DNA from: Escherichia phage SKA64
DNA length: 64,000 nt
Sequence record: OM362897.1
Reading direction: 5' to 3' (one strand)
In this document: positions 1 to 64,000 of the stretch, in pieces
How positions within the stretch are numbered: position 1 is the first letter of the stretch
Layout: each line of letters starts with the position of its first letter
Notes under the pieces: model-generated
The model's input: the letters and a program-made list of their open reading frames with translations, nothing else
Databases searched by the model: none
Told to the model about the DNA's origin: nothing
Position numbers and translations under genes: made by a program

Positions 1-95
1 ACAAGGAGATCGCCACCTGGTTGATCTATAAGCTCAACATGCAAGCCGGATGATTCGGCGGTTTTAACGGCGGTTAATACTGTTGCAATACTCAT
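1..95 (-). CDS. hypothetical protein (N-terminal part; continues past window start)
   Basis: ATG at 93-95 (minus) preceded by AGGAAGGG RBS; frame open to window edge. Confidence 0.35.
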   Translation of the reverse strand, partial: MSIATVLTAVKTAESSGLHVELIDQPGGDLL

Positions 96-116
96 AATCT
101 TTTCCCTTCCTGATGT

Positions 117-132
117 GGGGCGTTGCCGCCCC
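117..132 (-). promoter_or_regulatory. PeSL-like 5' leader stem-loop
   Basis: GGGGCG-TTGC-CGCCCC hairpin between promoter-like hexamers and RBS of minus-strand gene; no U-tract. Confidence 0.5.
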
Positions 133-140
133 TTTGTTGA

Positions 141-440
141 TTAGATCGCTGTTTCCAGTAGTTCGGCTAACGTCTTACCGCCTGATAGTTGGTCTAACGT
201 TTGCTCTTCTGGCAAGAAATTAGCGGATATTAAACCGACCTGGTTCCCTTTGTGCCAGTTAGCCTGACGGGTGATTCCATCCTTCAAGGATTTTACCGCC
301 ATTGTGCAACCATCGCCAAATGATTCATTTTTATGGTCCATCACTTCATAAGCGCCCAGCTTGCTGCTGTTAGGCACCATTAACGCAAATACATCACCAA
401 CAACCAGTTTTTCTACGGTAACAATAGCGATAGTTTCCAT
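141..440 (-). CDS. hypothetical protein (99 aa)
   Basis: ORF track; GAGGAAA RBS before ATG; own promoter and leader hairpin upstream. Confidence 0.6.
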   Translation of the reverse strand: METIAIVTVEKLVVGDVFALMVPNSSKLGAYEVMDHKNESFGDGCTMAVKSLKDGITRQANWHKGNQVGLISANFLPEEQTLDQLSGGKTLAELLETAI

Positions 441-458
441 TTTGTTTTCCTCATTATC

Positions 459-476
459 GGCGGCACCATTGCCGCC
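459..476 (-). promoter_or_regulatory. PeSL-like 5' leader stem-loop
   Basis: GGCGGC-ACCATT-GCCGCC hairpin 20 nt upstream of ATG at 440. Confidence 0.55.
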
Positions 477-487
477 CTACGCATTAA

Positions 488-516
488 ATATAAATTATCT
501 AAGAGATTAGATCAAG
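488..516 (-). promoter_or_regulatory. sigma70-like promoter (minus strand)
   Basis: minus-strand TTGATC-N17-TATATT directly upstream of leader hairpin. Confidence 0.5.
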
Positions 517-518
517 GA

Positions 519-710
519 TTATTTTGTAAAGATTACAGCTTCATCAAAATTTTCAACATAGTAAGCAAGTTTTTCATTTGCTGCAACCAGTTGTAAAAGT
601 TGGTCGTAAGATAATCCATTGATCCCCTCTTCGTTGTTTAAAGCCTCGATGATTTCATCAACGGGCGCAAAAAACATGTTATTCGATTCCAGGTAGGTGA
701 TAGTTTTCAT
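519..710 (-). CDS. hypothetical protein (63 aa)
   Basis: ORF track; AAAGG RBS; own promoter-hairpin cassette. Confidence 0.55.
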   Translation of the reverse strand: MKTITYLESNNMFFAPVDEIIEALNNEEGINGLSYDQLLQLVAANEKLAYYVENFDEAVIFTK

Positions 711-732
711 AATGTTTTACCTTTTTCGGGGA

Positions 733-748
733 GCGGCACCATTGCCGC
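733..748 (-). promoter_or_regulatory. PeSL-like 5' leader stem-loop
   Basis: GCGGC-ACCATT-GCCGC hairpin upstream of ATG at 710. Confidence 0.55.
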
Positions 749-760
749 CCTACGTGGTAA

Positions 761-788
761 ATATTAGCACACTGGCGATCTGTGTCAA
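761..788 (-). promoter_or_regulatory. sigma70-like promoter (minus strand)
   Basis: minus-strand TTGACA-N16-TAATAT. Confidence 0.55.
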
Positions 789-794
789 TACTTT

Positions 795-1181
795 TTATTC
801 AATATAAATCAAATTATCTTCACCAATGTAAGCCGACACGTTCGGCATAAACTTAGCTGCATTGGTTAGGCGGTTCGCCGTGTTAGTGGTGTATATTTCA
901 GGGCGATCCCAAAAGCCTACGCCGTGACCGTTACGGGTAAAATGTAAATCATTCCCGATCTGGTTGGCTGTTGCGCCGTCGCTCATTGCCTCAGAGATAG
1001 CGGCAAGATTAGCATTAATAAAGGCTGTTACATCCTGGGCGATCCGTTCGTCCGCGCTAGGAGAAAAATCATAATCGTCTAAGTTATCAATAAAATTACC
1101 TTCATGATCCCTTGCTGATTCAGCAAAAATAAAGGCTTCTTTATAGCCGTTGATGATTTCAATAATGATTTCTGTTTTCAT
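795..1181 (-). CDS. hypothetical protein (128 aa)
   Basis: ORF track; AAAGAGAGA RBS-like sequence before ATG. Confidence 0.6.
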   Translation of the reverse strand: MKTEIIIEIINGYKEAFIFAESARDHEGNFIDNLDDYDFSPSADERIAQDVTAFINANLAAISEAMSDGATANQIGNDLHFTRNGHGVGFWDRPEIYTTNTANRLTNAAKFMPNVSAYIGEDNLIYIE

Positions 1182-1195
1182 GTTGTGTCTCTCTT

Positions 1196-1300
1196 TTAGC
1201 CGATACCGTGGGAAGATAGGATCATGTTAGCCATAGTTGCAACCACTCCAACCGATAACGCCAGGCCCACTACTACGACCGTGAAAATTTTCTCTAACAT
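1196..1300 (-). CDS. small hydrophobic peptide (34 aa, MLEKIFTVVVVGLALSVGVV...)
   Basis: hand-translated; GAGGG RBS 8 nt before ATG; below ORF-track size cutoff. Confidence 0.35.
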   Translation of the reverse strand: MLEKIFTVVVVGLALSVGVVATMANMILSSHGIG

Positions 1301-1318
1301 GATTCTACCCTCATTAAT

Positions 1319-1342
1319 GGGCGTTGCCTTATTGCCCCGCCC
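1319..1342 (-). promoter_or_regulatory. PeSL-like 5' leader stem-loop (variant)
   Basis: GGGCG...CGCCC inverted repeat preceded on minus strand by TTGACA-N16-TAGAAT. Confidence 0.4.
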
Positions 1343-1381
1343 TACGAAATACATTCTACCCGATTTATAATTGTTGTCAAA

Positions 1382-1651
1382 TTATTTTTTCAAGCTTGAC
1401 CACTCAAAACACGGGGCGATCTCGTTAAAACTTGTGCCCTGTAAAGCACATAATTTTTTAGCAATAGCCGCCGTGACCTGGCGCTGTACGCGCGGATCTG
1501 CTACTGATTGGAGAAAGTAGGCGGCTTTATATGTGATCATGCTTTCACCTGTTTCCTTGTTAACATGATGCACTATTTTAGCCTTATCATCTTTTACCAG
1601 GATGTAACCGGATTCGATGGCCTTGATTGCAACGTCTAATGATATTTTCAT
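1382..1651 (-). CDS. hypothetical protein (89 aa)
   Basis: ORF track; AAGAGG RBS. Confidence 0.6.
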   Translation of the reverse strand: MKISLDVAIKAIESGYILVKDDKAKIVHHVNKETGESMITYKAAYFLQSVADPRVQRQVTAAIAKKLCALQGTSFNEIAPCFEWSSLKK

Positions 1652-1670
1652 GATTTACCTCTTTATTGAC

Positions 1671-1691
1671 GGCGGGGAATACTCCCCCGCC
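1671..1691 (-). promoter_or_regulatory. PeSL-like 5' leader stem-loop
   Basis: GGCGGGG-AATACT-CCCCGCC hairpin upstream of ATG at 1651. Confidence 0.5.
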
Positions 1692-1698
1692 TCATTAA

Positions 1699-1869
1699 TT
1701 ATTCTTCATCGTCGCCGTTATAGTATTCAATGCCATTTTCATCGGTTACGGTGATGTTAACGCCACCGATAGCAACACGATCACGGGCAAACGTCATAGC
1801 TTCATTTAAATCTTCAGACCAAAAAATATTGTGACCTTTGCGCGATACATAAAACATAGTCGGGATCAT
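1699..1869 (-). CDS. hypothetical protein (56 aa)
   Basis: track ORF 1699..1953 trimmed to internal ATG (1867-1869) because the 5' extension translates the leader hairpin; AGAAGAGAAA RBS-like. Confidence 0.5.
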   Translation of the reverse strand: MIPTMFYVSRKGHNIFWSEDLNEAMTFARDRVAIGGVNITVTDENGIEYYNGDDEE

Positions 1870-1890
1870 GATTTGTTTCTCTTCTGTTGT

Positions 1891-1914
1891 GAGCGGTGGA
1901 CCATTCCGCCGCTC
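1891..1914 (-). promoter_or_regulatory. PeSL-like 5' leader stem-loop
   Basis: GAGCGGTGG-ACCATT-CCGCCGCTC hairpin. Confidence 0.5.
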
Positions 1915-1954
1915 TATGTAATAAACTTTACTACGTTGTTTGCCTACTGTCAAA

Positions 1955-2239
1955 TTATTTTTTAATGTTTTGCCCTACAAAATTGATCACTTCCTTAAGC
2001 TGTCTCTCTGTCATGATCGTACCTGGTAACTCTTCTTTAATTTCTTCTGGTAAATAGATATTACCGCGCCAGGTTAACAAACAACCGTTTTGATCTTCGC
2101 AGATAGAATAAGAAAACATCCACTCGCAATCATTCTCAAGCTCCCAAAAACACAAAAAGTCTTCTTTCCCTAAGTTTTCAACGGTTAAGCATAATCCGCG
2201 ACGTGCTGCATAATTAGTTAGGCTTTTTGTAATTTTCAT
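1955..2239 (-). CDS. hypothetical protein (94 aa)
   Basis: track ORF trimmed to ATG at 2237-2239 (upstream extension translates hairpin). Confidence 0.5.
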   Translation of the reverse strand: MKITKSLTNYAARRGLCLTVENLGKEDFLCFWELENDCEWMFSYSICEDQNGCLLTWRGNIYLPEEIKEELPGTIMTERQLKEVINFVGQNIKK

Positions 2240-2260
2240 GATTTTTCTCTCTTCTTGTGA

Positions 2261-2276
2261 GCGGCACCATTGCCGC
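2261..2276 (-). promoter_or_regulatory. PeSL-like 5' leader stem-loop
   Basis: GCGGC-ACCATT-GCCGC hairpin. Confidence 0.55.
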
Positions 2277-2288
2277 CCTACAAGATAC

Positions 2289-2316
2289 ATATTATCAGAC
2301 TACGCGGACTTGTCAA
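2289..2316 (-). promoter_or_regulatory. sigma70-like promoter (minus strand)
   Basis: minus-strand TTGACA-N16-TAATAT. Confidence 0.55.
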
Positions 2317-2317
2317 A

Positions 2318-2428
2318 CTATTTTTTCTTTTTCTTTGCTTCCAACCGTCTAAGGTTACGGCTTGACTTATTGCGCAAGGCGCTTAGATCGTCGTACCCTT
2401 TCCATGCTTGCATATCTTTCGGATTCAT
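2318..2428 (-). CDS. small lysine-rich basic peptide (36 aa, ends KKKKK)
   Basis: AAGGGGG RBS 5 nt before ATG; C-terminal part of track ORF 2318..2590. Confidence 0.35.
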   Translation of the reverse strand: MNPKDMQAWKGYDDLSALRNKSSRNLRRLEAKKKKK

Positions 2429-2438
2429 GTTATCCCCC

Positions 2439-2717
2439 TTAACGATTATAAACATTATGGATGGCTTCAAAGGCAAGATGACCATAAGCCGCCAAATCGG
2501 GATTGATCCAAGCGTTATCCAACATCGTTTCAAGGACTGTGGAATCATCGTATAAAGCATCATAGAAATCTGCACGGATGATCGTTTCAATGTCGTCCGG
2601 TGTTAGTTTGTCGTTCAACTTGCACACTGTTTCAACGTCAACACCAATTTTCCAATTTTGTAAATTAGTGGTTAACATTGTTTTCATTTCTTCGGTTGTT
2701 AATTTAACGATGGTCAT
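2439..2717 (-). CDS. hypothetical protein (92 aa)
   Basis: ORF track; AAGAGAGAAA RBS-like; own promoter-hairpin cassette. Confidence 0.6.
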   Translation of the reverse strand: MTIVKLTTEEMKTMLTTNLQNWKIGVDVETVCKLNDKLTPDDIETIIRADFYDALYDDSTVLETMLDNAWINPDLAAYGHLAFEAIHNVYNR

Positions 2718-2738
2718 GATTTTTTCTCTCTTCTGTTA

Positions 2739-2760
2739 GGCGGGGCGCTTGTCGCCCCTA
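2739..2760 (-). promoter_or_regulatory. PeSL-like 5' leader stem-loop
   Basis: GGGGCG-CTTGT-CGCCCC hairpin. Confidence 0.55.
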
Positions 2761-2768
2761 TGTGATAC

Positions 2769-2796
2769 ATCTTATCAGGTTGATTCAGCTTGTCAA
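2769..2796 (-). promoter_or_regulatory. sigma70-like promoter (minus strand)
   Basis: minus-strand TTGACA-N16-TAAGAT. Confidence 0.55.
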
Positions 2797-2797
2797 A

Positions 2798-2959
2798 CTA
2801 TTTGTTAGCCGGATTATATGCCAGGACCGCGCCGCTTGCTTTCACACTTTCCGCTTCATAGTTGCGCAGATCGTTTTCTGTAAGATTGAGCGCGATCACT
2901 TCCTCGACTTCAACGCCAGCGACAAGGGCGATCTCTTTGATAATGTCTGTTATTTTCAT
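2798..2959 (-). CDS. hypothetical protein (53 aa)
   Basis: track ORF trimmed to ATG at 2957-2959 with AAGGTG RBS. Confidence 0.5.
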   Translation of the reverse strand: MKITDIIKEIALVAGVEVEEVIALNLTENDLRNYEAESVKASGAVLAYNPANK

Positions 2960-2969
2960 GGTGTGCACC

Positions 2970-3089
2970 TTATAAGATGATTGATAAGATAGTGACAACG
3001 AAAGCGATTATACTGATGGCAAATGTCATCTTTTTACCTTCGGATACTGCCGGATTCTCTACCGTGTATTCTACTGTGTACTTGCTCAT
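2970..3089 (-). CDS. small membrane peptide (39 aa, ...FAISIIAFVVTILSIIL)
   Basis: hand-translated; GAGAGGA RBS; stop overlaps RBS of next gene; paralogous to 7448..7552. Confidence 0.45.
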   Translation of the reverse strand: MSKYTVEYTVENPAVSEGKKMTFAISIIAFVVTILSIIL

Positions 3090-3112
3090 CGTGTAATCCT
3101 CTCGTTTGCTTT

Positions 3113-3125
3113 GGGAACTATTCCC
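3113..3125 (-). promoter_or_regulatory. PeSL-like 5' leader stem-loop
   Basis: GGGAA-CTA-TTCCC hairpin; minus-strand TTGCAA-N16-TATATT upstream. Confidence 0.45.
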
Positions 3126-3186
3126 GCCGCCCTATGAATTAAATATACACTATCTCAAAATGATTGCAAGCCTTTTTCTAAATTAT

Positions 3187-3471
3187 TTATGCAGTAAACA
3201 AACCATCATTTACAACGGCGGCGATGATCTCCCGTGCCATTGATTCAGGGAAAGGGGCGCTATAGTCCTGGCTTGTCTCATCGGTATCAGTGATCCAATG
3301 ATAAGCTAACGAGTAAAAGCCTTTACTAACTGTTTTCAGTGAGATGATGATCACTCGGTCAAGCTTATTGGTGAATGTTGCCGTTAATGTGTTACCATCC
3401 TGCGTCATGTTGGACAAGTAAGCGGGATCATTAATCAGGGAAAACATTAGCACGGTGTTAGCTTTACTCAT
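3187..3471 (-). CDS. hypothetical protein (94 aa)
   Basis: track ORF 3187..3501 trimmed to ATG at 3469-3471 (GAGGA RBS); extension overlaps hairpin. Confidence 0.5.
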   Translation of the reverse strand: MSKANTVLMFSLINDPAYLSNMTQDGNTLTATFTNKLDRVIIISLKTVSKGFYSLAYHWITDTDETSQDYSAPFPESMAREIIAAVVNDGLFTA

Positions 3472-3490
3472 GATTGCATCCTCAAAGGGG

Positions 3491-3508
3491 CGCGGCACCA
3501 TTGCCGCC
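3491..3508 (-). promoter_or_regulatory. PeSL-like 5' leader stem-loop
   Basis: GCGGC-ACCATT-GCCGC hairpin. Confidence 0.55.
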
Positions 3509-3518
3509 CTACACGATA

Positions 3519-3546
3519 ACTATAACACAATATAAAACAGGATCAA
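3519..3546 (-). promoter_or_regulatory. sigma70-like promoter (minus strand)
   Basis: minus-strand TTGATC-N16-TATAGT. Confidence 0.5.
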
Positions 3547-3749
3547 CCTTTATTTTTCCACGGTGTCAGCTTGTTAATCATTGGTGATAAATAGCGTTTA
3601 CCAACGTAAAACAGCACGCCAACTGATGCAACGGCGGCGATCTCATGCATAGCCGACGGGAAACGGGTATCATAATAAGATCCAATAATAGCAATAGCGG
3701 CAACGGCTGCAACGTCGATAATGATTTTTTCTTGTTTTGCGGTGATCAT
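3543..3749 (-). CDS. small membrane protein (68 aa)
   Basis: track ORF trimmed to ATG at 3747-3749; hydrophobic stretches AAVAAIAIIG and AAVASVGVLFYVG. Confidence 0.5.
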   Translation of the reverse strand: MITAKQEKIIIDVAAVAAIAIIGSYYDTRFPSAMHEIAAVASVGVLFYVGKRYLSPMINKLTPWKNKG

Positions 3750-3771
3750 AATATTTACCTTTTTGTATGGT

Positions 3772-3788
3772 GGGGGAACTATTCCCCG
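3772..3788 (-). promoter_or_regulatory. PeSL-like 5' leader stem-loop
   Basis: GGGGAA-CTA-TTCCCC hairpin. Confidence 0.5.
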
Positions 3789-3835
3789 CCTGATGTAATA
3801 CAGTTTAACAGGTCCGGTTATGGTGTCAACCACTT

Positions 3836-4021
3836 TTAAAGATATTTTATACTGATAACGTTTTCCGGTTTAACCTTGTTGTGATGTGCATCAACATAGA
3901 TCAAACCATCGTCAGAAAAGCCCAGGATCACGCCCTGCGCGATAAAACCGTATTCGTCACGGTAACGCACGGCTATTTTTAATGTTGCGTTGTAGGCTGT
4001 TTTAAGCTCGTTTAAAGTCAT
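3836..4021 (-). CDS. hypothetical protein (61 aa)
   Basis: ORF track; GAGGA RBS. Confidence 0.55.
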   Translation of the reverse strand: MTLNELKTAYNATLKIAVRYRDEYGFIAQGVILGFSDDGLIYVDAHHNKVKPENVISIKYL

Positions 4022-4040
4022 TTTTGTTTATCCTCTACAT

Positions 4041-4069
4041 GTAAAAAGAAAGGGCGCTTGGTGCGCCCT
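4041..4069 (-). terminator. rho-independent terminator candidate (minus strand)
   Basis: AGGGCGC-TTGGT-GCGCCCT hairpin followed on minus strand by TTCTTTTTAC. Confidence 0.45.
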
Positions 4070-4076
4070 TGTTATG

Positions 4077-4223
4077 TTAATTCTCTAAATCCATCCAATT
4101 ATATTTGTCACTCTTCCCGCGCTTTGTTTTATTGCGCTTGTCGCCTTTGCGGATCACTTCCTCATTCCAGGCCTTGCGGATCTTGGAAGATTGAATTTTT
4201 TCTGCACGATTAGATGTATTCAT
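4077..4223 (-). CDS. small basic protein (48 aa, Lys/Arg-rich)
   Basis: hand-translated; AAAGAGGAAA RBS; followed by terminator-like hairpin. Confidence 0.4.
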   Translation of the reverse strand: MNTSNRAEKIQSSKIRKAWNEEVIRKGDKRNKTKRGKSDKYNWMDLEN

Positions 4224-4242
4224 TTTGTTTCCTCTTTATATG

Positions 4243-4260
4243 AGCGGCACCATTGCCGCT
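4243..4260 (-). promoter_or_regulatory. PeSL-like 5' leader stem-loop
   Basis: AGCGGC-ACCATT-GCCGCT hairpin; minus-strand TTGACA upstream at 4291-4296. Confidence 0.5.
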
Positions 4261-4302
4261 ATATTATTAATTTAAACTGTTTTGTAAAATTGTCAAGGTT
4301 TA

Positions 4303-4656
4303 TCATTCATAAGAGCAAGCAAGGATCACGCCTGCAATATAAAGCCAATAATTTTCCCTTTCTCGTTGGATTTTATCATCGCTGCTATTCTCTTTAATGT
4401 ATCCCCAGGATGTTAACAAGCGATCAATTTCCCAATATTCGAAAGCGATATTAATATCTGATGGCAAACCTTGTAACCATGATGCTATTGCTCTGATAAT
4501 GTTATGATCGTAACGTTTTTGGTTATCGGTATACCAATACTCGGATTTAAAACAGCGCATCAATTCCGCGATCTTCTCTTTATCTTCTGTGATGCCATAC
4601 TTGCTATAATCAATTGAGGCCAGAATATAAAGTTTAATTGCATTTTGTGCTTTCAT
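4303..4656 (-). CDS. hypothetical protein (117 aa)
   Basis: ORF track; AGAAGAGAGA RBS-like. Confidence 0.6.
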   Translation of the reverse strand: MKAQNAIKLYILASIDYSKYGITEDKEKIAELMRCFKSEYWYTDNQKRYDHNIIRAIASWLQGLPSDINIAFEYWEIDRLLTSWGYIKENSSDDKIQRERENYWLYIAGVILACSYE

Positions 4657-4677
4657 GGTGTCTCTCTTCTGTTGTTG

Positions 4678-4694
4678 GCGGCACCATTGCCGCC
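4678..4694 (-). promoter_or_regulatory. PeSL-like 5' leader stem-loop
   Basis: GGCGGC-ACCATT-GCCGCC hairpin. Confidence 0.55.
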
Positions 4695-4733
4695 CTACTT
4701 GTTACATCTTACTGGATTTTTAAAACTTGTCAA

Positions 4734-4955
4734 TCATTTTTCTACTATCATTTGATACCCTGTTTCAACGTTAGAAAACACTGTTATCCCGTCCTGGCGT
4801 TCACTCATTAACATACAAGGCGCTAACATCCTTTCTACTGCCTTGCACTCGTTGTAAACGGCGGTTATATCTCCTGCTGCCTTGTCTTCTGTAGTAAATG
4901 TCTCATTTACGTAAACTTGACCAGCGACAACGGCGACAATAGCGAAAGTGATCAT
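4734..4955 (-). CDS. hypothetical protein (73 aa, N-terminus MITFA)
   Basis: ORF track; AAGGAAA RBS; first 18 nt identical to start of 5029..5196. Confidence 0.55.
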   Translation of the reverse strand: MITFAIVAVVAGQVYVNETFTTEDKAAGDITAVYNECKAVERMLAPCMLMSERQDGITVFSNVETGYQMIVEK

Positions 4956-4989
4956 GATGTTTCCTTGTTAGTAGTGGTTTCTCTTCTCT

Positions 4990-5012
4990 ATAGCGCCCAT
5001 TATAGGCGCTAT
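4990..5012 (-). promoter_or_regulatory. leader stem-loop (variant)
   Basis: AGCGCC-CATTAT-AGGCGCT hairpin upstream of 4955. Confidence 0.4.
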
Positions 5013-5028
5013 AACGAAAAGTCAACTA

Positions 5029-5196
5029 TTATTTTTTAAGGCTTAAAGTGCCTAGCTTATCAGCGTGACGCAGACCAGGGAAGATCCATTTTCCTGATTC
5101 ATCTTTCACCGGGGCTTTAAAAGTAGCGCCCAGGTTGGCGGCGTTAACTTTACGTGCAACGTTGCGAGCGGCTTCACGGGTAGCGAAAGTGATCAT
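5029..5196 (-). CDS. hypothetical protein (55 aa, N-terminus MITFATREAA)
   Basis: hand-translated; GAGGAAAA RBS; below ORF-track cutoff. Confidence 0.45.
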   Translation of the reverse strand: MITFATREAARNVARKVNAANLGATFKAPVKDESGKWIFPGLRHADKLGTLSLKK

Positions 5197-5220
5197 GATA
5201 TTTTCCTCTTCTCTTTGTTA

Positions 5221-5242
5221 GGCGGTGGACCATTCCGCCGCC
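5221..5242 (-). promoter_or_regulatory. PeSL-like 5' leader stem-loop
   Basis: GGCGGTGG-ACCATT-CCGCCGCC hairpin. Confidence 0.5.
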
Positions 5243-5288
5243 TTGATGTAATACAGTTTACTTTATTTTTGCAGTATTGCAAGCGGTT

Positions 5289-5504
5289 TTATGAAATAAA
5301 TGTCAAAGTAAAATCATAATCTTTTGACAGTTTATATTGCACCTTGTTACCGTATATGTCACCTTTACGTAAAGATCCACGGATACCGATAACATCCTTC
5401 ACGTCTTTTAAATTTTTCACGCCTGTAATGTCTTTGTTGAAATACTCGTCATCTGAAAATAAAACTTGCTTTGCATTTTTTAACAAGGTGCGGATATTAG
5501 CCAT
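5289..5504 (-). CDS. hypothetical protein (71 aa)
   Basis: track ORF trimmed to ATG at 5502-5504. Confidence 0.5.
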   Translation of the reverse strand: MANIRTLLKNAKQVLFSDDEYFNKDITGVKNLKDVKDVIGIRGSLRKGDIYGNKVQYKLSKDYDFTLTFIS

Positions 5505-5525
5505 TTTGATAATCTCTCTTACTAG

Positions 5526-5545
5526 GGGCGGCAATAGTGCCGCCC
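5526..5545 (-). promoter_or_regulatory. PeSL-like 5' leader stem-loop
   Basis: GGGCGGC-AATAGT-GCCGCCC hairpin. Confidence 0.5.
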
Positions 5546-5591
5546 TATGAATTACATTTTACTAATTTTAGTTGTCTTGTCAATATTATTT

Positions 5592-5819
5592 TTAGTTTAA
5601 TTGATCCAGGCATAACAGACGATCAACGTTGAGATCGGTCAGGCTAATCGTTGGCACCTGGTAGGATTCGATGTACTCAACGCTCGACCATTGCCCAAAG
5701 TTAGCGACCGCCCAGCTATTCAATGAGGAGTGAAGATCATCCCCTTTCTTCTCGGTGATAACTGCTACTACCTGGGAGATTCCAACCGTGCCGGATACGC
5801 GAACAATAACGATAGCCAT
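5592..5819 (-). CDS. hypothetical protein (75 aa)
   Basis: ORF track; AAAGG RBS. Confidence 0.55.
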   Translation of the reverse strand: MAIVIVRVSGTVGISQVVAVITEKKGDDLHSSLNSWAVANFGQWSSVEYIESYQVPTISLTDLNVDRLLCLDQLN

Positions 5820-5841
5820 AATGATAACCTTTCTTTGATTT

Positions 5842-5862
5842 GGCGGGAAACCATTTCCCGCC
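5842..5862 (-). promoter_or_regulatory. PeSL-like 5' leader stem-loop
   Basis: GGCGGGAAA-CCA-TTTCCCGCC hairpin. Confidence 0.5.
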
Positions 5863-5910
5863 CTATGCGATAAACTACACCAGATTAAAAAACGTTGTCA
5901 ACTGCTTTTA

Positions 5911-6150
5911 TTACATTCCTACCATAGCGGCACGGATTGCAGTTTTACTATACTTGAAACCATCAGGTGTATGAGTGATTCCATCCTGTTTTAATCTGTA
6001 GCACATCAGATCCGCCGCTTTATCTTTATTGCCGCACTCATTTATTAAACCTACAGCGTATAAGTATAACGATTCATCATTATTAATCCAAAGGCTTACA
6101 TTCCAATGAGTTTTATTTTTGTGACCGTTGTACATTTTAGATTTAGCCAT
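5911..6150 (-). CDS. hypothetical protein (79 aa)
   Basis: ORF track. Confidence 0.55.
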   Translation of the reverse strand: MAKSKMYNGHKNKTHWNVSLWINNDESLYLYAVGLINECGNKDKAADLMCYRLKQDGITHTPDGFKYSKTAIRAAMVGM

Positions 6151-6171
6151 GATGTTAATCTCTTTTTCAGT

Positions 6172-6193
6172 GAGGCGGGAACTATTCCCGCTC
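6172..6193 (-). promoter_or_regulatory. PeSL-like 5' leader stem-loop
   Basis: GCGGGAA-CTA-TTCCCGC hairpin. Confidence 0.5.
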
Positions 6194-6238
6194 TCGATAT
6201 AAGTATTATATGCTTTTTATTCGTGCTGTCAATGCTTT

Positions 6239-6604
6239 TTATAAATCTTTTTTACGTTTTACATCGCTTGCATGACTGTATACAGCGATCCCATTATCAC
6301 GGCAAAAGCGGGAAAGGTAGGCATAATTTGAAAACTCTTTACCTTCCAGGTTGATAACCTTGCTAAACTCTTCTAGGGCGACGGTATCAAAATGATCACC
6401 ATAGCCATATTGAAACGGAACGTTAACCACCTCGATCAGTTTACCGCCGATCTCAACGTCAACCATTAAAGAAAAATATGTATTACCGTAGGACCGTTGA
6501 AACCAGCGACGGGCGCTAATATGCACCGCCTCAATGCTGGATAATTCAATTTTAGCCGTGTTAGCCAGGGTAGCATAAGCGGAAACATTAATATTAATAG
6601 CCAT
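6239..6604 (-). CDS. hypothetical protein (121 aa)
   Basis: track ORF; start moved to ATG at 6602-6604 which has AAAGG RBS. Confidence 0.5.
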   Translation of the reverse strand: MAININVSAYATLANTAKIELSSIEAVHISARRWFQRSYGNTYFSLMVDVEIGGKLIEVVNVPFQYGYGDHFDTVALEEFSKVINLEGKEFSNYAYLSRFCRDNGIAVYSHASDVKRKKDL

Positions 6605-6626
6605 GATGATAACCTTTTTCATTGTT

Positions 6627-6647
6627 GGCGGGAAACCACTTCCCGCC
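6627..6647 (-). promoter_or_regulatory. PeSL-like 5' leader stem-loop
   Basis: GGCGGGAA-ACCAC-TTCCCGCC hairpin. Confidence 0.5.
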
Positions 6648-6692
6648 CTATGTGGTAAACTATACTAGAATTTTAAACAATGTCAACCGTTT

Positions 6693-7055
6693 TTATTCGT
6701 AAATTTTACCGCTTTCAGCCCATACCATAACGCGGCGCATACTATCCCAAGTGTTTTGATCCAGGTTTAAGCCGTGCAACTCTTCGGTACTTTCCAGACC
6801 AGGTACCGCCTTGTTGTAAGTCGCATATAAGCGCCCTTGATACTCATACGCCAGAGTAAGATCCGTTTGAATCATCTTTTTAAGCATAGCATTAAGCATC
6901 ATATTAGCGGCATGTTGATCACGTTTTAGCGGTAACATATCAATAAAGGCGCGATAAGCTGAAACATGAATATCAACCGTTTCACGTGGTAAATTTTTCA
7001 TGTCATCGCGGAAAGATACCAGATTAAACATGATAGTATTGATTTGCTTGCTCAT
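6693..7055 (-). CDS. hypothetical protein (120 aa)
   Basis: track ORF trimmed to ATG at 7053-7055 with AAAGGG RBS. Confidence 0.5.
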   Translation of the reverse strand: MSKQINTIMFNLVSFRDDMKNLPRETVDIHVSAYRAFIDMLPLKRDQHAANMMLNAMLKKMIQTDLTLAYEYQGRLYATYNKAVPGLESTEELHGLNLDQNTWDSMRRVMVWAESGKIYE

Positions 7056-7076
7056 TGTGTTACCCTTTTTTGTTTT

Positions 7077-7098
7077 GGCGGGGAAGTATTCCACCGCC
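7077..7098 (-). promoter_or_regulatory. PeSL-like 5' leader stem-loop
   Basis: GGCGGGGAA-GTA-TTCCACCGCC hairpin. Confidence 0.5.
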
Positions 7099-7155
7099 CT
7101 ATGTGTTACATCTTATCAGATTAAAAAACGTTGTCAAGAATATTTTTAGATAATT

Positions 7156-7437
7156 TTAACTGTATGATCCACATCGTTCGCAGTAGTGATCATCGTCGTC
7201 ATCAGCTACCTGGCTGATAAAGTGATCTACTTTTGCTTTTAGGTTATTATAATTATTTTCTACTTCCTTTAATCGCTCCTGATAGTATCCCAGGGCTTCA
7301 ATATACGCCGCCTCTTCTGTTTTTTCACGCATGGCTAAATTCATGCCGCGCGTATCATCATACAGCCAAAAACCATCGGTGCACTCACTCATTGAAAGGG
7401 TAGGGCTTAACTCTTTATGATTAATTACCTTGCTCAT
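7156..7437 (-). CDS. hypothetical protein (93 aa, C-terminal CERCGSYS)
   Basis: track ORF trimmed to ATG at 7435-7437 with AAGG RBS. Confidence 0.5.
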   Translation of the reverse strand: MSKVINHKELSPTLSMSECTDGFWLYDDTRGMNLAMREKTEEAAYIEALGYYQERLKEVENNYNNLKAKVDHFISQVADDDDDHYCERCGSYS

Positions 7438-7447
7438 AGTGTGCGCC

Positions 7448-7552
7448 TTATAGAATGATTGAAACAACAATTGCTACAGTGATCCACACTGGAACGGCTA
7501 ACAAAATAGCGTTAATCGTTCCAACCGTCAAACTATTTTCTTTATTAATCAT
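7448..7552 (-). CDS. small membrane peptide (34 aa, ...VWITVAIVVSIIL)
   Basis: hand-translated; AGAGG RBS; paralog of 2970..3089 with the same downstream junction. Confidence 0.45.
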   Translation of the reverse strand: MINKENSLTVGTINAILLAVPVWITVAIVVSIIL

Positions 7553-7579
7553 TGTAAGCCTCTTGCATAATTTCACTAT

Positions 7580-7599
7580 GAGCGGCACCATTGCCGCCC
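7580..7599 (-). promoter_or_regulatory. PeSL-like 5' leader stem-loop
   Basis: GCGGC-ACCATT-GCCGC hairpin. Confidence 0.55.
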
Positions 7600-7634
7600 T
7601 ACGTGGTAAATATTATGCCAGTGGCGGCGATATG

Positions 7635-8192
7635 TCAAAGACTATTTTCAAAGTTTTCTAGTGCGATCCTTTTTTCTTCCTCTGTTGGCTGATAATCAGG
7701 AAAAGCATCAACACACAACAACGGCGGGATCTCTTCGTACTCTTCCTCTTCCGTTGTCTCCTCGTCTTCCTCCTGGGCTATGGCTGCAATTTTGGCTAAT
7801 TTTCTTTCAGCTTGAATCAATTTACCATCAAGTACGTTTTTTGCCATATTGTAAGCGGTCCAGGTTATGCGCTTACTTTCTAATGCTTCCTCAAGCGCCG
7901 CTATCTTGCTGGGGTATTCATCCAGGACACGAAAAGCCGGATCAACTTTGTACAAAGGATTATCTTTCGCGCCGTCGCTCGCATCTTCCGCACTGGATAA
8001 ATCAGCGTTACCATTTGCCAGCCAGCCAGGGCGCACATAACGCGCTTTTACGTTGCCGTTACTACGTGCTAATCTGTTACCTATTTGCTCACCGCTATAT
8101 CCCGTGGATTCATCGATAAGATGATCGGTAATGATGCGCGGATCATCTGCTTCATGTTTTACCCAAGACTGGATCACATATTCGCGGCCCAT
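7635..8192 (-). CDS. hypothetical acidic protein (185 aa)
   Basis: ORF track; start set to ATG at 8190-8192 (AAGGTGG RBS 5 nt upstream); Glu/Asp-rich C-terminal region. Confidence 0.55.
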   Translation of the reverse strand: MGREYVIQSWVKHEADDPRIITDHLIDESTGYSGEQIGNRLARSNGNVKARYVRPGWLANGNADLSSAEDASDGAKDNPLYKVDPAFRVLDEYPSKIAALEEALESKRITWTAYNMAKNVLDGKLIQAERKLAKIAAIAQEEDEETTEEEEYEEIPPLLCVDAFPDYQPTEEEKRIALENFENSL

Positions 8193-8193
8193 A

Positions 8194-8451
8194 TTAACCA
8201 CCTTTTTTCAACAATTGGCATACTTTAAAAAGACTTGCTGAATCCTTGCAAGGGTAGAAAGATGTACGATAGTCACGTACGCCAACCTTGCGGATCTCGA
8301 TGTTCTCGCATGTTGTTTGATCAAAGATATTTATTTCATCATGCCCCCTTATATAAACATAGTGGGGATGTATTAACGCATATTTTGCTAATCTGTAAAA
8401 AGCGTTATCTTTGAACGCGATCACGTGACCTTTTAATTTGATGTAAAACAT
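8194..8451 (-). CDS. hypothetical protein (85 aa)
   Basis: ORF track; AAGGTGG RBS. Confidence 0.6.
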   Translation of the reverse strand: MFYIKLKGHVIAFKDNAFYRLAKYALIHPHYVYIRGHDEINIFDQTTCENIEIRKVGVRDYRTSFYPCKDSASLFKVCQLLKKGG

Positions 8452-8468
8452 TCTACCACCTTACAAAT

Positions 8469-8487
8469 AGCGGGAACTATTCCCGCT
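8469..8487 (-). promoter_or_regulatory. PeSL-like 5' leader stem-loop
   Basis: AGCGGGAA-CTA-TTCCCGCT hairpin. Confidence 0.5.
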
Positions 8488-8527
8488 TTATGTAACATAT
8501 TAACAAATTATTCGTTAATGTCAAGCC

Positions 8528-8800
8528 TTAAAGCAAAAACGCTACATCTTGCGCTTTTAGTGTAGTATCAACCATTTTCGGGCTTTTATAATCAACAAAG
8601 CGCGCGGTTTTTTCAATAGCGAAACCGAGATAATCTTGTTTATTGAATTTACATTCTTTCTTAAATGTTTCCCGCGCCACGGTGATCGCTGCGTCCAGGG
8701 ATAAACGCCCGTCAATGTTGATATTTGCGAAAGATCCGCCACCGCTCATAGGTTTACCAGTGGTGCCAGTTACGATCATTGTTGCGCTATATGATGCCAT
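8528..8800 (-). CDS. hypothetical protein (90 aa)
   Basis: ORF track; AAGAGAGAAA RBS-like. Confidence 0.55.
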   Translation of the reverse strand: MASYSATMIVTGTTGKPMSGGGSFANINIDGRLSLDAAITVARETFKKECKFNKQDYLGFAIEKTARFVDYKSPKMVDTTLKAQDVAFLL

Positions 8801-8821
8801 GATGATTTCTCTCTTCTGTTA

Positions 8822-8842
8822 GGCGGGGCGCTTGTCGCCCCT
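8822..8842 (-). promoter_or_regulatory. PeSL-like 5' leader stem-loop
   Basis: GGGGCG-CTTGT-CGCCCC hairpin, near-identical to copy at 2739-2760. Confidence 0.55.
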
Positions 8843-8884
8843 ATGTGATACATCTTATCAGGTTGTGGCTTGTTGTCAAGACTT

Positions 8885-9082
8885 TTATTCTATTCCTGCA
8901 ATCTGCTTAACGCGCTTGCATTTTGCAGTATGCTGATCTTCTGTAATTACTCCCATTTCTAACAGTGAATCAATGAAAGATAAAACCGTTTCATGATCAT
9001 CTTGGGGATGACTGAACTCAGTAAAACCGTTTACTATTACGTTGATTTGTCCAGCTTTCGCCACAATGTGCAATGTTGCCAT
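8885..9082 (-). CDS. hypothetical protein (65 aa)
   Basis: track ORF trimmed to ATG at 9080-9082 with GGAG RBS. Confidence 0.5.
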   Translation of the reverse strand: MATLHIVAKAGQINVIVNGFTEFSHPQDDHETVLSFIDSLLEMGVITEDQHTAKCKRVKQIAGIE

Positions 9083-9101
9083 GATCTTAACTCCAAATAG
9101 T

Positions 9102-9121
9102 GAGCGGCACCATTGCCGCCC
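9102..9121 (-). promoter_or_regulatory. PeSL-like 5' leader stem-loop
   Basis: GCGGC-ACCATT-GCCGC hairpin; minus-strand TTGACG-N17-TAATAT upstream. Confidence 0.55.
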
Positions 9122-9268
9122 TACGTGGTAAATATTATGCCGCCACCTGGCGAACGTCAACCACTTTTTCAATCTTTTTATTTTCTTTTTGCTTGCTATA
9201 TATAAAGGAAAGGGCTATCATCTTTCTACCGCGCCAACCAGGGCGCACAACAAAGAAAGGGCGACACC

Positions 9269-9535
9269 ATGACAAATACTACATTACACCTTATGCACTC
9301 ATTGGGCTGGCAAGGCGGCACGGTGCACCAGGTAGCAAGCGCAACGGGCTTAAAGGTTGAAACCGTTCTCAACCTATCAGATTATAAGGTCGAGGATAGT
9401 TATCAATTACAAAGTTACACGGGCGGTTTTACCTGGGCGCGTGAAGGTGGGAAAGAAAGCAATATACCACATTGGGGAAAAGGTGATATTCATTTTTGGC
9501 TAGGTGTCCTGACCTGGCAAGAAAACAAAAAATAA
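9269..9535 (+). CDS. hypothetical protein (88 aa)
   Basis: ORF track; AAAGGG 8 nt before ATG; isolated plus-strand gene. Confidence 0.45.
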   Translation: MTNTTLHLMHSLGWQGGTVHQVASATGLKVETVLNLSDYKVEDSYQLQSYTGGFTWAREGGKESNIPHWGKGDIHFWLGVLTWQENKK

Positions 9536-9537
9536 TC

Positions 9538-9566
9538 TTGACAAGCCCAGGGATCGGGCTTATACT
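9538..9566 (+). promoter_or_regulatory. consensus sigma70 promoter
   Basis: TTGACA-N17-TATACT; spacer is a GATC-centred palindrome AGCCCAGGGATCGGGCT. Confidence 0.65.
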
Positions 9567-9573
9567 GTTTTAC

Positions 9574-9790
9574 ATACAGAAGAGGAAGCGCCACCCCACG
9601 GCGTAAAGGCGGGGCTAACATACCAGGGGCACTGGTTGGAAGGTTGATCGCCGGTAGGCTGGGCGCTATATATTTGTAAAGAAATGTAAAGATAAAATAA
9701 TCGCTTGCTTTCCTGGGTGGATCTGTTATTCTTATTACATGGCGAGGGGACACGGGAGCGCGAGACAAACACCGCCCCTGCGCGTCATTC
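9574..9790 (+). ncRNA. candidate structured non-coding transcript (GC-rich leader)
   Basis: starts at consensus promoter; GC-rich islands with local hairpins (ACCAG-GGGCA-CTGGT at 9621-9635) in an AT-rich genome; no RBS-led ORF. Confidence 0.3.
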
Positions 9791-9797
9791 TCTAAAT

Positions 9798-9816
9798 GAG
9801 AATGATTATCATTTAC
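9798..9816. promoter_or_regulatory. Fur-box-like palindrome
   Basis: GAGAATGATTATCATTTAC matches 15 of 19 positions of GATAATGATAATCATTATC. Confidence 0.35.
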
Positions 9817-9855
9817 CTTATCAAATAAGAATCAATCTCATTTATAAACCTAAAT

Positions 9856-9874
9856 GCGAATCATTATCATTTGC
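9856..9874. promoter_or_regulatory. Fur-box-like palindrome (second copy)
   Basis: GCGAATCATTATCATTTGC; AAATGC...GCATTT inverted repeat. Confidence 0.3.
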
Positions 9875-9919
9875 ATTTCCATATGAGAACTCTTCTCATT
9901 CCCATCTGCATAAATTTTT

Positions 9920-9980
9920 GTAAACTTTAAATTTTGCTTTTGTACTTTCATTTTTGTAAAAGCAAAAAAACTTTAAATAC
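9920..9980. repeat. AT-rich direct repeat, copy 1
   Basis: about 58 bp, roughly 80% identical to 10058-10118. Confidence 0.55.
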
Positions 9981-10012
9981 TGTGGGCGCGCAAAATTTTT
10001 AAAATTTTCCTT

Positions 10013-10160
10013 GATTTTTGAGTTTTGTTTTGTATCTGACATTTTAAGATAATTTTCCTAAACTTTAAATTTTGGTTTTCAACTTTCACTTTTGTAAATT
10101 CTTAAAAAGTTTAAATAATTTGAGGGATTTTTGAGATAATAGGTAATGGGAATTTGAGAT
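10013..10160. repeat. iteron-like short repeats (GATTTTTGAG x3)
   Basis: GATTTTTGAG at 10013-10022 and 10126-10135, ATTTGAGAT at 10152-10160. Confidence 0.4.
10058..10118. repeat. AT-rich direct repeat, copy 2
   Basis: second copy of AAACTTTAAATTTTG...TTTTGTAAA...TTTAAATA block. Confidence 0.55.
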
Positions 10161-10246
10161 AACCTTTAATCTTATTGGCAGACCTTCAGGAACCCACTCA
10201 GATCGAATCCTAGTGATGCAAACTGAAAAAGACAAGGGTTTGTATA

Positions 10247-10296
10247 GGACAAAATAATAGGCTCTCTACGGTGCTGTAGGAGCCTTATTTCTGTGC
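10247..10296. terminator. bidirectional rho-independent terminator candidate
   Basis: AGGCTCTCTAC...GTAGGAGCCT hairpin (10259-10285) flanked by A-tract and T-tract; sits after minus-strand gene ending at 10341. Confidence 0.5.
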
Positions 10297-10340
10297 TACA
10301 AAGTGACGCCTTTGTTCTAAAAATGAAAAAAGTTAAAATA

Positions 10341-10883
10341 TCACAAATATCGTCTTTGCGGTATTTTGTCTGGGAAAAGTATTTCGATCAGTTTGTTATG
10401 ATATTTACCTAAAAGATTTTGCCCTTTCCAGTTGACCGGATTTAGCACCCCTGGTTCATACATTCCCATTCCAATACCGTAAACCTTATCGTAAGGACTT
10501 GCTTCAACAAACGTTTTGTATTGGTAAAGGTGTAAGTCTGCATACAAATCTGGATTCTGTACATATTTCAAGCATAAACCTCGCATAACAATACGCTCAC
10601 GGTTCTCTTCCCATACATTGTTATCAAAATCCGACACTGCCCTACCCATACGTTTGTAATAAGCCTGGATCTTCTCATCTTTCCGTATCAAACTATGAGT
10701 CAGAATAGCCTGTGCAGTGTTGTGATCATTAAAAAGCAAAGCTTTACGCCACATCATGTATTGTTCGACACAATTAAATGTCTGATTGTAACCTGGTTCG
10801 GTTTCTGTAAAGGGTGCAATATACCAATTACTAAAAACATCTTTATGTGAAAAGAAGAATACATAATCATCAGTTATTCGCAT
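10341..10883 (-). CDS. NADAR-domain protein (YbiA-like, putative ADP-ribose N-glycosidase)
   Basis: motifs FFFSHKDVFSNWY, EQYMMWRKALLF, YDKVYGIGMG resemble NADAR/YbiA family. Confidence 0.65.
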   Translation of the reverse strand: MRITDDYVFFFSHKDVFSNWYIAPFTETEPGYNQTFNCVEQYMMWRKALLFNDHNTAQAILTHSLIRKDEKIQAYYKRMGRAVSDFDNNVWEENRERIVMRGLCLKYVQNPDLYADLHLYQYKTFVEASPYDKVYGIGMGMYEPGVLNPVNWKGQNLLGKYHNKLIEILFPDKIPQRRYL

Positions 10884-11058
10884 TTTTCATACTCTCCAAA
10901 ATTTCACGTTGCCCTTGCTGATAGGCTTTCATCAGAACTACTTTAAGGTTTGTCTCCAAGAGGTCTTCATTGTAATTATACCGCTCCACAACATATGTCA
11001 ATTCATCATAAAGATCAAGAACGGGGTAGAATACAGGGTTATCTGCTAAACGTGCCAT
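10870..11058 (-). CDS. hypothetical protein (62 aa)
   Basis: track ORF trimmed to ATG with AAAGGAGAAA RBS. Confidence 0.5.
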   Translation of the reverse strand: MARLADNPVFYPVLDLYDELTYVVERYNYNEDLLETNLKVVLMKAYQQGQREILESMKNANN

Positions 11059-11071
11059 AGTTTCTCCTTTG

Positions 11072-11437
11072 TTAATCCATCCACCAGTAGCCATAAACTG
11101 CGTCTGCGTCGATGAGTTTGTGTTTGTTGTTCCGCATGTAGTCTAAGATAAGTAGACGTTTATTGTATCTGGAGAGATTATGACCCTCTTTTCCGCCATA
11201 GTCAAAATATTTTGCAAGATCTTTGCACTCAAACAAAATTAGTTCGGGAGTTTCTTCACACTGGTCTGTCTGGTACACTTGACGAATGATCATGTATACA
11301 TCATCGTCTTCCGCTAAATGCTCTACTGGTCCACATCCAGCAGGAACAAATTCATAGTCCCATCTGATCAGATGTTTCTCTACTGCTTCAAAGAAGTCCA
11401 TTCTTTCGTTGCGCATAATTTGAACGTCAACTAACAT
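11072..11437 (-). CDS. hypothetical protein (121 aa)
   Basis: ORF track; CAGGAGGAAAC RBS; start overlaps upstream stop. Confidence 0.6.
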   Translation of the reverse strand: MLVDVQIMRNERMDFFEAVEKHLIRWDYEFVPAGCGPVEHLAEDDDVYMIIRQVYQTDQCEETPELILFECKDLAKYFDYGGKEGHNLSRYNKRLLILDYMRNNKHKLIDADAVYGYWWMD

Positions 11438-12411
11438 GTTTCCTCCTGTAATATTCCACCATAAAGTTTATAAATGTTTTGTATTGATGCCATGCAAGAT
11501 AACTCTACTGTTTCTGTGTAGCCATCTGGCATAGCATATTTGCTCACTGCTTCCGTATCAAGAATACGCTTACAACGACTCTCTGCATCTTTGCACTGCT
11601 TAACAGTAGGGAAGTGCCACACTTGGTGTTGTTTCATAGTTAACACATTATGGCTATTTTGTTCTTTAATACGCCTATCGCTATCTTTAGTAATGCCAAA
11701 TTTCAAGGCACAGAGAACACCTTGTTCATCATAGACATAGTTAATGTAACATTGCTGTTGATTTTTGTTAGCACAATGCGGACAACCTTGACCCAGGTTT
11801 AATAAGCTATTAGCACTCCCTATATGCTCCCCGTGATCCTTACACCCATATTTAAACTTCCCTATTGATGAGGGTTTACTGATCCACTCTATCCAGATAT
11901 ATCCTTTACTTTCTAAACCTTTTCTCACTTTGTAGGTGATTTGTTCGTCTGTATAATGATAATTTTTAGAACAACGGCAAGGGAGACTCCCTCTTTTAAG
12001 GTTATTCCCTTGTGCATAAAACCTGCCATCACAGACGTGAGCTTGCACATATTCATCATGGGAACATTTAGGACATTCAACCATCCAGATAATACTCTTC
12101 CCTTTACGTTTGCCTGTATTGGTGAAGATAGTTCCAGGCTTAAACTTCCCTGTACTTATGAAATTTTGTATGTGCTGATTGTCTGGAATAGCTTTTGCTT
12201 TACTTATTTTATCATACACACAGGTAGGGCAACCAGTACCCCGTTTAAAGTTATAAAAACAGCATGTATTCCATTCATGACCATGACTACAACGTAGGAT
12301 CATCTTCGTATGCGCACCTTTAAACGGCTCTACGATACCTATAATGGTAATCCCCTTAGTTTCCGCTATTGGTTTACATTCTTCCATGTACTGTTCTAAC
12401 GTCTTTGCCAT
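11431..12411 (-). CDS. Zn-ribbon repeat protein with C-terminal GIY-YIG/T5orf172-like domain
   Basis: three CxxC/CxxH pairs; C-terminal YINYVYDEQG...KFGITKDSDRRIKE resembles GIY-YIG-like nuclease folds. Confidence 0.4.
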   Translation of the reverse strand: MAKTLEQYMEECKPIAETKGITIIGIVEPFKGAHTKMILRCSHGHEWNTCCFYNFKRGTGCPTCVYDKISKAKAIPDNQHIQNFISTGKFKPGTIFTNTGKRKGKSIIWMVECPKCSHDEYVQAHVCDGRFYAQGNNLKRGSLPCRCSKNYHYTDEQITYKVRKGLESKGYIWIEWISKPSSIGKFKYGCKDHGEHIGSANSLLNLGQGCPHCANKNQQQCYINYVYDEQGVLCALKFGITKDSDRRIKEQNSHNVLTMKQHQVWHFPTVKQCKDAESRCKRILDTEAVSKYAMPDGYTETVELSCMASIQNIYKLYGGILQEETC

Positions 12412-12440
12412 CTCTAACGATCCTCTCTCTCTATTAAACT

Positions 12441-12475
12441 AAAATCAATATAACAAAACCCGCCGAAGCGGGTTT
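12441..12475 (-). terminator. rho-independent terminator candidate (minus strand)
   Basis: AAACCCGC-CGAA-GCGGGTTT hairpin followed on minus strand by TGTTATATTGATTTT. Confidence 0.55.
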
Positions 12476-12491
12476 AATAAATCTCAACTTA

Positions 12492-13631
12492 TTAGAACAC
12501 GCTACCTAATGTGGTGGAACGTTGTGTTACAGGCTCCAGCACCACTCGCAGAGTGTTTCCTGGTGTAGTGCTCATCACCAGAATCTTACCACCTTCAATC
12601 AGATCACAAGTTAGACCATCAGCAGTTGCACATAGATCAATATGTGGATCACCATCTTCATCCAGGATAACATAACTGTTGGTTTCCATTGCTTCCACTT
12701 CATCATCTTTCAAACTTTGTAGATAGATGTTCAGGGAACAAGCACCCGACAAAAACTTAGTAGGGGTGAAGTCGTGCCAGTTATTGATCCAATTCACCTT
12801 CAAGGTTTTGCCATTAGCTACGATAGAAGCCACATTCCATTTAGCATCGTTCCCTAAAGAAATACCCATCATTTCAAGACATTCTTTAAAAGTCATTTTT
12901 GGATAGAAATTCAATTCTTCTACAATGCCTTGAATAACATCGAAAGACAACTCTGTGCTAACATCCCATAAACGTTGGAAGTTATCTACGTGCTTTTTAT
13001 TTACCAAGTTCTTATCCAAGTAATCTAACATAGTTTCACTAGACAGTTTATCGTAATTGAAACTGTAGTAGATACGACTAGGACGGTTTACAAAATATTC
13101 CGAGATATAGCCACTATTTTTAGTGAGGATGTAAAGTTTATTTCCACTTCCTGTTCCATCCAACAAGGTCAACAGTGCTTCCTGATCTTCTTTCTTAGCG
13201 TACACTTTATCAAACTCGTCAAATAAAACAACAGCACGATCTGTAATTTTACTCATAAATTCTAAGAATCCAGCGTCTGTGTAAGGCTGTGTCACCAAAA
13301 TGGTTGGAATACCTAAACCTTCTGTGGACATTAGGGACATGCTAATCAGTTTAGCTAACATCGTCTTACCACTGCCCTTTGTCCCTGTCAGTAACACCCC
13401 AGTATTTTTACCTTCTTTACTACGACGAGCAAATGTTTTAATAACATGTGCGGCGCGGTCTTTAGTTTCCCCATAAAGAGTGTTCGGAAGAGAGAAACTT
13501 TCGCCACGCACTAAAGAGTAGTTACCGTGCGGATCGCAGTTGACAACCCAAACTCCAGCAGGAAGTTTATTAGCTTCAACACCATATTCCTTATTTACAA
13601 CAGCCACATCTCCAAAAATAGTGTATTTCAT
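12492..13631 (-). CDS. AAA+ family ATPase
   Basis: Walker A GTKGSGKT, Walker B VVLFDEFDK; 379 aa. Confidence 0.65.
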   Translation of the reverse strand: MKYTIFGDVAVVNKEYGVEANKLPAGVWVVNCDPHGNYSLVRGESFSLPNTLYGETKDRAAHVIKTFARRSKEGKNTGVLLTGTKGSGKTMLAKLISMSLMSTEGLGIPTILVTQPYTDAGFLEFMSKITDRAVVLFDEFDKVYAKKEDQEALLTLLDGTGSGNKLYILTKNSGYISEYFVNRPSRIYYSFNYDKLSSETMLDYLDKNLVNKKHVDNFQRLWDVSTELSFDVIQGIVEELNFYPKMTFKECLEMMGISLGNDAKWNVASIVANGKTLKVNWINNWHDFTPTKFLSGACSLNIYLQSLKDDEVEAMETNSYVILDEDGDPHIDLCATADGLTCDLIEGGKILVMSTTPGNTLRVVLEPVTQRSTTLGSVF

Positions 13632-13987
13632 TAGAACGTTTCTCCTTTTAAAATAATTACTGTAAACTTTGCAGTTTTTTCACTCTTAATATTCTTGATT
13701 AATAAGTACTCTCCTCCAGGTGCATCTTTGTATTGTTTAATAGCTACTATTTCATTTTTGCAAGTAGCTATAATCGAATAAAAAGGACGTTCCGTGTTAT
13801 CTTCTTTTCCTGTATATGCCTCAACATCTTTGCACTCTTCTAGAACACCATTCCCAGGTGTATAGTAAAACTTGTTGCCTGTGATCACAACATCTTTACC
13901 AATATCCGTTTTAACTGCTACAAATTTTTGAGCATAAGTGGTGAAGCTTACGGTAGCCAGCAATGTGGCTAAGATTAATTTTTTCAT
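13631..13987 (-). CDS. secreted/periplasmic protein (118 aa)
   Basis: start set to ATG at 13985-13987 (AGGAGGGAAG RBS); signal peptide MKKLILATLLATVSFTTYAQ. Confidence 0.55.
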   Translation of the reverse strand: MKKLILATLLATVSFTTYAQKFVAVKTDIGKDVVITGNKFYYTPGNGVLEECKDVEAYTGKEDNTERPFYSIIATCKNEIVAIKQYKDAPGGEYLLIKNIKSEKTAKFTVIILKGETF

Positions 13988-13998
13988 AAACTTCCCTC

Positions 13999-14163
13999 CT
14001 ATTCCCACAACATACAAATCGCAGCGACAAACATATTAGCAATAGCCGCACCAAGAACTATAAACATCGCCAGTTCAGAACAATATTCACCAACCAGAGG
14101 GGATACTATTGCACAGAGTAATCCCAATGTCAAACACAAGTTGATGATGAAGTTTAAAATCAT
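13999..14163 (-). CDS. small membrane protein (54 aa)
   Basis: hand-translated; TAAGGAGAGAAT RBS; two hydrophobic segments. Confidence 0.45.
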   Translation of the reverse strand: MILNFIINLCLTLGLLCAIVSPLVGEYCSELAMFIVLGAAIANMFVAAICMLWE

Positions 14164-14172
14164 ATTCTCTCC

Positions 14173-14337
14173 TTACAACCAACCTTTTGCCTGATAGCCT
14201 TTAGAAAATCCATCTTCCCATTCTTCGAATTCCTTTTTGTGTGTCATTGGACAATATGGATTTACTTTATTAAACATACCAAACTTGAACCCTGCGGTAT
14301 ACCCCTTCTTAAAAGCTATTGATTCTAAAGAGATCAT
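14173..14337 (-). CDS. hypothetical protein (54 aa)
   Basis: track ORF trimmed to ATG with AAGAGGAGAAAG RBS. Confidence 0.5.
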   Translation of the reverse strand: MISLESIAFKKGYTAGFKFGMFNKVNPYCPMTHKKEFEEWEDGFSKGYQAKGWL

Positions 14338-14350
14338 ATTCTTTCTCCTC

Positions 14351-14602
14351 TTAGAACTCGACAATGATTTTGTCTAAGTGTTCTGCTTCAACTTGGGATA
14401 ATGTTAACACCTGCACCAAACCTCTGTCAATACCAATTTTAATGACTTGCAAATAATTACCAAAAAGATCTGATAAAGAAATAGCATGTTCCGTAACTAC
14501 AATAACTTCATTACCTTTAGTGTATTCTTTCCACACCCGACCACATTTATAAATGTAATCTTTTTGATCTTCAGTAATCATTTTAGGTTTGATACTTAAC
14601 AT
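14351..14602 (-). CDS. hypothetical protein (83 aa)
   Basis: ORF track; start overlaps upstream stop (TAATG). Confidence 0.55.
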   Translation of the reverse strand: MLSIKPKMITEDQKDYIYKCGRVWKEYTKGNEVIVVTEHAISLSDLFGNYLQVIKIGIDRGLVQVLTLSQVEAEHLDKIIVEF

Positions 14603-14940
14603 TACATACTCCCGTATTCTGGTTCAATATTATGTTTACGACAAATGGTATCCCAACGTTCATTACCAAAACTTCTTCCATGTAGAGCGTTAAATGCGAA
14701 ATGCTCTGCCAACCACAATACTACATCATCAGGATCTGTGTCAAGAGGAATTCTAAACTCTCGATCATAACGCATACGCAGAATAAAATCCTTATCATCT
14801 TCAAGGAGATACATGTGACTTTTAGCCCGTGATGCCAAATCAAAGAAAGGAGGCTCATCTTTCCAAATGTGACGCTCAACTTCAACACCATGATCAACTA
14901 CCAGAGTAGCGATCACCTCTCTCATTTCTTTACTAAACAT
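14602..14940 (-). CDS. hypothetical protein (112 aa)
   Basis: track ORF trimmed to ATG with GGAGG RBS. Confidence 0.55.
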   Translation of the reverse strand: MFSKEMREVIATLVVDHGVEVERHIWKDEPPFFDLASRAKSHMYLLEDDKDFILRMRYDREFRIPLDTDPDDVVLWLAEHFAFNALHGRSFGNERWDTICRKHNIEPEYGSM

Positions 14941-14950
14941 ATTACCTCCA

Positions 14951-15127
14951 TTAACCAATTAGTTCAACCGATTTGCAAATGTAAATCCAAACTGGAGTGA
15001 GCATAAGAGCTATACCGAATACACAATTCCACTTAATTCCCATTTCCTCTATTAGAGACATGATTAAGCCAACAGCACTAATAATCAGATAGATCCCTAA
15101 GAAAGCCATTGTGAAGAATTCAGACAT
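14951..15127 (-). CDS. small membrane protein (58 aa)
   Basis: track ORF trimmed to ATG with GGAG RBS; hydrophobic helices. Confidence 0.5.
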   Translation of the reverse strand: MSEFFTMAFLGIYLIISAVGLIMSLIEEMGIKWNCVFGIALMLTPVWIYICKSVELIG

Positions 15128-15129
15128 AT

Positions 15130-15486
15130 TTAGCTCCAAAGATTATCAAAATAACTAGCGAATAAAAGACGGCCCTCTAATCGTGCCTTCCTTTGATCTT
15201 CAGCATACACGATTTCTGGATTACCACTATCAATAAAAGCATTCTCCATCTTTTCTAAAATATTTAACCACTCTCTTCTACCTGTCTCCTCTTCTTCATC
15301 TGTATACGGCGCACTTCTATTTGGATACAAAACACGCATCAGTTTAGTGGGGATCATGACAAACGTGCTATTGTTTGCCTTCTCACGGAAGGCTTTAATT
15401 CCTGCATAGATTACCTTCCCCAAAGCTGCATCCAAATCCATCAGGTCACTTTCTTCTATTTGAATTTCATCGTGTACAATTTTCAT
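15130..15486 (-). CDS. hypothetical protein (118 aa)
   Basis: ORF track; GGAGAAGG RBS. Confidence 0.6.
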   Translation of the reverse strand: MKIVHDEIQIEESDLMDLDAALGKVIYAGIKAFREKANNSTFVMIPTKLMRVLYPNRSAPYTDEEEETGRREWLNILEKMENAFIDSGNPEIVYAEDQRKARLEGRLLFASYFDNLWS

Positions 15487-15770
15487 CGTGCCTTCTCCCG
15501 ATCTGCATCTAATTTCAACAAGAAAGCTGTATACTCTTCCGAACCTTGGTGTAAAAACATGCGATAAGAGCTTACCAGTTTCTTGGTCGTTGTATAACGT
15601 TCCATTTCCCCAACAACACCTCCACCTAGTGTGTAGAGCACAATACCTTCAACTCCAACATGGGTTACTACTTCAACCAAGTCTGTGTTATCCCAATGAT
15701 AGTTAGGTGACACAATAAGATCGCCAACTGCCAGTTTAATGTTTGCTACTTCATTTTGTGAATAATACAT
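15483..15770 (-). CDS. hypothetical protein (95 aa)
   Basis: track ORF trimmed to ATG with AGAGGAGGA RBS. Confidence 0.5.
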   Translation of the reverse strand: MYYSQNEVANIKLAVGDLIVSPNYHWDNTDLVEVVTHVGVEGIVLYTLGGGVVGEMERYTTTKKLVSSYRMFLHQGSEEYTAFLLKLDADREKAR

Positions 15771-15807
15771 TTGGTCCTCCTCTCTTAATTGATGGAAGTA
15801 GTATACC

Positions 15808-16299
15808 TTACCACATAATCTCGCGCAACTCTTTTTCTTCTTTAAAATTACGTAAGTTTTCCAGTGCACGATTTAGGTCTTCTTCCGTCTCTGCTTTCTG
15901 GACTTTTTCCATCATTTTCGCAACAATATTTTTCTTAACTTGCAAATCTGGAACAGGTATACGTTTTTCCATTTCATAAGCTTCTCGTTTATGACGTTCC
16001 TCCATCTCTGCTTTTTCTTTCACCCAATCCGCCTCGTCCATTGCACCTTTGCAGACACAAGTGTAACCTTTAATAGTATAATCACCATGTTCAATACCAG
16101 GTTGAAGAGCTAAGGCTTCATTACCACAATACGCGCACAACGGACGACCTGGCATTTTCAAAGTTTTGGTAGCCTTAGCGCCACATTGACTATCCCAGCT
16201 TGTTTTATAACTGGAACCGTTGTCTCCGTGAGAACGACCAACCAAGAAGTTACGGAAGAAACCCATAGCACGTTCGTCAATGTAATCAGGGTAAGCCAT
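15808..16299 (-). CDS. Zn-finger protein (163 aa)
   Basis: ORF track; CAYCGN...CVCKG cysteine pairs; AAAGGAGAA RBS. Confidence 0.6.
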   Translation of the reverse strand: MAYPDYIDERAMGFFRNFLVGRSHGDNGSSYKTSWDSQCGAKATKTLKMPGRPLCAYCGNEALALQPGIEHGDYTIKGYTCVCKGAMDEADWVKEKAEMEERHKREAYEMEKRIPVPDLQVKKNIVAKMMEKVQKAETEEDLNRALENLRNFKEEKELREIMW

Positions 16300-16311
16300 T
16301 ATATTCTCCTT

Positions 16312-16605
16312 TCACATTAAGACACGTTTTGTGTCGATGGGTGCATTATCAAACATGTTAAGAACATTGTCAAGCAGTTTTACTAATTCATTTGTAATTT
16401 GTTCTTTTGAACGGGAGGAAGTGAGCACTTTGCTTTCACCAACGATATGCATAACTTTTATAGGAGCGTCTAAAATGATGTTGTGTTGACGATCCTCTTC
16501 AAAAGAAGCCAACCATTTCTCATTGTTACCGTGCAAGGCTACAATCACACCAAAACCGTTAATTGTTTCAGAAATATTCTTAGTTGCTAAAGTAATGTTC
16601 ATCAT
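16312..16605 (-). CDS. hypothetical protein (97 aa), first gene of minus-strand operon
   Basis: ORF track; AGAGAGG RBS; divergent promoter region upstream. Confidence 0.6.
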   Translation of the reverse strand: MMNITLATKNISETINGFGVIVALHGNNEKWLASFEEDRQHNIILDAPIKVMHIVGESKVLTSSRSKEQITNELVKLLDNVLNMFDNAPIDTKRVLM

Positions 16606-16629
16606 CTACCTCTCTTGTTAATGTTCATA

Positions 16630-16657
16630 CATGATACCTGAAAATAATTTCAGATCA
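16630..16657 (-). promoter_or_regulatory. sigma70-like promoter (minus strand, divergent pair)
   Basis: minus-strand TTGATC-N16-TATCAT. Confidence 0.45.
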
Positions 16658-16660
16658 AGT

Positions 16661-16688
16661 GTTGACATGCTTTTTAGTCCTGTTAAGA
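16661..16688 (+). promoter_or_regulatory. sigma70-like promoter (plus strand, divergent pair)
   Basis: TTGACA-N16-TAAGAT, 31 nt before ATG at 16720. Confidence 0.6.
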
Positions 16689-16719
16689 TCAACTCATACA
16701 AAACGAGAGGAGAAAACAA

Positions 16720-17148
16720 ATGCAAAACATGACTTGGACCGAAGCTAAAGAAGCGATGCAGAATGGCAAACGTGTGAAGCACGAATACTTCTGTAGTGAT
16801 GAGTGGTTTGAGATGCAATACGGTGTTATTCTGGATGAGCATGGCTACAATATGTCAAACTGGTTCCGAGGGGAAGCTTGGCAAGAACAGGGTTGGTTTG
16901 TAATTGAAAAAGAAGACAGTAAGGAAGAAGGCGTGTTGTCTAATGTAGAACGCGAGATGAGGGAAACAAAGATACCTGCTTTGGATTTTGTATACCTGGA
17001 AGAACTTGTGGCAGCATCTTTTGTAGCAGGAAACCTTTGGAATACACCTGTTAGCCGACTGGAGAACCAAAATAACCCGTCTGCTCGTAATCACAAGCTT
17101 TATAAGGGTAAAGGTCACAACAAATTAAAGAAAGGAAAGAAGAAATGA
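16720..17148 (+). CDS. DUF2829-like protein (Tad2-like candidate) with basic C-terminal tail
   Basis: N-terminus MTWTEAKEAMQNGKRVKHEYF and GEAWQEQGWFVIEK resemble DUF2829 pattern; ends KLKKGKKK. Confidence 0.4.
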   Translation: MQNMTWTEAKEAMQNGKRVKHEYFCSDEWFEMQYGVILDEHGYNMSNWFRGEAWQEQGWFVIEKEDSKEEGVLSNVEREMRETKIPALDFVYLEELVAASFVAGNLWNTPVSRLENQNNPSARNHKLYKGKGHNKLKKGKKK

Positions 17149-17294
17149 TCTACAAAAACAAGTTCACTGGTTGTCTCCGTAAATTTATCGATAAGAAAGG
17201 GTTTGTTTCTCTTGACAAGGGTGTTACGTGGGTGCAAAATGGCACTTCAGAACAACTGATCAAGGCTTTACCTTACTATGAGGAGGTTTTATGA
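17145..17294 (+). CDS. hypothetical protein (49 aa)
   Basis: hand-translated; AAAGGAAAGAAGAA RBS; ATGA overlaps at both ends. Confidence 0.4.
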   Translation: MIYKNKFTGCLRKFIDKKGFVSLDKGVTWVQNGTSEQLIKALPYYEEVL

Positions 17295-17551
17295 CACTTT
17301 ATCACGTAACTACAGAAGGCGACTGTGAAGGCCGCACTACAAAAGATTTGGGGTATGTTGAAGCAGATTCACCTGAACATGCTATCAAATACCTGCATTC
17401 CATCGGGAAGTATGCGGGTTATGAGTATACTATCTACGAGGTTGAAATTATTAACCTTATACAAGTGGCAACTCCTATGGCAGAGTTGAAACATCTTAAG
17501 GCAAAAGTAAGACCTGGTGTAGTGTCCGATTACAAAGGGGAAGTAAAGTGA
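17291..17551 (+). CDS. hypothetical protein (86 aa)
   Basis: ORF track; GAGGAGG RBS. Confidence 0.6.
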   Translation: MTLYHVTTEGDCEGRTTKDLGYVEADSPEHAIKYLHSIGKYAGYEYTIYEVEIINLIQVATPMAELKHLKAKVRPGVVSDYKGEVK

Positions 17552-17760
17552 GTGGATGGATTAAAGTATCTGGTACCGAGAATGTTCCTATCGGAGAGTG
17601 GCTTGTAATCATGGCAAACGGCAAGAAGGGATTCTGTGAAGTTAACAAAACACGCAATGGCACGATAGCTGTTATCAATGGTCATTTTTATTTTGACTTG
17701 GCACCTGTGATCGCATACCATGCACTACCAACATATGAAGAGGAGATTAACAATGGCTAA
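17548..17760 (+). CDS. hypothetical protein (70 aa)
   Basis: ORF track; start overlaps upstream stop. Confidence 0.55.
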   Translation: MSGWIKVSGTENVPIGEWLVIMANGKKGFCEVNKTRNGTIAVINGHFYFDLAPVIAYHALPTYEEEINNG

Positions 17761-18076
17761 CAAAGAACCACACGTATATACTGCACTGGTAAAGCACTTG
17801 AACAAAGAACGTAACAGGATCATTGCAGATTATCGTAAATTTAAACGTAGTAGTCTAAATCGTAAATACATGCCACATGCAGCTTTTGACGCTACACGTG
17901 CAGTATTTCGTGCAAAGATTGCGGAAATGGATAATCTGCTTAAGCTTGCACGATTATCTATTCAGGCATCCAAAGTAACAGGGGTCACTCACTTCTTTGA
18001 CTTCGATACTAAAGCACTATATGCACCAGAAGCAGGTGAACAATTGATTTATCTACTTACCAAAAATAAGTGTTGA
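17753..18076 (+). CDS. hypothetical protein (107 aa)
   Basis: track ORF trimmed to ATG at 17753 with GAGGAG RBS. Confidence 0.55.
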   Translation: MANKEPHVYTALVKHLNKERNRIIADYRKFKRSSLNRKYMPHAAFDATRAVFRAKIAEMDNLLKLARLSIQASKVTGVTHFFDFDTKALYAPEAGEQLIYLLTKNKC

Positions 18077-18148
18077 CTTTTTTCAAAAAATATGCTACCC
18101 TAACCCCGAAGGGTCGAGCGATAGCGAGTATAGATTATGTAATAGATT

Positions 18149-18228
18149 AATCTCTATCGTTAGATGTTCGAAGAATAGAGATTTAAGTACTTGTTCTTAT
18201 CGGTAGATGATCGTAAGATCAAGAACAA
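18149..18228 (+). promoter_or_regulatory. tandem pair of stem-loops with conserved loop core TAGATG
   Basis: AATCTCTAT-N17-ATAGAGATT (18149-18183) and TTGTTCTT-N22-AAGAACAA (18191-18228). Confidence 0.4.
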
Positions 18229-18245
18229 TAATAGGAGAGTATGTT

Positions 18246-18443
18246 ATGTTAGTCAGTGAAATACTACCTGACTCTAATGGTAATCAGATCACTGTTGATT
18301 GGTTTCCTGGTACTGGTACACTAGATCTAACTGCTGAATGGTCTGGTGATATTTATGGAGAAGGTGTATTATCATTGTCTACAGAACAAATGATCATCCT
18401 TCGTGACTTCTTAATTAGTTTAGATCTAGGAGAAAACAAATGA
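18246..18443 (+). CDS. hypothetical protein (65 aa)
   Basis: track ORF trimmed to ATG at 18246 with AGGAGAG RBS. Confidence 0.5.
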   Translation: MLVSEILPDSNGNQITVDWFPGTGTLDLTAEWSGDIYGEGVLSLSTEQMIILRDFLISLDLGENK

Positions 18444-18709
18444 GTAAAACTTCTGTTGAGTTTATCGAGAAATCCCCTGTTCCAAAGTTATACCGTTTAT
18501 CTGAAATTGAACCTATGTCTGTTTTCTACTACTACGATTCAGAAGTAAGTGAACAAGAACGGGACTACTACTTAGCTACAGATACAGGTGCAGTGTGCTT
18601 AACAGGTTCTCGTGCAGGAGAATACATTGTGACTAGTCGTTTTAATGAAGCAGATTACTGTTGGGCTAAGGTTGAAACTAAGATTGTCATCAACATCACT
18701 AATCATTAA
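18440..18709 (+). CDS. hypothetical protein (89 aa)
   Basis: ORF track; GGAGAAAACAA RBS. Confidence 0.6.
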   Translation: MSKTSVEFIEKSPVPKLYRLSEIEPMSVFYYYDSEVSEQERDYYLATDTGAVCLTGSRAGEYIVTSRFNEADYCWAKVETKIVINITNH

Positions 18710-18731
18710 GACTAATCTGACAAAGAGTTAC

Positions 18732-18761
18732 TTGACATGTGCAAAGCTCTTTGTGTAGAAT
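18732..18761 (+). promoter_or_regulatory. sigma70-like promoter embedded in inverted repeat
   Basis: TTGACA-N18-TAGAAT; ACAAAGAG...CTCTTTGT inverted repeat spans the -35. Confidence 0.55.
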
Positions 18762-18791
18762 AAAGATTCACTTACTAAGGAGATTTTATAA

Positions 18792-18989
18792 ATGGCTACA
18801 AAGAAACAGAAAATGAAATGTCTTACTCTCACTGAACTGGGTCAAGCTTCCAACTGCGTTACTGTTGGTAAGATTTATTCTACAGTTCTTGATAAAGACA
18901 ACAACAGTTTTACTTTCAAAGATGATAACGGAAACCCTCAAGTTGGAATCTACCCTTCCTGTGCTTTTGGTACTTGGGAAAAAGTGTAA
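18792..18989 (+). CDS. hypothetical protein (65 aa)
   Basis: ORF track; TAAGGAG RBS. Confidence 0.6.
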   Translation: MATKKQKMKCLTLTELGQASNCVTVGKIYSTVLDKDNNSFTFKDDNGNPQVGIYPSCAFGTWEKV

Positions 18990-19032
18990 CTAATTAGAGG
19001 GTATACTTGTAAACAAGATTAAGGAGGCATTT

Positions 19033-19206
19033 ATGGGAGATAAACAAAGTAACATCCGTTACGCGCTTTATGGAAGAATGGGTGCAGATTGTGAATGGAT
19101 GCTTCTGTCGCAACGTATACCCTCTTACAAAGAGGCTCTTGAAAAAAGAGACTATTATAAACAAACATGGCGTTTTGTCATTTGTAAACACTATTTGGAG
19201 GCGTGA
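19033..19206 (+). CDS. hypothetical protein (57 aa)
   Basis: hand-translated; TAAGGAGG RBS; preferred over track ORF 19070..19294. Confidence 0.45.
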   Translation: MGDKQSNIRYALYGRMGADCEWMLLSQRIPSYKEALEKRDYYKQTWRFVICKHYLEA

Positions 19207-19514
19207 TGAGTACATTATCATTAGCAGTTACGGTGCACCAGTATTACGAAGAAGCTGTAAAAGATTCAGAAAACCCATCTACATTAGTATTTGAAGATCG
19301 GACTGGTCTTAAATGGGTAGAATATGGGGATGAACTCTACTTTTGGTATCCACAAGGTTGCACAAGTAATTCTAATTTGTATAGTTATGAACTGGAGTAT
19401 CGTGCGCCTGTAGACGAAGATGACAATTACATCATGTATTATGTTAATAATGGTTGCGGTGAAACGTTTAATGTAGTATTCTCTAAAGCCTTGAAGTCCG
19501 ACGAGGAGATGTAA
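19206..19514 (+). CDS. hypothetical protein, paralog A (102 aa)
   Basis: ORF track (ATG at 19206); tandem paralog of next gene (TLSLAV...YEL(E)YRAP..DD.(Y/F)IM). Confidence 0.6.
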   Translation: MSTLSLAVTVHQYYEEAVKDSENPSTLVFEDRTGLKWVEYGDELYFWYPQGCTSNSNLYSYELEYRAPVDEDDNYIMYYVNNGCGETFNVVFSKALKSDEEM

Positions 19515-19819
19515 TGCAGCACAATACGACTTTAAGTTTGGCAGTTGCAGCCCACATGCTGTACAATGATTCTGTGAAGGATGAGTTGTCGCCTGTGAGT
19601 TTAGCTTTCTATCTGATAGACAGGGATTGGATGTTCTCTGGTGAGGATGAAATCTACTACGTAAATTCACGCGGTTTTATTGAAAGTTTTGAACTTGAAC
19701 ATCGTGCACCAACAGCAGAAGATGATCGTTTTATTATGTTTTGTGTAAAAGATGGTTACGGAGAGGTATATGACGTAGTATTCTTCAAAAACCGACAGAA
19801 GACTGAAGAGGAATTCTAA
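19514..19819 (+). CDS. hypothetical protein, paralog B (101 aa)
   Basis: ORF track; AGGAG RBS. Confidence 0.6.
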   Translation: MQHNTTLSLAVAAHMLYNDSVKDELSPVSLAFYLIDRDWMFSGEDEIYYVNSRGFIESFELEHRAPTAEDDRFIMFCVKDGYGEVYDVVFFKNRQKTEEEF

Positions 19820-20182
19820 ATGAAAAGGCTACTTTGTGTCCTGATGTTGATGATTGCCACCAATGCTACAGCCGCCCGTGATGGTTTCAAGATTGGGGTG
19901 GAAGGTAGCCAATTCTTCACTTGGTATGGTGGTGAAGCTGTCTACCAAGTGGATGATAAAAAGTATAACTGCAAGTTTGATCGTATAGATCGTGGAGTGG
20001 ATAATTGGGGTGACGCTTACAAAGCCACAGGTTTCTATTGCACAAAAGATTTATATATTACAGTCAAAGAACCACAAGACAATAGAAAGGTGTTGTTCAT
20101 TGTGGTAAACCCTGCTAAATTTGAAGAACGTAAAGCTTACTATGCAGATATGTTCATTGAATACAAAAAGGAGGAAAAATGA
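19820..20182 (+). CDS. secreted protein (120 aa)
   Basis: ORF track; signal peptide MKRLLCVLMLMIATNATAA. Confidence 0.6.
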   Translation: MKRLLCVLMLMIATNATAARDGFKIGVEGSQFFTWYGGEAVYQVDDKKYNCKFDRIDRGVDNWGDAYKATGFYCTKDLYITVKEPQDNRKVLFIVVNPAKFEERKAYYADMFIEYKKEEK

Positions 20183-20541
20183 GAGAAACAATCGTAGATG
20201 TTGTTATTAATGGTCAACGTTATGTGCCTGTTGTAGAGAAAGCTGAACCAGATGCTTTAGATGTTGTTTTTGAAGACGATGATCTTGGCACTGTTACTGT
20301 ACGTGAATATTTCAGACGACTGCTCTCTACGCTTTGGGAAGAAGAAGATAGTTTCAGTGGAAAACGCCCTTTCGGTAACTCTTGCTGGCAGTTCGATTTG
20401 ATTATTGGTTTGATCGATGCTGGGTACCTGGAAGGTAAAGTTTATCGTGACGAAGATGGTGGTATAGAAGATACCGACTATGATCGTGAAGAAGCAGATA
20501 AGCTCATCCAGGGTCTGATCGCACGTATGTGTTTAGGTTAA
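20179..20541 (+). CDS. hypothetical acidic protein (120 aa)
   Basis: ORF track; AAGGAGGAAAA RBS. Confidence 0.6.
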   Translation: MRETIVDVVINGQRYVPVVEKAEPDALDVVFEDDDLGTVTVREYFRRLLSTLWEEEDSFSGKRPFGNSCWQFDLIIGLIDAGYLEGKVYRDEDGGIEDTDYDREEADKLIQGLIARMCLG

Positions 20542-20542
20542 T

Positions 20543-20911
20543 ATGAAGGTATTAAACTTTTACCATTTAGGCAAAACAATCCCAGAAGGTGCTGTTTATA
20601 TTGGTAGAGCAATGCCACACATGGGGCTAAAAGCCTCCAAGTTTGCAAACCCTTTTAAGTTAAAAGATGATGAACCACGAGGATCAACTATACAAAGGTA
20701 TAAAGAGTGGTTGTGGGAGCAAATTCGTTGTGGTAAGATCACTCTTGAAGATTTATTAGAGTTAGAAGGGAAAGATTTAGTTTGCTTCTGCTCACCTCAA
20801 CCTTGTCATGGAGATGTATTGGTAGCAGCCGTAGCTTGGGCTAGAAAAGAGTGGGACAAAAGGCATCCTACTTATGTAGACAATTATTGGATTTGGGAGG
20901 AGAATTTTTGA
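20543..20911 (+). CDS. DUF4326-like protein (122 aa)
   Basis: ORF track; CFCSPQPCHGDVL motif typical of a conserved phage family of unknown function. Confidence 0.45.
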   Translation: MKVLNFYHLGKTIPEGAVYIGRAMPHMGLKASKFANPFKLKDDEPRGSTIQRYKEWLWEQIRCGKITLEDLLELEGKDLVCFCSPQPCHGDVLVAAVAWARKEWDKRHPTYVDNYWIWEENF

Positions 20912-21261
20912 AAAATATTATTGATGTGGATGTGTTTGGTATCACAACACTACAAGACAAACAAGCAACATTGTATTATCATAAAAAAGAGGACCAAGCT
21001 TACATCTACATCGGGGCAGAAAAGTTTGGTGTCGGAGATATGGTTTTAAATGTTGAAGGAGATCTTCCTTTAGAACAAAAGTTGAAAGTTTTTCGTTTCA
21101 CAGGAGATGTTAAACTAGACGGCGTTATCGCAATCCTACAAGAAGACCATTATTATATGGTAACTTTCGTTACTCCTGCTTTCTCTGGCCTTAATGGAGA
21201 AGAAGCTCTTAATGATGTTATTATCTTAAAGATTGGTAATGCTTTAAACGATGTAAACTAA
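20908..21261 (+). CDS. hypothetical protein (117 aa)
   Basis: start set to TTG at 20908 after GGGAGGAGAA. Confidence 0.5.
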   Translation: MKNIIDVDVFGITTLQDKQATLYYHKKEDQAYIYIGAEKFGVGDMVLNVEGDLPLEQKLKVFRFTGDVKLDGVIAILQEDHYYMVTFVTPAFSGLNGEEALNDVIILKIGNALNDVN

Positions 21262-21275
21262 AGGAGGGAGTGAGT

Positions 21276-21785
21276 ATGTTCTTTGATGCAAATTCTCTTT
21301 TTGTATCTACAGCAGGGCAGTCTGCTGTTAATGCAGAATTTGAGGAAAGAGAAGAATGGATTGATAATCACAACTACGATCCAAGTAATTTAAACTGGTG
21401 CAGTTTGGATGTTGGTAATCTTAGTAGAGATAATGCACTTAGAGCATACTACTCTGTATATACTGTTGACAATCTTTATCAATACTACGTGTTTCGTAGT
21501 CTTATTGTTAATCTTAATTTAGCTGGACGTTTAAAGAACAATAAGGCATTCACATTGGGACATTATATTCCCTTCCGTAAAGGTGGTGTGCATTTCCCAT
21601 GTAATTGGATTATTCAAACACGAAAAGAAAACAGTTTAGCAGGAGACACCATGCCAAGATTTAAAGATAAGTGGACATGGGAAAAACAAATGGGGTACAT
21701 TAATGCACATTTGCCACCTAATCTAAAAGAACCTTACGCCAGCAGAGCTAAGGAAATGATGAGGATTGTCAAGAGTTTTTATTAA
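21276..21785 (+). CDS. HNH-like endonuclease domain protein
   Basis: AAGGAGGGAG RBS; C-terminal GHYIPFRKGGVHFPCNWIIQTRKEN resembles HNH motif. Confidence 0.4.
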   Translation: MFFDANSLFVSTAGQSAVNAEFEEREEWIDNHNYDPSNLNWCSLDVGNLSRDNALRAYYSVYTVDNLYQYYVFRSLIVNLNLAGRLKNNKAFTLGHYIPFRKGGVHFPCNWIIQTRKENSLAGDTMPRFKDKWTWEKQMGYINAHLPPNLKEPYASRAKEMMRIVKSFY

Positions 21786-21799
21786 GAGAGGAGAAATAC

Positions 21800-23392
21800 G
21801 TGTCTACACAATTGAGTTTTACACCTACTGATGAACAATACGCTATTGAAAGCGGGTATAAAGAAAATCGTTTCGTTACAATTCAAGCTAAATCTGGATC
21901 AGGTAAAACGTCAACACTGTATATGTTGGCTAATGGCACAAATGATAGTATTCTATATTTGGCATTTAACAAAAGTATGGCAGAGGAAGCTCGACGTAAA
22001 ATGCCACCCAATGTTATGTGCCGAACGCTACATTCTATCTGTTACCAACGTCTTCCACAAAACCTTCGACACAAATTGTCTCGTCCAGAAGGTCAATATG
22101 TTAACGTAGCTGGAACTGGTAGCGAGATTGCCAAAAAATTCAAGATTCAGAACTTGATTGATAAGAATGGTAAAGTGCTACTGACTCGTGCAATGATCGG
22201 GTTAATGGTAAAACAAACTTTAGCTAAATATGAGTTTTCTGACGATGAACATATTGGACATAAACATTTTCCTAAAGTGCATATGTCAGATCTTAAACGT
22301 AAGAACATCAACGAACAAAAACTTATTAACGAAGTTGTTAAATATGCGAAGCAACTTTGGCGTGAGCGTATCGATCCTAAATCAGAAACCATTATGACTC
22401 ATGACACCTATGTGAAACTCTTTGAATTGAGCAAAGAAGACTTAGGATACGATATTATTTTTGGAGATGAATTCCAAGATGTTAACCCTGCATTCCTGTC
22501 TATCCTTCGCAATGCTAAATCGGCTAAACGTATTGTTGTTGTGGGTGATGAATTTCAGAGTATTTATCAGTTCCGTGGAAGCCAGAACATGATGAAGCAA
22601 ACGGCTACATATGGGGTTGAGTTGCCTCTGACAGCTTGTTTTCGCTTTGGTCCTAAAGTTGCGGACATTGCTAATGCGATCCTTTCTGATCGTTCACCTC
22701 TGAAGCATCCGCTGGTAGGCAAAGGTTATGATACTGTCACTGGAAGTTTTCATTCTGATGTGGTAGATTATAGTAAACCTTACACCATTATTTTCCGTAA
22801 GAATTTGACTCTGTTGCTCGAAGCTATGGACCGAATCGCTAACGGAGAAGAGATTATTATTAACGTAGATACCAAAGATTTCATTTCTATGGTTGATAGT
22901 GTTAATGCTTTACGTAGAGGCGATTTGGACAAAGTTAAGCATGAGACAGTTCTCCCTTACACTTCTTGGGAAGAATTTGTAGAGTGTGCAGAATCAGATC
23001 CTGATGCAAAAAGACTTTTAAACATTGTTGTTTCTGGTAAAGCTAATAATATTGCATACACTTTACGTATGCACCGTAACTCTCCAACAGCTAAAGTTAC
23101 TTTAACTACAGCCCACAAATCAAAAGGTTTGGAGTGGGATCAGGTTATTGTTGCAAATGACTTCCCTTCCAATTATGATAAGAAGGGTGAGTGGGTAGGT
23201 CTTGAAGAATCAGAACGAAATCTTCTGTATGTTGCACATACACGTTGTATTAAATGTCTGCAATGGAACCGGACTGTTCAAGAGATTTTAGACATGCATC
23301 GTTTAGGTAAGAGCACGGCTCCTGTATCCGAAGAAGATAAGCTTATAGCTGCCCTTGCTCGTAAGATTAATCAAATCAGAGAGGATCGTTAA
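21800..23392 (+). CDS. UvrD/Rep-type SF1 DNA helicase
   Basis: GTG start after GAGAGGAG; Walker A AKSGSGKTS, motif II GDEFQD, motif III VVGDEFQSIYQFRG, motif VI TTAHKSKGLEWD. Confidence 0.8.
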   Translation: MSTQLSFTPTDEQYAIESGYKENRFVTIQAKSGSGKTSTLYMLANGTNDSILYLAFNKSMAEEARRKMPPNVMCRTLHSICYQRLPQNLRHKLSRPEGQYVNVAGTGSEIAKKFKIQNLIDKNGKVLLTRAMIGLMVKQTLAKYEFSDDEHIGHKHFPKVHMSDLKRKNINEQKLINEVVKYAKQLWRERIDPKSETIMTHDTYVKLFELSKEDLGYDIIFGDEFQDVNPAFLSILRNAKSAKRIVVVGDEFQSIYQFRGSQNMMKQTATYGVELPLTACFRFGPKVADIANAILSDRSPLKHPLVGKGYDTVTGSFHSDVVDYSKPYTIIFRKNLTLLLEAMDRIANGEEIIINVDTKDFISMVDSVNALRRGDLDKVKHETVLPYTSWEEFVECAESDPDAKRLLNIVVSGKANNIAYTLRMHRNSPTAKVTLTTAHKSKGLEWDQVIVANDFPSNYDKKGEWVGLEESERNLLYVAHTRCIKCLQWNRTVQEILDMHRLGKSTAPVSEEDKLIAALARKINQIREDR

Positions 23393-23644
23393 ATGGCGGG
23401 GTATCACATAACAGACATTAAGAAACAACCTTATGGCAGCATAGAAAAGATTAAAGAGGAAGTAGAAGAACTTTTTGATGCTGTTGAGCAGGATTGCAAA
23501 ATAATGCAACTTGTTGAATTGTCAGATATTATAGGTGCTGTCGAGGGAGTTTTAGAACAACAGTTCCCAGATATGACTTTACAAGATTTAATCATTATGT
23601 CCAACATTACTAAACGTGCGTTTCGCACAGGAGGAAGGTCATGA
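23393..23644 (+). CDS. small acidic protein, MazG-like candidate
   Basis: ORF track; EEVEELFDAVEQD resembles MazG-type EExxE motif; weak. Confidence 0.3.
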   Translation: MAGYHITDIKKQPYGSIEKIKEEVEELFDAVEQDCKIMQLVELSDIIGAVEGVLEQQFPDMTLQDLIIMSNITKRAFRTGGRS

Positions 23645-24198
23645 ATACAGGTGTGATTGCCGAAGCCATCCAGAGTTATGGACGCTTTGCTGAAATGTTA
23701 GATGTTCCTTATTTAGTGGATGCAGATATTTTGGCATTCACACTGCCACCTGGCAAAGAAGATGCTCCTTTGGGGCATCCTAATGGGAAGTTTTATGTTG
23801 CCAGTGCCGAGCAATCATTCTTGCAAATGGAAAAGGATGGCTACGAGTTTATCGCTGGTCATCCCTACATGGCCCTGACACCATGTTACCGCACAGAGGA
23901 AGTGTTGGATGATTTTCACTTCAACATCTTCTTGAAGCTGGAGTTGATTGAGTTCTATCCCAGCTTTGGTGAAGTGAAAGAGTATGCCGAAGAAATGCGA
24001 TACTTCTTCTGGACCTACTACAAAGTCCAAACAAGAATTGTAGAAACAGAAATAGGGCTTGACGTGGAAGACATGAATGGTTTAGAATTAGGGTCATTCG
24101 GAACAAGATTGTCCCCACAAGGTCATCCATATATTTATGCAACAGCCATAGCCGAACCTCGTGCATCTATGGCAATTAACAGGAGGAATCATGATTAA
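23641..24198 (+). CDS. hypothetical protein (185 aa)
   Basis: ORF track; GGAGGAAGG RBS. Confidence 0.6.
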   Translation: MNTGVIAEAIQSYGRFAEMLDVPYLVDADILAFTLPPGKEDAPLGHPNGKFYVASAEQSFLQMEKDGYEFIAGHPYMALTPCYRTEEVLDDFHFNIFLKLELIEFYPSFGEVKEYAEEMRYFFWTYYKVQTRIVETEIGLDVEDMNGLELGSFGTRLSPQGHPYIYATAIAEPRASMAINRRNHD

Positions 24199-25579
24199 TA
24201 AATTTGCCCGTAAACAGGAAGTTGCTGAAGCAGCACGTCGCGCTGGTGTGTATGACAAATTGTGTGAAGGTATTGTGAAGGTGTATGGCTGGGAGGGAGA
24301 AGATGATCCAACCTGTTCAGGTGATTTTGCAATGAACGATATGACCTTCCCATATATTTCCTACAATGCCTCCACTGGTGAAATAAACGGTGTAACCAGC
24401 ACCAGTGTTGATCGTTATCCAGACGCAGAACAAACCACAGGAGGTTACATGTTAGATCTGATTCTTAAGAAATCAGGGTTATTGGGAATCGAAGACGTTT
24501 TCGTAGATGCAGATAGTTTATCATTAGGAGATGTTGTTAAACTACTGGTAGACTTTAGATTTGCAACAGGTAAAAGCTTCTGGAAGCCAGAAGATGCTGA
24601 ACGTTTGAAGACAATCGATCCAAGTATGTATGAACTGCCACAATATAAAGATAAACAATTCCGCAAGGTTATCTTCTTTGATCGTCAAGCAGGCTTAGAT
24701 GCAATGCATATTGAAGTTGGGGATTTACCACGCCCACACTCTGCTGCTACTGGTGATCGCGGCCTTGTAGAAGTCACGGCTCAAGAATTTAAAAATATGT
24801 TTGCTGCGAAATACGATGAAGCTGCGCCTGTGCCAAGTATTGAGGAGCAAGAGGAAGAACAGTTTGTAGCGGAAGATACTGCATTTGAATATCTGCCGAA
24901 CACAGGTGTTATGCCTTCAGAAGATTTCGTGCAGGTTCGCTTCAACAATGGTCAAACAGATGTTGCTAAGGGAACAGTATTCACTTGGAATATCGACAAT
25001 CTGGAAGAGTGGGCGATTAAAGAATACTTCATTCTCCCGCGCACGGCAAAATACAACTATAATAATGGTGGACACCGCCCTTGTGGTGGTCACGTAGAAG
25101 TTCTCTTTCGTGACGGAACTACGGATAGTGGATCGGCTACGCATTTCACTTGGGGTCATGTTGGATATGATCGGGATATTGTTGGTTGGCTTCCAACTAA
25201 CAACCCTAAACCACGTTACCGTAAGCCTCGTAAGAAGCCTCCGGTAGGTAAGAAGAGTGTCGTTCGTGTCCTCTACACTACACAACAGACATACACATTT
25301 AAAAATGTGGTTGATGTGCAAGTAACCGAGGAGCGGGTTTATATTCAATATGATCGTGAAGTTACAGAGGGTATCAAAGAATCGGTTACTACCGAAATTG
25401 AAAATAAGCTTGTTATGGCTATCATTGTGGAAGAAAGTAAAGTAGAGAACGGTAAAGCCTATACTGTTCGTGATAGCTTCTTGCGTAATATCGATGGAAC
25501 TTGGGATTATAATGGACACGATGGGACCGCTGTAAAGAACGGTAAGATCATGGGAAGACAATTCCTCTCCAAACGATAA
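24191..25579 (+). CDS. hypothetical protein (462 aa)
   Basis: start set to ATG at 24191 after AGGAGGAATC. Confidence 0.6.
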   Translation: MINKFARKQEVAEAARRAGVYDKLCEGIVKVYGWEGEDDPTCSGDFAMNDMTFPYISYNASTGEINGVTSTSVDRYPDAEQTTGGYMLDLILKKSGLLGIEDVFVDADSLSLGDVVKLLVDFRFATGKSFWKPEDAERLKTIDPSMYELPQYKDKQFRKVIFFDRQAGLDAMHIEVGDLPRPHSAATGDRGLVEVTAQEFKNMFAAKYDEAAPVPSIEEQEEEQFVAEDTAFEYLPNTGVMPSEDFVQVRFNNGQTDVAKGTVFTWNIDNLEEWAIKEYFILPRTAKYNYNNGGHRPCGGHVEVLFRDGTTDSGSATHFTWGHVGYDRDIVGWLPTNNPKPRYRKPRKKPPVGKKSVVRVLYTTQQTYTFKNVVDVQVTEERVYIQYDREVTEGIKESVTTEIENKLVMAIIVEESKVENGKAYTVRDSFLRNIDGTWDYNGHDGTAVKNGKIMGRQFLSKR

Positions 25580-25585
25580 AACTTA

Positions 25586-25610
25586 AAGGCGCACTTTGCG
25601 CCTTTTTTGA
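25586..25610 (+). terminator. rho-independent terminator
   Basis: AAAGGCGCA-CTT-TGCGCCTTTTTTGA. Confidence 0.7.
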
Positions 25611-25679
25611 TTTTCCTCAAAGCTTTTTTCGGTTGGAAGAGGTAGAATAATAGTTCTACTCACAAAATAAGGATTAATA

Positions 25680-27494
25680 ATGAAAGATTTGTACCAAGAT
25701 GTTTTTTCTTTTTTAGATCGCACTTCAGAAACATACACTAGAGAGAATGCAAACAAACCTTCCCACCTCGTTAACACACATAGGGATCTCTTGGCGGGGA
25801 TTTTAAGCAAACATATGGCAATGACACAGATACTGCCAAAAAACTTGTCAGAATGGCATACAGAAGGTTTTGGACATATTCACGACTTGGATTATCTGCT
25901 CTCTCCTCTTACAAACTGTTGTCTTGTTAATTATCAAGATATGTTAGAAAATGGTTTTAAGATCGGTGCCGCACAAATAGAAAAACCAAAATCTATTGGA
26001 GTAGCTACCACAGTGCTAACTCAAATCATCCAAGCTGTTGCCTCCAGTCAGTATGGAGGTCAGACGTGTGCGCACATTGATAAAGGTCTTAGTCCTTATG
26101 TTGAAGCTAGTTTCCTTAAAAACATGGAGATAACCAAACGTCGCTACGGTTGTTATGCAAGGAAAGAAGCCCTAGAAATGACCGAACAAGATGTATACGA
26201 TGCTATGCAAACTCTCTTGTATCAGGTTAATACTTTAATGAGTGTTAATGGACAATCTCCTTTTATTACAATCAGTATGGGTCTGGATACCTCTGTTTTT
26301 GGCAGAATGATCACAGCTAACTATCTTAAAGTGCATAGTAATGGTCTAGGCAAAGATCATGTAACGCCTGTATTCCCTAAAGTTATTTTCTTTTTACAAG
26401 AAGGTGTTAACATGAAACCTAGTGATCCTAACTATGACCTTAAGCAACAAGCTTTGGCATGTTGTGCTGATCGTATTTATCCAGATTTTATTTCTGTTCC
26501 TTTGAACAAAGAAGTTACGGGATCAGCAGATGGCACTGTTACGAGTATGGGTTGTCGTTCCTTTTTGTCGTACTATGCCACCGAACAAGGAGAAAAATAC
26601 GATGGACGATTCAACCTTGGAGTAGTTTCTATCAACTTACCTCTGATCGCTGCGGAAGCGAGAAGTAAAGGAGAATCTTTCACCGATCTTCTTAATAAAC
26701 ATATGGAGATAGCCTACGATGCTCACATGCTACGTGTAAACCGTATCAGACATACCAAAGCATCTGAAAACCCTATTCTTTTCATGGAAGGGGCTTTAGC
26801 TCGTTTAAATGCCAACGATGAAATTGGTGTTTTGTTTGAAGGTGGTTATGCTTCTATTAGTATTGGTTATGTAGGTCTTGCCGAAGCTTTGGAAATCCTT
26901 TATCCAGAAGAAAAAGATAAAAAGGAACTTGGTAAAAACATTCTGCAACATATGAAAGATGTGTGTGCTGTGTTTAAAGAACGATCTAATTTGGCGTTTA
27001 GTCTCTATGGAACTCCAGCAGAATCTTTGTGCTATAAGTTTGCAACAGCTTTAAATGAAAAATACCCAGGTTTGGTAGAAAGAGACTATCTTACTAACTC
27101 TTTTCATCAACCTGTGTGGTTGGTAACAAACCCTTTTGAAAAATGGGATTATGAAGCAGGTTTTGCACAGATTAGTAATGGTGGTAACATAAGTTATGTC
27201 GAAACACCAAACTTAAAGAATAACTTAGAAGCTTTGGAGACTTTAGTAGACTACGCTTATGAACATATTCACTATTTTGGTATTAATCAGCCCGTGGATC
27301 AATGCTTTAAGTGTGGTTTTCATGGGGAATTTAAGGCAACGGCTAAAGGGTTTGAGTGTCCTGATTGTGGCAACCATGAAGAAGAAACTATTTCTGTAGT
27401 TAGACGTGTGTCAGGGTATCTTTCTGCCCCTAACTCACGCCCTTACAACAAAGGTAAAATGCAGGAAGTTTTGCAAAGGGAGAAACATCTTTGA
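25680..27494 (+). CDS. nrdD: anaerobic (class III) ribonucleoside-triphosphate reductase
   Basis: 604 aa; C-terminal Cys4 ribbon CFKCG...CPDCG and glycyl-radical motif RRVSGYL. Confidence 0.85.
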   Translation: MKDLYQDVFSFLDRTSETYTRENANKPSHLVNTHRDLLAGILSKHMAMTQILPKNLSEWHTEGFGHIHDLDYLLSPLTNCCLVNYQDMLENGFKIGAAQIEKPKSIGVATTVLTQIIQAVASSQYGGQTCAHIDKGLSPYVEASFLKNMEITKRRYGCYARKEALEMTEQDVYDAMQTLLYQVNTLMSVNGQSPFITISMGLDTSVFGRMITANYLKVHSNGLGKDHVTPVFPKVIFFLQEGVNMKPSDPNYDLKQQALACCADRIYPDFISVPLNKEVTGSADGTVTSMGCRSFLSYYATEQGEKYDGRFNLGVVSINLPLIAAEARSKGESFTDLLNKHMEIAYDAHMLRVNRIRHTKASENPILFMEGALARLNANDEIGVLFEGGYASISIGYVGLAEALEILYPEEKDKKELGKNILQHMKDVCAVFKERSNLAFSLYGTPAESLCYKFATALNEKYPGLVERDYLTNSFHQPVWLVTNPFEKWDYEAGFAQISNGGNISYVETPNLKNNLEALETLVDYAYEHIHYFGINQPVDQCFKCGFHGEFKATAKGFECPDCGNHEEETISVVRRVSGYLSAPNSRPYNKGKMQEVLQREKHL

Positions 27495-27961
27495 ATTTTG
27501 CAGGATATGAACCTGTAGATCTTATTAATGGCGAGGGAGTTAGGTGCTCCCTCTGGGTTAGTGGTTGTAGCCACGGTTGTCGTGGCTGTTTTAACCAAAA
27601 AGCCTGGTCTTATTCTTATGGGAAACCGTTCACTCACGAAAATGTAGAGCAAGTTTTAAAAGATTTGTCAAGACCGTTTGTAAAAGGTTTAACAATTTTA
27701 GGAGGAGAGCCATTAGATCCACAGAATATTTACAATGTTAAAAACCTTATAGAAAAGGTTAGAGACGTTTATGGGTCAAGCAAAGATATAATGGTGTATA
27801 CAGGGTATACTTTTGAGGAAGTGCCTTTGTATATTAAAAATCTTGTTGACATTATTGTAGACGGAAAGTATGAAATAAACAATCCAACTACAAAACCTTT
27901 CAGAGGGTCAGATAATCAAAGATTATGGACCAAAACGGCAAGTGGTTGGCAATCAGATTAA
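27491..27961 (+). CDS. nrdG: anaerobic ribonucleotide reductase activating protein (radical SAM)
   Basis: CSHGCRGCFN cluster near N-terminus; TTG start overlapping nrdD stop. Confidence 0.8.
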   Translation: MNFAGYEPVDLINGEGVRCSLWVSGCSHGCRGCFNQKAWSYSYGKPFTHENVEQVLKDLSRPFVKGLTILGGEPLDPQNIYNVKNLIEKVRDVYGSSKDIMVYTGYTFEEVPLYIKNLVDIIVDGKYEINNPTTKPFRGSDNQRLWTKTASGWQSD

Positions 27962-27974
27962 CTTAGGAGGTTTC

Positions 27975-28166
27975 ATGGTTACATATTTTGCTGTAGGAGA
28001 TAGAGTAGGGACGGCAGGAGAACTTTTGAAGAACAGTGATCGGGACGTTAAGGACATTCTTGCAACCCTTGTGGATATTTTACAAAGAAAAGAGTTGCTT
28101 TCTGATCGAGATGTTGCTAAATTACTTGATATCGGAGGAGATGAACTTCAAAGACTTCCATTTTAA
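27975..28166 (+). CDS. hypothetical protein (63 aa)
   Basis: track ORF trimmed to ATG at 27975 after TTAGGAGG. Confidence 0.5.
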   Translation: MVTYFAVGDRVGTAGELLKNSDRDVKDILATLVDILQRKELLSDRDVAKLLDIGGDELQRLPF

Positions 28167-28181
28167 GTGAGGAGATAAGTA

Positions 28182-28787
28182 ATGCAACATAGTGTAGTAG
28201 TCAACATGCCGAATAGTGGGGATAAATCTTTTGGTGTCCCTGCTAAAAAAGTGTGGAAAGCCCATTTTCATCTTACTTTATCTAACGTTAGTTCTGAAGA
28301 GTTGATGAAAGCAGCTAAGATTATTGGTGCCAAATGCACAACAATTGATTTACATCGGGATACAAAGTCTCAACGTGATCGTATGTTAACAAAGTATCAA
28401 AGCGATCTCGACACTACTTTAATGTTGCAGTGTGTAGAAAAACTTGAGAATGCAGGTTTCAATGTTGTTCGTTACAAACTGGAACGAATGTTTAAACATG
28501 TTGCCTGTGTTCTTTTCATGGATCTAAGTAAAGAAAATTACGGAGAAGTTCACATTAAGACTTCAGCAAGTGATCCCGAAGTAGAAACAAACTTCTTCCG
28601 TATTTCTTCTAATGCTGAAGAAATTGATTACCGATTTTATAATGCTCGCTTATATTCCGCAGAAGATAAGTTGCGTTTCAATGAAGCGTATGATATGCTC
28701 TTGAACAGTGGGATACAGATAAAAGGCTACCACATAGAACAAGTGGTAGTGGACAGTAATCTTAACTTAGACGCATGGTGGGCTTAA
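28182..28787 (+). CDS. hypothetical protein (201 aa)
   Basis: ORF track; GAGGAGA RBS; single HLTL motif, no confident family. Confidence 0.55.
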   Translation: MQHSVVVNMPNSGDKSFGVPAKKVWKAHFHLTLSNVSSEELMKAAKIIGAKCTTIDLHRDTKSQRDRMLTKYQSDLDTTLMLQCVEKLENAGFNVVRYKLERMFKHVACVLFMDLSKENYGEVHIKTSASDPEVETNFFRISSNAEEIDYRFYNARLYSAEDKLRFNEAYDMLLNSGIQIKGYHIEQVVVDSNLNLDAWWA

Positions 28788-28788
28788 T

Positions 28789-29445
28789 ATGACTATTAAA
28801 CATATCTCTTTTGATGTATGGAACACACTGATCACAGCAAACTCCAATTACGCAGACATGCGAGCCTGGACTATCGCAAAATATGGAGATATTACGGAAG
28901 TTGAAGCAAGAGCAGCTTATAAAAAGATCAAAAAGGAACTGGATAATGCAGCACTTCAAGGCAAAGCCGAGTGTGCAGCATACGCCTGGGAAAGACTTGG
29001 TTCTGAACTTGGGATAACGCCTTGGAAGTCTGCAAAGCTTCGTTTCGAGTGTGAACAGTGGTTCCTTAAGTTTCCACCACACGTAGCCGTAGATCTGCCG
29101 ATGTACTTGCTGTATCTTTCTGGGCGTTATGATTTGAGTATTAAGAGCAATACCAACTTCATATCAGGGGATATTCTGCGTCGTGCTTGTAAGTTTGATA
29201 GTTGGAATTGTTTTGAGTTCACCCATTTCTCGGATGAAGCTTTACTTTGTAAACCAGATCCGCGATTCTTTGCTCGCACGCTCACGTATTCTCCGATCCC
29301 TCTGTTAGGGCACGAAGTGTTGCACGTAGGCGATAGTGAAGAATATGATGGAAAATGTGTTGACTTAGGGTTTAACTTCTGTCATATTAAGAACCCTAAC
29401 GACTTACTAGAGAAACTTAAAAGAGGAGAAATTGTAAATGCGTAA
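28789..29445 (+). CDS. HAD-superfamily hydrolase-like protein
   Basis: motif I FDVWNTL (dehalogenase-type DxYGT-like), motif IV VGDSEEYDG. Confidence 0.55.
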   Translation: MTIKHISFDVWNTLITANSNYADMRAWTIAKYGDITEVEARAAYKKIKKELDNAALQGKAECAAYAWERLGSELGITPWKSAKLRFECEQWFLKFPPHVAVDLPMYLLYLSGRYDLSIKSNTNFISGDILRRACKFDSWNCFEFTHFSDEALLCKPDPRFFARTLTYSPIPLLGHEVLHVGDSEEYDGKCVDLGFNFCHIKNPNDLLEKLKRGEIVNA

Positions 29446-30265
29446 TCAAACTCAAATTTTTGCAAATAAATTTGATGACCTGGAAACTGCTACTTTTGAT
29501 ATCCAAGATTATTCAAAATTGAAATTTGGTAGTAACCAAGCTGCGCGTCGTATGGGTAAAGAATTGGCACTTCAGTTTTTTGCTCAAGTGGCAATGAAAC
29601 ATATTGGGGAACAATTTGTTATCATTCCTTCTCCTTACAACCATGTGCATAATGCTGCAACAATGATGACAGATCATTTTATTAATTACTTCAATATGTT
29701 GCAAGCACAATATGATCAAGGTCGTTCAGCAGAACTGGACATTATTCATCGTAAAGTTAGCTATATCAACGATTATGGTTTCTTGGATAAAGCTAGTCGT
29801 AAGAAACTTATTGATGGGGATACATTCTACTGTAACAAAGAATTCTGGGGTGATAAGAAGCTTGTGTTTATTGATGATGTAAATATCACTGGAACTCATG
29901 AAGACAAACTGATTGAGATCCTTGATGAAAATCAAGTTAAAAATGATGTTTACTTCTTGTATTTTGCAAAATACGAAGGTAATCAAGCAGATACCGAAGC
30001 TAAACTGAATTTTAATTATATTAATACACCAGAAGCGTTTGTTAAAATGATTAATGAAGAACGTGATGCACAGTGTCTTGTTCGTCCTATTAAGTATCTT
30101 ATGGGCCAAAATCACGAAGACTTCAAAATCATTCTTAGCCAATTACCACACTACTATGTAGAGCAACTTTTCTTCGGATGTTTGGGAGAAGGTTACAACC
30201 GAATTTCAAAGTATGCCGAAAACTTTGAATTCTTGGATCGTTACACAAAACAACACATTCTGTAA
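29438..30265 (+). CDS. phosphoribosyltransferase (type I PRTase fold)
   Basis: PRPP-binding motif KKLVFIDDVNITGT. Confidence 0.6.
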   Translation: MRNQTQIFANKFDDLETATFDIQDYSKLKFGSNQAARRMGKELALQFFAQVAMKHIGEQFVIIPSPYNHVHNAATMMTDHFINYFNMLQAQYDQGRSAELDIIHRKVSYINDYGFLDKASRKKLIDGDTFYCNKEFWGDKKLVFIDDVNITGTHEDKLIEILDENQVKNDVYFLYFAKYEGNQADTEAKLNFNYINTPEAFVKMINEERDAQCLVRPIKYLMGQNHEDFKIILSQLPHYYVEQLFFGCLGEGYNRISKYAENFEFLDRYTKQHIL

Positions 30266-30278
30266 TAAGGAGCTAAAA

Positions 30279-30752
30279 ATGCTTAAAATGAAAACAGGTA
30301 ATCTTATTGATGCCGCTAAAGCAGGTGAAGTAACTGTTATTGCTCATTGTTGCAATTGTATGTGTAATATGGGGGCAGGTATTGCCCCACAAATCAAACG
30401 AGCATTTCCTTACGCATATGCAGCAGACTTAGACACAATGGCTGGTGATCAAAGTAAACTAGGTTGTTTTAGTTTAGGGGTGCCAGACGAACAATCAGAT
30501 CCTTTGGTATATAATCTATACGGGCAGTATCGTTATGGATACAATGCTAAAGGTCGTCAGTTGGACTATGATGCACTTTACGATGCACTAATAGCTATGG
30601 CTAACGATTTGCTTCTCCGTGACCAAAAATGTAAGATCGGCTTACCTATGATTGGCGCTGGATATGCTGGAGGTAATTGGGCTATCATCCAAGTGATGAT
30701 TGAAGAAACTTTAGTAAAAACAGGTCACGATGTGACTATTTATAAACTTTAA
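30279..30752 (+). CDS. macro-domain protein (ADP-ribose binding/processing)
   Basis: start at ATG 30279 after TAAGGAG; N-terminal segment NLIDAAKAGEVTVIAHCCNCMCNMGAGIAPQI and C-terminal LPMIGAGYAGGNW resemble macro-domain signatures. Confidence 0.5.
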   Translation: MLKMKTGNLIDAAKAGEVTVIAHCCNCMCNMGAGIAPQIKRAFPYAYAADLDTMAGDQSKLGCFSLGVPDEQSDPLVYNLYGQYRYGYNAKGRQLDYDALYDALIAMANDLLLRDQKCKIGLPMIGAGYAGGNWAIIQVMIEETLVKTGHDVTIYKL

Positions 30753-30764
30753 GAGGAGATTAGT

Positions 30765-30986
30765 ATGGGTGTTTTTGCAGGTATTGTTGCAGTGGTAAGC
30801 TTTTTTGTTATTGCTTTTATGCTTAGTTTGATTCCAGCTTGGTTACTGTTGCTGGCTTACAACTATGTTGCTGAAGTTATGGGTCATGCAGATATCACTG
30901 TCCCAGTAACCTTCTGGACCGTGGTTTGTGTTTCGTTTATTCTGGCTGTATTACGAGGAATCTTTTCCTCTCATTCAACAAAATAA
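30765..30986 (+). CDS. small membrane protein (73 aa)
   Basis: ORF track; GAGGAGA RBS; two hydrophobic helices. Confidence 0.6.
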   Translation: MGVFAGIVAVVSFFVIAFMLSLIPAWLLLLAYNYVAEVMGHADITVPVTFWTVVCVSFILAVLRGIFSSHSTK

Positions 30987-30989
30987 GTG

Positions 30990-31017
30990 TTGACATAGTT
31001 CTTAAAAAGAGTAAGAT
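30990..31017 (+). promoter_or_regulatory. sigma70-like promoter
   Basis: TTGACA-N16-TAAGAT. Confidence 0.6.
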
Positions 31018-31029
31018 ATATCACATGAA

Positions 31030-31048
31030 GCGGGGAATAGTTCCCCGC
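31030..31048 (+). promoter_or_regulatory. PeSL-like 5' leader stem-loop (only plus-strand copy)
   Basis: GCGGGGAA-TAG-TTCCCCGC between promoter and AGAGGAGAAAAG RBS. Confidence 0.55.
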
Positions 31049-31065
31049 AAAGAGAGGAGAAAAGA

Positions 31066-32040
31066 ATGCAACTTGGTTTCCCCATTATTGATGTAGTTGT
31101 TTTAGTTGGTATTTTAGCATTGTCTATTGGTATCGATTTCTTTGGTCACAAAGAAAATAAAGAAATTTCATTCAAATCCGCAGTTGATTGGTCGATCTTT
31201 TGGATTGGTGTATCATTAGCTTATTATGGTTTTGTATACTTCCAACATGGTGCCGATTTTGCTAACTTGTTTTTAAGTGGATATGTGTTGGAAAAATCTT
31301 TGTCGGTAGATAACTTAGTAGTATTTGTAGCAGTATTCGCAAGTTTTGGTATTAAAAGCACACACTTGCAGCACAAGATTCTACTTTGGGGTATTGCAGG
31401 TGCGATTGTCTTCCGAGGTGTGTTTGTAGCAGTAGGCACTTACTTGTTAAGTTTGGGCTGGTATGTTAATATCTTCTTCGGTGCGGTCATCCTTTTCTGT
31501 GCAGCTAAAATGGTATTTGCTGGAGATAATGACGCAGAAGTTGATTACTCTAAACACTGGGCTACCCGTATTGTTCGTAAACTGTTCCCTGTATCTAATA
31601 AAATGGATGGGGAGAAGTTCTTCACAATCGAAAATGGTGTTCGTGTAGCAACTCCAGCTTTGGTTTGCGTATTCGTGATGGAAATGGTGGATGTAATCTT
31701 TGCAGTAGATTCGGTTCCAGCGGTGATCGCAGTGACACAAGAACCCCTACTTGTATTCTCTTCGATGTTATGTGCAATCTTAGGTCTACGTGCTCTGTTC
31801 TTTGTTCTTAGTGTCGCACTGAAGTATCTGGTTCACTTGGAGAAAGCAGTTATTGTGGTTCTGGTGTTTGTAGGCGTTAAACTGATGTATCACCCGTTTG
31901 CAGAAACATTGCATGAGAAAATGAGTTTCCTGCCAGCACATATTGATCCAACTATTAGTATGTATATCGTGCTTGGTACTTTGGCCCTTGGTGTTATTGC
32001 AAGCTTTATCTTCCCTGAAAAAGAAGAAGCTACTATTTAA
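31066..32040 (+). CDS. TerC/Alx-family integral membrane protein
   Basis: multi-pass membrane protein; LSGYVLEKSLSVDNLVVFVAVF and FGAVILFCAAKMVFAGD blocks resemble TerC/Alx family. Confidence 0.8.
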   Translation: MQLGFPIIDVVVLVGILALSIGIDFFGHKENKEISFKSAVDWSIFWIGVSLAYYGFVYFQHGADFANLFLSGYVLEKSLSVDNLVVFVAVFASFGIKSTHLQHKILLWGIAGAIVFRGVFVAVGTYLLSLGWYVNIFFGAVILFCAAKMVFAGDNDAEVDYSKHWATRIVRKLFPVSNKMDGEKFFTIENGVRVATPALVCVFVMEMVDVIFAVDSVPAVIAVTQEPLLVFSSMLCAILGLRALFFVLSVALKYLVHLEKAVIVVLVFVGVKLMYHPFAETLHEKMSFLPAHIDPTISMYIVLGTLALGVIASFIFPEKEEATI

Positions 32041-32045
32041 TAAAT

Positions 32046-32070
32046 GAGCCTCCTTCGGGAGGCTATTTTA
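32046..32070 (+). terminator. rho-independent terminator
   Basis: AGCCTCC-TTCG-GGAGGCT followed by ATTTTAT. Confidence 0.65.
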
Positions 32071-32082
32071 TAGGAGAGACTT

Positions 32083-32433
32083 ATGAGTAATTTTGATGAA
32101 ATTCAAGAACTTGTTTGGGATTTATCTGGTGATGTGGATTACATTTCAGATTATCTTTCAAAAGTTTACCCTGGGGTAAGCGTTATGATTGTGACCAAAG
32201 ATCCAATTAGTTTGCCTCCCAATGTTGTAGCTTGTTGTGGAAGTGGTTCAGGAGAAGTAGAGCCTGTATCTCGTTGGGAATTAACTAAAGCTGTTTCAAA
32301 ACGAAACGGTGAAGTTTTGAATATTGATATTGAGCAAATATGGACTTCTCCAGCAGCCAAATGGAATGATCCAAATGGTTGGGATTTGTTCTTCTGGGAT
32401 AATGAGACTGATGATGAGGTGTTTTTAAAATGA
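32083..32433 (+). CDS. hypothetical protein (116 aa)
   Basis: ORF track; AGGAGAGA RBS. Confidence 0.6.
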   Translation: MSNFDEIQELVWDLSGDVDYISDYLSKVYPGVSVMIVTKDPISLPPNVVACCGSGSGEVEPVSRWELTKAVSKRNGEVLNIDIEQIWTSPAAKWNDPNGWDLFFWDNETDDEVFLK

Positions 32434-32675
32434 AATACTTGTTGGTTGTGTTTGAAAATATCTGTTTTGCAATAGGGTTGTTTGTTGTAATTTTTGTATT
32501 GACAAGCGTAATCAACGGCAGTAAAGTGAGTTTATACCGAGATGGAGAGCAACTTTATTGCTTCTCTGGAGATTTCAAACACAGATGTATTAATAGCCAA
32601 AACGAGGAAAGCAAATATGAAAAAACTAGCCCTGATTTTAATTGGTTGTATCTTTTTAACAGCTTGCGAGGATGA
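32430..32675 (+). CDS. small membrane protein (81 aa), overlaps next gene
   Basis: ORF track; ATGA start overlap; hydrophobic N-terminus; 3' end overlaps lipoprotein gene by 59 nt. Confidence 0.35.
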   Translation: MKYLLVVFENICFAIGLFVVIFVLTSVINGSKVSLYRDGEQLYCFSGDFKHRCINSQNEESKYEKTSPDFNWLYLFNSLRG

Positions 32676-33054
32676 AACAAATCCTGCACAATACCAACAA
32701 CCTCCTCAACAATACGCTCAACAAGGATCTGACGGAGATACAACTATTATCAACAATGGTGGCGGTTCTAGTAGTAGCGGTGTTGGTGAGTTTGCTACAG
32801 GTATGTTGTTAGGGCATATGATGAGTGGCGGTAGTAATCGTAGCAGTGGGGATTATAACGATAACAGAACGATTATTAATAAGCATTATAATACACCTAA
32901 ACCGAAAACTAATTTTTATGGTAAGCCTAAACAAGAGATAAAAACTTATGAAAAGCCGAGACAAACTTTTAAAACAAATAGTAGCTATACAACTCGTAAA
33001 TCTTACAATAGCCCTTTAAGTAAAAAGAGTTCATCTCGTAGCAAGCGACGTTAA
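32617..33054 (+). CDS. lipoprotein with Gly/Ser-rich linker
   Basis: start ATG 32617 after GAGGAAAG; signal peptide plus lipobox LTAC; GGGSSSSG low-complexity segment. Confidence 0.6.
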   Translation: MKKLALILIGCIFLTACEDETNPAQYQQPPQQYAQQGSDGDTTIINNGGGSSSSGVGEFATGMLLGHMMSGGSNRSSGDYNDNRTIINKHYNTPKPKTNFYGKPKQEIKTYEKPRQTFKTNSSYTTRKSYNSPLSKKSSSRSKRR

Positions 33055-33068
33055 TAAGGAGAAAAACA

Positions 33069-33662
33069 ATGACAATTTCTATTCGTACTTCCATTACAGG
33101 TGTTAAAAGTTTGCCTAATGCTTTGCAAATCACACGTGCTTTGAGGGATACGTTCTCTGCTGTGGATGAGCATAAGATGCTCGATAATCTCTCAAATTGG
33201 CCCTATTTTCATTATTTTAAAAATGAAGACGACGAGTTTATAGACGCTGTTTCTTACGGTTATGATTTCGGTAAGGAGGTTTCCCCTGAAGAATTTGTAG
33301 CTACGGTGTTCCCAAACGGTTTGCCTACTCGCAGTAAACGTAAAAAAGGACCAAAAAACAAGAAACGTGCTACTAATAAAGCTACCATTTTCTTTACTGA
33401 TGGCACACAATATACGATTAAAGACTTTGAAGAGGTATCTTATACAGCAGGTGGGAGTCTTTCTTTCTACACCATCAAAAAACAAAACTATACGTTCAGC
33501 CATGTTTCTAACATGATTGAAATGTTAGTAGAAGATATTGAAAGCGTGGCTGTGTTAGGTATGCATAAAAGCTTTTTAATTACAAATATTTCAGATTTCA
33601 GTGCAAGTTTATCTGGCCCTGATTTTGAAGCCACGACCACGCATTTCGCTTTTAAGGTGTAA
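33069..33662 (+). CDS. hypothetical protein (197 aa)
   Basis: ORF track; TAAGGAGAAAA RBS. Confidence 0.6.
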   Translation: MTISIRTSITGVKSLPNALQITRALRDTFSAVDEHKMLDNLSNWPYFHYFKNEDDEFIDAVSYGYDFGKEVSPEEFVATVFPNGLPTRSKRKKGPKNKKRATNKATIFFTDGTQYTIKDFEEVSYTAGGSLSFYTIKKQNYTFSHVSNMIEMLVEDIESVAVLGMHKSFLITNISDFSASLSGPDFEATTTHFAFKV

Positions 33663-33665
33663 GTT

Positions 33666-34256
33666 ATGCATACCGAGAGAGACTTGCAACTCTTGTGGTG
33701 GGAAGTGATGCAGGAAATAAAAGAAGATTTTCCTGTTTACTACAACATGTTACGTGAAGCAGGATATAAAGCTTGTGTTAGAAACAAAGTGAATAACTCT
33801 TTCGGTTGGTGCAACTACCGAGATAAAATTGTTGTTGTAAATTGGCACTTGCATAAGAACTCCACAAGAGATATGATCGTGGATACAATGAAGCACGAAA
33901 TTGCTCATGCTATTGATGGTTGTATGGGTAAGTTTAGTAGGCACGGTGCTCATTGGCAAAAACTGGCAGCAGAATTAGGGGCTAATCCTAAAGCCACTTC
34001 CAAAGAGCCGTTGAACCACGAATATAAATATGTTCTTGTTCTGGTAGATAGGTTTGCGACAAGATGTGTTAGAGGTTATAATCGTAAACCTAATCGCATG
34101 TACCCAGGTAAGCAACCTAATATGTGGTTGAAATCAGATAAAGAAGGGACCGAAGGAAAATTATGGTTGTATAAATGGGACGATTGGGTTAAAGTAGCTA
34201 AAGAGTACGGTGTTTCACCATATATAAGAGATGCAGAAGAGGAGAATGAAGAATGA
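33666..34256 (+). CDS. SprT-like zinc metalloprotease domain protein
   Basis: HExxH motif in MKHEIAHAIDG followed by HGAHW. Confidence 0.5.
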   Translation: MHTERDLQLLWWEVMQEIKEDFPVYYNMLREAGYKACVRNKVNNSFGWCNYRDKIVVVNWHLHKNSTRDMIVDTMKHEIAHAIDGCMGKFSRHGAHWQKLAAELGANPKATSKEPLNHEYKYVLVLVDRFATRCVRGYNRKPNRMYPGKQPNMWLKSDKEGTEGKLWLYKWDDWVKVAKEYGVSPYIRDAEEENEE

Positions 34257-35365
34257 CAAGTCCATTTTTAAAAGCAGCTACTGGTGGTCAGAAGAAGCCT
34301 GAAATGAGCGTATTTGCTGCAACAACAGATGCAAGTAAATCTGTATTCGCTCCAAGCGTGTTAGATGCCAGTCCTGTTTATGCACCAGCGGCACCGCAAG
34401 AAGTTCCAGTTTTGCCTTCTATGACCCGACAAGAGATTGAAGAGATTGGGGCAGAGGCAGGAACAACCTTGCGTTCCTTGAATGCCGAGGTGTTAAAACA
34501 TCAACGTAGTAATCAAGGCGATCAGATGAGTGAACGACTCACAGCTTTGATTAAACAGGCAAAACAACTTGATCCAAACTCTATTAAACAAAGCAAGGGT
34601 ATTACTAAACTCATTAAAAAAGTTATGGGTATGAAAGAAGACCTGTTCGGGGAGTTTGATAATGTTAATAACCGTATTGAAGAGTTGGTAAAGAACCTTC
34701 AAATGGATATTCGCAAAGAAGAAGATTCCTTGGTATATCTTGAAAAGCTACATCAAGCTATTGGACAATATGCTGCAAGTTTGAACCGAGATATGCAGCT
34801 TCTAACAGCAACCTATGAAAAAGAAGAACAAGCTTTGGCTGCTCTTCCAGAAGATGCAGTAGAACAGCGACAAGTGATCCGAGATACTTTGGATCTTCTG
34901 GAGATTCGTATTGCAGATTTAAAAGCATTGCGCCTACTGTGTGTCCAAATGGGACCGCGTGTACAAGGTATGCAAAAAGTTTCTGCAAGCTTAATGCGAT
35001 CTGCGCGTAACATAGTAAATAATGTTATTCCTGCTTACTCTGCTAACTTCTCAATGTATATCGAGAGCTTACGTCAAATGAAAGCAGCAGAGACGCAGAA
35101 TAACGTTCTTGATGAATTTAACCTGGCAATTAAACTGGGTAGCGATCTTGCCACACAGAATCAGATCGAAGCAGCAGCACTGGCTAACCGTCAAGTGTTG
35201 GATATTGAAACTCTGCGTCACGATCAGGAAAACTTGGTTAAGATGCTGGAAGAAACTAACCGCATCAATACGGAAGCCCGTGCTGCTCGTGTTGATTATA
35301 TTAATGAAGTTCAATCTCTGGAAGACGGGATGGTAGCTGCTGTGAAACGAGGGCTTGGTAAATGA
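34253..35365 (+). CDS. coiled-coil protein, TelA-like candidate
   Basis: 370 aa, largely helical with heptad-like repeats; assignment is contextual (sits in Ter-type cluster). Confidence 0.3.
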   Translation: MTSPFLKAATGGQKKPEMSVFAATTDASKSVFAPSVLDASPVYAPAAPQEVPVLPSMTRQEIEEIGAEAGTTLRSLNAEVLKHQRSNQGDQMSERLTALIKQAKQLDPNSIKQSKGITKLIKKVMGMKEDLFGEFDNVNNRIEELVKNLQMDIRKEEDSLVYLEKLHQAIGQYAASLNRDMQLLTATYEKEEQALAALPEDAVEQRQVIRDTLDLLEIRIADLKALRLLCVQMGPRVQGMQKVSASLMRSARNIVNNVIPAYSANFSMYIESLRQMKAAETQNNVLDEFNLAIKLGSDLATQNQIEAAALANRQVLDIETLRHDQENLVKMLEETNRINTEARAARVDYINEVQSLEDGMVAAVKRGLGK

Positions 35366-35559
35366 GAATCCGTATCTATATAATTGATGAAGACATTGGT
35401 GTCCGTTATGATGACGAAAAACGATTCGCACCGATGGGAGGCATATATCCCCCAAGTGTTCTAGCAGTTTGTCGTGATTGTTATATTTATGAAGGTTGTC
35501 GTAACTTCCGTAAATTCGAACTCCTTGCAGATATTGACTTCAATGAGGAGGAGGAGTAA
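35362..35559 (+). CDS. hypothetical protein (65 aa)
   Basis: ORF track; overlapping start/stop. Confidence 0.5.
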   Translation: MRIRIYIIDEDIGVRYDDEKRFAPMGGIYPPSVLAVCRDCYIYEGCRNFRKFELLADIDFNEEEE

Positions 35560-35732
35560 TGAAAATATTACGAGTGAATATTGAAACTGCTTGGTGTGGA
35601 TGCAATGAGGTTGTGGATATCGAAATTGAAGATGATATGTCTCAAGAGGATATAGAAGATCTTGCACACGAAACCTTTCAGGATTATTGTAATTACGGGT
35701 TCCATATTTTAGAGGAGGAAGAAGATGTATAA
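35559..35732 (+). CDS. hypothetical protein (57 aa)
   Basis: hand-translated; GGAGGAGGAG RBS; start overlaps upstream stop, and stop overlaps the next start. Confidence 0.4.
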   Translation: MKILRVNIETAWCGCNEVVDIEIEDDMSQEDIEDLAHETFQDYCNYGFHILEEEEDV

Positions 35733-36123
35733 TCCAACAGGTATTCTTTTAAAACTTACAGTAACAGACCCTACTCTTTTCATCAAGTTAGCAAGTGGTG
35801 AAGTTTATGAAGTAATGAAAGATGATGACGGTTGGTGTTATCTTTGTGGCTACTTCCTCTGTGATGCAGAAGAGTTAGAATCCATTGTAACTAAAGGTTT
35901 TTATGAAGAACCAGGGTTCCGTGTGGAAACTACGCAGAAACCTGATACCATTACGTTGACTCGACAGGAACTGATCACAATCATTGAAGATGCTTTTATT
36001 GATGGCTGGAATACACAAGATAATGACTGGGGTGGACCCGAAGCTTTTCTGGAACATCATAAAGCTTATGGAGAATTTTGTGAAACCACTGTAGCTCTTG
36101 ATAATCTGAAGGAGGGTTTGTAA
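35725..36123 (+). CDS. hypothetical protein (132 aa)
   Basis: ORF track; GAGGAGGAAGAAG RBS. Confidence 0.6.
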   Translation: MYNPTGILLKLTVTDPTLFIKLASGEVYEVMKDDDGWCYLCGYFLCDAEELESIVTKGFYEEPGFRVETTQKPDTITLTRQELITIIEDAFIDGWNTQDNDWGGPEAFLEHHKAYGEFCETTVALDNLKEGL

Positions 36124-36686
36124 TGGGTTGTTTTAGCTTTTTGTGCAAAGAATCGGGCAAAGCTGCCCTTTCTACTTCTTTCGACGGATCACCTTGCTAC
36201 CTCTTTCTTTTGAAGGACGGTGTTGTTATTGAAGAGATGTATGGCAACTATGATAGTTATGGTTGTGTTTTCTCTGGAAAGGAGGATGAAAATGGTGTTC
36301 GTGAACGATTTGAATGGGCTATGGATTGGAGTAAGGTTTGTGATTTGATGCATTCCTCAAATCCAAGAGACGGTATCGCTATGGTGCTGGAAGAGTACTT
36401 TACAGGTGAAATCCCTACAGAACAATCTGACGGAGATCCTAACCAAGGTTGGGGTGATGGTGAAGAAGATCCAGATTGTTTTTTCAGCACAGAAAAGAAT
36501 AAGTTTAAACGTGTTGACAACCCTTATCACAAAGTGCATAATACTCTCATTGAAACAGAAGATGACAAGATGGAAATTGAAGAAGATGATCCTCTTGTAA
36601 CACTTCCTATAAGTGAGTTACAAAAGATCACTAAGGAAGCTTACGATTTGGGCTTCAAAATTGGTAGAGGAGGTATGCGTGTTTAG
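36123..36686 (+). CDS. hypothetical acidic protein (187 aa)
   Basis: ORF track; GGAGGG RBS. Confidence 0.6.
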   Translation: MGCFSFLCKESGKAALSTSFDGSPCYLFLLKDGVVIEEMYGNYDSYGCVFSGKEDENGVRERFEWAMDWSKVCDLMHSSNPRDGIAMVLEEYFTGEIPTEQSDGDPNQGWGDGEEDPDCFFSTEKNKFKRVDNPYHKVHNTLIETEDDKMEIEEDDPLVTLPISELQKITKEAYDLGFKIGRGGMRV

Positions 36687-36957
36687 ATTCAATATTCAAG
36701 AAGAAAAAAGTCAAGATTTACCTATTGCTTTCGAAGATCTTGACGTAGGGGCAACATTCATGTATTATGATGCCTATGAAGACGCAGGGTTGGATACGTA
36801 CCGTAACTTGGTGTTCATTAAAAATTCCACAAACAGTGCGATTTGTATTAATGGATCACTAGCACAACGAGGCTATACTCATTGCATCCCACCAGATACA
36901 AATATGGTGGAAGTAGATTTAGAAGTTACCAATATTACACTTAAGAAGGAGAAATAA
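36679..36957 (+). CDS. small protein, paralog 1 (92 aa)
   Basis: GTG start after AGAGGAGG; paralog of 37979..38248 (DLDVG.TF.Y...). Confidence 0.5.
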   Translation: MFRFNIQEEKSQDLPIAFEDLDVGATFMYYDAYEDAGLDTYRNLVFIKNSTNSAICINGSLAQRGYTHCIPPDTNMVEVDLEVTNITLKKEK

Positions 36958-36958
36958 T

Positions 36959-37753
36959 ATGTCCGAGAAAATCAGCCTGAAAAAACGTCAAGAAAACCTT
37001 GCTTTCTCTCTGAAAAAGAATAAGAACCTGAATGAAGGTAAGATTGTTCTTCGTGTAGCATGTGCTCTAGATATTTCTGGTAGTATGCATGGTCTATATT
37101 CTAGTGGGGTAGTGAGTGATTTTGTAGGTAAACTGCTTCCTTTTGGTATGTTGTTCGACGATAATCAACAAATTGATATGTGGGCCTTCAATACGAGTTC
37201 CCAAGAGCTTACTCCAGCAACAGCAGACGTTTACGACGACTATGTTGGTAAATGTATGCGTAATGTTCGTATCGGAGGTGGAACAAATTACGCCCCTGTA
37301 ATGGCAGATATCTACGATGAGTATTTTGGCACTGTTACCAAATATATTACCACTAAACAAGTGGTACAAGAGGAGGCTCCAAAGAAAGGCTTCTTTAATC
37401 GTCTGCTTGGTAAAACTGAAACAGTGTCTGTAGAGCGTGAAAAAGTTGTAGCTGTATCAGAACCAGGTGCTGACGTTACCCCTGGTGTTGTATTCTTCCA
37501 GACGGATGGTGAGAATGGTGATCCTAGTGCTGTTCGTCGTCTTATCGAAGAGAATAAGAATAAACCTATTTATTGGTTCATGGTTGGCGTTGGTAATGAG
37601 AAGTTTGGCTTCCTGAAAGAACTGGCAAATGCTTATGATAATGTTGGTTTTATTGGCATTAAAGATTTAGACTTGACAGATTCAGAGCTTTATGACAAAC
37701 TCTTATCTGAAGAGTTCGGAGAGTGGGTTGTTAAAGTAGGTGCTAAAAAATGA
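36959..37753 (+). CDS. von Willebrand factor A domain protein (TerY-like)
   Basis: MIDAS motif DISGSM; N-terminal ISLKK/FSLKK repeat shared with TerD gene. Confidence 0.7.
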   Translation: MSEKISLKKRQENLAFSLKKNKNLNEGKIVLRVACALDISGSMHGLYSSGVVSDFVGKLLPFGMLFDDNQQIDMWAFNTSSQELTPATADVYDDYVGKCMRNVRIGGGTNYAPVMADIYDEYFGTVTKYITTKQVVQEEAPKKGFFNRLLGKTETVSVEREKVVAVSEPGADVTPGVVFFQTDGENGDPSAVRRLIEENKNKPIYWFMVGVGNEKFGFLKELANAYDNVGFIGIKDLDLTDSELYDKLLSEEFGEWVVKVGAKK

Positions 37754-37998
37754 TCGACGAGCTTGCCTCTCAAGTCATAGAAAATTATTGGCGCGAGAGA
37801 GAAGCTTTCATTATGCGCAGTCTCAAAGAGTATTTCATTGGGACTGTGCGAATGGAAGATATTGTAAGTAGAGTGGAGATTCATGTATGGCCCGATTATG
37901 AAGAATGGGTTGACAAAGAAAATGAAAATGCTATAATTCTTCGTATATACAAACCGGAGATAACATTAGGAGGAAGAAGTGTTAAACTTCGAAATTGA
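37750..37998 (+). CDS. hypothetical protein (82 aa)
   Basis: ORF track. Confidence 0.55.
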   Translation: MIDELASQVIENYWREREAFIMRSLKEYFIGTVRMEDIVSRVEIHVWPDYEEWVDKENENAIILRIYKPEITLGGRSVKLRN

Positions 37999-38248
37999 TG
38001 AGCAAAAAGTAAATAAACGATGCCTTACCATTAAAGATTTGGATGTAGGAGATACTTTCGTCTATGAAAATGCATTTGACGAAAATGGTTTAGACCTTAG
38101 TGAAATCATTGTTTATTTAAAAGTAGATGATGGGGAAAATGATTATTCTGCTGTAGAACTAAACCATCATGCACAATTAGTATCAATCCAAAGCACATCT
38201 AAGCTTTTGGAAGTAGAATTGACTGTAACTGGTATTACACTTAAATAA
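37979..38248 (+). CDS. small protein, paralog 2 (89 aa)
   Basis: GTG start after GGAGGAAGAA. Confidence 0.5.
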   Translation: MLNFEIDEQKVNKRCLTIKDLDVGDTFVYENAFDENGLDLSEIIVYLKVDDGENDYSAVELNHHAQLVSIQSTSKLLEVELTVTGITLK

Positions 38249-38263
38249 TAGAGGAGACAAAAG

Positions 38264-38866
38264 ATGACTGATAAAATTTCCCTGAAAAAAGGCTCTAGCG
38301 AAAAAATTTCCCTGAAGAAGGTTGCTCCGGCTCTGAAAGAACTGCGCCTGGAATTCTCTTGGAAGTCTGATTCTAAACTGGATCTGGATGTAAGTGCACT
38401 GGTTTGTCGTCACAATGCCGCTGGCAATCCTGAAATGCTGTCTGCACGTCATCTTGTTTGCTATGCTAACAAGTTTGATCCTGAACGTTCTACCTTCGCT
38501 GGTGACGATGTTCGTGATGGCACTGGCAGCATGGAGCAGATCGATATTACTCTGGCTAAAATCTCTCCTGATGCACAAGAGATTGCCTTTGTTCTGACCA
38601 TTGATGATGATACAGGTCTGAAACGTTTTGGTCATGCTTCTGAAGGTATGCTTAAAATCTTCGACTCCGAGCGCAATGTGGAAATTCTGGATTTTGACTT
38701 CCTGGCTCCTGAAGTAGCTGGCAACACAATCTGCCACGTGGCTTCCTTGGTTCGTGAAGATGGGGAATGGAAGCTGAAAGCATATGGTGTAGGCAAAGCT
38801 GGTCTGGATATTTGTGATGTGGTGATGGCCTTCGGTGGTAAAAAAGAATGGTATGAATGTCCATAA
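38264..38866 (+). CDS. TerD-domain protein
   Basis: ISLKKGSSEKISLKK...LDLDVSALVC N-terminus and GEWKLKAYGVGKAGL C-terminus resemble TerD family. Confidence 0.8.
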   Translation: MTDKISLKKGSSEKISLKKVAPALKELRLEFSWKSDSKLDLDVSALVCRHNAAGNPEMLSARHLVCYANKFDPERSTFAGDDVRDGTGSMEQIDITLAKISPDAQEIAFVLTIDDDTGLKRFGHASEGMLKIFDSERNVEILDFDFLAPEVAGNTICHVASLVREDGEWKLKAYGVGKAGLDICDVVMAFGGKKEWYECP

Positions 38867-38885
38867 TAATTAACAAATGATTTTG

Positions 38886-38912
38886 AGGGGGAGAAATCCC
38901 CCTCTTGCAATA
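38886..38912 (+). terminator. rho-independent terminator candidate
   Basis: GAGGGGG-AGAAAT-CCCCCTC then TTGCAAT. Confidence 0.5.
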
Positions 38913-38933
38913 AAGCCTCTATCGTGTTATACT
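38905..38933 (+). promoter_or_regulatory. sigma70-like promoter
   Basis: TTGCAA-N17-TATACT ahead of lysin gene. Confidence 0.55.
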
Positions 38934-38965
38934 AGAAATTCGTTAACTTAAAAAGGAGGCAAAAT

Positions 38966-39487
38966 TTGCTGATAAAAAACTTTGTAACAGTTGCGTTACT
39001 ATCCTTAACTGCTTTTACATTTACACCTGTTGTGGCGAAAGCCGAAGCTGCAAACGTAAAAACCGCTAAAGTAGTTCACAAATGTACAAAGCAATATAAT
39101 GATAAAATTCTATTAGCTTGTGCAATTTACGCAGAAGGTCGCGGTCTGGGTAAAAAAGGAATGAATGCCGTTGGGAATGTGGTAATCAACAGAAGAAATG
39201 ATACCTACTTCCCTAACACAGTCAGAGGGGTCTTGTTCCAGAAAGGGCAATTCTCATATGCGAAAACTTTTAACGTAACAGAGAAAGATAAGTGGCAGGA
39301 AGCAAAAGCAATAGCGGAGCGTTTACTTTATTTAGAGAAACATTTTCCTGAATTGCGGTCTGTTTTAGATGTTACTAAAGGTGCTCTATACTTCAAGAAA
39401 CGGAATATAAGGACACACTGGGAACGTGATATGCGTCTTGTTTATCGAGATAAAGTGCATGGTTTCTATCTACCAAAGGGGAGTTAA
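38966..39487 (+). CDS. SleB-like cell-wall hydrolase with N-terminal signal/anchor (endolysin candidate)
   Basis: TTG start after AAAGGAGG; hydrophobic N-terminus; AIYAEGRGLGKKGMNAVGNVVINR and VLFQKGQFS resemble SleB-type hydrolase. Confidence 0.65.
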   Translation: MLIKNFVTVALLSLTAFTFTPVVAKAEAANVKTAKVVHKCTKQYNDKILLACAIYAEGRGLGKKGMNAVGNVVINRRNDTYFPNTVRGVLFQKGQFSYAKTFNVTEKDKWQEAKAIAERLLYLEKHFPELRSVLDVTKGALYFKKRNIRTHWERDMRLVYRDKVHGFYLPKGS

Positions 39488-39488
39488 A

Positions 39489-39773
39489 ATGCAAGAAGAT
39501 AATACTGTTGTTGTAGCAAGTTACCTGGTTGTCGGTCTTACTGAAGAGGATGTATACTACACCCGTAAGCATTTAGAAGCATACGCTACTTTGTTTATGG
39601 AAGATGAAAAGGATGTAGATAAATATAGCATTGACATGATCAACGACAGTATTTATCCTTGTATGGTTCTTAAAGTAGATGCTGTGTTGTGGGAGCGTTT
39701 TGCAAGGACTCATGATGCTGTAGAATGCTCCGCAGTAATGTCTCAAAACAACATTTTAGGGGAGATTCATTGA
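39489..39773 (+). CDS. hypothetical protein (94 aa)
   Basis: ATG at 39489 after GGGGAG; C-terminal part of track ORF 39426..39773. Confidence 0.5.
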   Translation: MQEDNTVVVASYLVVGLTEEDVYYTRKHLEAYATLFMEDEKDVDKYSIDMINDSIYPCMVLKVDAVLWERFARTHDAVECSAVMSQNNILGEIH

Positions 39774-40003
39774 TGGGAGAAGTCATTGAAGTCAATTTTC
39801 GCACTAAACAGAAAGTGCAAAAATATGTCGTTATTAAAAACATTTGCGTTGTCTGCTTCAATACAGTAATATACGACTCACGACGCGGAGAAAACGAAAA
39901 TGAACCTTACATTGAAATTTCTAAGAACAAAGGTCAATGTATTTGTAAGAACTGTGCAGTAGCTATTAAGGAGGTTGTAAATGAAAACGCTTGGGACCAA
40001 TGA
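39773..40003 (+). CDS. Zn-ribbon protein (76 aa)
   Basis: ATG at 39773 (TGATG overlap); CVVCF...CKNC. Confidence 0.5.
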   Translation: MGEVIEVNFRTKQKVQKYVVIKNICVVCFNTVIYDSRRGENENEPYIEISKNKGQCICKNCAVAIKEVVNENAWDQ

Positions 40004-40172
40004 AACTGGCGAGATCTCTCTTCAAGAAGTGACAAACGACAAACTGATTAAACTACGGGACGTAGCCCGTGACCATCTCCAAGAATCTTTTAAAGAATAT
40101 ATGGAAGCACGAGATCGTGTGATTCAGATCCAACAAGAAATGATTAAACGTGGGATTGTAGCTGACAGTTAA
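39981..40172 (+). CDS. hypothetical protein (63 aa)
   Basis: ORF track; TAAGGAGG RBS. Confidence 0.55.
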   Translation: MKTLGTNETGEISLQEVTNDKLIKLRDVARDHLQESFKEYMEARDRVIQIQQEMIKRGIVADS

Positions 40173-40188
40173 TATAACGGAGGGGAGA

Positions 40189-40752
40189 ATGATTTATTAT
40201 ATTACTCCCTATCTGACAGGAAATATCGGCAAGGCTATCAATGAAGCCATTGCCGTTCTTCCAGATGATAGTTGGGTGTGTTTAAGAGATACCGATACAA
40301 TGTTCCTCCTACCTGATCAACCATCTATGCTTGAAGAGCTTGTTATGTCAAACCCGCCTTTTGATGTAATAGGTGCAACTTGTAACAGGTTAGGTAGTGG
40401 TTATCAGCTTTTCTCTAACCAAATTAACGATGATCCCGATATTCTAAACCATATAGAATATGCTAAGATTGCAAGAGAATATCATAAAGTGAGTGTTGAA
40501 GAAGTTCCTTTCGGAACACCTCTGGCAGGTTTCTTTTTGCTTTTTAGAAAATCATTGTGGAATGAAATTCCTTTCGAAGAAAAATCTATCCAATTCGACT
40601 TAATTTTCTCTCGCACTTTACATGAAAAAGGAAAGAGGTTAGGATTGATGCGGGGAATGTATCTGTTTCACATTTACAGATTAGGTCAAACAAATCCTCA
40701 ACGGTCTATACATCATTTATTACACTGTCATGATCACAGTAAAACTATTTAG
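40189..40752 (+). CDS. putative glycosyltransferase-like protein
   Basis: ORF track; GGAGGGGAGA RBS; LRDTDTMF possible DxD-like motif; weak. Confidence 0.35.
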   Translation: MIYYITPYLTGNIGKAINEAIAVLPDDSWVCLRDTDTMFLLPDQPSMLEELVMSNPPFDVIGATCNRLGSGYQLFSNQINDDPDILNHIEYAKIAREYHKVSVEEVPFGTPLAGFFLLFRKSLWNEIPFEEKSIQFDLIFSRTLHEKGKRLGLMRGMYLFHIYRLGQTNPQRSIHHLLHCHDHSKTI

Positions 40753-40760
40753 GAGAGAAA

Positions 40761-41444
40761 ATGGAAAATATTAAAATCGGAGTGGGTGTTATCACTGTAG
40801 GTGTCCGTCCACTTAAAGACTACCTTGTAACAGATCCACGTGCAGATTTTCGAGTATTCAACGATCCAGATCGTAAAGGTGTAGCTTATGCCAGGAATGA
40901 ACTTATGCACCAGTTTTATGAAGAAGGTTATGATTATTGGTTTATTTTTGACGATGATTGCTACCCAGTCATGGAGGGATGGGAAACATACTTTGTAGAT
41001 CAAGCTGTCTCTGGAGGATGGGATTTCTTTGGTATGCCGGAGTATTTCAAAGATAAAGTTGTTGGAAGCAAAGGAGAAGTTATTCTCTGGGAACTTGCAA
41101 TGTGTCAATTTGCAATGTATTCTCGTGCCGTTGTTGAGAAGATGGGTTATTTCCGTCCTTACACTCACGGTTATGGTTTTGAAGATGCTGAATGGGGACA
41201 CCGTTTGCAAGCTGCTGGTTTGAATCATGGTATTCAGGCAACACCTTGTCCACTTCGTATCATGGCTTATATCCACCCAGACGATGTTTTTGGAAACAAT
41301 CCTATGCCTTTTGCTAACCTGACAAAAGAAGAGAAAGAGGCTGCTATTGGGATTAACTGGGAAGAATATAAAGCATCTTTAGAGGATATTAAAAATGGGA
41401 AAATCCGAATTTCCTATGAGGAGGCACTAGCACATGTCAAATAA
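40761..41444 (+). CDS. family-2-like glycosyltransferase (GT-A fold)
   Basis: GVAYARNELMHQF, DxD-type FIFDDDCYP, GYGFEDAEWGHRL. Confidence 0.55.
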   Translation: MENIKIGVGVITVGVRPLKDYLVTDPRADFRVFNDPDRKGVAYARNELMHQFYEEGYDYWFIFDDDCYPVMEGWETYFVDQAVSGGWDFFGMPEYFKDKVVGSKGEVILWELAMCQFAMYSRAVVEKMGYFRPYTHGYGFEDAEWGHRLQAAGLNHGIQATPCPLRIMAYIHPDDVFGNNPMPFANLTKEEKEAAIGINWEEYKASLEDIKNGKIRISYEEALAHVK

Positions 41445-42381
41445 AAAATGGTCTAAACTAAAAATTGATGCAAAACCTCACAGCGGTTGTGACTATCATC
41501 GTATTGTTATACCATTTAACAACAATAATATTCAACCTAAGAAAGATGTTGTTGTGTTTAACCGTATCCACTCTAAAGGTGCAGAATACGTTTTATCTTT
41601 GAAACGTCAAGGTGTTAAGGTTGTTGTAGACTTAGATGATTTTTACCAACTTAATCCAGAACATTATTTAGCAAGTCTATACGAGTCAAACACTCATGCT
41701 ATTGTAGCTATGGTTAAGCTTGCTGATGTGGTTATTGTGACTACGGAATATTTGGCATATAAGATCCGTCACTTAAATAGGAATGTTGTTGTGATCCGAA
41801 ATGCACTTCCTTTTGATAGCGGACAATTCACTTTGTCAAATGATCGTTCATCCGGTACCCCTGTTGTATGGGCTGGCGGTGCTAGTCACGAACCAGACTT
41901 ACGACTAGTCTCTAATACTTTCGATGATGAACTTCTTACTATTGCGGGATATGAAGCATCACAAAGCATCACGGGACAAGAGTGGATTAAGATTCGCAGA
42001 AATTTACCAAATGCCAAATATAAAGCCGCTGTAAAAGATTTAGATAATTACATGAGTGTTTACGAAAGTCATGCTATTGCTATAGCTCCTTTGGTAGATA
42101 ATGATTTTAATAATTGTAAAAGTAATCTCAAAATCCTGGAAGCTGGAGCAAAAGGTATTCCAATTGTTTGTTCTAAGGTATTACCTTATTTTAACCCTGT
42201 AGATGCTCGCGCTGTTGCTTACGCAGAGAATAAAGCAGAATGGCATTACGAAATTGTTAAGCTTCTTCGCAATCCAAACTATCGGGAAGATCGTGGCTTG
42301 TTCTTGGCTGAACATGTTCGAACACATTATAATCTGGCAGATGCAAACGAGTTGCGACGCCAGGTTATTGAAAGTTTGTAG
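41434..42381 (+). CDS. putative glycosyltransferase, paralog 1
   Basis: ORF track; shares CD(Y/F)HR(I/V)V(I/L)P, LDD, VWAG, APL(V/I)DN.FNN.KSNLKILEAGAKG with next gene. Confidence 0.4.
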   Translation: MSNKKWSKLKIDAKPHSGCDYHRIVIPFNNNNIQPKKDVVVFNRIHSKGAEYVLSLKRQGVKVVVDLDDFYQLNPEHYLASLYESNTHAIVAMVKLADVVIVTTEYLAYKIRHLNRNVVVIRNALPFDSGQFTLSNDRSSGTPVVWAGGASHEPDLRLVSNTFDDELLTIAGYEASQSITGQEWIKIRRNLPNAKYKAAVKDLDNYMSVYESHAIAIAPLVDNDFNNCKSNLKILEAGAKGIPIVCSKVLPYFNPVDARAVAYAENKAEWHYEIVKLLRNPNYREDRGLFLAEHVRTHYNLADANELRRQVIESL

Positions 42382-42388
42382 GTGAAGT

Positions 42389-43333
42389 ATGGGACAAATA
42401 ATTCTTGACAATCGTAACGGAATCAATTATAGTGTCTGCGATTTCCATAGGGTAGTGCTGCCTTACTCAAGGCAGTTCTCTTCACAACCTAAACACAACG
42501 TTTTCGTTTTTAACGGAGTGCCAACAAAAGGTAAAGAGGGCTTTTTAGCCCTTAAAAACCTAGGCTTTAAAATGGTTATGGATTTGGATGACTCTTTAGT
42601 TATTCCAAAAGGACACATGTTAGAAGGTATTTTTGAATCAGGTATTCGTGAACATTTAAAATGGTTTTTAGAGCACAGCGATCTTGTTACAACTACGACA
42701 CCTGCTTTGCAAGTTGAACTTTCACAATACAATGATAATGTGCACATAATCCCTAATGGTCTTCCTTACGATGAAGGTCAATTTGTGTTGACCCGTGATC
42801 GCTACTCCAAAACTCCATTAGTCTGGGCGGGAAGTGAAACACATAAACAAGATTTGGCTATCTTGCCCGATTTTGGTAAAGATCTTACGATATGTGGTTT
42901 TCGTAGGGATTCTGAAGTTTTAAGTAGTCGTGAATGGTCTGTGATCAGAGAAAATGTAGCACCAACTTGTGTTTATGAAGGTGTAAGACCATATGCCAAC
43001 TACATGGAATCTTACGATGGTCATCAAATCAGTCTTGCGCCATTGATTGATAACGTGTTTAATAATGCAAAAAGCAATCTTAAAATTCTTGAGGCAGGTG
43101 CTAAGGGTTTACCTTTGATCTGTTCTCCTCGTGAGAATTATCATACACAAGAGTTTAAAGATTTGTTATTCTTTGCTGAAACGCCTTCCGAGTGGAAAGA
43201 TATTACGGAATACTTATTAAGTGCTCCCGATGTTTGCATGGAGAAAGGATTAGCATTAGCTAAGTATGTCAGGACTCATTATCACATTGATGTGTTGAAT
43301 GAGCGTCGTAGACTTTTATTTGAGGAGCTATAA
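42389..43333 (+). CDS. putative glycosyltransferase, paralog 2
   Basis: ORF track; tandem paralog of 41434..42381. Confidence 0.4.
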   Translation: MGQIILDNRNGINYSVCDFHRVVLPYSRQFSSQPKHNVFVFNGVPTKGKEGFLALKNLGFKMVMDLDDSLVIPKGHMLEGIFESGIREHLKWFLEHSDLVTTTTPALQVELSQYNDNVHIIPNGLPYDEGQFVLTRDRYSKTPLVWAGSETHKQDLAILPDFGKDLTICGFRRDSEVLSSREWSVIRENVAPTCVYEGVRPYANYMESYDGHQISLAPLIDNVFNNAKSNLKILEAGAKGLPLICSPRENYHTQEFKDLLFFAETPSEWKDITEYLLSAPDVCMEKGLALAKYVRTHYHIDVLNERRRLLFEEL

Positions 43334-43611
43334 TGATTAACACTTTTGATTTTGAATACACCACTCGTAACGGGAAAGCTTTAGTCGTGGAGGTGGATTA
43401 CTATTATGAAGAGCCTAACCCGCTTTCTCGTGAAAGTGATTGGGATTACCACGGAGGGCTTTTAATTGACGGTATTCGTTTTTATGAAGGCTCTACAGAA
43501 GTTTTTGAAAAAGATTTAAATGTGACTGTAGCAGAAATTGCTTTCCAATTTAGAAAGCATATGGAAGAACTAGAAGCAGAATATATGATGGAGACTAACG
43601 AACCATTTTAA
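43333..43611 (+). CDS. hypothetical protein (92 aa)
   Basis: ORF track; GAGGAG RBS. Confidence 0.6.
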   Translation: MINTFDFEYTTRNGKALVVEVDYYYEEPNPLSRESDWDYHGGLLIDGIRFYEGSTEVFEKDLNVTVAEIAFQFRKHMEELEAEYMMETNEPF

Positions 43612-43623
43612 CAGGAGAACAAA

Positions 43624-45402
43624 GTGTCGCACATTATAACTAAATATGGATTTGATGTTGATCTTAGCAAGGAAGGGCATACAGGTTGTCCGCGCTGCAT
43701 GAAAAATGGCAAGGATCGCTCTCGTAATAACCTGATGGTTTATGGATTAGATTCTAATGGAGAGCATAAAGGTGCTAAGTGCTTTGCGTGTGAATACACT
43801 ATTCCTAGCGTAGAATGGTTACGAGAAAATGGTGAAGTTTTAGAAGAAGAGGAGGAGATTGTGGGTTCGGAATTTAATAAACAGATTCATCGTAAAATTG
43901 TTCAAGAAACATCAACCAACCCACGTGGTTATCGAGGCATTAAAGAAAAAGTTTCATCTTTCTATGGTGTTCGTTATGAATACCGTCAGGAAGGGGATCA
44001 GATGGTAGTAGAAAGTTGTTTATATCCAACTACTATCGGTAAAGAGTTGGTTGGTTTTAAGCGTCGTATTCATCCTAAAGATTTCAGTAAACCTATTGGT
44101 CAAGTAGGTAAAGATGTAGATCTTTTTGGACAAATTCGTTTTGCAGACCGTTCTCATACTGTGGTAATTACAGGTGGTGAACACGATGCTCTGGCAGCTT
44201 ATCAAATGCTGTCTGAAAACTTGGACAACAAATATGAACTTCCAGCAGTAGTTAGTGGCACAACTGGTGAAACCAGTATGTATAAACAAGTTCAGGCACA
44301 ATATCCTTTCTTTGAAAAATTTAAGAAGATTATTGTTTGCATGGATAATGACAAAGCAGGTAATGAGGCATTTGAAAATATTGTTAAGGTGCTGCCTCGT
44401 AACAAAGTCTACCGTATGCAGATGGATCTTAAGGATGCCAATCAGTATCTGGAAGAAGGTCGTGCAAAAGATTTCGTAAAAGCTTTTTGGAGTGCTCGTC
44501 TATACACCCCAGCAGGTGTTTATGCTTCTAATGTCTTGTATGAAGCTGCATTAGAATGCTTGGAATCCAAGATGATTACCTTGCCTCCTTTTATGCGTGT
44601 TGCTGCAAATATGCTGGGTGGTGGTTTAGTAGAGGAAGAGATTACAGTCATCCTGGCAAAGACCAGTATCGGTAAAACTTTGATGGTGAATGAGATCACC
44701 AAACATATTATTGTTGCACACCCAGAACATACCCTAGGTATTCTGTCCTTGGAAGCAACTTATAAGAAATATTCTCGTAACCTGTTGTCCTCGTTCCTGC
44801 ATATTCCTCTACACAGGAAAACACCGGAAGAGAAATTTCAAATCTTGGAAGAGAATAAAGAAAAAATCTTAGATTTTTACGAAAGAGAAGATGGATCGCC
44901 ACGTTTTTATGTGTGTGATGATCGTGGAGCAGATGTGGAGTCTATCAAAGAAAAAGTTTTGGAGATGATCATCTATTTTGGAGTAACAATTCTTGTTATC
45001 GACCCTTATTCTGATTTGCTTTCTGGTATGGATGTTCAAGCCCAGGAAGAGTTAGCAACATGGTTGAAGCGCATCATGAAAGAGTATGCTATAACTATTA
45101 TCGTCATCTCACACGTTAAGAAATCGGCTAATGGTGGCAATGAACACTTAACAGAGGACGATGCAATGGGTAGTAGTTTCTTGGCTAAAGGTGCTGGTAT
45201 TACCTTGGCTTTGGAACGAGATAAAGCCGCTGAAGATCCTGTAGAACGTAATACGACTCATTGCTTTATCCTAAAAAACCGTGAGTTCTCGGAAACTGGT
45301 CCGGCAGGGCAGTTTTACTATGACATTAGAACTGCAACTCTGCATGACAAAGAGCAGTATTTCAACAATCCTGCTAATTTGCCTACGGATAGCAACTATT
45401 AA
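43624..45402 (+). CDS. T7 gp4-type bifunctional DNA primase-helicase
   Basis: GTG start; N-terminal Cys4 Zn-ribbon (CPRC...CFAC), TOPRIM acidic motifs (ITGGEHD, CMDNDKAG), helicase P-loop AKTSIGKT. Confidence 0.85.
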   Translation: MSHIITKYGFDVDLSKEGHTGCPRCMKNGKDRSRNNLMVYGLDSNGEHKGAKCFACEYTIPSVEWLRENGEVLEEEEEIVGSEFNKQIHRKIVQETSTNPRGYRGIKEKVSSFYGVRYEYRQEGDQMVVESCLYPTTIGKELVGFKRRIHPKDFSKPIGQVGKDVDLFGQIRFADRSHTVVITGGEHDALAAYQMLSENLDNKYELPAVVSGTTGETSMYKQVQAQYPFFEKFKKIIVCMDNDKAGNEAFENIVKVLPRNKVYRMQMDLKDANQYLEEGRAKDFVKAFWSARLYTPAGVYASNVLYEAALECLESKMITLPPFMRVAANMLGGGLVEEEITVILAKTSIGKTLMVNEITKHIIVAHPEHTLGILSLEATYKKYSRNLLSSFLHIPLHRKTPEEKFQILEENKEKILDFYEREDGSPRFYVCDDRGADVESIKEKVLEMIIYFGVTILVIDPYSDLLSGMDVQAQEELATWLKRIMKEYAITIIVISHVKKSANGGNEHLTEDDAMGSSFLAKGAGITLALERDKAAEDPVERNTTHCFILKNREFSETGPAGQFYYDIRTATLHDKEQYFNNPANLPTDSNY

Positions 45403-45425
45403 GGGCTTCGGCCCTTTTATTAAAA
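45401..45425 (+). terminator. rho-independent terminator
   Basis: AAGGGC-TTCG-GCCCTT then TTATT. Confidence 0.65.
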
Positions 45426-45432
45426 ATACCTG

Positions 45433-45461
45433 TTGACAACTTTACGGAAGGGACTTATACT
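45433..45461 (+). promoter_or_regulatory. consensus sigma70 promoter
   Basis: TTGACA-N17-TATACT. Confidence 0.65.
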
Positions 45462-45494
45462 TGTCTCATCAACCAAACAAGAGGAGAAGTAAAA

Positions 45495-45926
45495 ATGCGT
45501 ATGACAATCGATCTGAATGCAAAAGTTAAAGCTGCTGGTGCTCTGGGTGCTGGTGTTATTAAACACAAACAAGCGTTGGCATTTGCCATCCCACATATGA
45601 TTGTTGAGGATCATCCTGAAGAGTTTGCTGTAAAAGTTGTTGAGAACAATGTCTCTGTTATTGAACATCTTCCAACTGGACGTTCTTACCGTGTTGTTTC
45701 TTCTAAAGGTTTCCGTTTCGATGTAAGCCCTTCTTTCACAAAAGGTGCTGGTCGTAGTAAAGTGGGTATTCTTTCTTACAAATATTATATCGATAAAGTT
45801 GCAGATGGTGTCGCATTCTGTCGTGTAAGTGAAGGTAAAGTAGATATCATCTTTAAAAATACCAAAAACATGGTTATTTCTGACGATGGTAAAGTTGACC
45901 TCACTATTGAGTTCGCTAACAACTAA
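45495..45926 (+). CDS. hypothetical protein (143 aa), likely abundant
   Basis: ORF track; strong promoter and GAGGAGAAG RBS. Confidence 0.6.
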   Translation: MRMTIDLNAKVKAAGALGAGVIKHKQALAFAIPHMIVEDHPEEFAVKVVENNVSVIEHLPTGRSYRVVSSKGFRFDVSPSFTKGAGRSKVGILSYKYYIDKVADGVAFCRVSEGKVDIIFKNTKNMVISDDGKVDLTIEFANN

Positions 45927-45935
45927 GGAGGACTA

Positions 45936-46730
45936 TTGAGCAAGTTGAATACACTTGATCAATATTACACTAACCCCGCTTATGCGGGGTTCTTATGTGA
46001 TAAGATCAAAGAAATTTTTGGAGAGGAAGCTAACTACGTAGAACCATCTGCGGGAGAAGGAGCTTTCTCTTCTTGTTTTAAAAACATAACTTCTTTTGAT
46101 ATTGACCCTAAGTTTGAAGATTGTATTGAGGCAGATTTTTTAGCTCAATCTGTTGAGTCTGTTGGCAGTGTAACTGCTTTTGTCGGTAATCCTCCGTTTG
46201 GAAAAAATGCCAGTCTTGCCATTAAGTTCTTTAACCATTGTGCTGAAATGTTGGATAACGAAGGTGGTATTTGTTTTATCTTGCCTCGCACATTTCAAAA
46301 AATCTTTTTTGCACACAAACTAAATCCCCACATGCATCTTCTTTACGAAGAAGAATGTCCAAAAGGATCTTTTATTCTTCATGGAGAACCTTGGGATGTT
46401 CCTTGTGTATTCCAGATATGGATTAAACGCAACGAGAAGCGTTCTCCCGTTGTTTTAGGAGAGAATCGACTGTTCGTATTAGGTAACAGTAAAGACTACG
46501 ATATAGCCGTTAGGAGAGCGGGAGCAAGTGCAGGTAAAGTGTTATCAGAAGAGGATTCTTTATCTGAAGCATCTACCTATTTTTTAAAAACCTTGACTTC
46601 TGATCTTAAAACGCGTATCATTGAGGCTTACCCGTTACTTAAAGCTGAAGCTAGTAAAACTGCGGGAGTAAGAAGTTTAAGTTTAAAAGAACTTCAGTGG
46701 GTTCTGGAGAACATTAGAAAGGAGGAATAG
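45936..46730 (+). CDS. DNA N6-adenine methyltransferase (orphan)
   Basis: TTG start after AAGGAGG; motif I EPSAGEGAF and motif IV VGNPPFGK. Confidence 0.65.
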   Translation: MSKLNTLDQYYTNPAYAGFLCDKIKEIFGEEANYVEPSAGEGAFSSCFKNITSFDIDPKFEDCIEADFLAQSVESVGSVTAFVGNPPFGKNASLAIKFFNHCAEMLDNEGGICFILPRTFQKIFFAHKLNPHMHLLYEEECPKGSFILHGEPWDVPCVFQIWIKRNEKRSPVVLGENRLFVLGNSKDYDIAVRRAGASAGKVLSEEDSLSEASTYFLKTLTSDLKTRIIEAYPLLKAEASKTAGVRSLSLKELQWVLENIRKEE

Positions 46731-49327
46731 TGAGTAAGTTTACATGGGATATTGAAGCAAACGGATTGTTGAATAATGACACTATTGATTATTTAGCTAG
46801 TCCTTATCGTCTCAAAGACACATTTCAAATGCACTGTATTGTCTTAGAGAACCATGAAACAGGAGAAATAGTAGCTTTCCACGATGGCCCTAAATACATC
46901 TTTGATGGGCGTCCTTATGAAGAGTCAGATGGTAAATACACATATGTTCTTAAAGAGTATGTGGCGCAAGATTACACACATTTTCAACTAAAAGATTTCC
47001 CAGATTTTATTAATCATGAAGGTTATTTTAAAGACAAGCCTGAATATCTGGTTGAAATGGCTGTGGCTCACAACGGTATCAACTACGACTGGTTGGCTAC
47101 AAAACTGTTTTATGGATTAGATTACAGTGTTAAATATAATACGTGGGGCAAAAATAAGGTAAAACTTATTGACTCCTTGATTTTGAGTAAAGTGTTAAAC
47201 CCAGATCGAAAGATTGAGGGCAAATCAGGACATAGCTTGGCAGCACTTTCTCGAAAAGCAGGTGGTGATGTAAAAATAGATTTCCGTAAAGAGATCCCAG
47301 AAGAAGATCGATTTAAGACTTTTGCTGCGGATATGCTTTATTACTGTATCTATGACAACAAAGCCAATACGAGCGTATATAATTACCTTATGGAAGAATG
47401 GGGTGATTATGATAAATGGGAAGGTCCATTTGAACTTGAACAACGGGTAGCAGACATTATTACACGCCAGGAACACCGTGGGTTTGCTTTTAACATGAAA
47501 CAAGCAGAAGAGAACCTTGCTTTTTTGGATGCAGAAATGGAGCGTCTTCGTTTACTCGTTGAGCCTATTTTGCCACCTAAACCAGCAACAAAAGGTTATC
47601 TTAAGGCTTTTATTCCACCTAAGTTGCAAATTAAAAAGAACTTAGAGCCAACTAACCATATGATCAATTTTGCTAAGAAACATGATGGTCATTTGGAAGA
47701 GAGGGATGGCGATTGGTGGTTAGTTATGTTGGGGAAAGAGTGGAAACTGCCAGTTGCAGCAGATGAGCCTCTATGTGATCCTAACATTCCTGCAACATTG
47801 AACGATACAACCCATATTAAAAACTGGCTTGTAGGATTAGGTTGGGTACCGTCTGAATATAAAGATAAAGACTTGACTCTTAAATCTGGCACCAAGATTA
47901 AAAAGAGCGAGGAAGAACTTCAGAAAGGTATTCGAGCTTACGTTGAGCAAACTCTATCTTCTAATTTTTGTCAGGATCGTTGTGATCATCTGGAGTGCAC
48001 ACCGGAAACCCTGGAAAGGAAGATTCAAGAGCGTATAGCAAAAGGTAAAGGTCGCGGTCTTAAAGTATTGACTAACCCATGTTTTACCAAAGGTCAGGAA
48101 AAAGAAATTTGTCCTAACCTGCAAGCTTTGGGTGAGAAGTTTCCTTATGCTACACAGATTGTAGAATACTTAACGTATAAACATCGTAGGAACTCTATTT
48201 TAGGTGGCGGTGCTGATTGGGAAGAAGATGAAGAAGATCAAGAATACGATAAAGGTTTCTTAGCCGCAGTAAGGGCGGATGGGCGTATTCCTACCCCAGC
48301 CGCTACATGTGATGCTGCAACCTCTCGTATGAAGCATAGATCTGTAGCTAATATTCCTCGTGTCACATCTTTGTTTGGATGGGAGATGCGTAACTTGTTT
48401 GGTGTAGAGGTTCCTAAATACTTCCAGATCGGCTACGACTTCGACTCTTTGGAAGCAAAAATTGAATCACACTACTGTTGGCGGTACGAGCCGGAGCCAC
48501 ACGAATATTGTAACGCTCTGTTGTTAGAGAAACCTAACGATGTTCACACAATGATGGCAAAACGTATCACTGAAACTATTGGACGTAAATTTGAACGTAG
48601 TCCTGCTAAATCTGTTAAGTATGGTATTACCTATGGTGCACAAGCCGACAAGGTTGCTAAAACAATTGGTAGCGATAAGTTTACAGGTCAATTAGTGTTT
48701 GATGCTTTCTGGGAAGCTGCATTCCCATTGGCGCGTCTTAAAGAACGTTTAAACGATTTCTGGGTTAAGACTGGTAAACAATATGTTTTGGGTATTGACG
48801 GTCGTAAGGTTCCTACTCGTTCTGCTCACGCGATTCTTAACTCTCTGTTCCAAAGTGGTGGGGTTATCTGTGCTAAACGTGCAATGGTTATTTATGACGA
48901 CATGATCGAAGAAGAAGGACTAAGTGTTGACTTCTTTAAAGATGACTGGAAGAATAAAGACTTCGTGCAACAAATGATTGCATATCACGATGAAGCCCAG
49001 CTTGAAGTTTCTCGTAACCTCGTAGAATTTAAATGGTTTTCACCTGAATCATTAGGTTGGAAGAAAGTAGACGATCCTGAAGAACAAAAGAAAATTGATA
49101 AAGAATGCCTTGCTAAAGTTGAAGAATGGAAGCATAATAAGGAAAAAGAGACGGGACAAATTTGGGCTAACATTCATGAATCTCCCAAAGGTGGATGGTT
49201 TACAGCCTATAGTCGGGCAGGTGAACTTGCTGCCTTAGCTGTTACTAAGGCTGGAGAATTTTACAATCTTAATGTTCAGCTTACTGCCGGATATGATGTG
49301 GGTAATTCCTGGGCATCCTGTCATTGA
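46730..49327 (+). CDS. T7-like family A DNA polymerase
   Basis: 865 aa; 3'-5' exo motif FTWDIEANGLL at N-terminus; GIDGRKVPTRSAHAILNSLFQSGG and C-terminal NSWASCH parallel T7 gp5. Confidence 0.9.
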   Translation: MSKFTWDIEANGLLNNDTIDYLASPYRLKDTFQMHCIVLENHETGEIVAFHDGPKYIFDGRPYEESDGKYTYVLKEYVAQDYTHFQLKDFPDFINHEGYFKDKPEYLVEMAVAHNGINYDWLATKLFYGLDYSVKYNTWGKNKVKLIDSLILSKVLNPDRKIEGKSGHSLAALSRKAGGDVKIDFRKEIPEEDRFKTFAADMLYYCIYDNKANTSVYNYLMEEWGDYDKWEGPFELEQRVADIITRQEHRGFAFNMKQAEENLAFLDAEMERLRLLVEPILPPKPATKGYLKAFIPPKLQIKKNLEPTNHMINFAKKHDGHLEERDGDWWLVMLGKEWKLPVAADEPLCDPNIPATLNDTTHIKNWLVGLGWVPSEYKDKDLTLKSGTKIKKSEEELQKGIRAYVEQTLSSNFCQDRCDHLECTPETLERKIQERIAKGKGRGLKVLTNPCFTKGQEKEICPNLQALGEKFPYATQIVEYLTYKHRRNSILGGGADWEEDEEDQEYDKGFLAAVRADGRIPTPAATCDAATSRMKHRSVANIPRVTSLFGWEMRNLFGVEVPKYFQIGYDFDSLEAKIESHYCWRYEPEPHEYCNALLLEKPNDVHTMMAKRITETIGRKFERSPAKSVKYGITYGAQADKVAKTIGSDKFTGQLVFDAFWEAAFPLARLKERLNDFWVKTGKQYVLGIDGRKVPTRSAHAILNSLFQSGGVICAKRAMVIYDDMIEEEGLSVDFFKDDWKNKDFVQQMIAYHDEAQLEVSRNLVEFKWFSPESLGWKKVDDPEEQKKIDKECLAKVEEWKHNKEKETGQIWANIHESPKGGWFTAYSRAGELAALAVTKAGEFYNLNVQLTAGYDVGNSWASCH

Positions 49328-49345
49328 TCTAACGTATTGTTTTAT

Positions 49346-49368
49346 AAGGGGCTTCTGCCCCTTTATAG
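49346..49368 (+). terminator. rho-independent terminator candidate
   Basis: AAGGGGC-TTCT-GCCCCTT then TATAGG. Confidence 0.5.
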
Positions 49369-49377
49369 GAGAAGATA

Positions 49378-49568
49378 TGAGTTACGATTTAGATTATTTT
49401 GGTATGCCTTACCTACCAGATGAATTTGAAGGTGAAGAAGAACGTGAATGGGACGATGGGGATATCCGTTGTTGGTCTTGTGGTAAAGATATGTCTTATG
49501 AACAACATATGCACAATGATGGTTTCTGTATACATTGTTATAATGAAATTGATCTGGAGGAAGATTAA
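49378..49568 (+). CDS. Zn-ribbon protein (63 aa)
   Basis: ATG after ATAGGAGAAG; CWSCG...CIHC. Confidence 0.5.
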
Positions 49569-49726
49569 TGGGAAATGGTATCATGATTTGCTATAAAATT
49601 GTGCGTATTGTCGGAGACGAAGTTACCACTCGGTATTTTATGATAGAGTCTCAAGCCGATGAGGTTTACAATGACTGGCTTGAAAAGGTGGATACGATTT
49701 TGTATCTAAAGAAACTTTCCGTTTAG
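49568..49726 (+). CDS. hypothetical protein (52 aa)
   Basis: hand-translated; GGAGGAAG RBS; TAATG overlap. Confidence 0.4.
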   Translation: MGNGIMICYKIVRIVGDEVTTRYFMIESQADEVYNDWLEKVDTILYLKKLSV

Positions 49727-49744
49727 AAGTATAAGGAGAAAACA

Positions 49745-49963
49745 ATGCGTAAATTAGTGAGCTTTAATGTTTCAATTCTTGTTGATGAACAAAATGAAGA
49801 TGTTATTAAAGGTCTTGCAAATAAGATTGCAGGTGGAATGACGGAAGCTGAAGTGTGGGAAGAATGCGCTCGACTTTATGAGGAAGGTGTTATTGAGGTC
49901 TTGGGGGATGAGATTAATATGGACGATGTTGTAAAAGTAACTGTGGAGCGTATCAATGACTAA
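49745..49963 (+). CDS. hypothetical protein (72 aa)
   Basis: ORF track; TAAGGAGAAAA RBS. Confidence 0.6.
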   Translation: MRKLVSFNVSILVDEQNEDVIKGLANKIAGGMTEAEVWEECARLYEEGVIEVLGDEINMDDVVKVTVERIND

Positions 49964-50549
49964 ATCAAAACAAATCAATATTGCCAAAGAAATTCTTACC
50001 ATACTAAAGATCGCTGATCCTAATTCTGTCTTGGCTGGCGGTGCTGTTCGTGATTGGCGTATTCTTGATATTGCTGGACGTGATCTGGATTTCTATACAT
50101 CCCTTCCTGCACATCGGACTGAAGAACAAATACAAGGATTAATTGCATCTGCTTTAATGGGAACCAATATTCGTAAACTAGGAAACAAAGAGGCTTCTGA
50201 CAATTATGAAGGTGTTACTGGTCTTAAACACGTTTTTGAGTTTGAACGTGATGGTCAGCTTTGCAACCTTATGATTATGGAACCAAGCGTAATGACAACC
50301 TTTCTAAATGAGTTCGATCTGTCCATCTGCCAGGCTGCATTTGATGGGAAGGACTGTTATTATTCTAAAGATTTTGAAACAACCTTGGAAACAGGGATCT
50401 GCTTCTTGCACAAAGATGTTAGAGAAGATGCCAAACATGTTATTAAAATTGCTACACGTTTCCCATATCTTCGTTTTGTGAAAGAGGTTAAGGTTCCACG
50501 TCCACCTCAAGTAGATACCAGATTGGAAGAAGATGATATTCCTTGGTAA
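49956..50549 (+). CDS. minimal nucleotidyltransferase of the CCA-adding/poly(A) polymerase head-domain type
   Basis: LAGGAVRDWRILDIAGRDLDF matches GGxVRD...DxD signature of tRNA nucleotidyltransferases; only 197 aa. Confidence 0.55.
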   Translation: MTKSKQINIAKEILTILKIADPNSVLAGGAVRDWRILDIAGRDLDFYTSLPAHRTEEQIQGLIASALMGTNIRKLGNKEASDNYEGVTGLKHVFEFERDGQLCNLMIMEPSVMTTFLNEFDLSICQAAFDGKDCYYSKDFETTLETGICFLHKDVREDAKHVIKIATRFPYLRFVKEVKVPRPPQVDTRLEEDDIPW

Positions 50550-50556
50550 TTAAAGC

Positions 50557-50586
50557 TTGACAATATTAAACATTTTATGATAGGAT
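50557..50586 (+). promoter_or_regulatory. sigma70-like promoter candidate (near-leaderless)
   Basis: TTGACA-N18-TAGGAT ending 8 nt before ATG at 50595. Confidence 0.35.
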
Positions 50587-50594
50587 AGCATTCA

Positions 50595-50987
50595 ATGACT
50601 GAACGTTCTAAGATAGCTGTTGAAACTGTTTATGGAAACTATACCAGTTTGACACTAGTTGAGAAAAATGTTGTAGGTCTTGACAACTCTTTTTATTTTC
50701 AAATTTTGGTTATTCAAGGTGGAAACAAGAAGCTAACTGCTCGTGTCGAAACATCTGAAATAATTGAAACCACTGTTACAAACAAAGAATTCATTTCACT
50801 GCAAGATACAATCCGAAACGTTATAGACGAAGAAGGCAAAGCTGCCACAATTAAACTCGGAGGTTTCCCAGTGCAAATAGTTCATTTTCCTAATGGTGAA
50901 ATTGGAGTTGGAATAGGTAAAGGTAAATACCTGTTAGAGCAAGATGATATGGAAAGACTCCGCTCTTTCTGTGCAAAATTAATGTAA
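50595..50987 (+). CDS. hypothetical protein (130 aa)
   Basis: ORF track; weak RBS. Confidence 0.5.
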   Translation: MTERSKIAVETVYGNYTSLTLVEKNVVGLDNSFYFQILVIQGGNKKLTARVETSEIIETTVTNKEFISLQDTIRNVIDEEGKAATIKLGGFPVQIVHFPNGEIGVGIGKGKYLLEQDDMERLRSFCAKLM

Positions 50988-51003
50988 TGTAGAGGAGATA
51001 ATA

Positions 51004-51891
51004 ATGTCCGTAATTAATACTGAAACTGATCGTAAAGGCAAAACCGTAACTTATGCAACTGGTATCGTAGACTACGTTAAACTGGATAAATTCGCTGAAC
51101 CTAAAACCTTCCATTGGGAAGGAAAAACGATTGTTTCAACTCACCGAGCTTCTCTTGTTCTGAAAGAGAAAGGTGCTAAACCAGATGAGAAAGGTGTTTG
51201 GATTTCTCTTGGTGACATTGAACTGAAAGAAGGTTATGAAAACCTGCAAGTCAAAGAAGGTGATAATTGGATCACTATTGAAAAAGGTGTAGAAGTAAGT
51301 ATTGATATTGATCGCGTTGATAATAAAGGCGGTAAAACTTACTACAATACTAAAAAATCTCGTATTACAGTATTGTCTACCGATGGTGTTCAGAAGTCTA
51401 ACAAATCTTCTGGCAATAAAGGTTCCAACGATGCTGCTCCTAAGCAGTCCTATAAAAAACGTGATACCGTAGGTCTGGAAACTGGTCACGCAGTAAATGG
51501 TGCACTGGAACTGATTCGTAATGGTGTTAAAGGCGATGCTTTCGATATCGCTGGGGTTGTTCAATCTGCAACTGTCACGCTGAAATCTGAAATTGCTGAA
51601 TCTCGTGGCGTTGATATTAATGATTATGATCTTGGGGCATCTGTTGGTCACGCTATTCTCAATGCTTGTAAAGACCATACCATTAAGACTGTCTCTGTAG
51701 AAGATCTGATTGATTCTGCTCGTAAAGTTCTGGCTCTGTCTGATAAAGTTGCTGCTGCCATTCGTGGTTCCGCAGAACAACCTAAGAAAGAAGAGAAGAA
51801 AGAAGTTAAGAAACCTGAACCACAACCAGAACCAACTCCAAGCAATCAAGAAGAACCTCCAATGGACTTCGACGATGATATTCCGTTCTGA
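51004..51891 (+). CDS. single-stranded DNA-binding protein candidate
   Basis: C-terminus MDFDDDIPF identical to the acidic tip of bacterial SSB; Pro/Glu-rich linker before it. Confidence 0.55.
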   Translation: MSVINTETDRKGKTVTYATGIVDYVKLDKFAEPKTFHWEGKTIVSTHRASLVLKEKGAKPDEKGVWISLGDIELKEGYENLQVKEGDNWITIEKGVEVSIDIDRVDNKGGKTYYNTKKSRITVLSTDGVQKSNKSSGNKGSNDAAPKQSYKKRDTVGLETGHAVNGALELIRNGVKGDAFDIAGVVQSATVTLKSEIAESRGVDINDYDLGASVGHAILNACKDHTIKTVSVEDLIDSARKVLALSDKVAAAIRGSAEQPKKEEKKEVKKPEPQPEPTPSNQEEPPMDFDDDIPF

Positions 51892-51924
51892 TCTTATTGA
51901 TTTATAAAGAGTTTTTATAAAAGA

Positions 51925-51956
51925 AAAGGGAACCTTTGCTGGTTCCCTTTTTTATT
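51925..51956. terminator. bidirectional rho-independent terminator
   Basis: AAAAGGGAACC-TTTGCT-GGTTCCCTTTTTTATT between convergent genes. Confidence 0.7.
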
Positions 51957-54630
51957 AGTCGTAATATTTCAAACCTGTAATGAACTTCGATCCCCAATCC
52001 GCACTTGCGGCGGTGAACGTCAACATCCAAGTTGTAGCTGTACCAGTGAAGACCTCTCGTTGCACAGTACCATCAGTGTGGTAAATGTCCACGCCAGTAT
52101 GTCCATTCTTAGGAATAGTGAAGGTAACAGCACTGGTAGTGTCTCGTGCATAAGAACAAACAAATGGTGTCCCCGCCCAAACTGGATTTGTCATATCGCC
52201 CATCTCAAGCTGTGGAACCCAAGCAATAAGACCTGCCGTACCATCTCCTGCGAAAGTGTCTGATCCACTTGCATTCAAAGCTATAATCTCATAGGTTATA
52301 GATGCTTGTTTGGCAACTGTCACTTTGTGTAGAATTACACGATACCAACCATTCCCCATATCGATTATGTTTGCATCTGCACCTGTAAATGTTCCAGCTA
52401 CAAGATCATAAGTCCCTTCGTTAATCTCATCTCCTGAAGTCAATTTGAGTTTCACTTTAGTGATCCCATCTGGCTTCAAGAATACGGATGCCGCCCAGTG
52501 CTTACCTGCTGTAATATCAGAAGCTGTATTCACTGCTGATAAAATATGTTGTCCTGAAGTTGTAGAAGGTGTTAACTTGTAAGTGTTAGCTGTAGTTCCA
52601 ACCGGAGAGTTGATTGTTGATGCTGTGACTGTCAAGTTCGTCTTCAACCACGGGGAAGCTGTTGTCAAGTTATTGTTGATAAAGATATGTGTACGGTTGG
52701 CTGCTACAACACGTCTACCTTGTGGAGTTGTACCAACATATTCTAAAGGTGCTACGGGAGCAGAACTCTCTGTAGGTACAAGGATATCTCCAGAAGCCCT
52801 GGCATAACGGTTACTCCTGTTGACCTTTACATCCGCCGGAATAGTTTCTTGCGTCAAATCATAGTCCATCACAATCACCACAGCATTCACTGTGAGATAA
52901 GAACTATCTTCGGCAGTTACCACACCTTGATAAGTTGCTCTACAACCGATACGACAACCTCCATCAGCAACCGCTGTAATAACGCCTGTAACGGGGTCAA
53001 CTGTTGCTACCGTAGGGTCATTAGAGAAATACTCAACAACCATACCAGGTAAGCTTGCTGCTCCTGTTGGCGTTATTTCTGCTACCATTGTTTGTGTTGT
53101 TCCTACATCCATCGCAGATAAGCTAGGAGTGTAAACGCTCAATGTTGAAGCATATCCTCCAGAGGTATCTGATAAAGTTGTTCCTTCGGCGTTTAAGGCT
53201 GTCATACCTGCATCAAAACCACCTTCTGCATGGAAAGTCATTAAACCAGTAGATGATATTGTCATGTTTGCAGGGGCAGAAGAAGTGTATTTAATATTGA
53301 AAAGTTTACCTCCTTCTGGGCTAACAGAATGTGTCAACTGTTTAGTTCCACCTACAATACAAATTCCTAAAGAATCTGTAGTTAAGCCAGTTGCCAGAAT
53401 ATCACCCGTAATCACGGAGCTTGCTATTGGTGTGAATTTATTATAGTTTAGACCGCTATTGAACAGATACGAGGCTTTCCCATCTTTCCAAATACCGGAA
53501 TAATACATATCTCCATTATAAACGAAAAAGGTTCCTTGATAACCTAATTGGTTAGTAACATCCATATTCAGCGTATGAACGCTTGTGAGCTTGTTTATAT
53601 CCCAAGAACCCACTCCTTCAGGTTTAACTGGTTTTCCCACTTGGAGTGGATCTCCGCTCGCAGAATCATACCCCAAACCTAAGTTTGCAGTGTAGTTCTT
53701 ACCAATAGCCCACAAGGAATTATTGATCCCAACGAAAAAAGAGTGGCGGCTTGGTGGAAACTTCCATGTTGAGAAACCTGCTGCAAAGGTATCCAGTTTA
53801 GTGTAGGTTGTTTCTGTATTAGACCTAACATATAAGTAGTTTACTGTACCCGTGCCACCGGAGGTATCTCCTACAACTATTGTCTGGGAAACTGTATTGA
53901 TGTAATCTTTGACATACACTGTTTCAGTAGCGGATATCTTAGCATTGACAAAAGCTGTTGTTGTGTTATTATTACCTGCTAAACCTTTACTAGCTCCACA
54001 AACACGCAAGGTTCCCACATTGTTGACATAAGAGCATTGGTTGTAACCTGCATCAAAAGCAACTGCTGCACTTGTTATCTGACGAGGAGTAGAAACTTCG
54101 TTAGTAGTACTTGCACCTAAACTACCTACTGTGTTTTGACCAGATCCGTAAAGAACACCACTATTCATTAACCAGAGAGTGTTGTTATATCCTCCCTTAA
54201 CCTCTTTAAGATTGGCTAAAGAGATAGTCCCTGTTATTACAGATGGAAAGCTGGTCCAAGTAGTTACACATGCGTCCGTACCACCTGCTGCTATAGATCC
54301 TACCAATCCTGCTGTCAATCCTGAATATTGCCATCCCCCACTGTTAGTTTTAATAACAAAACAACGATCTGCGGTAAACACATCCGCTACTACAGTAGAA
54401 GCTAAGTGGAAATTATTGAATCGTGCACTACGAGTTCCATCTGCAATTTCACCAAAAAGGTTTGCGCCTTGAGTAAACAATCTACCATCATTAAGCAAAA
54501 TTGCTAAACTGCTATTAGAATTACCAGCATTATCTGGGTAATCTAAAGTGATTACTTTTTTAACAATACCCGCTGGCAGAGGAACGACACCAGTGCTGGT
54601 CATAATAGTAAATATTGGAATTGGAAACAT
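51955..54630 (-). CDS. tail fibre / receptor-binding protein (891 aa)
   Basis: ORF track; TATGGAGGG RBS; Gly/Thr/Ser-rich, follows fibre genes. Confidence 0.5.
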   Translation of the reverse strand: MFPIPIFTIMTSTGVVPLPAGIVKKVITLDYPDNAGNSNSSLAILLNDGRLFTQGANLFGEIADGTRSARFNNFHLASTVVADVFTADRCFVIKTNSGGWQYSGLTAGLVGSIAAGGTDACVTTWTSFPSVITGTISLANLKEVKGGYNNTLWLMNSGVLYGSGQNTVGSLGASTTNEVSTPRQITSAAVAFDAGYNQCSYVNNVGTLRVCGASKGLAGNNNTTTAFVNAKISATETVYVKDYINTVSQTIVVGDTSGGTGTVNYLYVRSNTETTYTKLDTFAAGFSTWKFPPSRHSFFVGINNSLWAIGKNYTANLGLGYDSASGDPLQVGKPVKPEGVGSWDINKLTSVHTLNMDVTNQLGYQGTFFVYNGDMYYSGIWKDGKASYLFNSGLNYNKFTPIASSVITGDILATGLTTDSLGICIVGGTKQLTHSVSPEGGKLFNIKYTSSAPANMTISSTGLMTFHAEGGFDAGMTALNAEGTTLSDTSGGYASTLSVYTPSLSAMDVGTTQTMVAEITPTGAASLPGMVVEYFSNDPTVATVDPVTGVITAVADGGCRIGCRATYQGVVTAEDSSYLTVNAVVIVMDYDLTQETIPADVKVNRSNRYARASGDILVPTESSAPVAPLEYVGTTPQGRRVVAANRTHIFINNNLTTASPWLKTNLTVTASTINSPVGTTANTYKLTPSTTSGQHILSAVNTASDITAGKHWAASVFLKPDGITKVKLKLTSGDEINEGTYDLVAGTFTGADANIIDMGNGWYRVILHKVTVAKQASITYEIIALNASGSDTFAGDGTAGLIAWVPQLEMGDMTNPVWAGTPFVCSYARDTTSAVTFTIPKNGHTGVDIYHTDGTVQREVFTGTATTWMLTFTAASADWGSKFITGLKYYD

Positions 54631-54640
54631 TTAAACCCTC

Positions 54641-54669
54641 CATAAAAAGAAAGCCCCTTTCGGGGCTTC
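54641..54669 (-). terminator. rho-independent terminator candidate (minus strand)
   Basis: GAAAGCCCC-TTTC-GGGGCTTC followed on minus strand by TTTTTATG. Confidence 0.45.
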
Positions 54670-54671
54670 TG

Positions 54672-56321
54672 TTATCGTGTTACAACAACCATGTCCACGA
54701 TATCACCCACACCAGGATACGTTAATTGCAAAATTGTTACTGCGTTAGCAGTAGTTGCTATTTCTGTATCATTTAGTGCTCCATAAGACGCATCTAGTGT
54801 AACCGTGTGTCCCGTTGTATCTTGAATCAAATAAATCATTGCTGAAAACGCTTTAGGTTTTGTAGAGCCAGTGACACCAGGCCATGCTCCAACTGTCAGA
54901 GCGTCAGTTACTGTAACAACATACATATTGGAAGTTCCAGAAGGAGTCCAAGATGCTCCAGAGTTGGCAGTAGTTGTTTCAAGTTCCATGAAACCTGCTG
55001 TAACTCTAGTTGGTGTTATAGCTTCCGTAGGATCTGATCCTGATATTTCGATCCAGTTTCCATCAGAACGACCATACGTCAAGCCGTCTTGAGGGGCTTC
55101 TGGTATACTAGGAAGAGTTCCTATAAGTGTCCACGTAGAAGAATCTGTTTTCTTAAACACTGCTCCAGTGGTAGTATTGAAGGCGTAATCATTGATAACA
55201 CCGTCTCCTGCGACTGGATTAGTTGTTGCTACAAACCACTGTGCGCCGTCCTTACCGTTGGTCCCATCAGTACCGTTGGTTCCGTTTGTTCCAGGATCAC
55301 CCTTATCTCCTTTATCCCCTTTTTCACCTTTGTCGCCTTTAATACTTCCCATGTCAACAAAAGATGCGGAATTGGTGTCTTGATCGTAGGTATAGATGTA
55401 AAGATTACTAGTGTCTTCAGTTAAGTAAGCATCACCATAGTTATTGTAAACAGGGAGAGCTTCACTGTTCGGAACATGACCTTTAGCTGTAATTGATGTT
55501 CCTCCGAGACTGCCAACATTCATCCATTCCGTAGCATCTTGGACCCAAACATACAAATCATTATTAATTTTATATGCATCACCTACTTCTCCCGTCGGAG
55601 GAAGTTCAGCTTCGCTGTTCAGAACCCCGATAATCTCTAAGCCTGATCCTGTTGCGCCTACTGGTCCTTGTGGACCTAATTCGCCTTGTGGACCTCGCTC
55701 TCCTTGATCACCCTTGTCTCCTTTTGGACCTTTAAGCGAGGCAATAAAATCTACTTCTGTCCCTTCATTACCAGCATCCAGCCAACTTTGATATGCAGAT
55801 TTCCCTTCATCTCCATCTGTTCCATCTAGACCGTCTTTACCTGCCTCACCTTGTGGACCTTGAGGACCAACAATATTACCCATGTTGACCCAAGCTGTCC
55901 CATTAGAGACATAAAGATTACCACTGATAGAATAAGCTTGGCTTACGTTTTCAGAGTTAGGTTGTGGTAAGTTACTTGTAGAAGGCAAATCTCCACGATA
56001 ATCAAAACCGTTGGCGTTAACACCAGGTGCTCCCTGTGGCCCTGTAGGACCAACATCGCCTTTATCACCTTTTATAGAGGTAAGAAAATCATAAACAGAT
56101 CCTGTATTACCATCTGCCAACCATACCTCGTAAGCTGATTTACCTTCTGGTCCAAGAGAAGAAATAAGTTTCCAAACAGAACCATCCCAAGCGTAGATTA
56201 CATCGCCTACGATATAACCATCCCCTGCAACGTTACCTGTAGATGGTAGTTCACTAGTGCTTGCTAATGATCCTTTAATATTGAGTTGAGCACCAGTATC
56301 CCTTTCAAAGAGGCAAGCCAT
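54672..56321 (-). CDS. collagen-like tail fibre protein (C-terminal portion; frame broken at 5' end)
   Basis: Gly-X-Y runs (GDKGDVGPTGPQGAPG, GPQGPQGEAGKDGLDGTDG, GDKGEKGDKGDKGDPGTNG); ATG lies inside a 77-bp tandem repeat. Confidence 0.55.
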   Translation of the reverse strand: MACLFERDTGAQLNIKGSLASTSELPSTGNVAGDGYIVGDVIYAWDGSVWKLISSLGPEGKSAYEVWLADGNTGSVYDFLTSIKGDKGDVGPTGPQGAPGVNANGFDYRGDLPSTSNLPQPNSENVSQAYSISGNLYVSNGTAWVNMGNIVGPQGPQGEAGKDGLDGTDGDEGKSAYQSWLDAGNEGTEVDFIASLKGPKGDKGDQGERGPQGELGPQGPVGATGSGLEIIGVLNSEAELPPTGEVGDAYKINNDLYVWVQDATEWMNVGSLGGTSITAKGHVPNSEALPVYNNYGDAYLTEDTSNLYIYTYDQDTNSASFVDMGSIKGDKGEKGDKGDKGDPGTNGTNGTDGTNGKDGAQWFVATTNPVAGDGVINDYAFNTTTGAVFKKTDSSTWTLIGTLPSIPEAPQDGLTYGRSDGNWIEISGSDPTEAITPTRVTAGFMELETTTANSGASWTPSGTSNMYVVTVTDALTVGAWPGVTGSTKPKAFSAMIYLIQDTTGHTVTLDASYGALNDTEIATTANAVTILQLTYPGVGDIVDMVVVTR

Positions 56322-56454
56322 TGTGCTTCTGTTCCAACAAAACCATTATCAAGTGCGATCTGATAAGCCGATTTACCCCTTTCAAAGAGGCAAGCCATTG
56401 TGCTTCTGTTCCAACAAAACCATTATCAAGTGCGATCTGATAAGCCGATTTACC
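56301..56454. repeat. perfect 77-bp tandem duplication (2 copies)
   Basis: 56301-56377 identical to 56378-56454; 77 is not a multiple of 3. Confidence 0.9.
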
Positions 56455-56772
56455 AGCTTCAGGTATTGTTTCCGACAGATCATCAATTTGTTGCTGCATT
56501 GCCGTAAACTTGGCATTGATAATTGCTATGTCATCAGCGGTCCCAACACTTTGCCATGCAAGGGAAGAAATACCACCTGTGGTGGCTGGCGTAGAGTTTG
56601 CTGGAACTACTTTAGGAAAAGTTCCTTTCCATTGGTAATAATTCCCTTCTGCTGCTAACAGCAAAACTTCACGGGAATTACGTAATGTAAAACCTGCCTC
56701 AAAGCTGCGACGTTTTCGATAAGTAGCTTCTACCAGATCGGCTATCGCACTATTAGGTCTTGTTAAATTCAT
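56305..56772 (-). CDS. tail fibre N-terminal fragment (155 aa), reads into the 77-bp repeat
   Basis: AGGAGAGATAA RBS; ends in GKSAYQIALDNGFVGTEAQWLASLKG motif that recurs in downstream collagen-like ORF, then out-of-frame tail. Confidence 0.45.
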   Translation of the reverse strand: MNLTRPNSAIADLVEATYRKRRSFEAGFTLRNSREVLLLAAEGNYYQWKGTFPKVVPANSTPATTGGISSLAWQSVGTADDIAIINAKFTAMQQQIDDLSETIPEAGKSAYQIALDNGFVGTEAQWLASLKGVNRLIRSHLIMVLLEQKHNGLPL

Positions 56773-56808
56773 TTATCTCTCCTATCATTAGACCATTCTA
56801 TTGGAAGA

Positions 56809-56827
56809 AGAGGGGAGATTCCCCTCT
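56809..56827 (-). terminator. hairpin, weak terminator candidate
   Basis: AGAGGGGA-GATT-CCCCTCT between tailspike and fibre genes; poor U-tract. Confidence 0.25.
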
Positions 56828-56833
56828 ATTCCA

Positions 56834-59800
56834 TTAGGTTGTTGGCACATCTACTACTGGCGTTGGGCGAATAACCGCAGTATTACCTACAGAAACATTA
56901 CTGGAATCATTAGGTATGGTTTTAATTCTAACTCCAGCACTTGTAGGCGTTACAATTGGATCTGCAATGTCTATTTTAACTGGGTTAGTCCACGTATCAT
57001 TATCTTGATAAGGTGCACGAGTAATAACTGTGTCCAAATCTGCTCCACCTACGCCAGCACCAGGAATACGAATACGTGTCCCTGCTGACAGAGGGTAATG
57101 ATACAACCAAGAAGCATTTGTTGCTGTCCCGTTAGGAGTCAAGTTCTGTGTCAGGAAGGTATCTCCTGCCTGTGTAGCTCGAATACCGAAAGCTGGGATA
57201 TCTGGAATATATGCCCCACTTGTTGTTACAAGGAAGAACGTATTATCCGCCTTGACTATCATATCACCTTTGTCAAACTCTTTCCCTGTTGGGAAATGCA
57301 TTCCATCAATGTTTCGACTAGGATTAGGCTCTAAGTAATAAACTTTGCCCGTTGTCCCTACAATAGCTCCAATACCACCTGCGATATTGGTATACATATT
57401 AGCTTCAACATTACAGTTGACACGATGAATATCCGAGTAACGGCAACGGCTCCACTGTGGACGACCAGTAACCATCGTCTTGCCATCTGGGTAACAGTTT
57501 ACGTTAACCATTTCAAGAACAGATTTTTCTCTACGGAAGAATCCATCATAAAATGTCCCTGGACCAGATTCAGGTTGACCAACACAATCGAAGATATTAC
57601 AGGTGATGTTAGACATTGAAAGCCAAGAAGCTATACCGAACAACTGCAATGCAGCGCAACGAATATTTTCAAAGCTAACTCTGTTTTCATAACCTGGCCC
57701 AGCGGAAACTCCCGCAAAAACACGCCCAGTTTTGGTGTGAATGTTACGAACAGAATAGTTAAAGCATGGGTTTGAAGGTCTACCCTGTGCCGGAACTACC
57801 GGATTACCCTCTTCGTCCAGAACTGCGTTAGTTCCCCACTCCAAATAAATCATACGGATATTACTTGCAAGTGTGCTACCGTCTGTTTTAGGCTCTCCGT
57901 AAACACCGTCAATCGTAAAATCTTTACTTCCATACATTACAACTGCGCCAGTTGCCAAACCTGTCCCAACAGATACGGTCTGGTCTGGATCGCCATGAAT
58001 GTTTTCGATAGAGATATTACGACCAACTTCTACGTGGACAATCTGACGACAACGTTTTGCAAAAACGTTACGAATTGTAATATTCTTACAATATTGATCA
58101 TCAGGGATTCCGTAACCATATGGTCCTTTACCAGCTACACCGATACCGATACCCCAGTTGGACAGAGGAATAGGAGCGTTAGTCCCATCGATATTAGACA
58201 GGTAAATATTCTCAATCACACAACCATCGTCATAATGTTTATTGATGACGTTCAGTTCTATTGCATCACCTTGCATGTCCATGAAGGTAAGGTTACGGAA
58301 GACACCACGTGTTACTGGTTCCCCTGTTCCTTGTTGAAGGATGCCATACAACCCGTTTTTAAAAGTACAGTTATCAATTTCAAAAGTACCTGATATTGGG
58401 TTGCCTTGGAATACCAAGCTACCAACTTGACCTGCGCGAGGAGCACCGTCCCACAAACAATCGAACATGCGCACAGCACCACCCCAATACATAACACGAG
58501 AGTTACGGAAAGTTGTGCCTTCTACTGTAGCATTTTGCACACGATAGTCGCGTTGACCACGGAACACACCCCCACGCAAAGTGATACCTTGAATATCAAA
58601 AGAGCTTGTCGTGAAAGTCATATCGCAACCGTAAGCATCGAGAATCTTGCTTTTCGAAGCTTTTGCTGCTAACAGTGCCGCCTGGAAAGCTGCTTCTGGT
58701 GTGGTATAGGTAGTTGTATTGTTAGCAAATTCTGACAAGTAGACAACATCGAATAAATCGTTGTATGTTCCACCACGAGGGGTTAACAGTCCTTCCGTAT
58801 TAGTTAGAACCCATGCGTTTGGACCTAATCCACCGCTTGTCTCTAATGTGTCAGAGGCCAAAATACTTTTTGGTAAACTTCCAGCCCAACGATAACGACC
58901 AGCACCACGTCCAATCGTCTGATTTTTAGCTGTCAGGGTTACGTTATTACCAAAGCTTGTAGGCAAATGGACAAATTGTCCACGTTCAACAGCCAGTGCG
59001 GAAAGATCTACAGATCCCCCAGAATAAGTCATTACTCCAGAAACAGACAAAGATGTTAAAGTTCCTGTGATGTTAGGAGGTAATGTGTAGGAAGACTGTG
59101 CTACCGGATCATACAGAGCTTTAATCCCTGTTAACGATTGCCCTGCTGTTGCGTAAGCCACCTCATCATCTAACAAACCATATTTACGAGCAATAGTTTG
59201 CAGAGGGACTTTATCCATGCTTTCTGTTAGTTCTTCCGTTTTTGTTTCTAAACTAACAAGACGGTTCTCTAGATTAGGATCTGTATCTGCTGAAGCTACG
59301 ATTTTACCAATATAAGCGAAAAGCTTGTTTGGCAGTCCTGTTGCAGGATCGTGTCCCAAAGGTTCAGATAAGATGATCTTACTATCTTCTATACGGAAAG
59401 CTTCCCCCAGAACCTGAATAACACCATTGATCGTAACAATAGCACTATCAAAGATGTAAGGAGGACTGATTACTGTTTCATAACCAGTTGCACCAGAATA
59501 TACCCAAGGTGTGACTTCTGTTGCCAATTGTTCTGTCTTCAATCCCCACAATACCCAGTTGTTATCTCCTACTGGAGTACCTTGCATAGGGATTGGGTTT
59601 ACCAATGTAGCATTAGGAGCATAATAATAACCGCTCAATACCCCATTCTGAAAATAACGAAGTTGGTTAAAAACTGTTTCGTTTGTGCCTTGCGCCCAAT
59701 CCAATGGGCTTTTAAAGAAAAAGTTGTCAACAAGGGCTTTTCTCAGGGTTGGTATCAACCCTGATTCTGTTTCAATACTCTCTGTAGCACTTCCATTAAT

Positions 59801-59887
59801 AACATCATGGAGTTGGTTAGATGAGAAAATAACCAGGTCTACGCCCTGTTCGAGAGACGTTGCTGGATATGTTGGGAATGTTGCCAT
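56834..59887 (-). CDS. tailspike / tail fibre with beta-helix-like repeats (1017 aa)
   Basis: ORF track; repetitive N/G/T-rich strands (NCTFKNGLYGILQQG, NITIRNVFAKRC) suggestive of parallel beta-helix. Confidence 0.5.
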   Translation of the reverse strand: MATFPTYPATSLEQGVDLVIFSSNQLHDVINGSATESIETESGLIPTLRKALVDNFFFKSPLDWAQGTNETVFNQLRYFQNGVLSGYYYAPNATLVNPIPMQGTPVGDNNWVLWGLKTEQLATEVTPWVYSGATGYETVISPPYIFDSAIVTINGVIQVLGEAFRIEDSKIILSEPLGHDPATGLPNKLFAYIGKIVASADTDPNLENRLVSLETKTEELTESMDKVPLQTIARKYGLLDDEVAYATAGQSLTGIKALYDPVAQSSYTLPPNITGTLTSLSVSGVMTYSGGSVDLSALAVERGQFVHLPTSFGNNVTLTAKNQTIGRGAGRYRWAGSLPKSILASDTLETSGGLGPNAWVLTNTEGLLTPRGGTYNDLFDVVYLSEFANNTTTYTTPEAAFQAALLAAKASKSKILDAYGCDMTFTTSSFDIQGITLRGGVFRGQRDYRVQNATVEGTTFRNSRVMYWGGAVRMFDCLWDGAPRAGQVGSLVFQGNPISGTFEIDNCTFKNGLYGILQQGTGEPVTRGVFRNLTFMDMQGDAIELNVINKHYDDGCVIENIYLSNIDGTNAPIPLSNWGIGIGVAGKGPYGYGIPDDQYCKNITIRNVFAKRCRQIVHVEVGRNISIENIHGDPDQTVSVGTGLATGAVVMYGSKDFTIDGVYGEPKTDGSTLASNIRMIYLEWGTNAVLDEEGNPVVPAQGRPSNPCFNYSVRNIHTKTGRVFAGVSAGPGYENRVSFENIRCAALQLFGIASWLSMSNITCNIFDCVGQPESGPGTFYDGFFRREKSVLEMVNVNCYPDGKTMVTGRPQWSRCRYSDIHRVNCNVEANMYTNIAGGIGAIVGTTGKVYYLEPNPSRNIDGMHFPTGKEFDKGDMIVKADNTFFLVTTSGAYIPDIPAFGIRATQAGDTFLTQNLTPNGTATNASWLYHYPLSAGTRIRIPGAGVGGADLDTVITRAPYQDNDTWTNPVKIDIADPIVTPTSAGVRIKTIPNDSSNVSVGNTAVIRPTPVVDVPTT

Positions 59888-59890
59888 TAA

Positions 59891-60226
59891 TTACCCCTTA
59901 TTCTGTGTACGTTTAACTATGTCATCTAGCATCATTTGGATAGTCGCATTCTTGAGGTCCATAATCTTTTCAATTTTTTGCTCAAGGGTGTTGTTATTTG
60001 CCATTAATGTAGAGTTAATTTGATTTAGCATCTGGGTAAGTTCGGCTTTAGTTGCGTAAGTTGATTCAACAAAGACCAACTTCTTCTCTAGCTCTCGACT
60101 TTTCTCCTCCATTTCCTCAAGATCAGAGCCGAATTTATCCATTTTTTGTTTGAAAAAGAACCAGATGACTCCGATTAAAGGGATTATTGCATCCTTTGCA
60201 AGTCCCCATGCTTCTTGAAATTCCAT
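59891..60226 (-). CDS. membrane-anchored coiled-coil protein (111 aa)
   Basis: ORF track; hydrophobic IIPLIGVIWFFF then helical region. Confidence 0.5.
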   Translation of the reverse strand: MEFQEAWGLAKDAIIPLIGVIWFFFKQKMDKFGSDLEEMEEKSRELEKKLVFVESTYATKAELTQMLNQINSTLMANNNTLEQKIEKIMDLKNATIQMMLDDIVKRTQNKG

Positions 60227-60235
60227 AGTGATCCC

Positions 60236-60781
60236 TTATTCCGTCGGTAATGTAGGCCAATCTATAGTGTAAGGATAATCTTTTTGAAGCGGAACACGAT
60301 TTAGTTTAACCACATAAACTTGAAGATTTTTAAGATAAGCTAATTCTTCTTCAGTAGCCATTTCTAAATCTTTAGCATACTGTAAAGGTGTTATAAGTGC
60401 TACCGCTGTTTCTTGTAAAGAGCGAATTTTTGCACTAGCTTGTGTCATCAACTCTTCACGGGAATACTCTTTATCCTTAAGAGTCAAAGTTTCTAAATCC
60501 AGAACCTTGTTTCTAATATCCTCAAAAGTGTCTATATTAAAGTCCACTTGTGCTATAGAAAGATCTTCAGGGCAAAGTAATGTAGGATCAGTGTTCCAAA
60601 ACACAATACGATTTTGATCGTCAAAAACGACTTTCATTTTATCGTTATTGAATTCTGTGCTACGTAAATCATACCAATCGTAACCTTGATCGCAACGAAG
60701 AAAAAGAATGTTCTCTACTTCTACCAATTCTTTTAGTTCGGGATCTTCGGGAATATATCTTTTAAAATTTGTAAATATCAT
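60236..60781 (-). CDS. tail fibre assembly protein (Tfa family)
   Basis: C-terminus ITPLQYAKDLEMATEEELAYLKNLQVYVVKLNRV...DWPTLP resembles Tfa chaperones. Confidence 0.75.
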   Translation of the reverse strand: MIFTNFKRYIPEDPELKELVEVENILFLRCDQGYDWYDLRSTEFNNDKMKVVFDDQNRIVFWNTDPTLLCPEDLSIAQVDFNIDTFEDIRNKVLDLETLTLKDKEYSREELMTQASAKIRSLQETAVALITPLQYAKDLEMATEEELAYLKNLQVYVVKLNRVPLQKDYPYTIDWPTLPTE

Positions 60782-61843
60782 TTAGCCTCCGATATCGTAC
60801 CAGTTTCCGTTAACGTTGCGCTGGAGGCGTTTGAAATAAACCCCACCGATGTTATCCGCAGAACTACGCCCTGTTTCCTGGACAATAATACCAGAAAGAA
60901 CATAACCAGAAGAACAGATATAAGTCCAAGAAACTTCGTTCCCTGGTGGATAATACACACCTTGGCTAGTGTAACGAATATCTCTTACAAAGGTTCCGTT
61001 AGCATAATTGTAGTTGTTTGTAATCTGACTTTGATGATTACTTTCTACATTGTTTATACGGGAAGAGAGGTTGCTGTTAACACTATTCAGGTTGTTTTGA
61101 ACAGTGTTAATATTCGTCTGCAATGTGTTCTGAAGAGAAGTCAAACGAGAATTCAGATAATCTAAGCGAACTAAAGCATTTCCGTTAGAAGTATCTTGTC
61201 CACTGTTTGATCTTGGACTGTCTATTAGAACATAACCTGCATCATATAAACGAACACCTGCTGATACACTACCTGTGCTAGGATTTCTACGATAAATATA
61301 AAGCTGACCTCCACTTTGGTATTCGGCAGAAATCTCACCATTAGTTTGTCCTGCAAAGTTTTTGAAAAACAGTGTCGCAGGATCTGTTGTGGAAGTACCG
61401 TTAACATAAACATCACCACCATAAATAGCACCACCCGCATCACGTTTTACCAACACGTTTGGTGTTACTGTTGAACTAGTGGCATCTGTAATGTTTGCCG
61501 ACAAGTGATTATGACTGTTATCTTGAACTTGGATAGATAAAGTAACTTCTTTATTACCATTCCAAGTAGCCTCACCAGTAGCATCACCTGCCATTGTAAT
61601 CTTAGTTCCAACTAAAGGCAAGTAAGTATCAGGTAAAGTTGGAAGAAAGTCATCCACCAAATAGCGAATCCATAAACCGATATTATTAAGAATCCAGTTC
61701 ATTTCTTCGCAAGTCATGATTTGACCATAATCCATACCAACTGTGCGGATGGTTTCTTTAGGTCTAATTTTGTTTGTGTTTAAAGTTCCTGGGAGCGTTA
61801 CAGTTTGTGTAGCCCAGTCAGGATAATATATTGGCTTCGCCAT
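60782..61843 (-). CDS. tail fibre protein (353 aa)
   Basis: ORF track; immediately upstream of Tfa gene; N/S/T-rich repeats. Confidence 0.6.
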   Translation of the reverse strand: MAKPIYYPDWATQTVTLPGTLNTNKIRPKETIRTVGMDYGQIMTCEEMNWILNNIGLWIRYLVDDFLPTLPDTYLPLVGTKITMAGDATGEATWNGNKEVTLSIQVQDNSHNHLSANITDATSSTVTPNVLVKRDAGGAIYGGDVYVNGTSTTDPATLFFKNFAGQTNGEISAEYQSGGQLYIYRRNPSTGSVSAGVRLYDAGYVLIDSPRSNSGQDTSNGNALVRLDYLNSRLTSLQNTLQTNINTVQNNLNSVNSNLSSRINNVESNHQSQITNNYNYANGTFVRDIRYTSQGVYYPPGNEVSWTYICSSGYVLSGIIVQETGRSSADNIGGVYFKRLQRNVNGNWYDIGG

Positions 61844-61852
61844 TTAAACTCC

Positions 61853-62482
61853 TTAATCTATTTGCTTGAGAAGCGTACACATGCGTCCTGTTTCATCCCC
61901 AGTAGATTCCATGTACAGGGAACCTAAACCACCAATACCATGAGGCGGTTTGGTAGCATAATAAGAACTAAAACCAAAAGCTGATCCTGCTTTTGCTCCA
62001 AGACGGTAGCTACTAATAATAGGGAAAACACTTAGCAACTGCTCTAAAGCTTGATCAGATTGAAGACACAGGTTGTAGAAAAACACATCAAAGGTTTTAT
62101 TCAAACCTACGTAAGTATTAAGCGTTTCACGCTCTGTTCCTGTGAAACGGGCGAAGATATCAATTATGTCACCACGAGTCCCCGATGAGGCTACGCGGTA
62201 AGCCCTGATTTTTAATATTGTTCTATACTCTTCATCATCAGAGCCATTACGTTCGATCCCCATTTCTTCTCCTAAGATATCTAGGTATTTGCCTGTGGCT
62301 GTGGAGATCAAGCGGTGTTTAGCAAGATAGATCATTGCCTGATCTATCTTTTGCTTTTCACTGGATACGATGTAGAGGAGCTTGACAATGTTAGGAGAAG
62401 ATTTAAAATCTTCAATCAGAAGGTTTTTAACATCTTCATTGATACTGGCCCAAGTTGTTACATGGTCAACACTCACTGCCAT
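61853..62482 (-). CDS. baseplate protein (P2 gpI-like position)
   Basis: ORF track; between J-like and fibre genes as in P2-type J-I-H-G order. Confidence 0.45.
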   Translation of the reverse strand: MAVSVDHVTTWASINEDVKNLLIEDFKSSPNIVKLLYIVSSEKQKIDQAMIYLAKHRLISTATGKYLDILGEEMGIERNGSDDEEYRTILKIRAYRVASSGTRGDIIDIFARFTGTERETLNTYVGLNKTFDVFFYNLCLQSDQALEQLLSVFPIISSYRLGAKAGSAFGFSSYYATKPPHGIGGLGSLYMESTGDETGRMCTLLKQID

Positions 62483-62484
62483 TT

Positions 62485-63972
62485 TTACACTCCATACTCG
62501 TAAGAAATGTTATCAAGGTCAAAAGAAGGGACAACATTATAAGCAGGAACTATATTATTCTCTGTATATTTACTGTCATCCTCAGTATTAAGTTTAACAT
62601 AAACACGAAGAGAAGTCAAGCGTCCAAAAGCAAGTGCTGCATAAATAACACCTTTGATTTGATCGTTCGTTACTGAAGAACCTAACTCAAAGTAAGCTTG
62701 CAGGTTTTGTAAAGCTTCTACGATGTTTTGTTTTTCTGTTCCACTTAAAGTTGTTCCGTTGACAGTTTGATAAACAAGTTTTACGGAATACGTAGCAGAA
62801 GCACCAGGAGAAAAACGAATAATTTCTTGTCCTCCGTCTTCTGTTGTAACAGTTATGTTGGTTGTTCCATGTGTCAAACTGTTGATTGGTTTAGTTTTGT
62901 AAATAACTTCAGCAACTTCTTCAGCACTCCCTCCATAAACTATAGTCTGGAAAGTCATAGCTGGAGCATGTTCTTGATCATGTAACGTAGGGTTATCATA
63001 AATCTTCACCTTAGTAACACCATCTGTAAGTAGCAGAGCTTTCACAATAGCTGCTCGTGTCCCTGCGTTAGCTTCATCAACGTTGTCATTGAAACGAGAG
63101 CGGAATTCTGCGTCTGTCTCAACATCTCGACCAGGAGAAAATGAATAGAAGTTACCACTGTCAAGATAACCTGTAAAGGTAGAAGATATCCCTGTAATAG
63201 ACTCCACACCAACAGGATTGTATCCTTTCTCTGCTGCAACTACCGGAATCTCACTCCACTTGGTTCCAACCGGAACACTAGCATAAAATTTAATGGGAGT
63301 TACCAGTCCCACTGGCGTATCACTGGTTAAAGAAGTAAAACCAACTGATAAGTTACCCGAATCAGAAAATACAAGACTACGATCAGCTTCTGTTAAATTC
63401 GCCTTGATAAAAGTTTCAAGATCTGTTATAAATGTAGAAGAACCAGGTGCAAGTGTTTTACTGTTTAGTCCTCCGTCTACCGCACTTTGTGCATAAAAAG
63501 TAATATTTGGAACACCTGTAGCAGTTGCATTAGCACGAGAGATTTGATAAGCTGCAATCTTAGCATTCAACATAGTTGGTGTGCTAACATAGTAGTTCAT
63601 ATCACTATCAGAGTTGAAGTAAATATCCGTGCCTAACTCATAAGTCCAAGCTGCTTTGTTATTACTCTTAACATAGGCATAACCTGTACTTGCTGCTGCC
63701 CCTGCTCGATAGAAACCGCGTTTAGAAAAGATTTCGTCAAGATAAATACCTTCTGCACCATCCAGTGTTTGAGTATTATAAACCCCTTGCATACCTTCCC
63801 ACAATGTGTAATCTGTGTATGCAATTATTCTAAACAGTTGTCCGATCACAGTATCTTCCGAAGTGGCTGCATCTGCACCAAATGTGTTTTTTACTGCTGT
63901 CATGTAGTTGTTTAAAACATCGTCAAAAGTCGGGATTACAAATCCCGCATCTGTCAAACCATATTCGTCCAT
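62485..63972 (-). CDS. baseplate J-like protein
   Basis: 495 aa; position and size; internal RDVETDAEFRSRF block as expected for baseplate J-like proteins. Confidence 0.55.
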   Translation of the reverse strand: MDEYGLTDAGFVIPTFDDVLNNYMTAVKNTFGADAATSEDTVIGQLFRIIAYTDYTLWEGMQGVYNTQTLDGAEGIYLDEIFSKRGFYRAGAAASTGYAYVKSNNKAAWTYELGTDIYFNSDSDMNYYVSTPTMLNAKIAAYQISRANATATGVPNITFYAQSAVDGGLNSKTLAPGSSTFITDLETFIKANLTEADRSLVFSDSGNLSVGFTSLTSDTPVGLVTPIKFYASVPVGTKWSEIPVVAAEKGYNPVGVESITGISSTFTGYLDSGNFYSFSPGRDVETDAEFRSRFNDNVDEANAGTRAAIVKALLLTDGVTKVKIYDNPTLHDQEHAPAMTFQTIVYGGSAEEVAEVIYKTKPINSLTHGTTNITVTTEDGGQEIIRFSPGASATYSVKLVYQTVNGTTLSGTEKQNIVEALQNLQAYFELGSSVTNDQIKGVIYAALAFGRLTSLRVYVKLNTEDDSKYTENNIVPAYNVVPSFDLDNISYEYGV

Positions 63973-64000
63973 TAGTCATCCTCTTTGGTAGATTGTGATC

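Follow-up and report, generated by a model that had tools for sequence, protein, structure and literature searches.

A conserved non-coding control region in a phAPEC8-like phage combines two predicted promoter-driven small RNAs, Fur-type palindromes and AT-rich repeats

Judged by comparative sequence analysis, a gene-free stretch of about 800 bases in the Phapecoctavirus SKA64 (a phAPEC8-like myovirus; record OM362897.1, of which a window of 64,000 nucleotides was analysed and supplies all coordinates below) is a conserved non-coding control region. In this region, hereafter the hub, a series of modules ends at a two-way terminator, and the existence of two predicted small RNAs of undescribed families—RNA1, driven by promoter P1, and RNA2, driven by promoter P2—is well supported by sequence conservation. 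The original prediction had named poor conservation in relatives as an outcome that would count against it; instead, positions 9569–9842 are clearly conserved, at 70–77% across two phage subfamilies. RNA1 and RNA2 keep their order 3′ of a gene for an 88-aa protein in Stephanstirmvirinae, Vequintavirinae and related uncultured contigs, and a distant uncultured phage (L047) retains the complete hub layout. The rV5 genome paper labels the region just “non-coding”, and no paper found in our literature search describes RNA1, RNA2 or Fur boxes in these phages.

Among the relatives compared, no conserved ORF runs across 9567–10340. The possibility that the GC-rich part encodes small proteins, or is a functionless remnant of a decaying gene, is raised by hypothetical CDSs annotated here in several records (e.g., phAPEC8_00257 on the minus strand). 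These annotations, however, differ from record to record and are absent from many, conservation follows base-pairing rather than codons, and relatives differ by 1-nt and other non-triplet indels of variable length even inside the most conserved blocks; we regard a coding or decaying origin as very improbable. The GC-rich leader first described for this segment does lack a conserved ORF, as claimed, but it resolves into two promoter-driven units rather than a single leader.

Directly 5′ of the hub lies the conserved 88-aa gene (9269–9535, plus strand), a match to phrog_19316 with 21 homologues. Its product has no Pfam match, and its AF2 model (pLDDT 95, all-alpha) matched no structure in the PDB and showed no recognisable fold or family. 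At loci reached through the 88-aa protein only, RNA1 was located just 3′ in all ten cases and RNA2 in eight of the ten. Scans of IMG/VR and metagenomes with this protein gained few extra lineages. On the other side, a NADAR-domain gene (10341–10883, minus strand) converges on the hub, its end marked by the two-way terminator (10259–10285).

Promoter P1 (9538–9566, plus strand) had been recognised from the outset as TTGACA-N17-TATACT: the hexamers (9538–9543 and 9561–9566) flank a 17-nt spacer, the predicted start lies at ~9573, and the score of 11/12 is the best sigma-70 match in 5 kb (7000–12000). Both hexamers are kept in 27 of 27 distinct relatives across 25 different spacers; this, like the conservation of 9569–9842, places the features of the hub beyond chance. 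The spacer itself, previously described as a GATC-centred palindrome, forms a predicted hairpin (9543–9561, plus strand; AAGCCC-AGGGATC-GGGCTT with GATC in the loop; −8.8 kcal/mol) that is listed by the terminator scan. In relatives its arms covary, with GCAA and GAAA as frequent loop sequences, and it is probably the terminator of the upstream 88-aa gene transcript. A candidate LexA box at the P1 start was rejected because the spacing, CTGT-N7-ACAG, is wrong and the element is not conserved.

Promoter P2 (9705–9732, plus strand) consists of TTGCTT, a 16-nt spacer and TATTCT, with a predicted start at ~9739. In the window it scores only 7/12, under the promoter-scan threshold; across most of 41 distinct upstream regions with 38 distinct spacers, its hexamers (−35 TTGNNN, −10 TATNNT) stand at a fixed distance from RNA2. 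P1 and P2 each have hexamers spaced within the range of 16–18 bp and conserved despite varying spacers, and by these sequence features both are promoters of the host sigma-70 type, not of the T7 type. Upstream of P2 lies the direct-repeat box GTAAAGAAATGTAAA (GTAAA-N5-GTAAA; 9676–9690, plus strand), centred ~57 nt 5′ of the predicted RNA2 start. It occurs once in the 64 kb and at the same position in at least 25 relatives, and in one related lineage (L054) a protein gene is driven by this combination of box and promoter. Its sequence, which matches the CpxR consensus, and its place 5′ of a sigma-70 promoter are those of a candidate CpxR-type box; a phage protein could equally well be the ligand.

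RNA1 is a predicted structured RNA of ~88 nt (9573–9660, plus strand; covariance model match at 9576–9660, 91 bits). Its elements comprise a hairpin (CGCC 9589–9592 with GGCG 9600–9603), a likely pseudoknot (CCC 9595–9597 with GGG 9612–9614), a covarying hairpin (9619–9626 with 9632–9638) and a further helix (GGU 9642–9644 with GCC 9650–9652). Across 41 distinct sequences, in an alignment that was fitted by the covariance model and hence leans towards structure, 90% of cells pair, eight pairs have changed on both sides (3.9 in shuffles; 0 of 500 shuffles reached the observed value) and the covariation score is 0.168, as against 0.061 in shuffled (0/500) and at most 0.039 in slid controls. Compensatory changes in RNA1 therefore exceed both types of control, as expected of a structured non-coding RNA, and its G.U pairs fit the plus strand. 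One phage, P7_Pc, carries two RNA1 units.

RNA2 (~75 nt; 9739–9812, plus strand) matches its covariance model at 9733–9808 with 85 bits. Its predicted elements are a terminal helix (ATGGCG 9739–9744 with CGUCAU 9783–9788), an invariant loop GAGACAAACACC (the GAGACAAWCACC loop; 9762–9773) and a 3′ hairpin (9784–9792 with 9798–9806; fold z = −3.9). When the sequences are aligned by MAFFT without fitting to a model, pairing in the terminal helix reaches 96%, and one of its pairs appears as AU in six, GC in five and GU in four sequences; its 17 G.U cells make it fit the plus strand only. Covariation over the whole structure is modest (the observed score was reached by 17 of 500 shuffles), the apical helix has 50% of its cells paired in a common register, so that the register of the fold is not conserved, and RNAalifold returned no consensus structure for the MAFFT alignment. 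Paralogues of RNA2 were found in rV5, which has two RNA2 units, and in the lineages L031, L054 and L035. As a side observation, folding 9573–9815 as a single sequence gave no significant result for either strand (z = −1.4 and −0.9); information on the structure of this segment came from the comparative analysis only.

Neither RNA corresponds to a known family. Searching the full 64 kb against Rfam 15 at gathering thresholds gave no match, and relaxing the search of 9400–10400 to E values up to 10 returned chance-level matches only, all far under threshold. No tRNA or tmRNA was found in the analysed sequence. Both RNA1 and RNA2 lack a canonical intrinsic terminator, which counts against firm structures for them. 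A host origin of the two RNAs was discarded, as neither matched any of 5,426 complete E. coli genomes. Of the covariance and Rfam searches proposed at the start, the former thus bore out structure (in RNA1) and the latter yielded no known family, while the “regulatory small RNA” then offered as an alternative gains support and sharpens into two units, RNA1 with strong covariation and RNA2 with a G.U-rich terminal helix.

The related virulent phage phiTE provides a precedent, using a non-coding RNA (pseudo-ToxI) against ToxIN (PMC3475682). In common with pseudo-ToxI, RNA1 and RNA2 are small, promoter-driven non-coding RNAs of an rV5-like virulent phage, but they are single structured units rather than 36-nt tandem repeats. 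The hub is also a different locus: the phiTE escape locus lies at 106,714–106,772, and in the phiTE relative CB7 the hub is located between the homologues of phiTE_078 and phiTE_079.

Next in the hub is an array of four 21-bp palindromes (9794–9901; starts at 9794, 9823, 9852 and 9881) with the consensus AAATGAGAATNATTCTCATTT, spaced exactly 29 bp apart and matching the Fur box. The array holds four of the five TGAKAATNATTMTCA matches in the window, and site 1 (9798–9816) is the window's only match to the 19-mer Fur consensus at up to three mismatches (0.02 expected). Conversely, when a matrix built from 161 phage palindromes was run on a 24-kb E. coli ent/fep stretch, the top six hits, and eight of the top nine, fell in three Fur-regulated intergenic regions that make up 3% of that stretch, recovering the fepA-fes, fepD-entS and fepB-entC operators. 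By sequence, then, the palindromes cannot be told apart from the Fur boxes of E. coli. Other lineages, a T5-like phage among them, show the 29-bp spacing too, and in two relatives, BME3 and KPP-1, such palindromes lie within or next to the direct terminal repeats.

E. coli Fur boxes are described as a 19-bp GATAATGATAATCATTATC or a 7-1-7 TGATAATNATTATCA (Chen et al. 2007, PMC2189734). Site 1 of the phage differs from the 19-mer at three positions, and the phage sites, none of which overlaps a promoter, are discrete and 29 bp apart rather than overlapping by 6 bp. The phage consensus also favours G at one half-site position (TGAGAAT), a base that occurs there in the aerobactin operator as well. 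Relative to P2, the sites lie downstream at about +55 to +160 and not over the promoter, so that their role would be that of a roadblock or an architectural element, unlike that of a classical operator. This downstream position counts against a simple Fur role.

Beyond the array, two AT-rich direct repeats (9913–9984 and 10051–10122) are 138 bp apart and 82% identical; the pair had been reported as 58 bp long, and its AT-rich nature stands, while its length is corrected to 72 nt. The repeat search found a second pair at 9992–10022 and 10105–10135. Two GGGAWTTTGAGATAA repeats lie on the plus strand within 10125–10162, a third GATTTTTGAG being located at 10013–10022; the three iteron-like motifs reported earlier correspond to two exact copies of GATTTTTGAG (10013 and 10126) and one GAATTTGAG (10152). 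The 72-nt direct repeats lie within 9784–10191, where the duplex is less stable than anywhere else in the 64 kb (−1.09 to −1.15 against a mean of −1.29 kcal/mol per bp) and ranks first when assessed over 100, 200 and 300 bp. Tandem repeats were present in every lineage examined, with two to three copies, a period of 63–78 bp (143 bp in L047) and a lineage-specific sequence. The hub closes with a hairpin at 10259–10285 that folds on both strands (−21.3 and −19.4 kcal/mol, both with z = −4.5), bears out the bidirectional terminator first proposed and is an annotated terminator in phAPEC8. With small corrections, the promoter, AT-rich direct repeats, GATTTTTGAG motifs and two-way terminator of the original prediction are thus all present; it had missed P2 (9705–9732), the GTAAA-N5-GTAAA box (9676–9690) and the four palindromes (9794–9901).

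This layout is compatible with a replication origin, which the hub may be. We tentatively favour, though at something short of an even chance, the reading of the hub as a whole as a control locus joining tandem promoters and RNAs, a Fur-type array and an AT-rich origin. Early transcription from tandem P1 and P2 would run into the palindrome array and then into the most meltable DNA, and the AT-rich repeat block would serve as a replication origin or helicase-loading zone. The P1 and P2 transcripts could activate or prime this origin, in the manner of the T7 primary origin and of T4 oriF/oriG, and the amount of transcription that arrives at the AT-rich block would be set by host Fur on the palindromes and by an activator resembling CpxR at P2; RNA1 and RNA2 might additionally be stable small RNAs with functions of their own.

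Known phage origins offer partial parallels. At the T7 primary origin, an AT-rich segment lies behind the tandem promoters phi1.1A and phi1.1B; T4 oriF/oriG combine a promoter with an unwinding element and R-loop priming. The hub shares with them tandem promoters that lead into AT-rich, easily melted DNA and, with T7, the replication proteins: as originally noted, the window encodes a T7-like family-A DNA polymerase and a gp4-type primase-helicase (Toprim plus DnaB-type). It differs in that its promoters are of the host sigma-70 type and that conserved structured RNAs lie, with the palindromes, between them and the AT-rich DNA. In the lambda ori, four palindromic O-protein iterons adjoin an AT-rich region. 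The hub likewise has four regular palindromes of ~20 bp followed by AT-rich DNA, with transcription nearby, but they match host Fur rather than a known phage initiator, are spaced at 29 bp and lie outside an initiator gene. As in an iteron-type origin, four palindromes and two to three tandem repeats are placed at or in the least stable duplex; DnaA boxes, which many such origins carry, were not found in the hub, and a search for a gene encoding a cognate initiator gave none, the neighbouring 88-aa protein having no recognisable fold or family.

These two negatives speak against an origin, as do RNA2-like units that occur without AT-rich repeats close by and the GC skew of the relative rV5, which tracks the direction of transcription only (PMC3606486). 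In addition, three lineages (L070, L072 and L077) have AT-rich DNA with recurring AAAAATTTTT-type motifs between RNA1 and RNA2; module order is therefore variable, which weakens a strict promoter-then-origin logic.

The same observations lend themselves to an account in which the hub is not an origin but a locus for small RNAs and host-factor decoys. RNA1 and RNA2 would then act early and in trans, on mRNAs or proteins of the host or the phage, or serve counter-defence; Fur boxes made numerous by genome replication would titrate Fur and so lift the repression of iron uptake and of iron-dependent nucleotide synthesis in the host; and the AT-rich repeats would be binding sites for a different protein or part of a long transcript. 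Consistent with this are the variable module order, RNA2-like units with their own promoters at loci that lack nearby AT-rich repeats, the duplicated units in rV5 (RNA2) and P7_Pc (RNA1), the recurrence of the palindromes in other non-coding regions (the BME3 and KPP-1 termini and the long terminal repeat of T5-like phages) and the anti-ToxIN RNA of the related phiTE (PMC3475682). What it leaves unexplained is why every lineage keeps two to three tandem repeats in the least stable DNA downstream. The analysis identified no target or partner. Fur is abundant, at thousands of copies per cell, making titration by a few sites per genome uncertain. We consider the decoy account possible but doubtful.

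The control-locus reading also has to be set against a third account, in which the hub would serve packaging or mark the genome terminus, either as a pac site or as the boundary of a terminal repeat. The model here is Repeat Region 3, the injection-stop-signal region of T5-like phages, which is situated where their long terminal repeat has its inner end (Davison, bioRxiv 10.1101/866236). Both regions are large and untranslated and carry the same AAATGAGAATNATTMTCATTT palindromes in arrays, with 29-bp phasing in phiR2-01 and a multiple of it, 58 bp, in HildyBeyeler, and in both regions TTTGAGATA repeats follow further right; Repeat Region 3 has at its right end a GGGGAAATTTGAGATA pair similar to the GGGAWTTTGAGATAA repeats of the hub. 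Along with this shared phased array and the common TTTGAGATAA repeats, the palindromes in or beside the BME3 and KPP-1 direct terminal repeats and the fact that some database records (phiWec189, phage R7) begin inside the hub would fit a terminus. On the T5-like side, however, paired DnaA boxes occur together with a LexA-like box and with GTGCAAATCCGAC repeats, at a long-terminal-repeat boundary and without RNA1 or RNA2, whereas the hub has no DnaA box. Moreover, the PhageTerm-defined repeats of BME3 (342 bp, PMC12210895) and KPP-1 (514 bp, PMC9862379) lie elsewhere in the genome, share no homology with the hub and contain neither RNA, the window has no homologue of the BME3 terminus region, and the hub-bearing phiTE is reported to be circularly permuted (PMC3475682). 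We accordingly rejected the hub as the genome terminus in these relatives, and for the window a packaging or terminus role appears improbable.

A broader proposal, which we hold to be rather unlikely, is that the palindromes are genuine Fur sites, arranged with a constant 29-bp phase in the extensive non-coding DNA of several unrelated groups of virulent enterobacterial phages (myoviruses of the phAPEC8- and rV5-like kind, and T5-like siphoviruses). Such phages would use host regulators to shape or gate their DNA at origins, at terminal repeats and at the T5 injection stop. The Fur sites would then stand beside sites for other host factors: in the hub the CpxR-type box, and in T5-like phages boxes of the DnaA and LexA types. 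The T5 preprint mentions neither Fur nor LexA (Davison, bioRxiv 10.1101/866236).

The ~150-kb phAPEC8- and rV5-like phages are common candidates for therapy and biocontrol, and their hub can now be broken down into defined parts: a pair of conserved small RNAs for which 5′ ends are predicted, an activator-type box found once in the window, a Fur-type array and a candidate unwinding or iteron block. The injection-stop region of T5-like phages shares the Fur-type palindromes of the hub together with their spacing. If the Fur reading were true, phage DNA transactions would be coupled to the iron and stress state of the host, the long-unexplained T5 stop signal would gain a candidate protein ligand, and RNA1 and RNA2 would represent two new classes of early phage RNA in the same circuit.

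The hub, a gene-free region of ~800 bp at window 9538–10296, likely encodes two early, host-transcribed, predicted small structured RNAs of undescribed families, and this is our best-supported claim. The window derives from a Phapecoctavirus, a phAPEC8-like myovirus of ~150 kb within the Stephanstirmvirinae; positions 9200–10400 are 98–99% identical to iGC_PHA_EC001 and anhysbys and 94% identical to phAPEC8. To the left of the hub lie a leftward array of short early genes and, directly flanking it, a rightward 88-aa gene (9269–9535), while a minus-strand NADAR-domain gene (10341–10883) points into it from the right. In line with the original prediction, the window encodes a DNA polymerase of family A as well as a primase-helicase (Toprim plus DnaB), making the replication machinery T7-like; despite this, the hub promoters are of the host sigma-70 type. 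Other neighbouring genes encode a CapR homology domain protein, NrdD (an anaerobic ribonucleotide reductase), and a protein resembling TelA (11431–12411, 25680–27494, and 34253–35365). The AlphaFold model of the 88-aa protein is confident (pLDDT 95; all-alpha, five helices) and we found no significant structural or family match to it, so the protein may represent a new small fold.

The original prediction placed a perfect promoter ahead of a single GC-rich leader. The promoter, P1, is indeed present (TTGACA 9538–9543, 17-nt spacer, TATACT 9561–9566) and, at 11/12, is the top sigma-70 match within 5 kb. The single leader is not borne out: the alignment of relatives shows two promoter-driven RNA units in the order P1, a near-invariant block, a direct repeat (TTGTAAAGAAnTGTAAAGA), P2, and a second conserved block. 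P1 hexamers and their 17–18 bp spacing are kept in 27 distinct relatives with 25 different spacers. Likewise, P2 (plus strand; TTGCTT 9705–9710, 16-nt spacer, TATTCT 9727–9732) retains TTGNNN and TATNNT at a constant distance from RNA2 across 38 different spacers. The P1 spacer is itself a hairpin (AAGCCC-AGGGATC-GGGCTT) that covaries among relatives, often with a GCAA or GAAA loop; transcription of the 88-aa gene probably ends at this hairpin, which would be a terminator lying inside the promoter. A leftward early promoter (9132–9160, minus) also carries a short, GC-rich spacer hairpin (CGCCAGGTGGCG, 9140–9153). At least two promoters, this one and P1 (9538–9566, plus), therefore have such a hairpin between –35 and –10, which looks like a terminator nested in the promoter of the next unit; three further leftward early promoters (7610–7638, 8852–8879, and 8497–8524, minus) were recorded as promoters only.

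Between the two units lies the only GTAAA-N5-GTAAA box in the 64 kb (GTAAAGAAATGTAAA, 9676–9690), found at the same position in at least 25 relatives. Its centre, ~57 nt upstream of the predicted P2 start, would suit an activator site. We take the box to be a match to the CpxR consensus and hence a candidate CpxR site; the ligand could just as well be a phage protein. In L054, a related phage locus, the box (4737–4751) stands ahead of a promoter that drives a protein gene.

Trained on 19 sequences, a covariance model of RNA1 (~9573–9660, plus) matched 41 sources with one copy per locus, except for two in P7_Pc. Across 41 distinct sequences, 90.2% of cells are paired, two-sided changes affect eight pairs vs 3.9 in shuffles (0/500), and the covariation score is 0.168 vs 0.061 in shuffled alignments (0/500; slid controls ≤0.039), so that the covariance check proposed earlier came out positive. 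No Rfam family matched. Compensatory changes occur at six of eight pairs of the hairpin 9619–9626/9632–9638, one of which reads AU in 27 and GC in 14 sequences and is never broken. A pseudoknot between the CGCC/GGCG hairpin loop and a downstream GGGG is supported by CG 30 vs AU 10 at one pair, and another pair shows an AU-to-GC change. The remaining two helices are invariant and so neither supported nor contradicted. G.U pairs agree with the plus strand. The hub as coding sequence or gene remnant is unlikely; single-nucleotide and variable indels among relatives rule out a coding RNA1, and in none of the relatives examined does the corresponding region have a consistently annotated gene, the rV5 genome paper marking it merely as a "non-coding" box (PMC3606486). 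phAPEC8_00257, annotated in phAPEC8 on the minus strand (window ~9427–9768) and overlapping the 88-aa gene, RNA1, and P2, is probably spurious, given the frame-breaking indels there in relatives.

For RNA2 (~9739–9812, plus), the conserved block downstream of P2, the terminal helix (ATGGCG 9739–9744/CGUCAU 9783–9788) is 96% paired in an unfitted MAFFT alignment, with AU 6, GC 5, and GU 4 at one pair and GU 9 and GC 8 at the next; its 17 G.U cells would be mismatches on the opposite strand. The loop GAGACAAWCACC (9762–9773) is essentially invariant, the apical helix has no conserved register in the alignment, and the whole-structure score, reached by 17 of 500 shuffles, is of modest significance. 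The 3′ hairpin (9784–9806; z = –3.9) persists as an inverted repeat of different sequence in two relatives (L030, L031). RNA2-type units are multi-copy. They form a tandem pair in rV5 and L031, and contigs that are Mydovirus-like or uncultured have additional solitary copies, each with its own promoter, at a distance of several kb from the hub (L054 4977–5052, minus; L035 4312–4387; L047 4012–4087). This suggests a gene whose product is an RNA.

Weak conservation, which the original prediction held to be damaging, was not what we found: 9569–9842 is 70–77% identical across two subfamilies, Stephanstirmvirinae and Vequintavirinae (rV5, Seunavirus, Certrevirus, Mydovirus, and Henunavirus). T5-like Demerecviridae additionally match 9787–9882, a pattern that is modular at the sequence level. 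When loci were retrieved solely via homologues of the 88-aa protein (n = 10), RNA1 directly followed that gene in all ten and RNA2 was present in eight. L047, from a distant uncultured phage, likewise has P1 with RNA1, the box, P2 with an RNA2-like unit, and a pair of long AT-rich repeats. Module order is nonetheless not rigid: in three metagenomic loci (L070, L072, and L077; ~1880–2200), RNA1 is separated from P2 by an additional element plus AT-rich DNA in which AAAAATTTTT-type motifs recur. The inserted element is conserved and GC-rich (GGTGTGTTATTAAACGGCGC...CATAGG.GACACACTAG) and may be a third structured element. Module copy number varies as well (L011 1397–1480; L015 1273–1348; L074 1897–2560): P7_Pc has two RNA1 units in tandem with one promoter each, RNA1 is missing from rV5-type phages, where RNA2 is present twice, and one metagenomic contig carries a ~480 nt coding-looking insert between a truncated RNA2 unit and a complete one.

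Absent from the original prediction were four 21-bp palindromes starting at 9794, 9823, 9852, and 9881, spaced by exactly 29 bp, a phasing also seen in PBES02, KpS8, rV5, JohannJBalmer, and T5-like phiR2-01. The array accounts for four of five window matches to TGAKAATNATTMTCA, and its first site is the only place in the window within three mismatches of the 19-mer Fur consensus (0.02 expected). A matrix of 161 palindromes from all phage loci was run over a 24-kb stretch of E. coli K-12 (entD to cstA). The top six matches, and eight of the top nine, fell within the fepA-fes, fepD-entS, and fepB-entC intergenic regions—3% of the scanned sequence and the cluster's Fur targets confirmed by footprint or gel-shift (PMC2189734)—with other intergenic regions at ≤1.5 bits. 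Judged by sequence, the motif is a Fur box, and we lean towards regarding the hub palindromes as Fur sites.

In T5-like phages, the long terminal repeat has at its inner end the injection-stop region, Repeat Region 3 (Davison, 10.1101/866236). It too carries many copies of the hub-type palindrome, and GGGGAAATTTGAGATA repeats further right in it resemble window 10125–10162. Unlike the hub, this region holds DnaA boxes, and beside them and the Fur-type palindromes lies a near-perfect LexA-type box (TACTGTATAAATATACAGTA; phiR2-01, L017 ~805–835 and ~915–945; HildyBeyeler, L018 ~955–985); sites for host factors appear to be clustered here, and the Davison preprint mentions neither Fur nor LexA (10.1101/866236). 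Fur-type palindromes are further found within or next to the direct terminal repeats that have been mapped (PMC12210895, PMC9862379) for BME3 (Justusliebigvirus; L061 52–72, 247–267, 1158–1178, and 1216–1236) and KPP-1 (Mydovirus; L060 1913–2678), the latter repeat containing a GTAAA-N5-GTAAA box too (1544–1558). These likenesses might suggest a packaging or terminus role for the hub, which we consider unlikely. The terminal regions of BME3 and KPP-1 form a second large non-coding region, non-homologous to the hub and lacking RNA1 and RNA2, so the hub is not the terminus in these two relatives, and phiTE, a hub carrier, is reported to be circularly permuted (PMC3475682).

Downstream of the RNA units, the AT-rich direct repeats proposed earlier are present, at 72 nt rather than 58 bp (9913–9984 and 10051–10122; 82% identical), alongside a second pair (9992–10022 and 10105–10135). 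The iteron-like motif was also recovered (GATTTTTGAG at 10013 and 10126; a variant at 10152), as was the two-way terminator, a hairpin at 10259–10285 (z = –4.5 on both strands) that phAPEC8 annotation likewise lists as a terminator. Whether taken over 100, 200, or 300 bp, duplex stability in the 64 kb reaches its minimum at 9784–10191, deviating from the mean by ~3.6 SD. All lineages examined have two to three tandem repeats here, with a period of 63–78 bp; the spacing is 138 bp in the window, about twice that period, and 143 bp in L047. Repeat sequence is lineage-specific, as would be expected of sites that co-evolve with a particular binding protein. Given the fit with this layout and the T7-like replisome, we tentatively infer that the AT-rich block may be a replication origin, which transcription from P1 and P2 would activate or prime and proteins bound to the palindromes would gate. 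In the main rival reading, the RNAs and the Fur sites stand but there is no origin, and the hub would be a locus for trans-acting RNA and a Fur decoy; the hub contains no DnaA boxes, and no initiator protein was recognisable. Part by part, the elements are of known kinds—phage small RNA, Fur box, iteron plus unwinding element, nested terminator. What appears not to have been described, in the literature searched, is the RNA families, the phased array of Fur-type sites that the hub shares with T5-like phages, and the way the parts are combined.

Follow-up and report, generated by a model that had tools for sequence, protein, structure and literature searches.

Organization of the non-coding hub

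The window analyzed here, that is, the whole 64-kb stretch of DNA under study (64,000 nt), belongs to a Phapecoctavirus (phAPEC8-like myovirus). At 9792–9903, in gene-free DNA, it carries four copies of the palindrome AAATGAGAAT-N-ATTCTCATTT, each 21 bp long, repeated with a pitch of exactly 29 bp (Table 1). The preliminary description of this region had reported three palindromes in a non-coding hub, and all three are real: the Fur-box-like GAGAATGATTATCATTTAC at 9798–9816 matches the Fur consensus at 15 of 19 positions and is the sole match of this quality in 64 kb, GCGAATCATTATCATTTGC at 9856–9874 matches it at 13 of 19 positions, and the third palindrome, ATGAGAACTCTTCTCAT, is present at 9883–9899. 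The fourth palindrome (9823–9843) and the regular 29-bp structure had been overlooked. A 13/19 match alone is unremarkable, being reached at 30 positions of 64 kb. When the pattern AATGAGAATNATTCTCATT is searched for with at most three mismatches, four matches are found in the window, all of them in the array, while shuffled sequences yield an expectation of 0.09.

Table 1. Features of the hub and the palindrome array (window coordinates; a dot marks features given without strand)
Feature	Position	Strand	Description
Promoter P1	9538–9566	+	TTGACA, 17-nt spacer, TATACT; 11/12 of the σ70 consensus; kept in relatives
Domain 1, GC-rich, non-coding; candidate structured RNA from P1	9585–9662	+	kept across Stephanstirmvirinae and Vequintavirinae (BLAST)
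Promoter P2	9705–9732	+	TTGCTT, 16-nt spacer, TATTCT
Domain 2 hairpin of the P2 transcript	9742–9783	+	fold energy about –16 kcal/mol; compensatory changes at two pairs
Terminator-like hairpin	9784–9806	+	GTCATTCTC-TAAAT-GAGAATGAT, then TATCATTT; 9-bp hairpin (terminator scan, ViennaRNA)
Fur-like palindrome 1	9792–9816	.	core 9794–9814 AAATGAGAATGATTATCATTT, center 9804; 1 difference from the array consensus
Fur-like palindrome 2	9821–9845	.	core 9823–9843 AAATAAGAATCAATCTCATTT, center 9833, 29 bp from palindrome 1; 2 differences from consensus; Fur matrix 14.3 bits
Fur-like palindrome 3	9850–9874	.	core 9852–9872 AAATGCGAATCATTATCATTT, center 9862; 2 differences from consensus
Fur-like palindrome 4, the weakest	9879–9903	.	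core 9881–9901 ATATGAGAACTCTTCTCATTC, center 9891; 3 differences from consensus
AT-rich ORF-free tract	9900–10150	.	20–32% G+C; two 72-nt direct repeats, 9913–9984 and 10051–10122
Terminator hairpin, right edge of the hub	10259–10294	.	fold energy –14.7 kcal/mol

Promoters P1 and P2 lie 60–250 bp upstream of the first box and are the only strong promoters pointing into the rest of the genome. P1 is directed toward the array and has no ORF downstream; in P2 both hexamers are kept in 16 relatives, with the spacer varying. The RNAalifold model of domain 1 contains nested helices with one covarying pair and one variable-length hairpin, and matches no Rfam family; over 9000–10500 the Rfam search (E ≤ 1) returned two chance matches and nothing else. 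The 3′ arm of the terminator-like hairpin is formed by the left half of palindrome 1, and the junction GTCATTCT-NN-AAATGAGAAT is nearly invariant across subfamilies. P1 and P2 are two conserved σ70 promoters making only non-coding RNA, and the array starts at their terminator-like hairpin.

No plus-strand ORF of at least 40 aa is found in the AT-rich tract, and none begins between the array and the right edge of the hub. At the place homologous to the terminator hairpin at the right edge, a terminator is annotated on the minus strand in the phAPEC8 record; as a T-run follows the hairpin on either strand, this terminator is probably bidirectional, its plus-strand role being read from the sequence. 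A single weak promoter-like match (9/12, 9841–9870) overlaps the boxes. Since no box lies on the –35 or –10 element of a promoter of a protein-coding gene, and no ORF follows that could be repressed, this is not a case of classical Fur repression of a downstream gene. The window contains no tRNA, and the hub, no DnaA box (TTWTNCACA). GC skew was considered as an origin marker and rejected: it switches at approximately 16 kb, follows the gene strand, and gives no signal at the hub.

The overlap of palindrome 1 with the terminator-like hairpin, and one of the chance Rfam matches, which models 9792–9845 as a hairpin (E = 0.57), could suggest that the palindromes act as nucleic-acid structures (RNA terminators or hairpins, DNA cruciforms) or are chance AT-rich repeats. 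Secondary structure was also proposed at the injection-stop signal of phage T5 in early work, as cited by Davison (bioRxiv 10.1101/866236). We consider this explanation very improbable, since A/T-rich arms around a single central base make weak hairpins, four palindromes stand against the 0.09 expected by chance, and a sequence consensus, beyond mere symmetry, is kept across families. Moreover, changes in the two half-sites are independent, and complementarity is not in excess (41% at ±4 versus 51% expected), which points to a protein site rather than a hairpin.

Similarity of the palindromes to Fur boxes

For scoring, we built a Fur matrix, seeded with the textbook consensus, from 14 hand-picked promoters of the E. 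coli K-12 Fur regulon. The array sites score 22.8, 16.5, 15.3, and 14.3 bits, in the same range as genuine E. coli sites, bearing out the Fur-box likeness suggested in the preliminary description. Site 1, with 22.8 bits, is on par with the best host sites, the host promoters scoring 7.7–21.8 bits in leave-one-out mode, and sites 2 and 3 (14–16.5 bits) are inside this range. Similarly, the best match to the Fur consensus in each of the 14 promoters is 11–16 of 19 positions, compared to 15 and 13 for the phage sites.

The 25-bp unit is composed of hexamers in the F-F-x-R-R layout (nnAAAT GAGAAT N ATTCTC ATTTnn), in which two 19-bp Fur registers overlap with an offset of 6 bp. For example, palindrome 1, which reads as cTAAAT-GAGAAT-G-ATTATC-ATTTAc, has registers at 9792–9810 (13.0 bits) and 9798–9816 (22.8 bits), and palindrome 3, registers starting at 9850 and 9856 (15.3 and 16.5 bits), while palindrome 4 scores 6.9 and 9.1 bits with the Fur matrix and 21.7 bits with a matrix of phage sites (see below). 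This is the same offset as in footprinted Fur clusters, where overlapping registers are also 6 bp apart (Chen et al., 2007; PMC2189734). The window has 12 matches scoring 13 bits or more, five of which are inside 9792–9874; none of 200 Markov simulations gave more than two such matches in any 120-bp stretch, compared to these five within 120 bp. By sequence, the array sites are equivalent to Fur boxes.

In the logo of 56 phage sites, T at position –7 is present in 96%, G at –6 in 86%, and A at –3 in 97% of sites, the best-kept positions being the G of TGA, the flanking T, and the AAT-N-ATT core; in Fur, Arg57 contacts the G of TGA (Deng et al., 2015; PMC4506495). The hexamer composition of the phage sites is biased, with GAGAAT in 64% versus the host-typical GATAAT in 30%, and this bias may indicate a different or additional binder.

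The relation also holds in the reverse direction. With a matrix built from the 56 phage sites alone, all 20 top matches in 68 kb of E. coli DNA were inside Fur-regulated intergenic regions, which constitute 4.4% of the DNA scanned, and covered 12 different promoters; column-permuted matrices in the same scan placed 4.0 ± 2.2 of the top 20 in Fur regions. The exact consensus AATGAGAATNATTCTCATT is present in at least 120 bacterial contigs from many phyla, where the palindrome stands just upstream of iron-uptake genes. Among the 22 nearest downstream genes with a Pfam match, 14 are from families typical of Fur regulons: FUR, ZnuA-type (two genes), ECF sigma factors (three), TonB-dependent receptor, Fe3+-binding SBP_bac_6 (four), FTR1, Peripla_BP_2, and AhpC; two more encode ABC ATPases, bringing the metal or iron genes to 14–16 of 22. 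Zur in place of Fur was considered and rejected: the phage-site matrix assigns 1.5 bits to the znuA/znuC Zur operator, that is, does not recognize it, and the phage sites match the Zur box at 11–13 of 23 positions, compared to 14–18 of 25 for the F-F-x-R-R form of the Fur box.

Conservation in relatives, genome ends, and phage T5

The array is kept at one position, conserved to the base and with conserved spacing, in Stephanstirmvirinae and Vequintavirinae; 25 out of 27 distinct hub sequences have one to five boxes at this site, most often spaced by 29 bp. In EC001, the closest complete genome (scanned in three pieces, with the 64-kb window substituting for its middle part), the boxes are confined to the hub and the non-coding terminal region. 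In BME3, two boxes are within the 342-bp direct terminal repeat, the first one being 52 bp from the physical end. A genome has approximately 9–11 palindromes, both terminal repeats counted. The hub is 11.9 kb from the left end in BME3 and approximately 9.8 kb from the end in EC001, the latter end being assigned by homology to BME3; in our phage it is placed at approximately 7–8% from the left end only by homology to these two genomes. From the end to the hub, the arm consists of small genes only, all on the leftward strand, with a repeated promoter-like cassette at three of them. The copies at the genome termini, as well as the link to T5 described below, were absent from the preliminary description. 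Moreover, unrelated IMG/VR contigs with 21–57% G+C contain arrays of 3–9 matrix matches per 300 bp, some of which are overlapping registers; 80% of these arrays are in ORF-free DNA, mostly in long tracts of it, and one IMG/VR relative has a run of (GAGAAT)×7.

One more suggestion of the preliminary description was that the palindromes could be operators for a phage dimeric regulator. More broadly, they might be iterons or operators of a phage-encoded dimeric protein, e.g., at a λ-ori-like origin fired by P1 and P2, the likeness to Fur boxes being coincidence or mimicry. This is consistent with the order of tandem gene-less promoters, four regular palindromes, and 250 bp of DNA at 20–32% G+C with direct repeats, with the rigid 29-bp spacing and fixed position, with the GAGAAT bias that sets the phage sites apart from the host ones, and with a conserved small gene directly upstream. 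However, no DNA-binding signature is seen in this small gene, and the T5-like phages and rV5, all of which have the boxes, lack it. T5 A1/A2, considered as a common binder of the boxes, has no homologue (tblastn) in the window, EC001, or BME3, and our search for a candidate phage binder of the palindromes yielded none. The motif is present in unrelated phage families and in contigs of widely different G+C content with no common protein found; the phage-site matrix recovers Fur promoters, and the same palindrome precedes bacterial iron-uptake genes. An origin at the hub agrees poorly with the lack of DnaA boxes there, with the remote switch of GC skew, and with the mapping of T5 replication origins near the genome centre (Davison, bioRxiv 10.1101/866236). 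Overall, we regard a phage-encoded binder as unlikely. Because no phage protein common to the families was found, a host factor is the simplest common binder of the boxes.

BLAST ties the array to the terminal repeats of T5-like phages, and the same motif is observed in phiR2-01, EC122, and T5. In T5, DRC copies 1–4 and palindromes E–I (9468–9637) score up to 20.4 bits and adjoin both the nick at 7.9% (9661) and position 9618, where first-step-transfer DNA is estimated to shear. No DRD-like repeats were detected, because the BLAST similarity to T5-like phages spans the palindromes only. Judging from these similarities, the array is the counterpart of the unexplained DRC/palindrome E–J repeats beside the T5 injection-stop signal. 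In the searchable literature, these T5 repeats are nowhere called Fur boxes, and Fur-box arrays in lytic phages are nowhere described; a text search of the Davison preprint (bioRxiv 10.1101/866236) finds “fur” only within words like “further,” Fur never being mentioned.

The link to T5 also brings in a DNA-entry checkpoint like the T5 injection stop, at which the terminal early-gene arm (approximately 7–8% of the genome) would enter first and pause at the boxes, with or without Fur; it is compatible with Fur binding. The arm of small leftward genes with its repeated cassette, the distance of the hub from the genome end in BME3 and EC001, the place of the T5 boxes beside the nick and the shear point, and P1 and P2 as the only strong promoters toward the rest of the genome all fit such a scheme, yet we know of no two-step entry in rV5-like or phAPEC8-like phages, and the array-bearing phages are too diverse for all of them to enter in two steps. 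DnaA boxes, DRD repeats, and homologues of A1/A2 are all lacking here, the palindromes of T5 itself have no assigned role, and there is no evident way for a cytoplasmic protein to halt entry, so that a checkpoint of this kind seems improbable. In its widest form, which we consider quite a long shot, Fur-box clusters would be the host-factor element of a genome-entry checkpoint common to T5-like siphoviruses and rV5/phAPEC8-like myoviruses, with holo-Fur at approximately 8% gating the passage from the arm to the rest of the genome. If that were true, the cis element and the host partner long sought for the T5 injection-stop signal would be the Fur boxes and Fur, and many tailed phages would sense host iron via Fur near their DNA ends before committing to infection.

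Proposed role of the array and comparison with known systems

The best explanation as a whole, and in our opinion a fairly probable one, is that the four palindromes are an operator array for host Fur, with a proposed role as an iron-dependent barrier or organizer in cis. Its parts differ in strength: binding of Fur to the array is predicted with good confidence, while a cis barrier or organizer as the selected function, suggested by geometry alone, is tentative. Since the same boxes are found at genome ends, in the T5-like injection-stop region, and in many phages of unrelated groups, it seems that Fur is recruited by phages for a purpose other than ordinary gene control.

The following scheme may be proposed. 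By analogy with solved Fur–DNA complexes, there could be room on one 25-bp unit for two Fur dimers, bound to opposite faces of DNA, and in an iron-replete host, where holo-Fur would bind the array, the latter could be loaded with up to approximately eight dimers over 110 bp. The Fur-bound array would then act in cis, at the inner border of the terminal early-gene arm, as an iron-dependent nucleoprotein barrier or organizer. It might gate the fate of transcription from P1 and P2, which would result either in RNA 3′-end formation or in read-through into the AT-rich tract, and the read-through, in turn, could lead to origin activation or DNA entry. Titration of Fur by replicating genomes would be an automatic by-product.

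Such titration might also be the function itself: boxes in multiple copies on replicating genomes would sequester holo-Fur and de-repress host iron uptake and sparing, feeding the iron-dependent ribonucleotide reductases of the phage. In favor of this, a class I ribonucleotide reductase is encoded in EC001 with both its subunits, the array regulates no gene in cis, arrays are widespread among unrelated phages, and each genome has many palindromes (see above). An E. coli cell contains roughly 5,000–10,000 Fur molecules, and plasmid-borne Fur boxes de-repress the Fur regulon in the FURTA assay. On the other hand, the base-exact position, the rigid 29-bp spacing, and the restriction to the terminal repeat and the hub would be superfluous for a sink, and the lytic cycle leaves short time for it. 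Besides, T5 degrades host DNA early, so de-repression would be of no help and a role in trans would be pointless in this phage. We find it doubtful that the array was selected as a sink.

In a genome-wide host-factor screen that included T5, Fur is named solely as the fhuA repressor (Mutalik et al., 2020; PMC7553319). We take this silence on fur as a host factor to indicate, indirectly, that infection can proceed without Fur, and any Fur role would thus be modulatory.

Fur boxes, known from textbooks as the operators of bacterial iron genes, here form regular conserved arrays in gene-free DNA of virulent phages. Their placement is unusual: some lie within the terminal repeat, others at the early-gene arm's inner edge, and those of T5 next to its injection-stop signal. 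If Fur does bind them, the iron status of the host would feed into phage development, replication, or DNA entry, infection would be predicted to perturb the host Fur regulon, and there would be a simple way to test what halts T5 DNA transfer at 7.9%, a question half a century old.

The closest known elements are enterobacterial Fur boxes (fecI, ryhB, fhuF, fhuA, entC), described by the 19-bp GATAATGATAATCATTATC and by 7-1-7 or hexamer models. They have the same motif as the phage sites (e.g., ATATGAGAATGGTTATCATTA at fecI and CAATAATAATCATTCTCATTC at ryhB) and the same overlapping registers 6 bp apart; phage scores are in the host range, and the reciprocal scan recovers host boxes. Unlike them, the phage sites are off the –35 and –10 elements of iron-related genes, reside in the hub and the terminal repeat of a virulent phage, and comprise four full 25-bp palindromes with a rigid 29-bp pitch and GAGAAT preferred over GATAAT.

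In the case of E. coli ftnA, Fe-Fur bound at upstream Fur sites displaces H-NS. As in the array, several Fur sites are located off the core promoter in AT-rich DNA, and Fur at ftnA has an architectural role rather than blocking RNA polymerase, but ftnA features a target gene and a role of H-NS, whereas the phage array has no known target gene. The λ ori consists of four O-protein iterons and an AT-rich tract, and the T7 primary origin, of tandem promoters and an AT-rich tract. The hub resembles them in having four regular inverted repeats that adjoin an AT-rich tract downstream of gene-less tandem promoters, but its repeats match the site of a host repressor, not that of a known initiator, and there is no adjacent initiator gene.

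Finally, T5 Repeat Region 3 (AY587007; Davison 2020 preprint) differs in its neighboring DnaA boxes and DRD iterons, its terminal repeat of 10 kb, and the A1/A2 genes, none of which is present in our phage, and in its irregular spacing, compared to the regular 29 bp of the array. Still, the likeness of the two regions is detectable by BLAST, and both are clustered, non-coding, and equally Fur-like; the T5 repeats lie approximately 8% from the left end, a position to which the hub is assigned by homology.

Architecture and conservation of the array

The Fur-like array (9792–9903) consists of four 21-bp palindromes, or boxes, centered at 9804, 9833, 9862 and 9891, with a pitch of exactly 29 bp and the consensus AAATGAGAAT-N-ATTCTCATTT. 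Three of them had been noted in a preliminary description, whose quoted strings and match counts (15/19 and 13/19 to GATAATGATAATCATTATC) hold; its third palindrome is present at 9883–9899, but the second unit, at 9823–9843, had been overlooked. The observation is hence confirmed and extended. A 15/19 match to the Fur consensus occurs at one place in 64 kb, and 13/19 matches at 30 places. The array consensus pattern with up to three mismatches is found at the four array sites only, against 0.09 expected, and this expectation together with Markov simulations (see below) excludes a chance origin of the array.

The hub, a stretch of 800 bp without ORFs (9536–10340), is flanked almost exclusively by minus-strand genes; a single small gene (9269–9535) runs on the plus strand. 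The first gene to the right (10341–10883, minus strand) codes for a protein with a NADAR domain (Pfam E = 2e-35), labeled GTP cyclohydrolase II or YbiA-like N-glycosidase in some records. Megablast of 9400–10400 retrieved 143 phage records, the best matches being from Phapecoctavirus: iGC_PHA_EC001 (99.4%), anhysbys (98.9%) and phAPEC8 itself. Alignments with nine, then sixteen relatives reveal one conserved module, from the first of two tandem σ70 promoters, P1 and P2, through the right-hand terminator (see the table). The GC-rich non-coding elements driven by P1 and P2 are conserved across Stephanstirmvirinae and Vequintavirinae (approximately 70–77% DNA identity), and both units end at the same terminator-like hairpin. 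RNAalifold yields 31 pairs on the hub alignment, three with compensatory changes, and no Rfam family matches the hub; domains 1 and 2, the non-coding elements 3' of P1 and P2, are candidate novel phage small RNAs. The 72-nt repeats to the right of the array are conserved within the genus only; candidate roles are those of promoters, of a DNA-unwinding element or of iterons.

One to five boxes are present in 25 of 27 distinct hub sequences, starting from the same base-conserved junction GTCATTCT-NN-AAATGAGAAT; the 29-bp spacing dominates, with 23/24, 17 and 37–40 bp also observed. Plus-strand ORFs of 40 aa or more are absent from the stretch separating the array from the terminator, and therefore no protein-coding gene is controlled there.

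Features of the hub, with the cassette copies
Feature	Position	Strand	Description
Promoter P1	TTGACA 9538–9543 / TATACT 9561–9566	+	11/12 consensus positions
GC-rich domain 1	9585–9662	+	from alignment of relatives
Two TGTAAAG repeats	between domain 1 and P2		from alignment of relatives
Promoter P2	TTGCTT 9705–9710 / TATTCT 9727–9732	+	hexamers conserved, spacer variable
Domain 2 hairpin	9742–9783	+	from alignment of relatives
Terminator-like hairpin	9784–9806	+	left half of palindrome 1 forms its 3' arm
AT-rich tract	250 bp after array		20–32% G+C; holds two 72-nt repeats
72-nt AT-rich direct repeats	9913–9984, 10051–10122		82% identical, 138 bp apart
Terminator hairpin	10259–10294		read by us as bidirectional
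Cassette GGCACCATTGCCGCCCTACGTGGTAAATATTATGCC	735–770, 7584–7619, 9106–9141		upstream of small minus-strand early genes

Similarity to bacterial Fur operators

A symmetric, consensus-seeded 19-bp matrix was derived from 14 Fur-regulated promoter regions of E. coli K-12 of our own choice (fepA-fes, fepD-entS, fepB-entC, fhuA, fecI, fecA, cirA, fiu, tonB, exbB, fur, fhuE, fhuF, ryhB). With this matrix, sites 1–3 score 22.8, 14.3 and 16.5/15.3 bits, respectively, compared to a leave-one-out range of 7.7–21.8 bits for host sites and 22.9 bits for the top training site, fhuF; site 4 is weak (7–9 bits only). Twelve matches of at least 13 bits are found in the window, five of them within 9792–9874, where they form register pairs offset by 6 bp, the arrangement of footprinted Fur clusters (Chen et al., 2007, PMC2189734). 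In 200 Markov simulations, at most two matches fell in any 120-bp stretch, while a lone 22.8-bit match arose once, so that significance is carried by the cluster and not by the top score. The Fur-box reading proposed previously is strongly supported in silico.

For the reciprocal comparison, a phage matrix was built from 56 distinct palindromes of phapecoctaviruses, Justusliebigvirus, Klebsiella Stephanstirmvirinae, Vequintavirinae and T5-like phages, with the logo (A)AATGA[G 64%/T 30%]AAT-[G/C]-ATT[C/A]TCATT(T). Upon scanning of 68 kb of E. coli DNA, all of the top 20 matches fell in Fur-regulated intergenic regions, which constitute 4.4% of the scanned DNA (column-permuted palindromic matrices gave 4.0 ± 2.2), reaching 12 different promoters, e.g., fecI (24.9 bits), ryhB (24.7) and fhuF (22.3). 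The Fur paralogue Zur was rejected as the binder, the znuA/znuC operator being unrecognised by the phage matrix (1.5 bits). Phage sites prefer GAGAAT, and host promoters, GATAAT. The best-conserved logo positions are those that Fur reads directly: it binds a G through Arg57 and recognises thymines as well as a narrow, AT-rich groove (Deng et al., 2015, PMC4506495). The palindromes might alternatively be structural hairpins; their half-sites, however, vary independently of each other, which argues against this and indicates selection on a site for a dimeric protein rather than on hairpin complementarity.

At least 120 bacterial contigs also carry the exact consensus AATGAGAATNATTCTCATT; the matches listed range from Oxalobacteraceae, SAR86, Pelagibacteraceae and Nitrosomonas to Actinobacteria and Firmicutes. 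Among 30 genes scanned downstream of this sequence (starts within approximately 120 bp), 22 have a Pfam match, and 14 of these fall into typical Fur-regulon families, the enrichment being gauged from how rare such genes are in general: Fe3+-type SBP_bac_6 (four), ECF sigma factors (three), ZnuA-type metal-binding proteins (two), and one each of FUR-family regulator, TonB-dependent receptor, FTR1 iron permease, Peripla_BP_2 and AhpC. Two more of the 22 are ABC ATPases. A literature text search with TGAGAATCATT returned several Fur or iron-uptake papers near the top, mixed with unrelated ones.

Boxes at genome ends and in other phages

EC001 (iGC_PHA_EC001), the closest complete genome, was scanned piecewise (OR437326, 1–70,000 and 120,000–148,445, with the window substituted for the middle). 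Apart from one weak coding match, the phage matrix reaches 12 bits or more in two places only, the hub and 1.5 kb of non-coding DNA at 129.4–130.9 kb. This terminal region, just outside the window, has Fur-like palindromes at 129,615, 130,371 and 130,550; its homologue in Justusliebigvirus BME3 is the left end. For BME3, a 342-bp direct terminal repeat was determined with PhageTerm (PMC12210895); the first and last 342 bp of the BME3 record are indeed identical. The repeat holds two boxes (52–72 and 247–267), two more lie approximately 1.2 kb in (1158–1236), and five are in the hub (11.88–11.99 kb). These positions delineate a terminal arm of about 10–12 kb (7–8% of the genome) bracketed by boxes. 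In the BME3 record, the right terminal repeat is preceded by several Ns and by a 788-bp block that is duplicated (146,169–147,371), probably an assembly artefact, and hence its end coordinates should be treated with care.

The arm is full of small minus-strand genes, three of them with a repeated promoter-like cassette; the copy nearest the hub comprises, on the minus strand, a promoter (TTGACG, 17 nt, TAATAT) and a GC-rich leader. The cassette yields spurious plus-strand ORFs starting with MSGTIAALRGKYYA.

A motif scan of IMG/VR gave at least 120 loci, and at least 25 contigs have three or more matches per 300 bp (up to nine, some in overlapping registers). Most contigs listed have no similarity to the reference phages compared, and their G+C content ranges from 21 to 57%. 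Among the matches listed, array matches are often the textbook GATAATGATAATCATTCTC; arrays lie in ORF-free DNA in 80% of cases, compared to a 17% ORF-free share of the loci, in gaps whose median length is 653 bp (90 bp when every gap is counted), and the motif is skewed to contig ends (15 within 400 bp vs. 5.3 expected; KS p = 4e-4). One group has the array upstream of the terminase–portal block. At the end of a 41-kb contig (L073, 40–100), beside further boxes, seven tandem GAGAAT hexamers, the hexamer-repeat form of the Fur box, terminate in GATTATCATTT. A single motif in such diverse phages would be explained only by a binder conserved across many hosts, and Fur fits, since its models for E. 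coli, P. aeruginosa and B. subtilis closely resemble one another (Chen et al., 2007, PMC2189734).

Possible role and comparison with T5

Sensitive BLAST of the hub also matched terminal repeats of T5-like phages. In T5 (AY587007), the counterparts of the boxes are direct repeat C copies 1–4 and palindromes E–I (9468–9637). The E. coli Fur matrix gives them as much as 20.4 bits, and they adjoin both the 7.9% nick (9661) and the point at which first-step-transfer DNA is estimated to shear. These repeats are conserved in 25 T5-like phages, with the function only speculated upon (palindromes as possible A1 cleavage sites) and Fur not mentioned (Davison, bioRxiv 10.1101/866236). As phapecoctavirus has no homologue of A1 or A2, and its hub no DnaA boxes, the likeness to T5 is confined to the boxes and their relative position. 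A phage-encoded regulator or initiator could also bind the palindromes, as the preliminary description suggested for a dimeric regulator; nothing found supports this. A strong Fur-like site, GGAACTGATAATCATTATCATCCTC (18.5 bits), is also seen within the 3' part of T5 dmp (228–252), approximately 230 bp from the left end, echoing the end-proximal boxes of BME3.

The sequence equivalence to Fur operators, the array geometry, its conservation and genomic placement are established. Holo-Fur would load on each palindrome, possibly as two dimers per unit, by analogy with the two-dimer Fur-box crystal structure (Deng et al., 2015, PMC4506495), and the loaded array may form a nucleoprotein block of approximately 110 bp. 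Such an iron-dependent barrier or organiser could determine whether transcription from P1 and P2 stops properly or continues into the AT-rich tract, and the read-through could serve origin activation or DNA entry. We favor, tentatively, a cis role of the array, since it has a rigid pitch and a base-fixed position at the P1/P2 RNA ends. By FURTA logic, about ten palindromes in each genome, times the number of genome copies, would of themselves amount to a Fur sink, but a sink leaves the fixed geometry unexplained and cannot help T5, which destroys host DNA. BL21 is protected from T5 and CEV2 when FeoB or YdiE is overexpressed, which the authors expect to increase Fur-Fe occupancy; they ascribe the protection to fhuA repression, the only context in which their text mentions Fur (Mutalik et al., PMC7553319).

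Neither Fur operators nor the T5 repeats, recorded so far without an explanation, are new in themselves; what appears to be new is the identity of the two, and the occurrence of such arrays at phage genome ends and hubs.

Follow-up and report, generated by a model that had tools for sequence, protein, structure and literature searches.

The window analyzed here comprises 64,000 nt of Escherichia phage SKA64 (OM362897.1), a Phapecoctavirus (phAPEC8-like E. coli myophage). Positions 10341–12411 hold four minus-strand ORFs, at 10341–10883 (180 aa), 10870–11094 (74 aa), 11072–11437 (121 aa), and 11431–12411 (326 aa); adjacent ORFs overlap, by 7–23 nt each. The preliminary description of this locus had read it as a 180-aa NADAR ORF co-oriented with two small ORFs and a Zn-ribbon/GIY-YIG-like protein, and all of these elements are present. 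Upstream of the four ORFs, on the same strand, lies a gene for an AAA+ ATPase (12492–13631, 379 aa; Pfam AAA, phrog_2376), which shows 100% amino acid identity within the genus and is 64% identical to bas60_0109 of Escherichia phage PaulScherrer (Bas60). It is the conserved upstream neighbor that defines synteny with Bas60, the order ATPase, CapR/T5orf172 endonuclease-like gene, NADAR being common to both phages. The ORF list, Pfam, and PADLOC yield no DarT-like ORF in or beside 10341–13631, and no ADP-ribose-related domain is found in the neighbors of NADAR with Pfam, PHROGs, or PADLOC.

The 180-aa product of 10341–10883 (minus strand) is a clear NADAR protein. The profile search proposed in the preliminary description matches PF08719 (DUF1768) with E = 1.8e-35 (123 bits vs. 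35.1), covering profile positions 3–154 of 163; further matches are to phrog_1017 (E = 7e-52), PDB 8bau (E = 4e-15), and NCBIfam TIGR02464, "riboflavin biosynthesis intermediates N-glycosidase" (112.3 bits, cut-off 73.7), the latter being a domain-level equivalog model whose scope takes in much of the NADAR superfamily. The NCBIfam model "NADAR family anti-phage protein DS32_2" was considered and rejected, the protein being a non-member (16.5 bits vs. the cut-off of 240). The AF2 model (pLDDT 95.8, pTM 0.89) has significant Foldseek matches in the PDB to NADAR structures only, i.e., 8BAU, a NADAR–ADP-ribose crystal structure (TM 0.78, E = 9e-10), and YbiA, 2B3W (TM 0.69). The residues putatively involved in catalysis and ADP-ribose binding are E40, K47, R81, W91, R95, E127, D132, and Y135. 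The first seven of these correspond to E43, K50, R79, W89, R93, E125, and D130 of Pn NADAR, while W133 of the latter is replaced by Y135; the residues that bind ADP-ribose or are required for catalysis were identified by Schuller et al. (2023; PMC11543638). Across 63 homologues there is no variation at E40, K47, W91, E127, or D132, and at least 90% retain R81. Profile, fold, and active site thus all uphold the family assignment.

The NADAR gene occurs in 69 phage records with 87–100% amino acid identity and is under strong purifying selection (pN/pS 0–0.06 against four relatives). Its orthologues are labeled "GTP cyclohydrolase II" in several GenBank records and "hypothetical protein" in others. 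The former label is wrong: it has been carried over from RibA–NADAR fusion proteins, and the cyclohydrolase domain is absent here.

The two small ORFs differ in their conservation. The ORF at 10870–11094 (minus strand), listed with 74 aa, probably starts at 11058 and encodes 62 aa, since the match to phrog_22330 begins at residue 13 and the annotated length in relatives is 62 aa. Among the small genes it varies the most, with 64–97% amino acid identity to relatives and pN/pS values of up to 0.45. The 121-aa ORF at 11072–11437 (minus strand; phrog_24465) is strongly conserved (pN/pS 0–0.06) and is represented by only eight clusters among 5.8 billion proteins, in close relatives only. Its AF2 model, built on a shallow alignment, has a pLDDT of 65.8, and Foldseek against the PDB returns nothing below E = 0.8. 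Neither small ORF has an informative match in Pfam, PHROGs, PADLOC, or NCBIfam; an F-box-like match (E = 0.024) is at chance level and was discarded.

The 326-aa protein encoded at 11431–12411 (minus strand) resembles a homing endonuclease, with three DNA-binding CapR-type Zn-finger repeats and a C-terminal T5orf172/GIY-YIG-like domain (Pfam, PHROGs). CapR (PF21817) is matched in three stretches, 93.9 bits against the cut-off of 24.2, and the Cys/His motifs are C41/H43/H45–C61/C64, C113/C116–C145/C147, and C190/H193–C210/C213; there is also a sub-threshold match to the DUF4379 treble clef. The nuclease domain scores below threshold (MUG113, 18.8 bits, cut-off 22.3; T5orf172, 17.2 bits, cut-off 20), while T5orf172 is matched by four of five orthologues, with the best E = 6e-4. 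The invariant YIN (222–224), KFG (237–239), R246, and GYTE (297–300), read by eye, fit the T5orf172/GIY-YIG pattern. The protein further matches phrog_681 "endonuclease" (E = 3e-66) and putative homing endonucleases of ICP1 (E = 1e-18). Its gene shows 75–84% nucleotide identity to relatives, compared with 95–99% in the flanks; the CapR repeat copy number varies among orthologues, giving proteins of 326–467 aa. Each of the 11 relatives inspected has an endonuclease-like gene at this locus, with alleles of 37–77% amino acid identity. Sporadic presence or absence, or mobility, is not seen among these 11; it is the allele and the repeat number that vary instead. Most likely, the CapR/T5orf172 gene is an independent, fast-evolving element of the homing-endonuclease type with a predicted nuclease, and not the functional partner of NADAR. 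Quite unlikely, in our view, is a more active role than that of a passive selfish element, with the protein serving as a nuclease in an arms race or as a DNA binder that has been domesticated: rival alleles might be cut in mixed infection and the adjacent anti-DarT cassette (NADAR and the small ORFs) co-converted into competitors, or the protein might be a CapR-like regulator of the cassette. If true, the dynamics of homing endonucleases would be tied to how an anti-defense gene spreads and is maintained.

Terminator-like hairpins are found at both ends of the four genes. An intrinsic-terminator-like hairpin at 10259–10285 followed by a U-rich tail (10250–10285 in all, minus strand) lies 55 nt beyond the stop codon of the NADAR gene; the hairpin is followed by AUUAUUUUG, and the 61-nt stretch folds at -22.1 kcal/mol (z = -5.7, none of 200 shuffles as stable). 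The phAPEC8 record has a terminator annotated at the equivalent site, and this hairpin likely marks the end of a leftward transcription unit. A second hairpin, 12456–12475, with a U-rich tail (12446–12475, minus strand), separates the ATPase and endonuclease-like genes; its 8-bp stem is capped by a UUCG loop, and UUUUGUUAU follows (-12.7 kcal/mol, z = -2.8). Between this hairpin and the ATG at 12411 there is no sigma-70-like site, nor are promoter-like sites in excess across the region (15 vs. 13.9 in shuffles). What is annotated as the "PHIRE promoter" motif in phAPEC8 is a repeated hairpin rich in GC, which in the window occurs only at 9124 and below. The locus had been described as a small operon bounded by hairpins. 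Both hairpins exist, but we dropped the self-contained operon: because the upstream hairpin lies only 44 nt before the 326-aa ORF with no promoter-like site in between, the four genes seem to be the distal portion of a longer block of leftward genes that starts at approximately 16.6 kb. The 800-bp gene-free stretch 3' of the NADAR gene has no Rfam or tRNA match (Rfam run at the gathering threshold on the whole window and in E-value mode on 9000–10400, plus a tRNA scan).

A second ADP-ribose enzyme had been suggested by the macro domain encoded 20 kb away, and the comparison with T4 supports this. The ORF (30213–30752, plus strand) encodes a macro-domain protein of the TARG1/DarG/SCO6735 class (Pfam, PDB, PADLOC) of 179 aa, or 157 aa if the start, for which both 30213 and 30279 are possible, is the latter. 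Pfam Macro is matched marginally (22.9–23.1 bits, cut-off 22); other matches are PDB 5e3b (E = 1e-12), TARG1 (E of about 4e-6), and, over the whole macro domain, PADLOC DarG (E = 6e-10). The gene stands within a run of HAD, ComF-like PRTase, macro, and TerC genes. The protein is 49% identical to the macro protein of Bas60 and 36% identical to Tk.4 (AdfM) of T4 (E = 1e-20), the only one for which thymine ADP-ribose hydrolysis and protection against DarTG2 are reported (in a preprint). On this resemblance it is a candidate AdfM-like thymine-ADP-ribose hydrolase, and probably would complement NADAR by protecting against thymine ADP-ribosylation (DarTG2), as T4 AdfM does; given the 36% identity to Tk.4, the phage probably carries both DarT counter-measures.

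The reading that we favor, at a probability of roughly 70%, is that the 180-aa ORF encodes an orphan ADP-ribosylglycohydrolase of the NADAR family and AdfN class, which resembles an antitoxin and reverses DNA modification by DarT1. Upon infection of a DarTG1-carrying E. coli, DarT1 would ADP-ribosylate guanine N2 in the phage DNA and thereby block replication. The phage NADAR would bind the ADP-ribose moiety via K47, R81, W91, R95, and D132, while E40 and E127 would hydrolyze the N-glycosidic bond to the base; with unmodified DNA regained, phage replication could proceed. An anti-DarT role had already been proposed in the preliminary description, and it is supported because the syntenic counterpart AdfN^Bas60 (bas60_0111, identified from the GenBank annotation), 59% identical over 172 residues (E = 7e-69), has been shown experimentally to act against DarT1. 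Expressed ectopically, AdfN^Bas60 neutralizes DarT1 without other phage factors and restores plaquing of the DarTG1-sensitive phages RB69, T5, and Bas25 on DarTG1 hosts, with no effect on DarTG2 (PMC11825919, Nat Commun 2025). Removal of guanine ADP-ribose, neutralization of DarT1, and rescue of plaquing have been demonstrated only for the NADARs of Bas60, Bas32, and T4 (PMC11825919), and we found no direct test of DarTG on Phapecoctavirus in the literature on the two together. By analogy, the 180-aa NADAR would share the substrate and the in vivo effect of the validated AdfN^Bas60.

The natural target could also be broader or different, since NADARs act on ADP-ribose of RNA guanosine (PMC11833690), and cytidine ADP-ribose is removed by YbiA-type and other NADARs (PMC12945103). 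The 180-aa NADAR would then mainly reverse other ADP-ribosylation, i.e., of G or C in RNA or DNA by ARTs of other toxin or defense systems, or act on soluble ADP-ribose-derived signals, and its effect on DarT1 would be a side activity. The YbiA-type Glu127 counts in favor of such a substrate, and phage NADAR and macro proteins have been argued to target mostly soluble ADP-ribose derivatives (Iyer et al., 2022). However, the nearest tested relative, AdfN^Bas60, fully rescues from DarTG1, with a specificity for guanine over thymine (PMC11825919), no NADAR is known to counter an RNA-ART defense, and the window contains no pointer to a soluble substrate; we therefore regard this alternative as unlikely.

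The overlapping reading frames, and the persistence of the endonuclease-like gene beside NADAR in two genera and at least 11 genomes, might indicate a single module in which the CapR/T5orf172 protein and the two small proteins target, regulate, or assist NADAR, e.g., as a DNA-binding recruiter or a cassette repressor, and PLE CapR provides a precedent for domestication of the CapR family as a repressor (PMC10448857). This seems very unlikely: AdfN^Bas60 works alone, both small ORFs are missing from Bas60, the neighbors lack ADP-ribose-related domains in Pfam, PHROGs, and PADLOC, and the endonuclease-like gene diverges far faster than its neighbors, which is what a selfish or arms-race nuclease would show. 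The least probable proposal, that of a YbiA-like housekeeping N-glycosidase acting on reactive riboflavin-pathway intermediates and tuning host metabolism rather than countering defense, could draw on the TIGR02464 match above the curated cut-off, on the 30% identity to E. coli YbiA with a shared catalytic Glu, and on the "GTP cyclohydrolase II" names, but the NADAR stands alone with no riboflavin gene or rib domain beside it in the ORF list, Pfam, or PHROGs, these names derive from RibA–NADAR fusions whose cyclohydrolase domain is missing here, YbiA itself also hydrolyzes G-ADPr (PMC11125620), and the authors who described the anti-DarT1 Bas60 counterpart put it outside the YbiA clade (PMC11825919).

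With reversal of DarT1 modification as the favored function of the 180-aa NADAR, the AdfN anti-DarTG1 class would extend to the whole genus Phapecoctavirus, whose phages are widely used as therapeutic and biocontrol candidates. NADAR together with the AdfM-like macro protein would predict resistance to DarTG1 as well as DarTG2, a point of relevance to the prediction of host range. The main value lies in mending the "GTP cyclohydrolase II" and "hypothetical protein" labels in relatives; no new mechanistic question is raised, because the chemistry, structure, and counter-defense role have been published for close relatives.

Among known systems, the endonuclease-like neighbor compares with the T5orf172 homing endonucleases of ICP1 and with PLE CapR, in which a T5orf172/GIY-YIG-like domain likewise comes after repeated DNA-binding CapR modules of the CxxC...CxC Zn-finger type; in both, the number of repeats varies and divergence is rapid (Barth et al., 2023). 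Unlike the ICP1/PLE genes, the copy in the window is below threshold for T5orf172, and the gene has a fixed locus in every relative inspected.

DarG1, the DarT1-associated NADAR antitoxin (E. coli C7, Geobacter lovleyi), has the same fold as the 180-aa protein and hydrolyzes N2-guanine ADP-ribose in DNA; its E88 and K95 are the counterparts of E40 and K47. DarG1 sits with the DarT1 toxin, whereas the phage NADAR is an orphan with no adjacent DarT1 gene. DarG1 is also longer (about 230 aa) and relies on Asp171 (E. coli C7) instead of the Glu of YbiA type, which the phage protein has as Glu127 (the position of E125 in Pn NADAR). Rescue in vivo by DarT1-linked NADARs requires a lysine specific to them, Lys115 of E. 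coli C7 NADAR. E. coli YbiA shares the fold and the type of catalytic Glu with the 180-aa NADAR, but is a chromosomal, LexA-regulated housekeeping gene. Cihlova et al. (2024; PMC11125620) showed that YbiA and T4 gp30.3 both hydrolyze G-ADPr in vitro but leave cells unprotected against DarT1; hence, conserved chemistry is no guarantee of anti-DarT1 activity in vivo.

AdfN^T4 (gp30.3) is also an orphan phage NADAR, which removes guanine ADP-ribose and counters DarTG1; T4 pairs it with the macro protein Tk.4/AdfM acting against DarTG2. AdfN^T4, however, is only 17% identical to the 180-aa NADAR in the alignment, has His at the position of Glu127, and works only in the T-even context, while the Bas60 type acts on unmodified DNA without other phage factors (PMC11825919); AdfN^T4 and Bas60-type NADARs were acquired independently.

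The closest system is AdfN^Bas60 itself. Bas60 belongs to Justusliebigvirus, a sister genus within the same subfamily, Stephanstirmvirinae, for which the anti-DarT1 function of NADAR is already published. The two proteins differ at 41% of positions, loop 27–35 is shorter and the C-terminal tail different in the 180-aa NADAR, and Phapecoctavirus has the two extra small ORFs between NADAR and the endonuclease-like gene; they share the catalytic residues and a clade-specific insertion that precedes the K(R/K)-x-GR motif.

The NADAR domain proposed in the preliminary description for the 180-aa minus-strand ORF (10341–10883) is borne out by a PF08719 match of 123 bits (cut-off 35.1). A sequence search links the protein to 8BAU, the crystal structure of a Phytophthora NADAR (E = 4e-15), and its AlphaFold2 model, made with 63 homologues as input (mean pLDDT 95.8), has only two significant PDB matches, ADP-ribose-bound 8BAU (TM 0.78) and YbiA of E. 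coli (TM 0.69). In the Phytophthora protein, ADP-ribose is contacted by E43, K50, R79, W89, R93, E125, D130, and W133, and hydrolysis of guanine-ADP-ribose depends on the residues equivalent to E43 and K50 and on the one at the E125 position (Schuller et al. 2023, PMC11543638). The corresponding residues here are E40, K47, R81, W91, R95, E127, D132, and Y135; all 63 homologues keep E40, K47, W91, E127, and D132, and at least 90% keep R81.

By nucleotide comparison, 71 phage records match the 3.9-kb stretch around the NADAR gene at 90–95% identity, nearly all of them Escherichia phages in Phapecoctavirus, the phAPEC8-like genus of subfamily Stephanstirmvirinae; hence, the window is a piece of a ~150-kb E. 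coli myophage genome. Substitution patterns indicate a functional NADAR gene under constraint, with 6–13 synonymous and 0–3 non-synonymous differences from four congeneric phages (pN/pS 0–0.06). The gene is found in 69 phage records at 87–100% amino acid identity, many of these orthologues being labeled 'GTP cyclohydrolase II' or 'hypothetical protein' (e.g., PQ571307, KX664695, MT496970). The protein has no cyclohydrolase domain; therefore, the former label is an annotation mis-transferred from RibA-NADAR fusion proteins.

The AdfN counter-defense class, its chemistry, structures, and one representative of the same subfamily are already published. T4 gp30.3 (AdfN), an orphan NADAR of the DarG1-like type, strips ADP-ribose installed by the DarT1 toxin off phage DNA (Johannesman, Carlson and LeRoux, Nat Commun 2025; PMC11825919). 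Two unrelated phage NADARs, AdfN^Bas32 and AdfN^Bas60, each neutralize DarT1 unaided; with either, RB69, T5, and Bas25 regain full titer on DarTG1 hosts, and DarTG2 is unaffected (PMC11825919). Bas60–62 are phi92-like phages, now Justusliebigvirus, a genus of the same subfamily as Phapecoctavirus. AdfN^Bas60 is bas60_0111, annotated as 'putative YbiA-like N-glycosidase'; it shares 59% identity (E = 7e-69) and a clade-specific insertion with the window protein. Gene order is also alike (AAA ATPase, 64% identical; CapR/T5orf172 protein, 55%; NADAR), so that the window gene corresponds in position to a validated AdfN.

This synteny with a DarT1-neutralizing protein supports the anti-DarT role suggested earlier. 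The best-supported mechanism is that the window NADAR would hydrolyze N2-guanine ADP-ribose on phage DNA, by which the phage would escape DarTG1; we infer its substrate as well as its effect in vivo. YbiA and T4 gp30.3 hydrolyzed guanine-linked ADP-ribose in vitro and did not rescue cells from DarT1 (Cihlova et al. 2024, PMC11125620), hence conserved chemistry alone is no proof of in vivo anti-DarT1 activity. A main role as a YbiA-type riboflavin-intermediate N-glycosidase is less probable: the protein scores 112 bits against NCBIfam TIGR02464 'riboflavin biosynthesis intermediates N-glycosidase' (cut-off 73.7) and carries the YbiA-type glutamate, but riboflavin context is absent around the gene, and the anti-DarT1 phenotype of the Bas60 protein speaks against it. 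The same phenotype argues against ADP-ribosylated RNA guanosine or cytidine as the main target, also of lower probability, although NADARs reverse guanosine ADP-ribosylation on RNA (PMC11833690) and cytidine ADP-ribosylation (PMC12945103). Iyer et al. (2022) favored the view that phage NADAR and macro proteins act on soluble ADP-ribose derivatives, which is likewise less probable as the main role here in light of that phenotype.

The NADAR ORF and three further minus-strand ORFs, encoding proteins of 326 aa (CapR/T5orf172 endonuclease-like, 11431–12411), 121 aa (11072–11437), and 74 aa (10870–11094), abut or overlap one another, and this ORF set agrees with the preliminary description. The 74-aa ORF probably starts at 11058 and encodes 62 aa, since the PHROG profile alignment begins at residue 13 and relatives are annotated with 62 aa. 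It is the most variable small gene. The 121-aa ORF is very narrowly distributed (8 clusters in the homologue search) and tightly conserved among congeners; profile and fold searches with it gave no informative match. As Bas60 lacks both small ORFs and AdfN^Bas60 acts alone, there is no evidence for any neighbor as a functional partner of NADAR. The upstream AAA+ ATPase (12492–13631) is 100% identical at the protein level in four congeners despite 6–12% synonymous divergence; its 64%-identical Bas60 homologue is annotated as 'FtsH-like protease', but no protease domain was detected.

Both hairpins said to bound a small operon exist. The one upstream of the 326-aa ORF (12456–12475) has a UUCG loop and a U-rich tail; the stronger one (10259–10285; z = −5.7) is followed by AUUAUUUUG and coincides with a terminator annotated in phAPEC8. 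However, the upstream hairpin lies just 44 nt from the ATG start codon of the 326-aa ORF, no promoter-like site was found in this gap, and the leftward gene run goes on as far as ~16.6 kb, where a divergent intergenic region has promoter-like sites on both strands. We thus reject a self-contained four-gene operon and take the genes to be the probable distal part of a longer leftward block, inside which the upstream hairpin would act as an attenuator. On the minus strand at 461–9124, the gaps between small leftward genes contain nine near-identical copies of a 20-nt GC-rich hairpin motif, GTAGGGCGGCAATGGTGCCG(CTC) (e.g., 9105–9124, 7583–7602, 4679–4698); these carry the annotation 'PHIRE promoters' in phAPEC8, and TTGACA/TAnAAT-like boxes precede some of the copies. 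Absence of the motif from the NADAR block suggests a different transcriptional class.

Directly downstream of the NADAR terminator lies a stretch of ~800 bp (9540–10340) that contains no credible ORF, gave no match in Rfam and tRNA searches, and is nevertheless 95–99% identical to relatives. It carries three ~29-nt direct units (9792–9900), each with inverted repeat TAAATGAGAATGATTATCATTT, and two 72-nt AT-rich repeats (9913–9984 and 10051–10122). One of these inverted repeats (9798–9816) matches 16 of 19 positions of the 19-bp E. coli Fur-box consensus (chance expectation 0.06). The stretch may have a regulatory or origin-like role, or may serve as a Fur-binding decoy.

A macro domain, previously proposed as a second ADP-ribose enzyme, is encoded on the plus strand at 30213–30752 (alternative start 30279). 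It passes Pfam Macro marginally and matches Streptomyces SCO6735 (5e3b; E = 1e-12), human TARG1, and, over the whole domain, the PADLOC DarG model (E = 6e-10), all consistent with that proposal. It is 36% identical (E = 1e-20) to T4 Tk.4, reported in a 2025 preprint to be AdfM, the factor that T4 requires on DarTG2 hosts; thus, this phage, like T4, probably encodes both guanine-specific and thymine-specific DNA de-ADP-ribosylases. The gene lies in a conserved run (28789–32040) of an HAD-like hydrolase (28789–29445), a ComF-like PRTase (29438–30265; PF15610, E = 8e-42), macro, a 73-aa ORF, and a TerC-family membrane protein (31066–32040), resembling Ter-associated 'nucleoside-like metabolite' modules; the first three genes are adjacent in Bas60 too. 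Given the HAD/PRTase/TerC context, the macro protein might process a ribosyl-phosphate metabolite instead of, or beside, ADP-ribosylated DNA.

The 326-aa protein, earlier called Zn-ribbon/GIY-YIG-like, has three CapR homology domains (PF21817, 93.9 bits) and a DUF4379 treble-clef match, with MUG113/T5orf172 matches only sub-threshold. Further matches are to phrog_681 'endonuclease' and, in Vibrio phage ICP1, to putative T5orf172 homing endonucleases (E = 1e-18). Its gene is a local divergence hot spot: nucleotide identity to four congeners is 75–84% over 11500–12500, compared with 95–99% in the flanks. Orthologue lengths vary with CapR repeat copy number (326, 332, 335, 394, and 467 aa), and alleles at this locus in other Phapecoctavirus genomes are down to 37% identical. 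Functional or evolutionary coupling of this fixed yet hypervariable gene to the anti-DarT cassette, by co-conversion in mixed infections or CapR-like regulation, seems unlikely. In T5orf172 homing endonucleases, CapR Zn-finger DNA-binding modules occur as repeats that recombine within the gene, and the sequences diverge rapidly (Barth et al. 2023, PMC10448857), exactly the architecture, repeat variation, and fast divergence seen here; unlike a typical free-standing homing endonuclease, however, the gene is constantly present at its locus, in all 11 relatives inspected.
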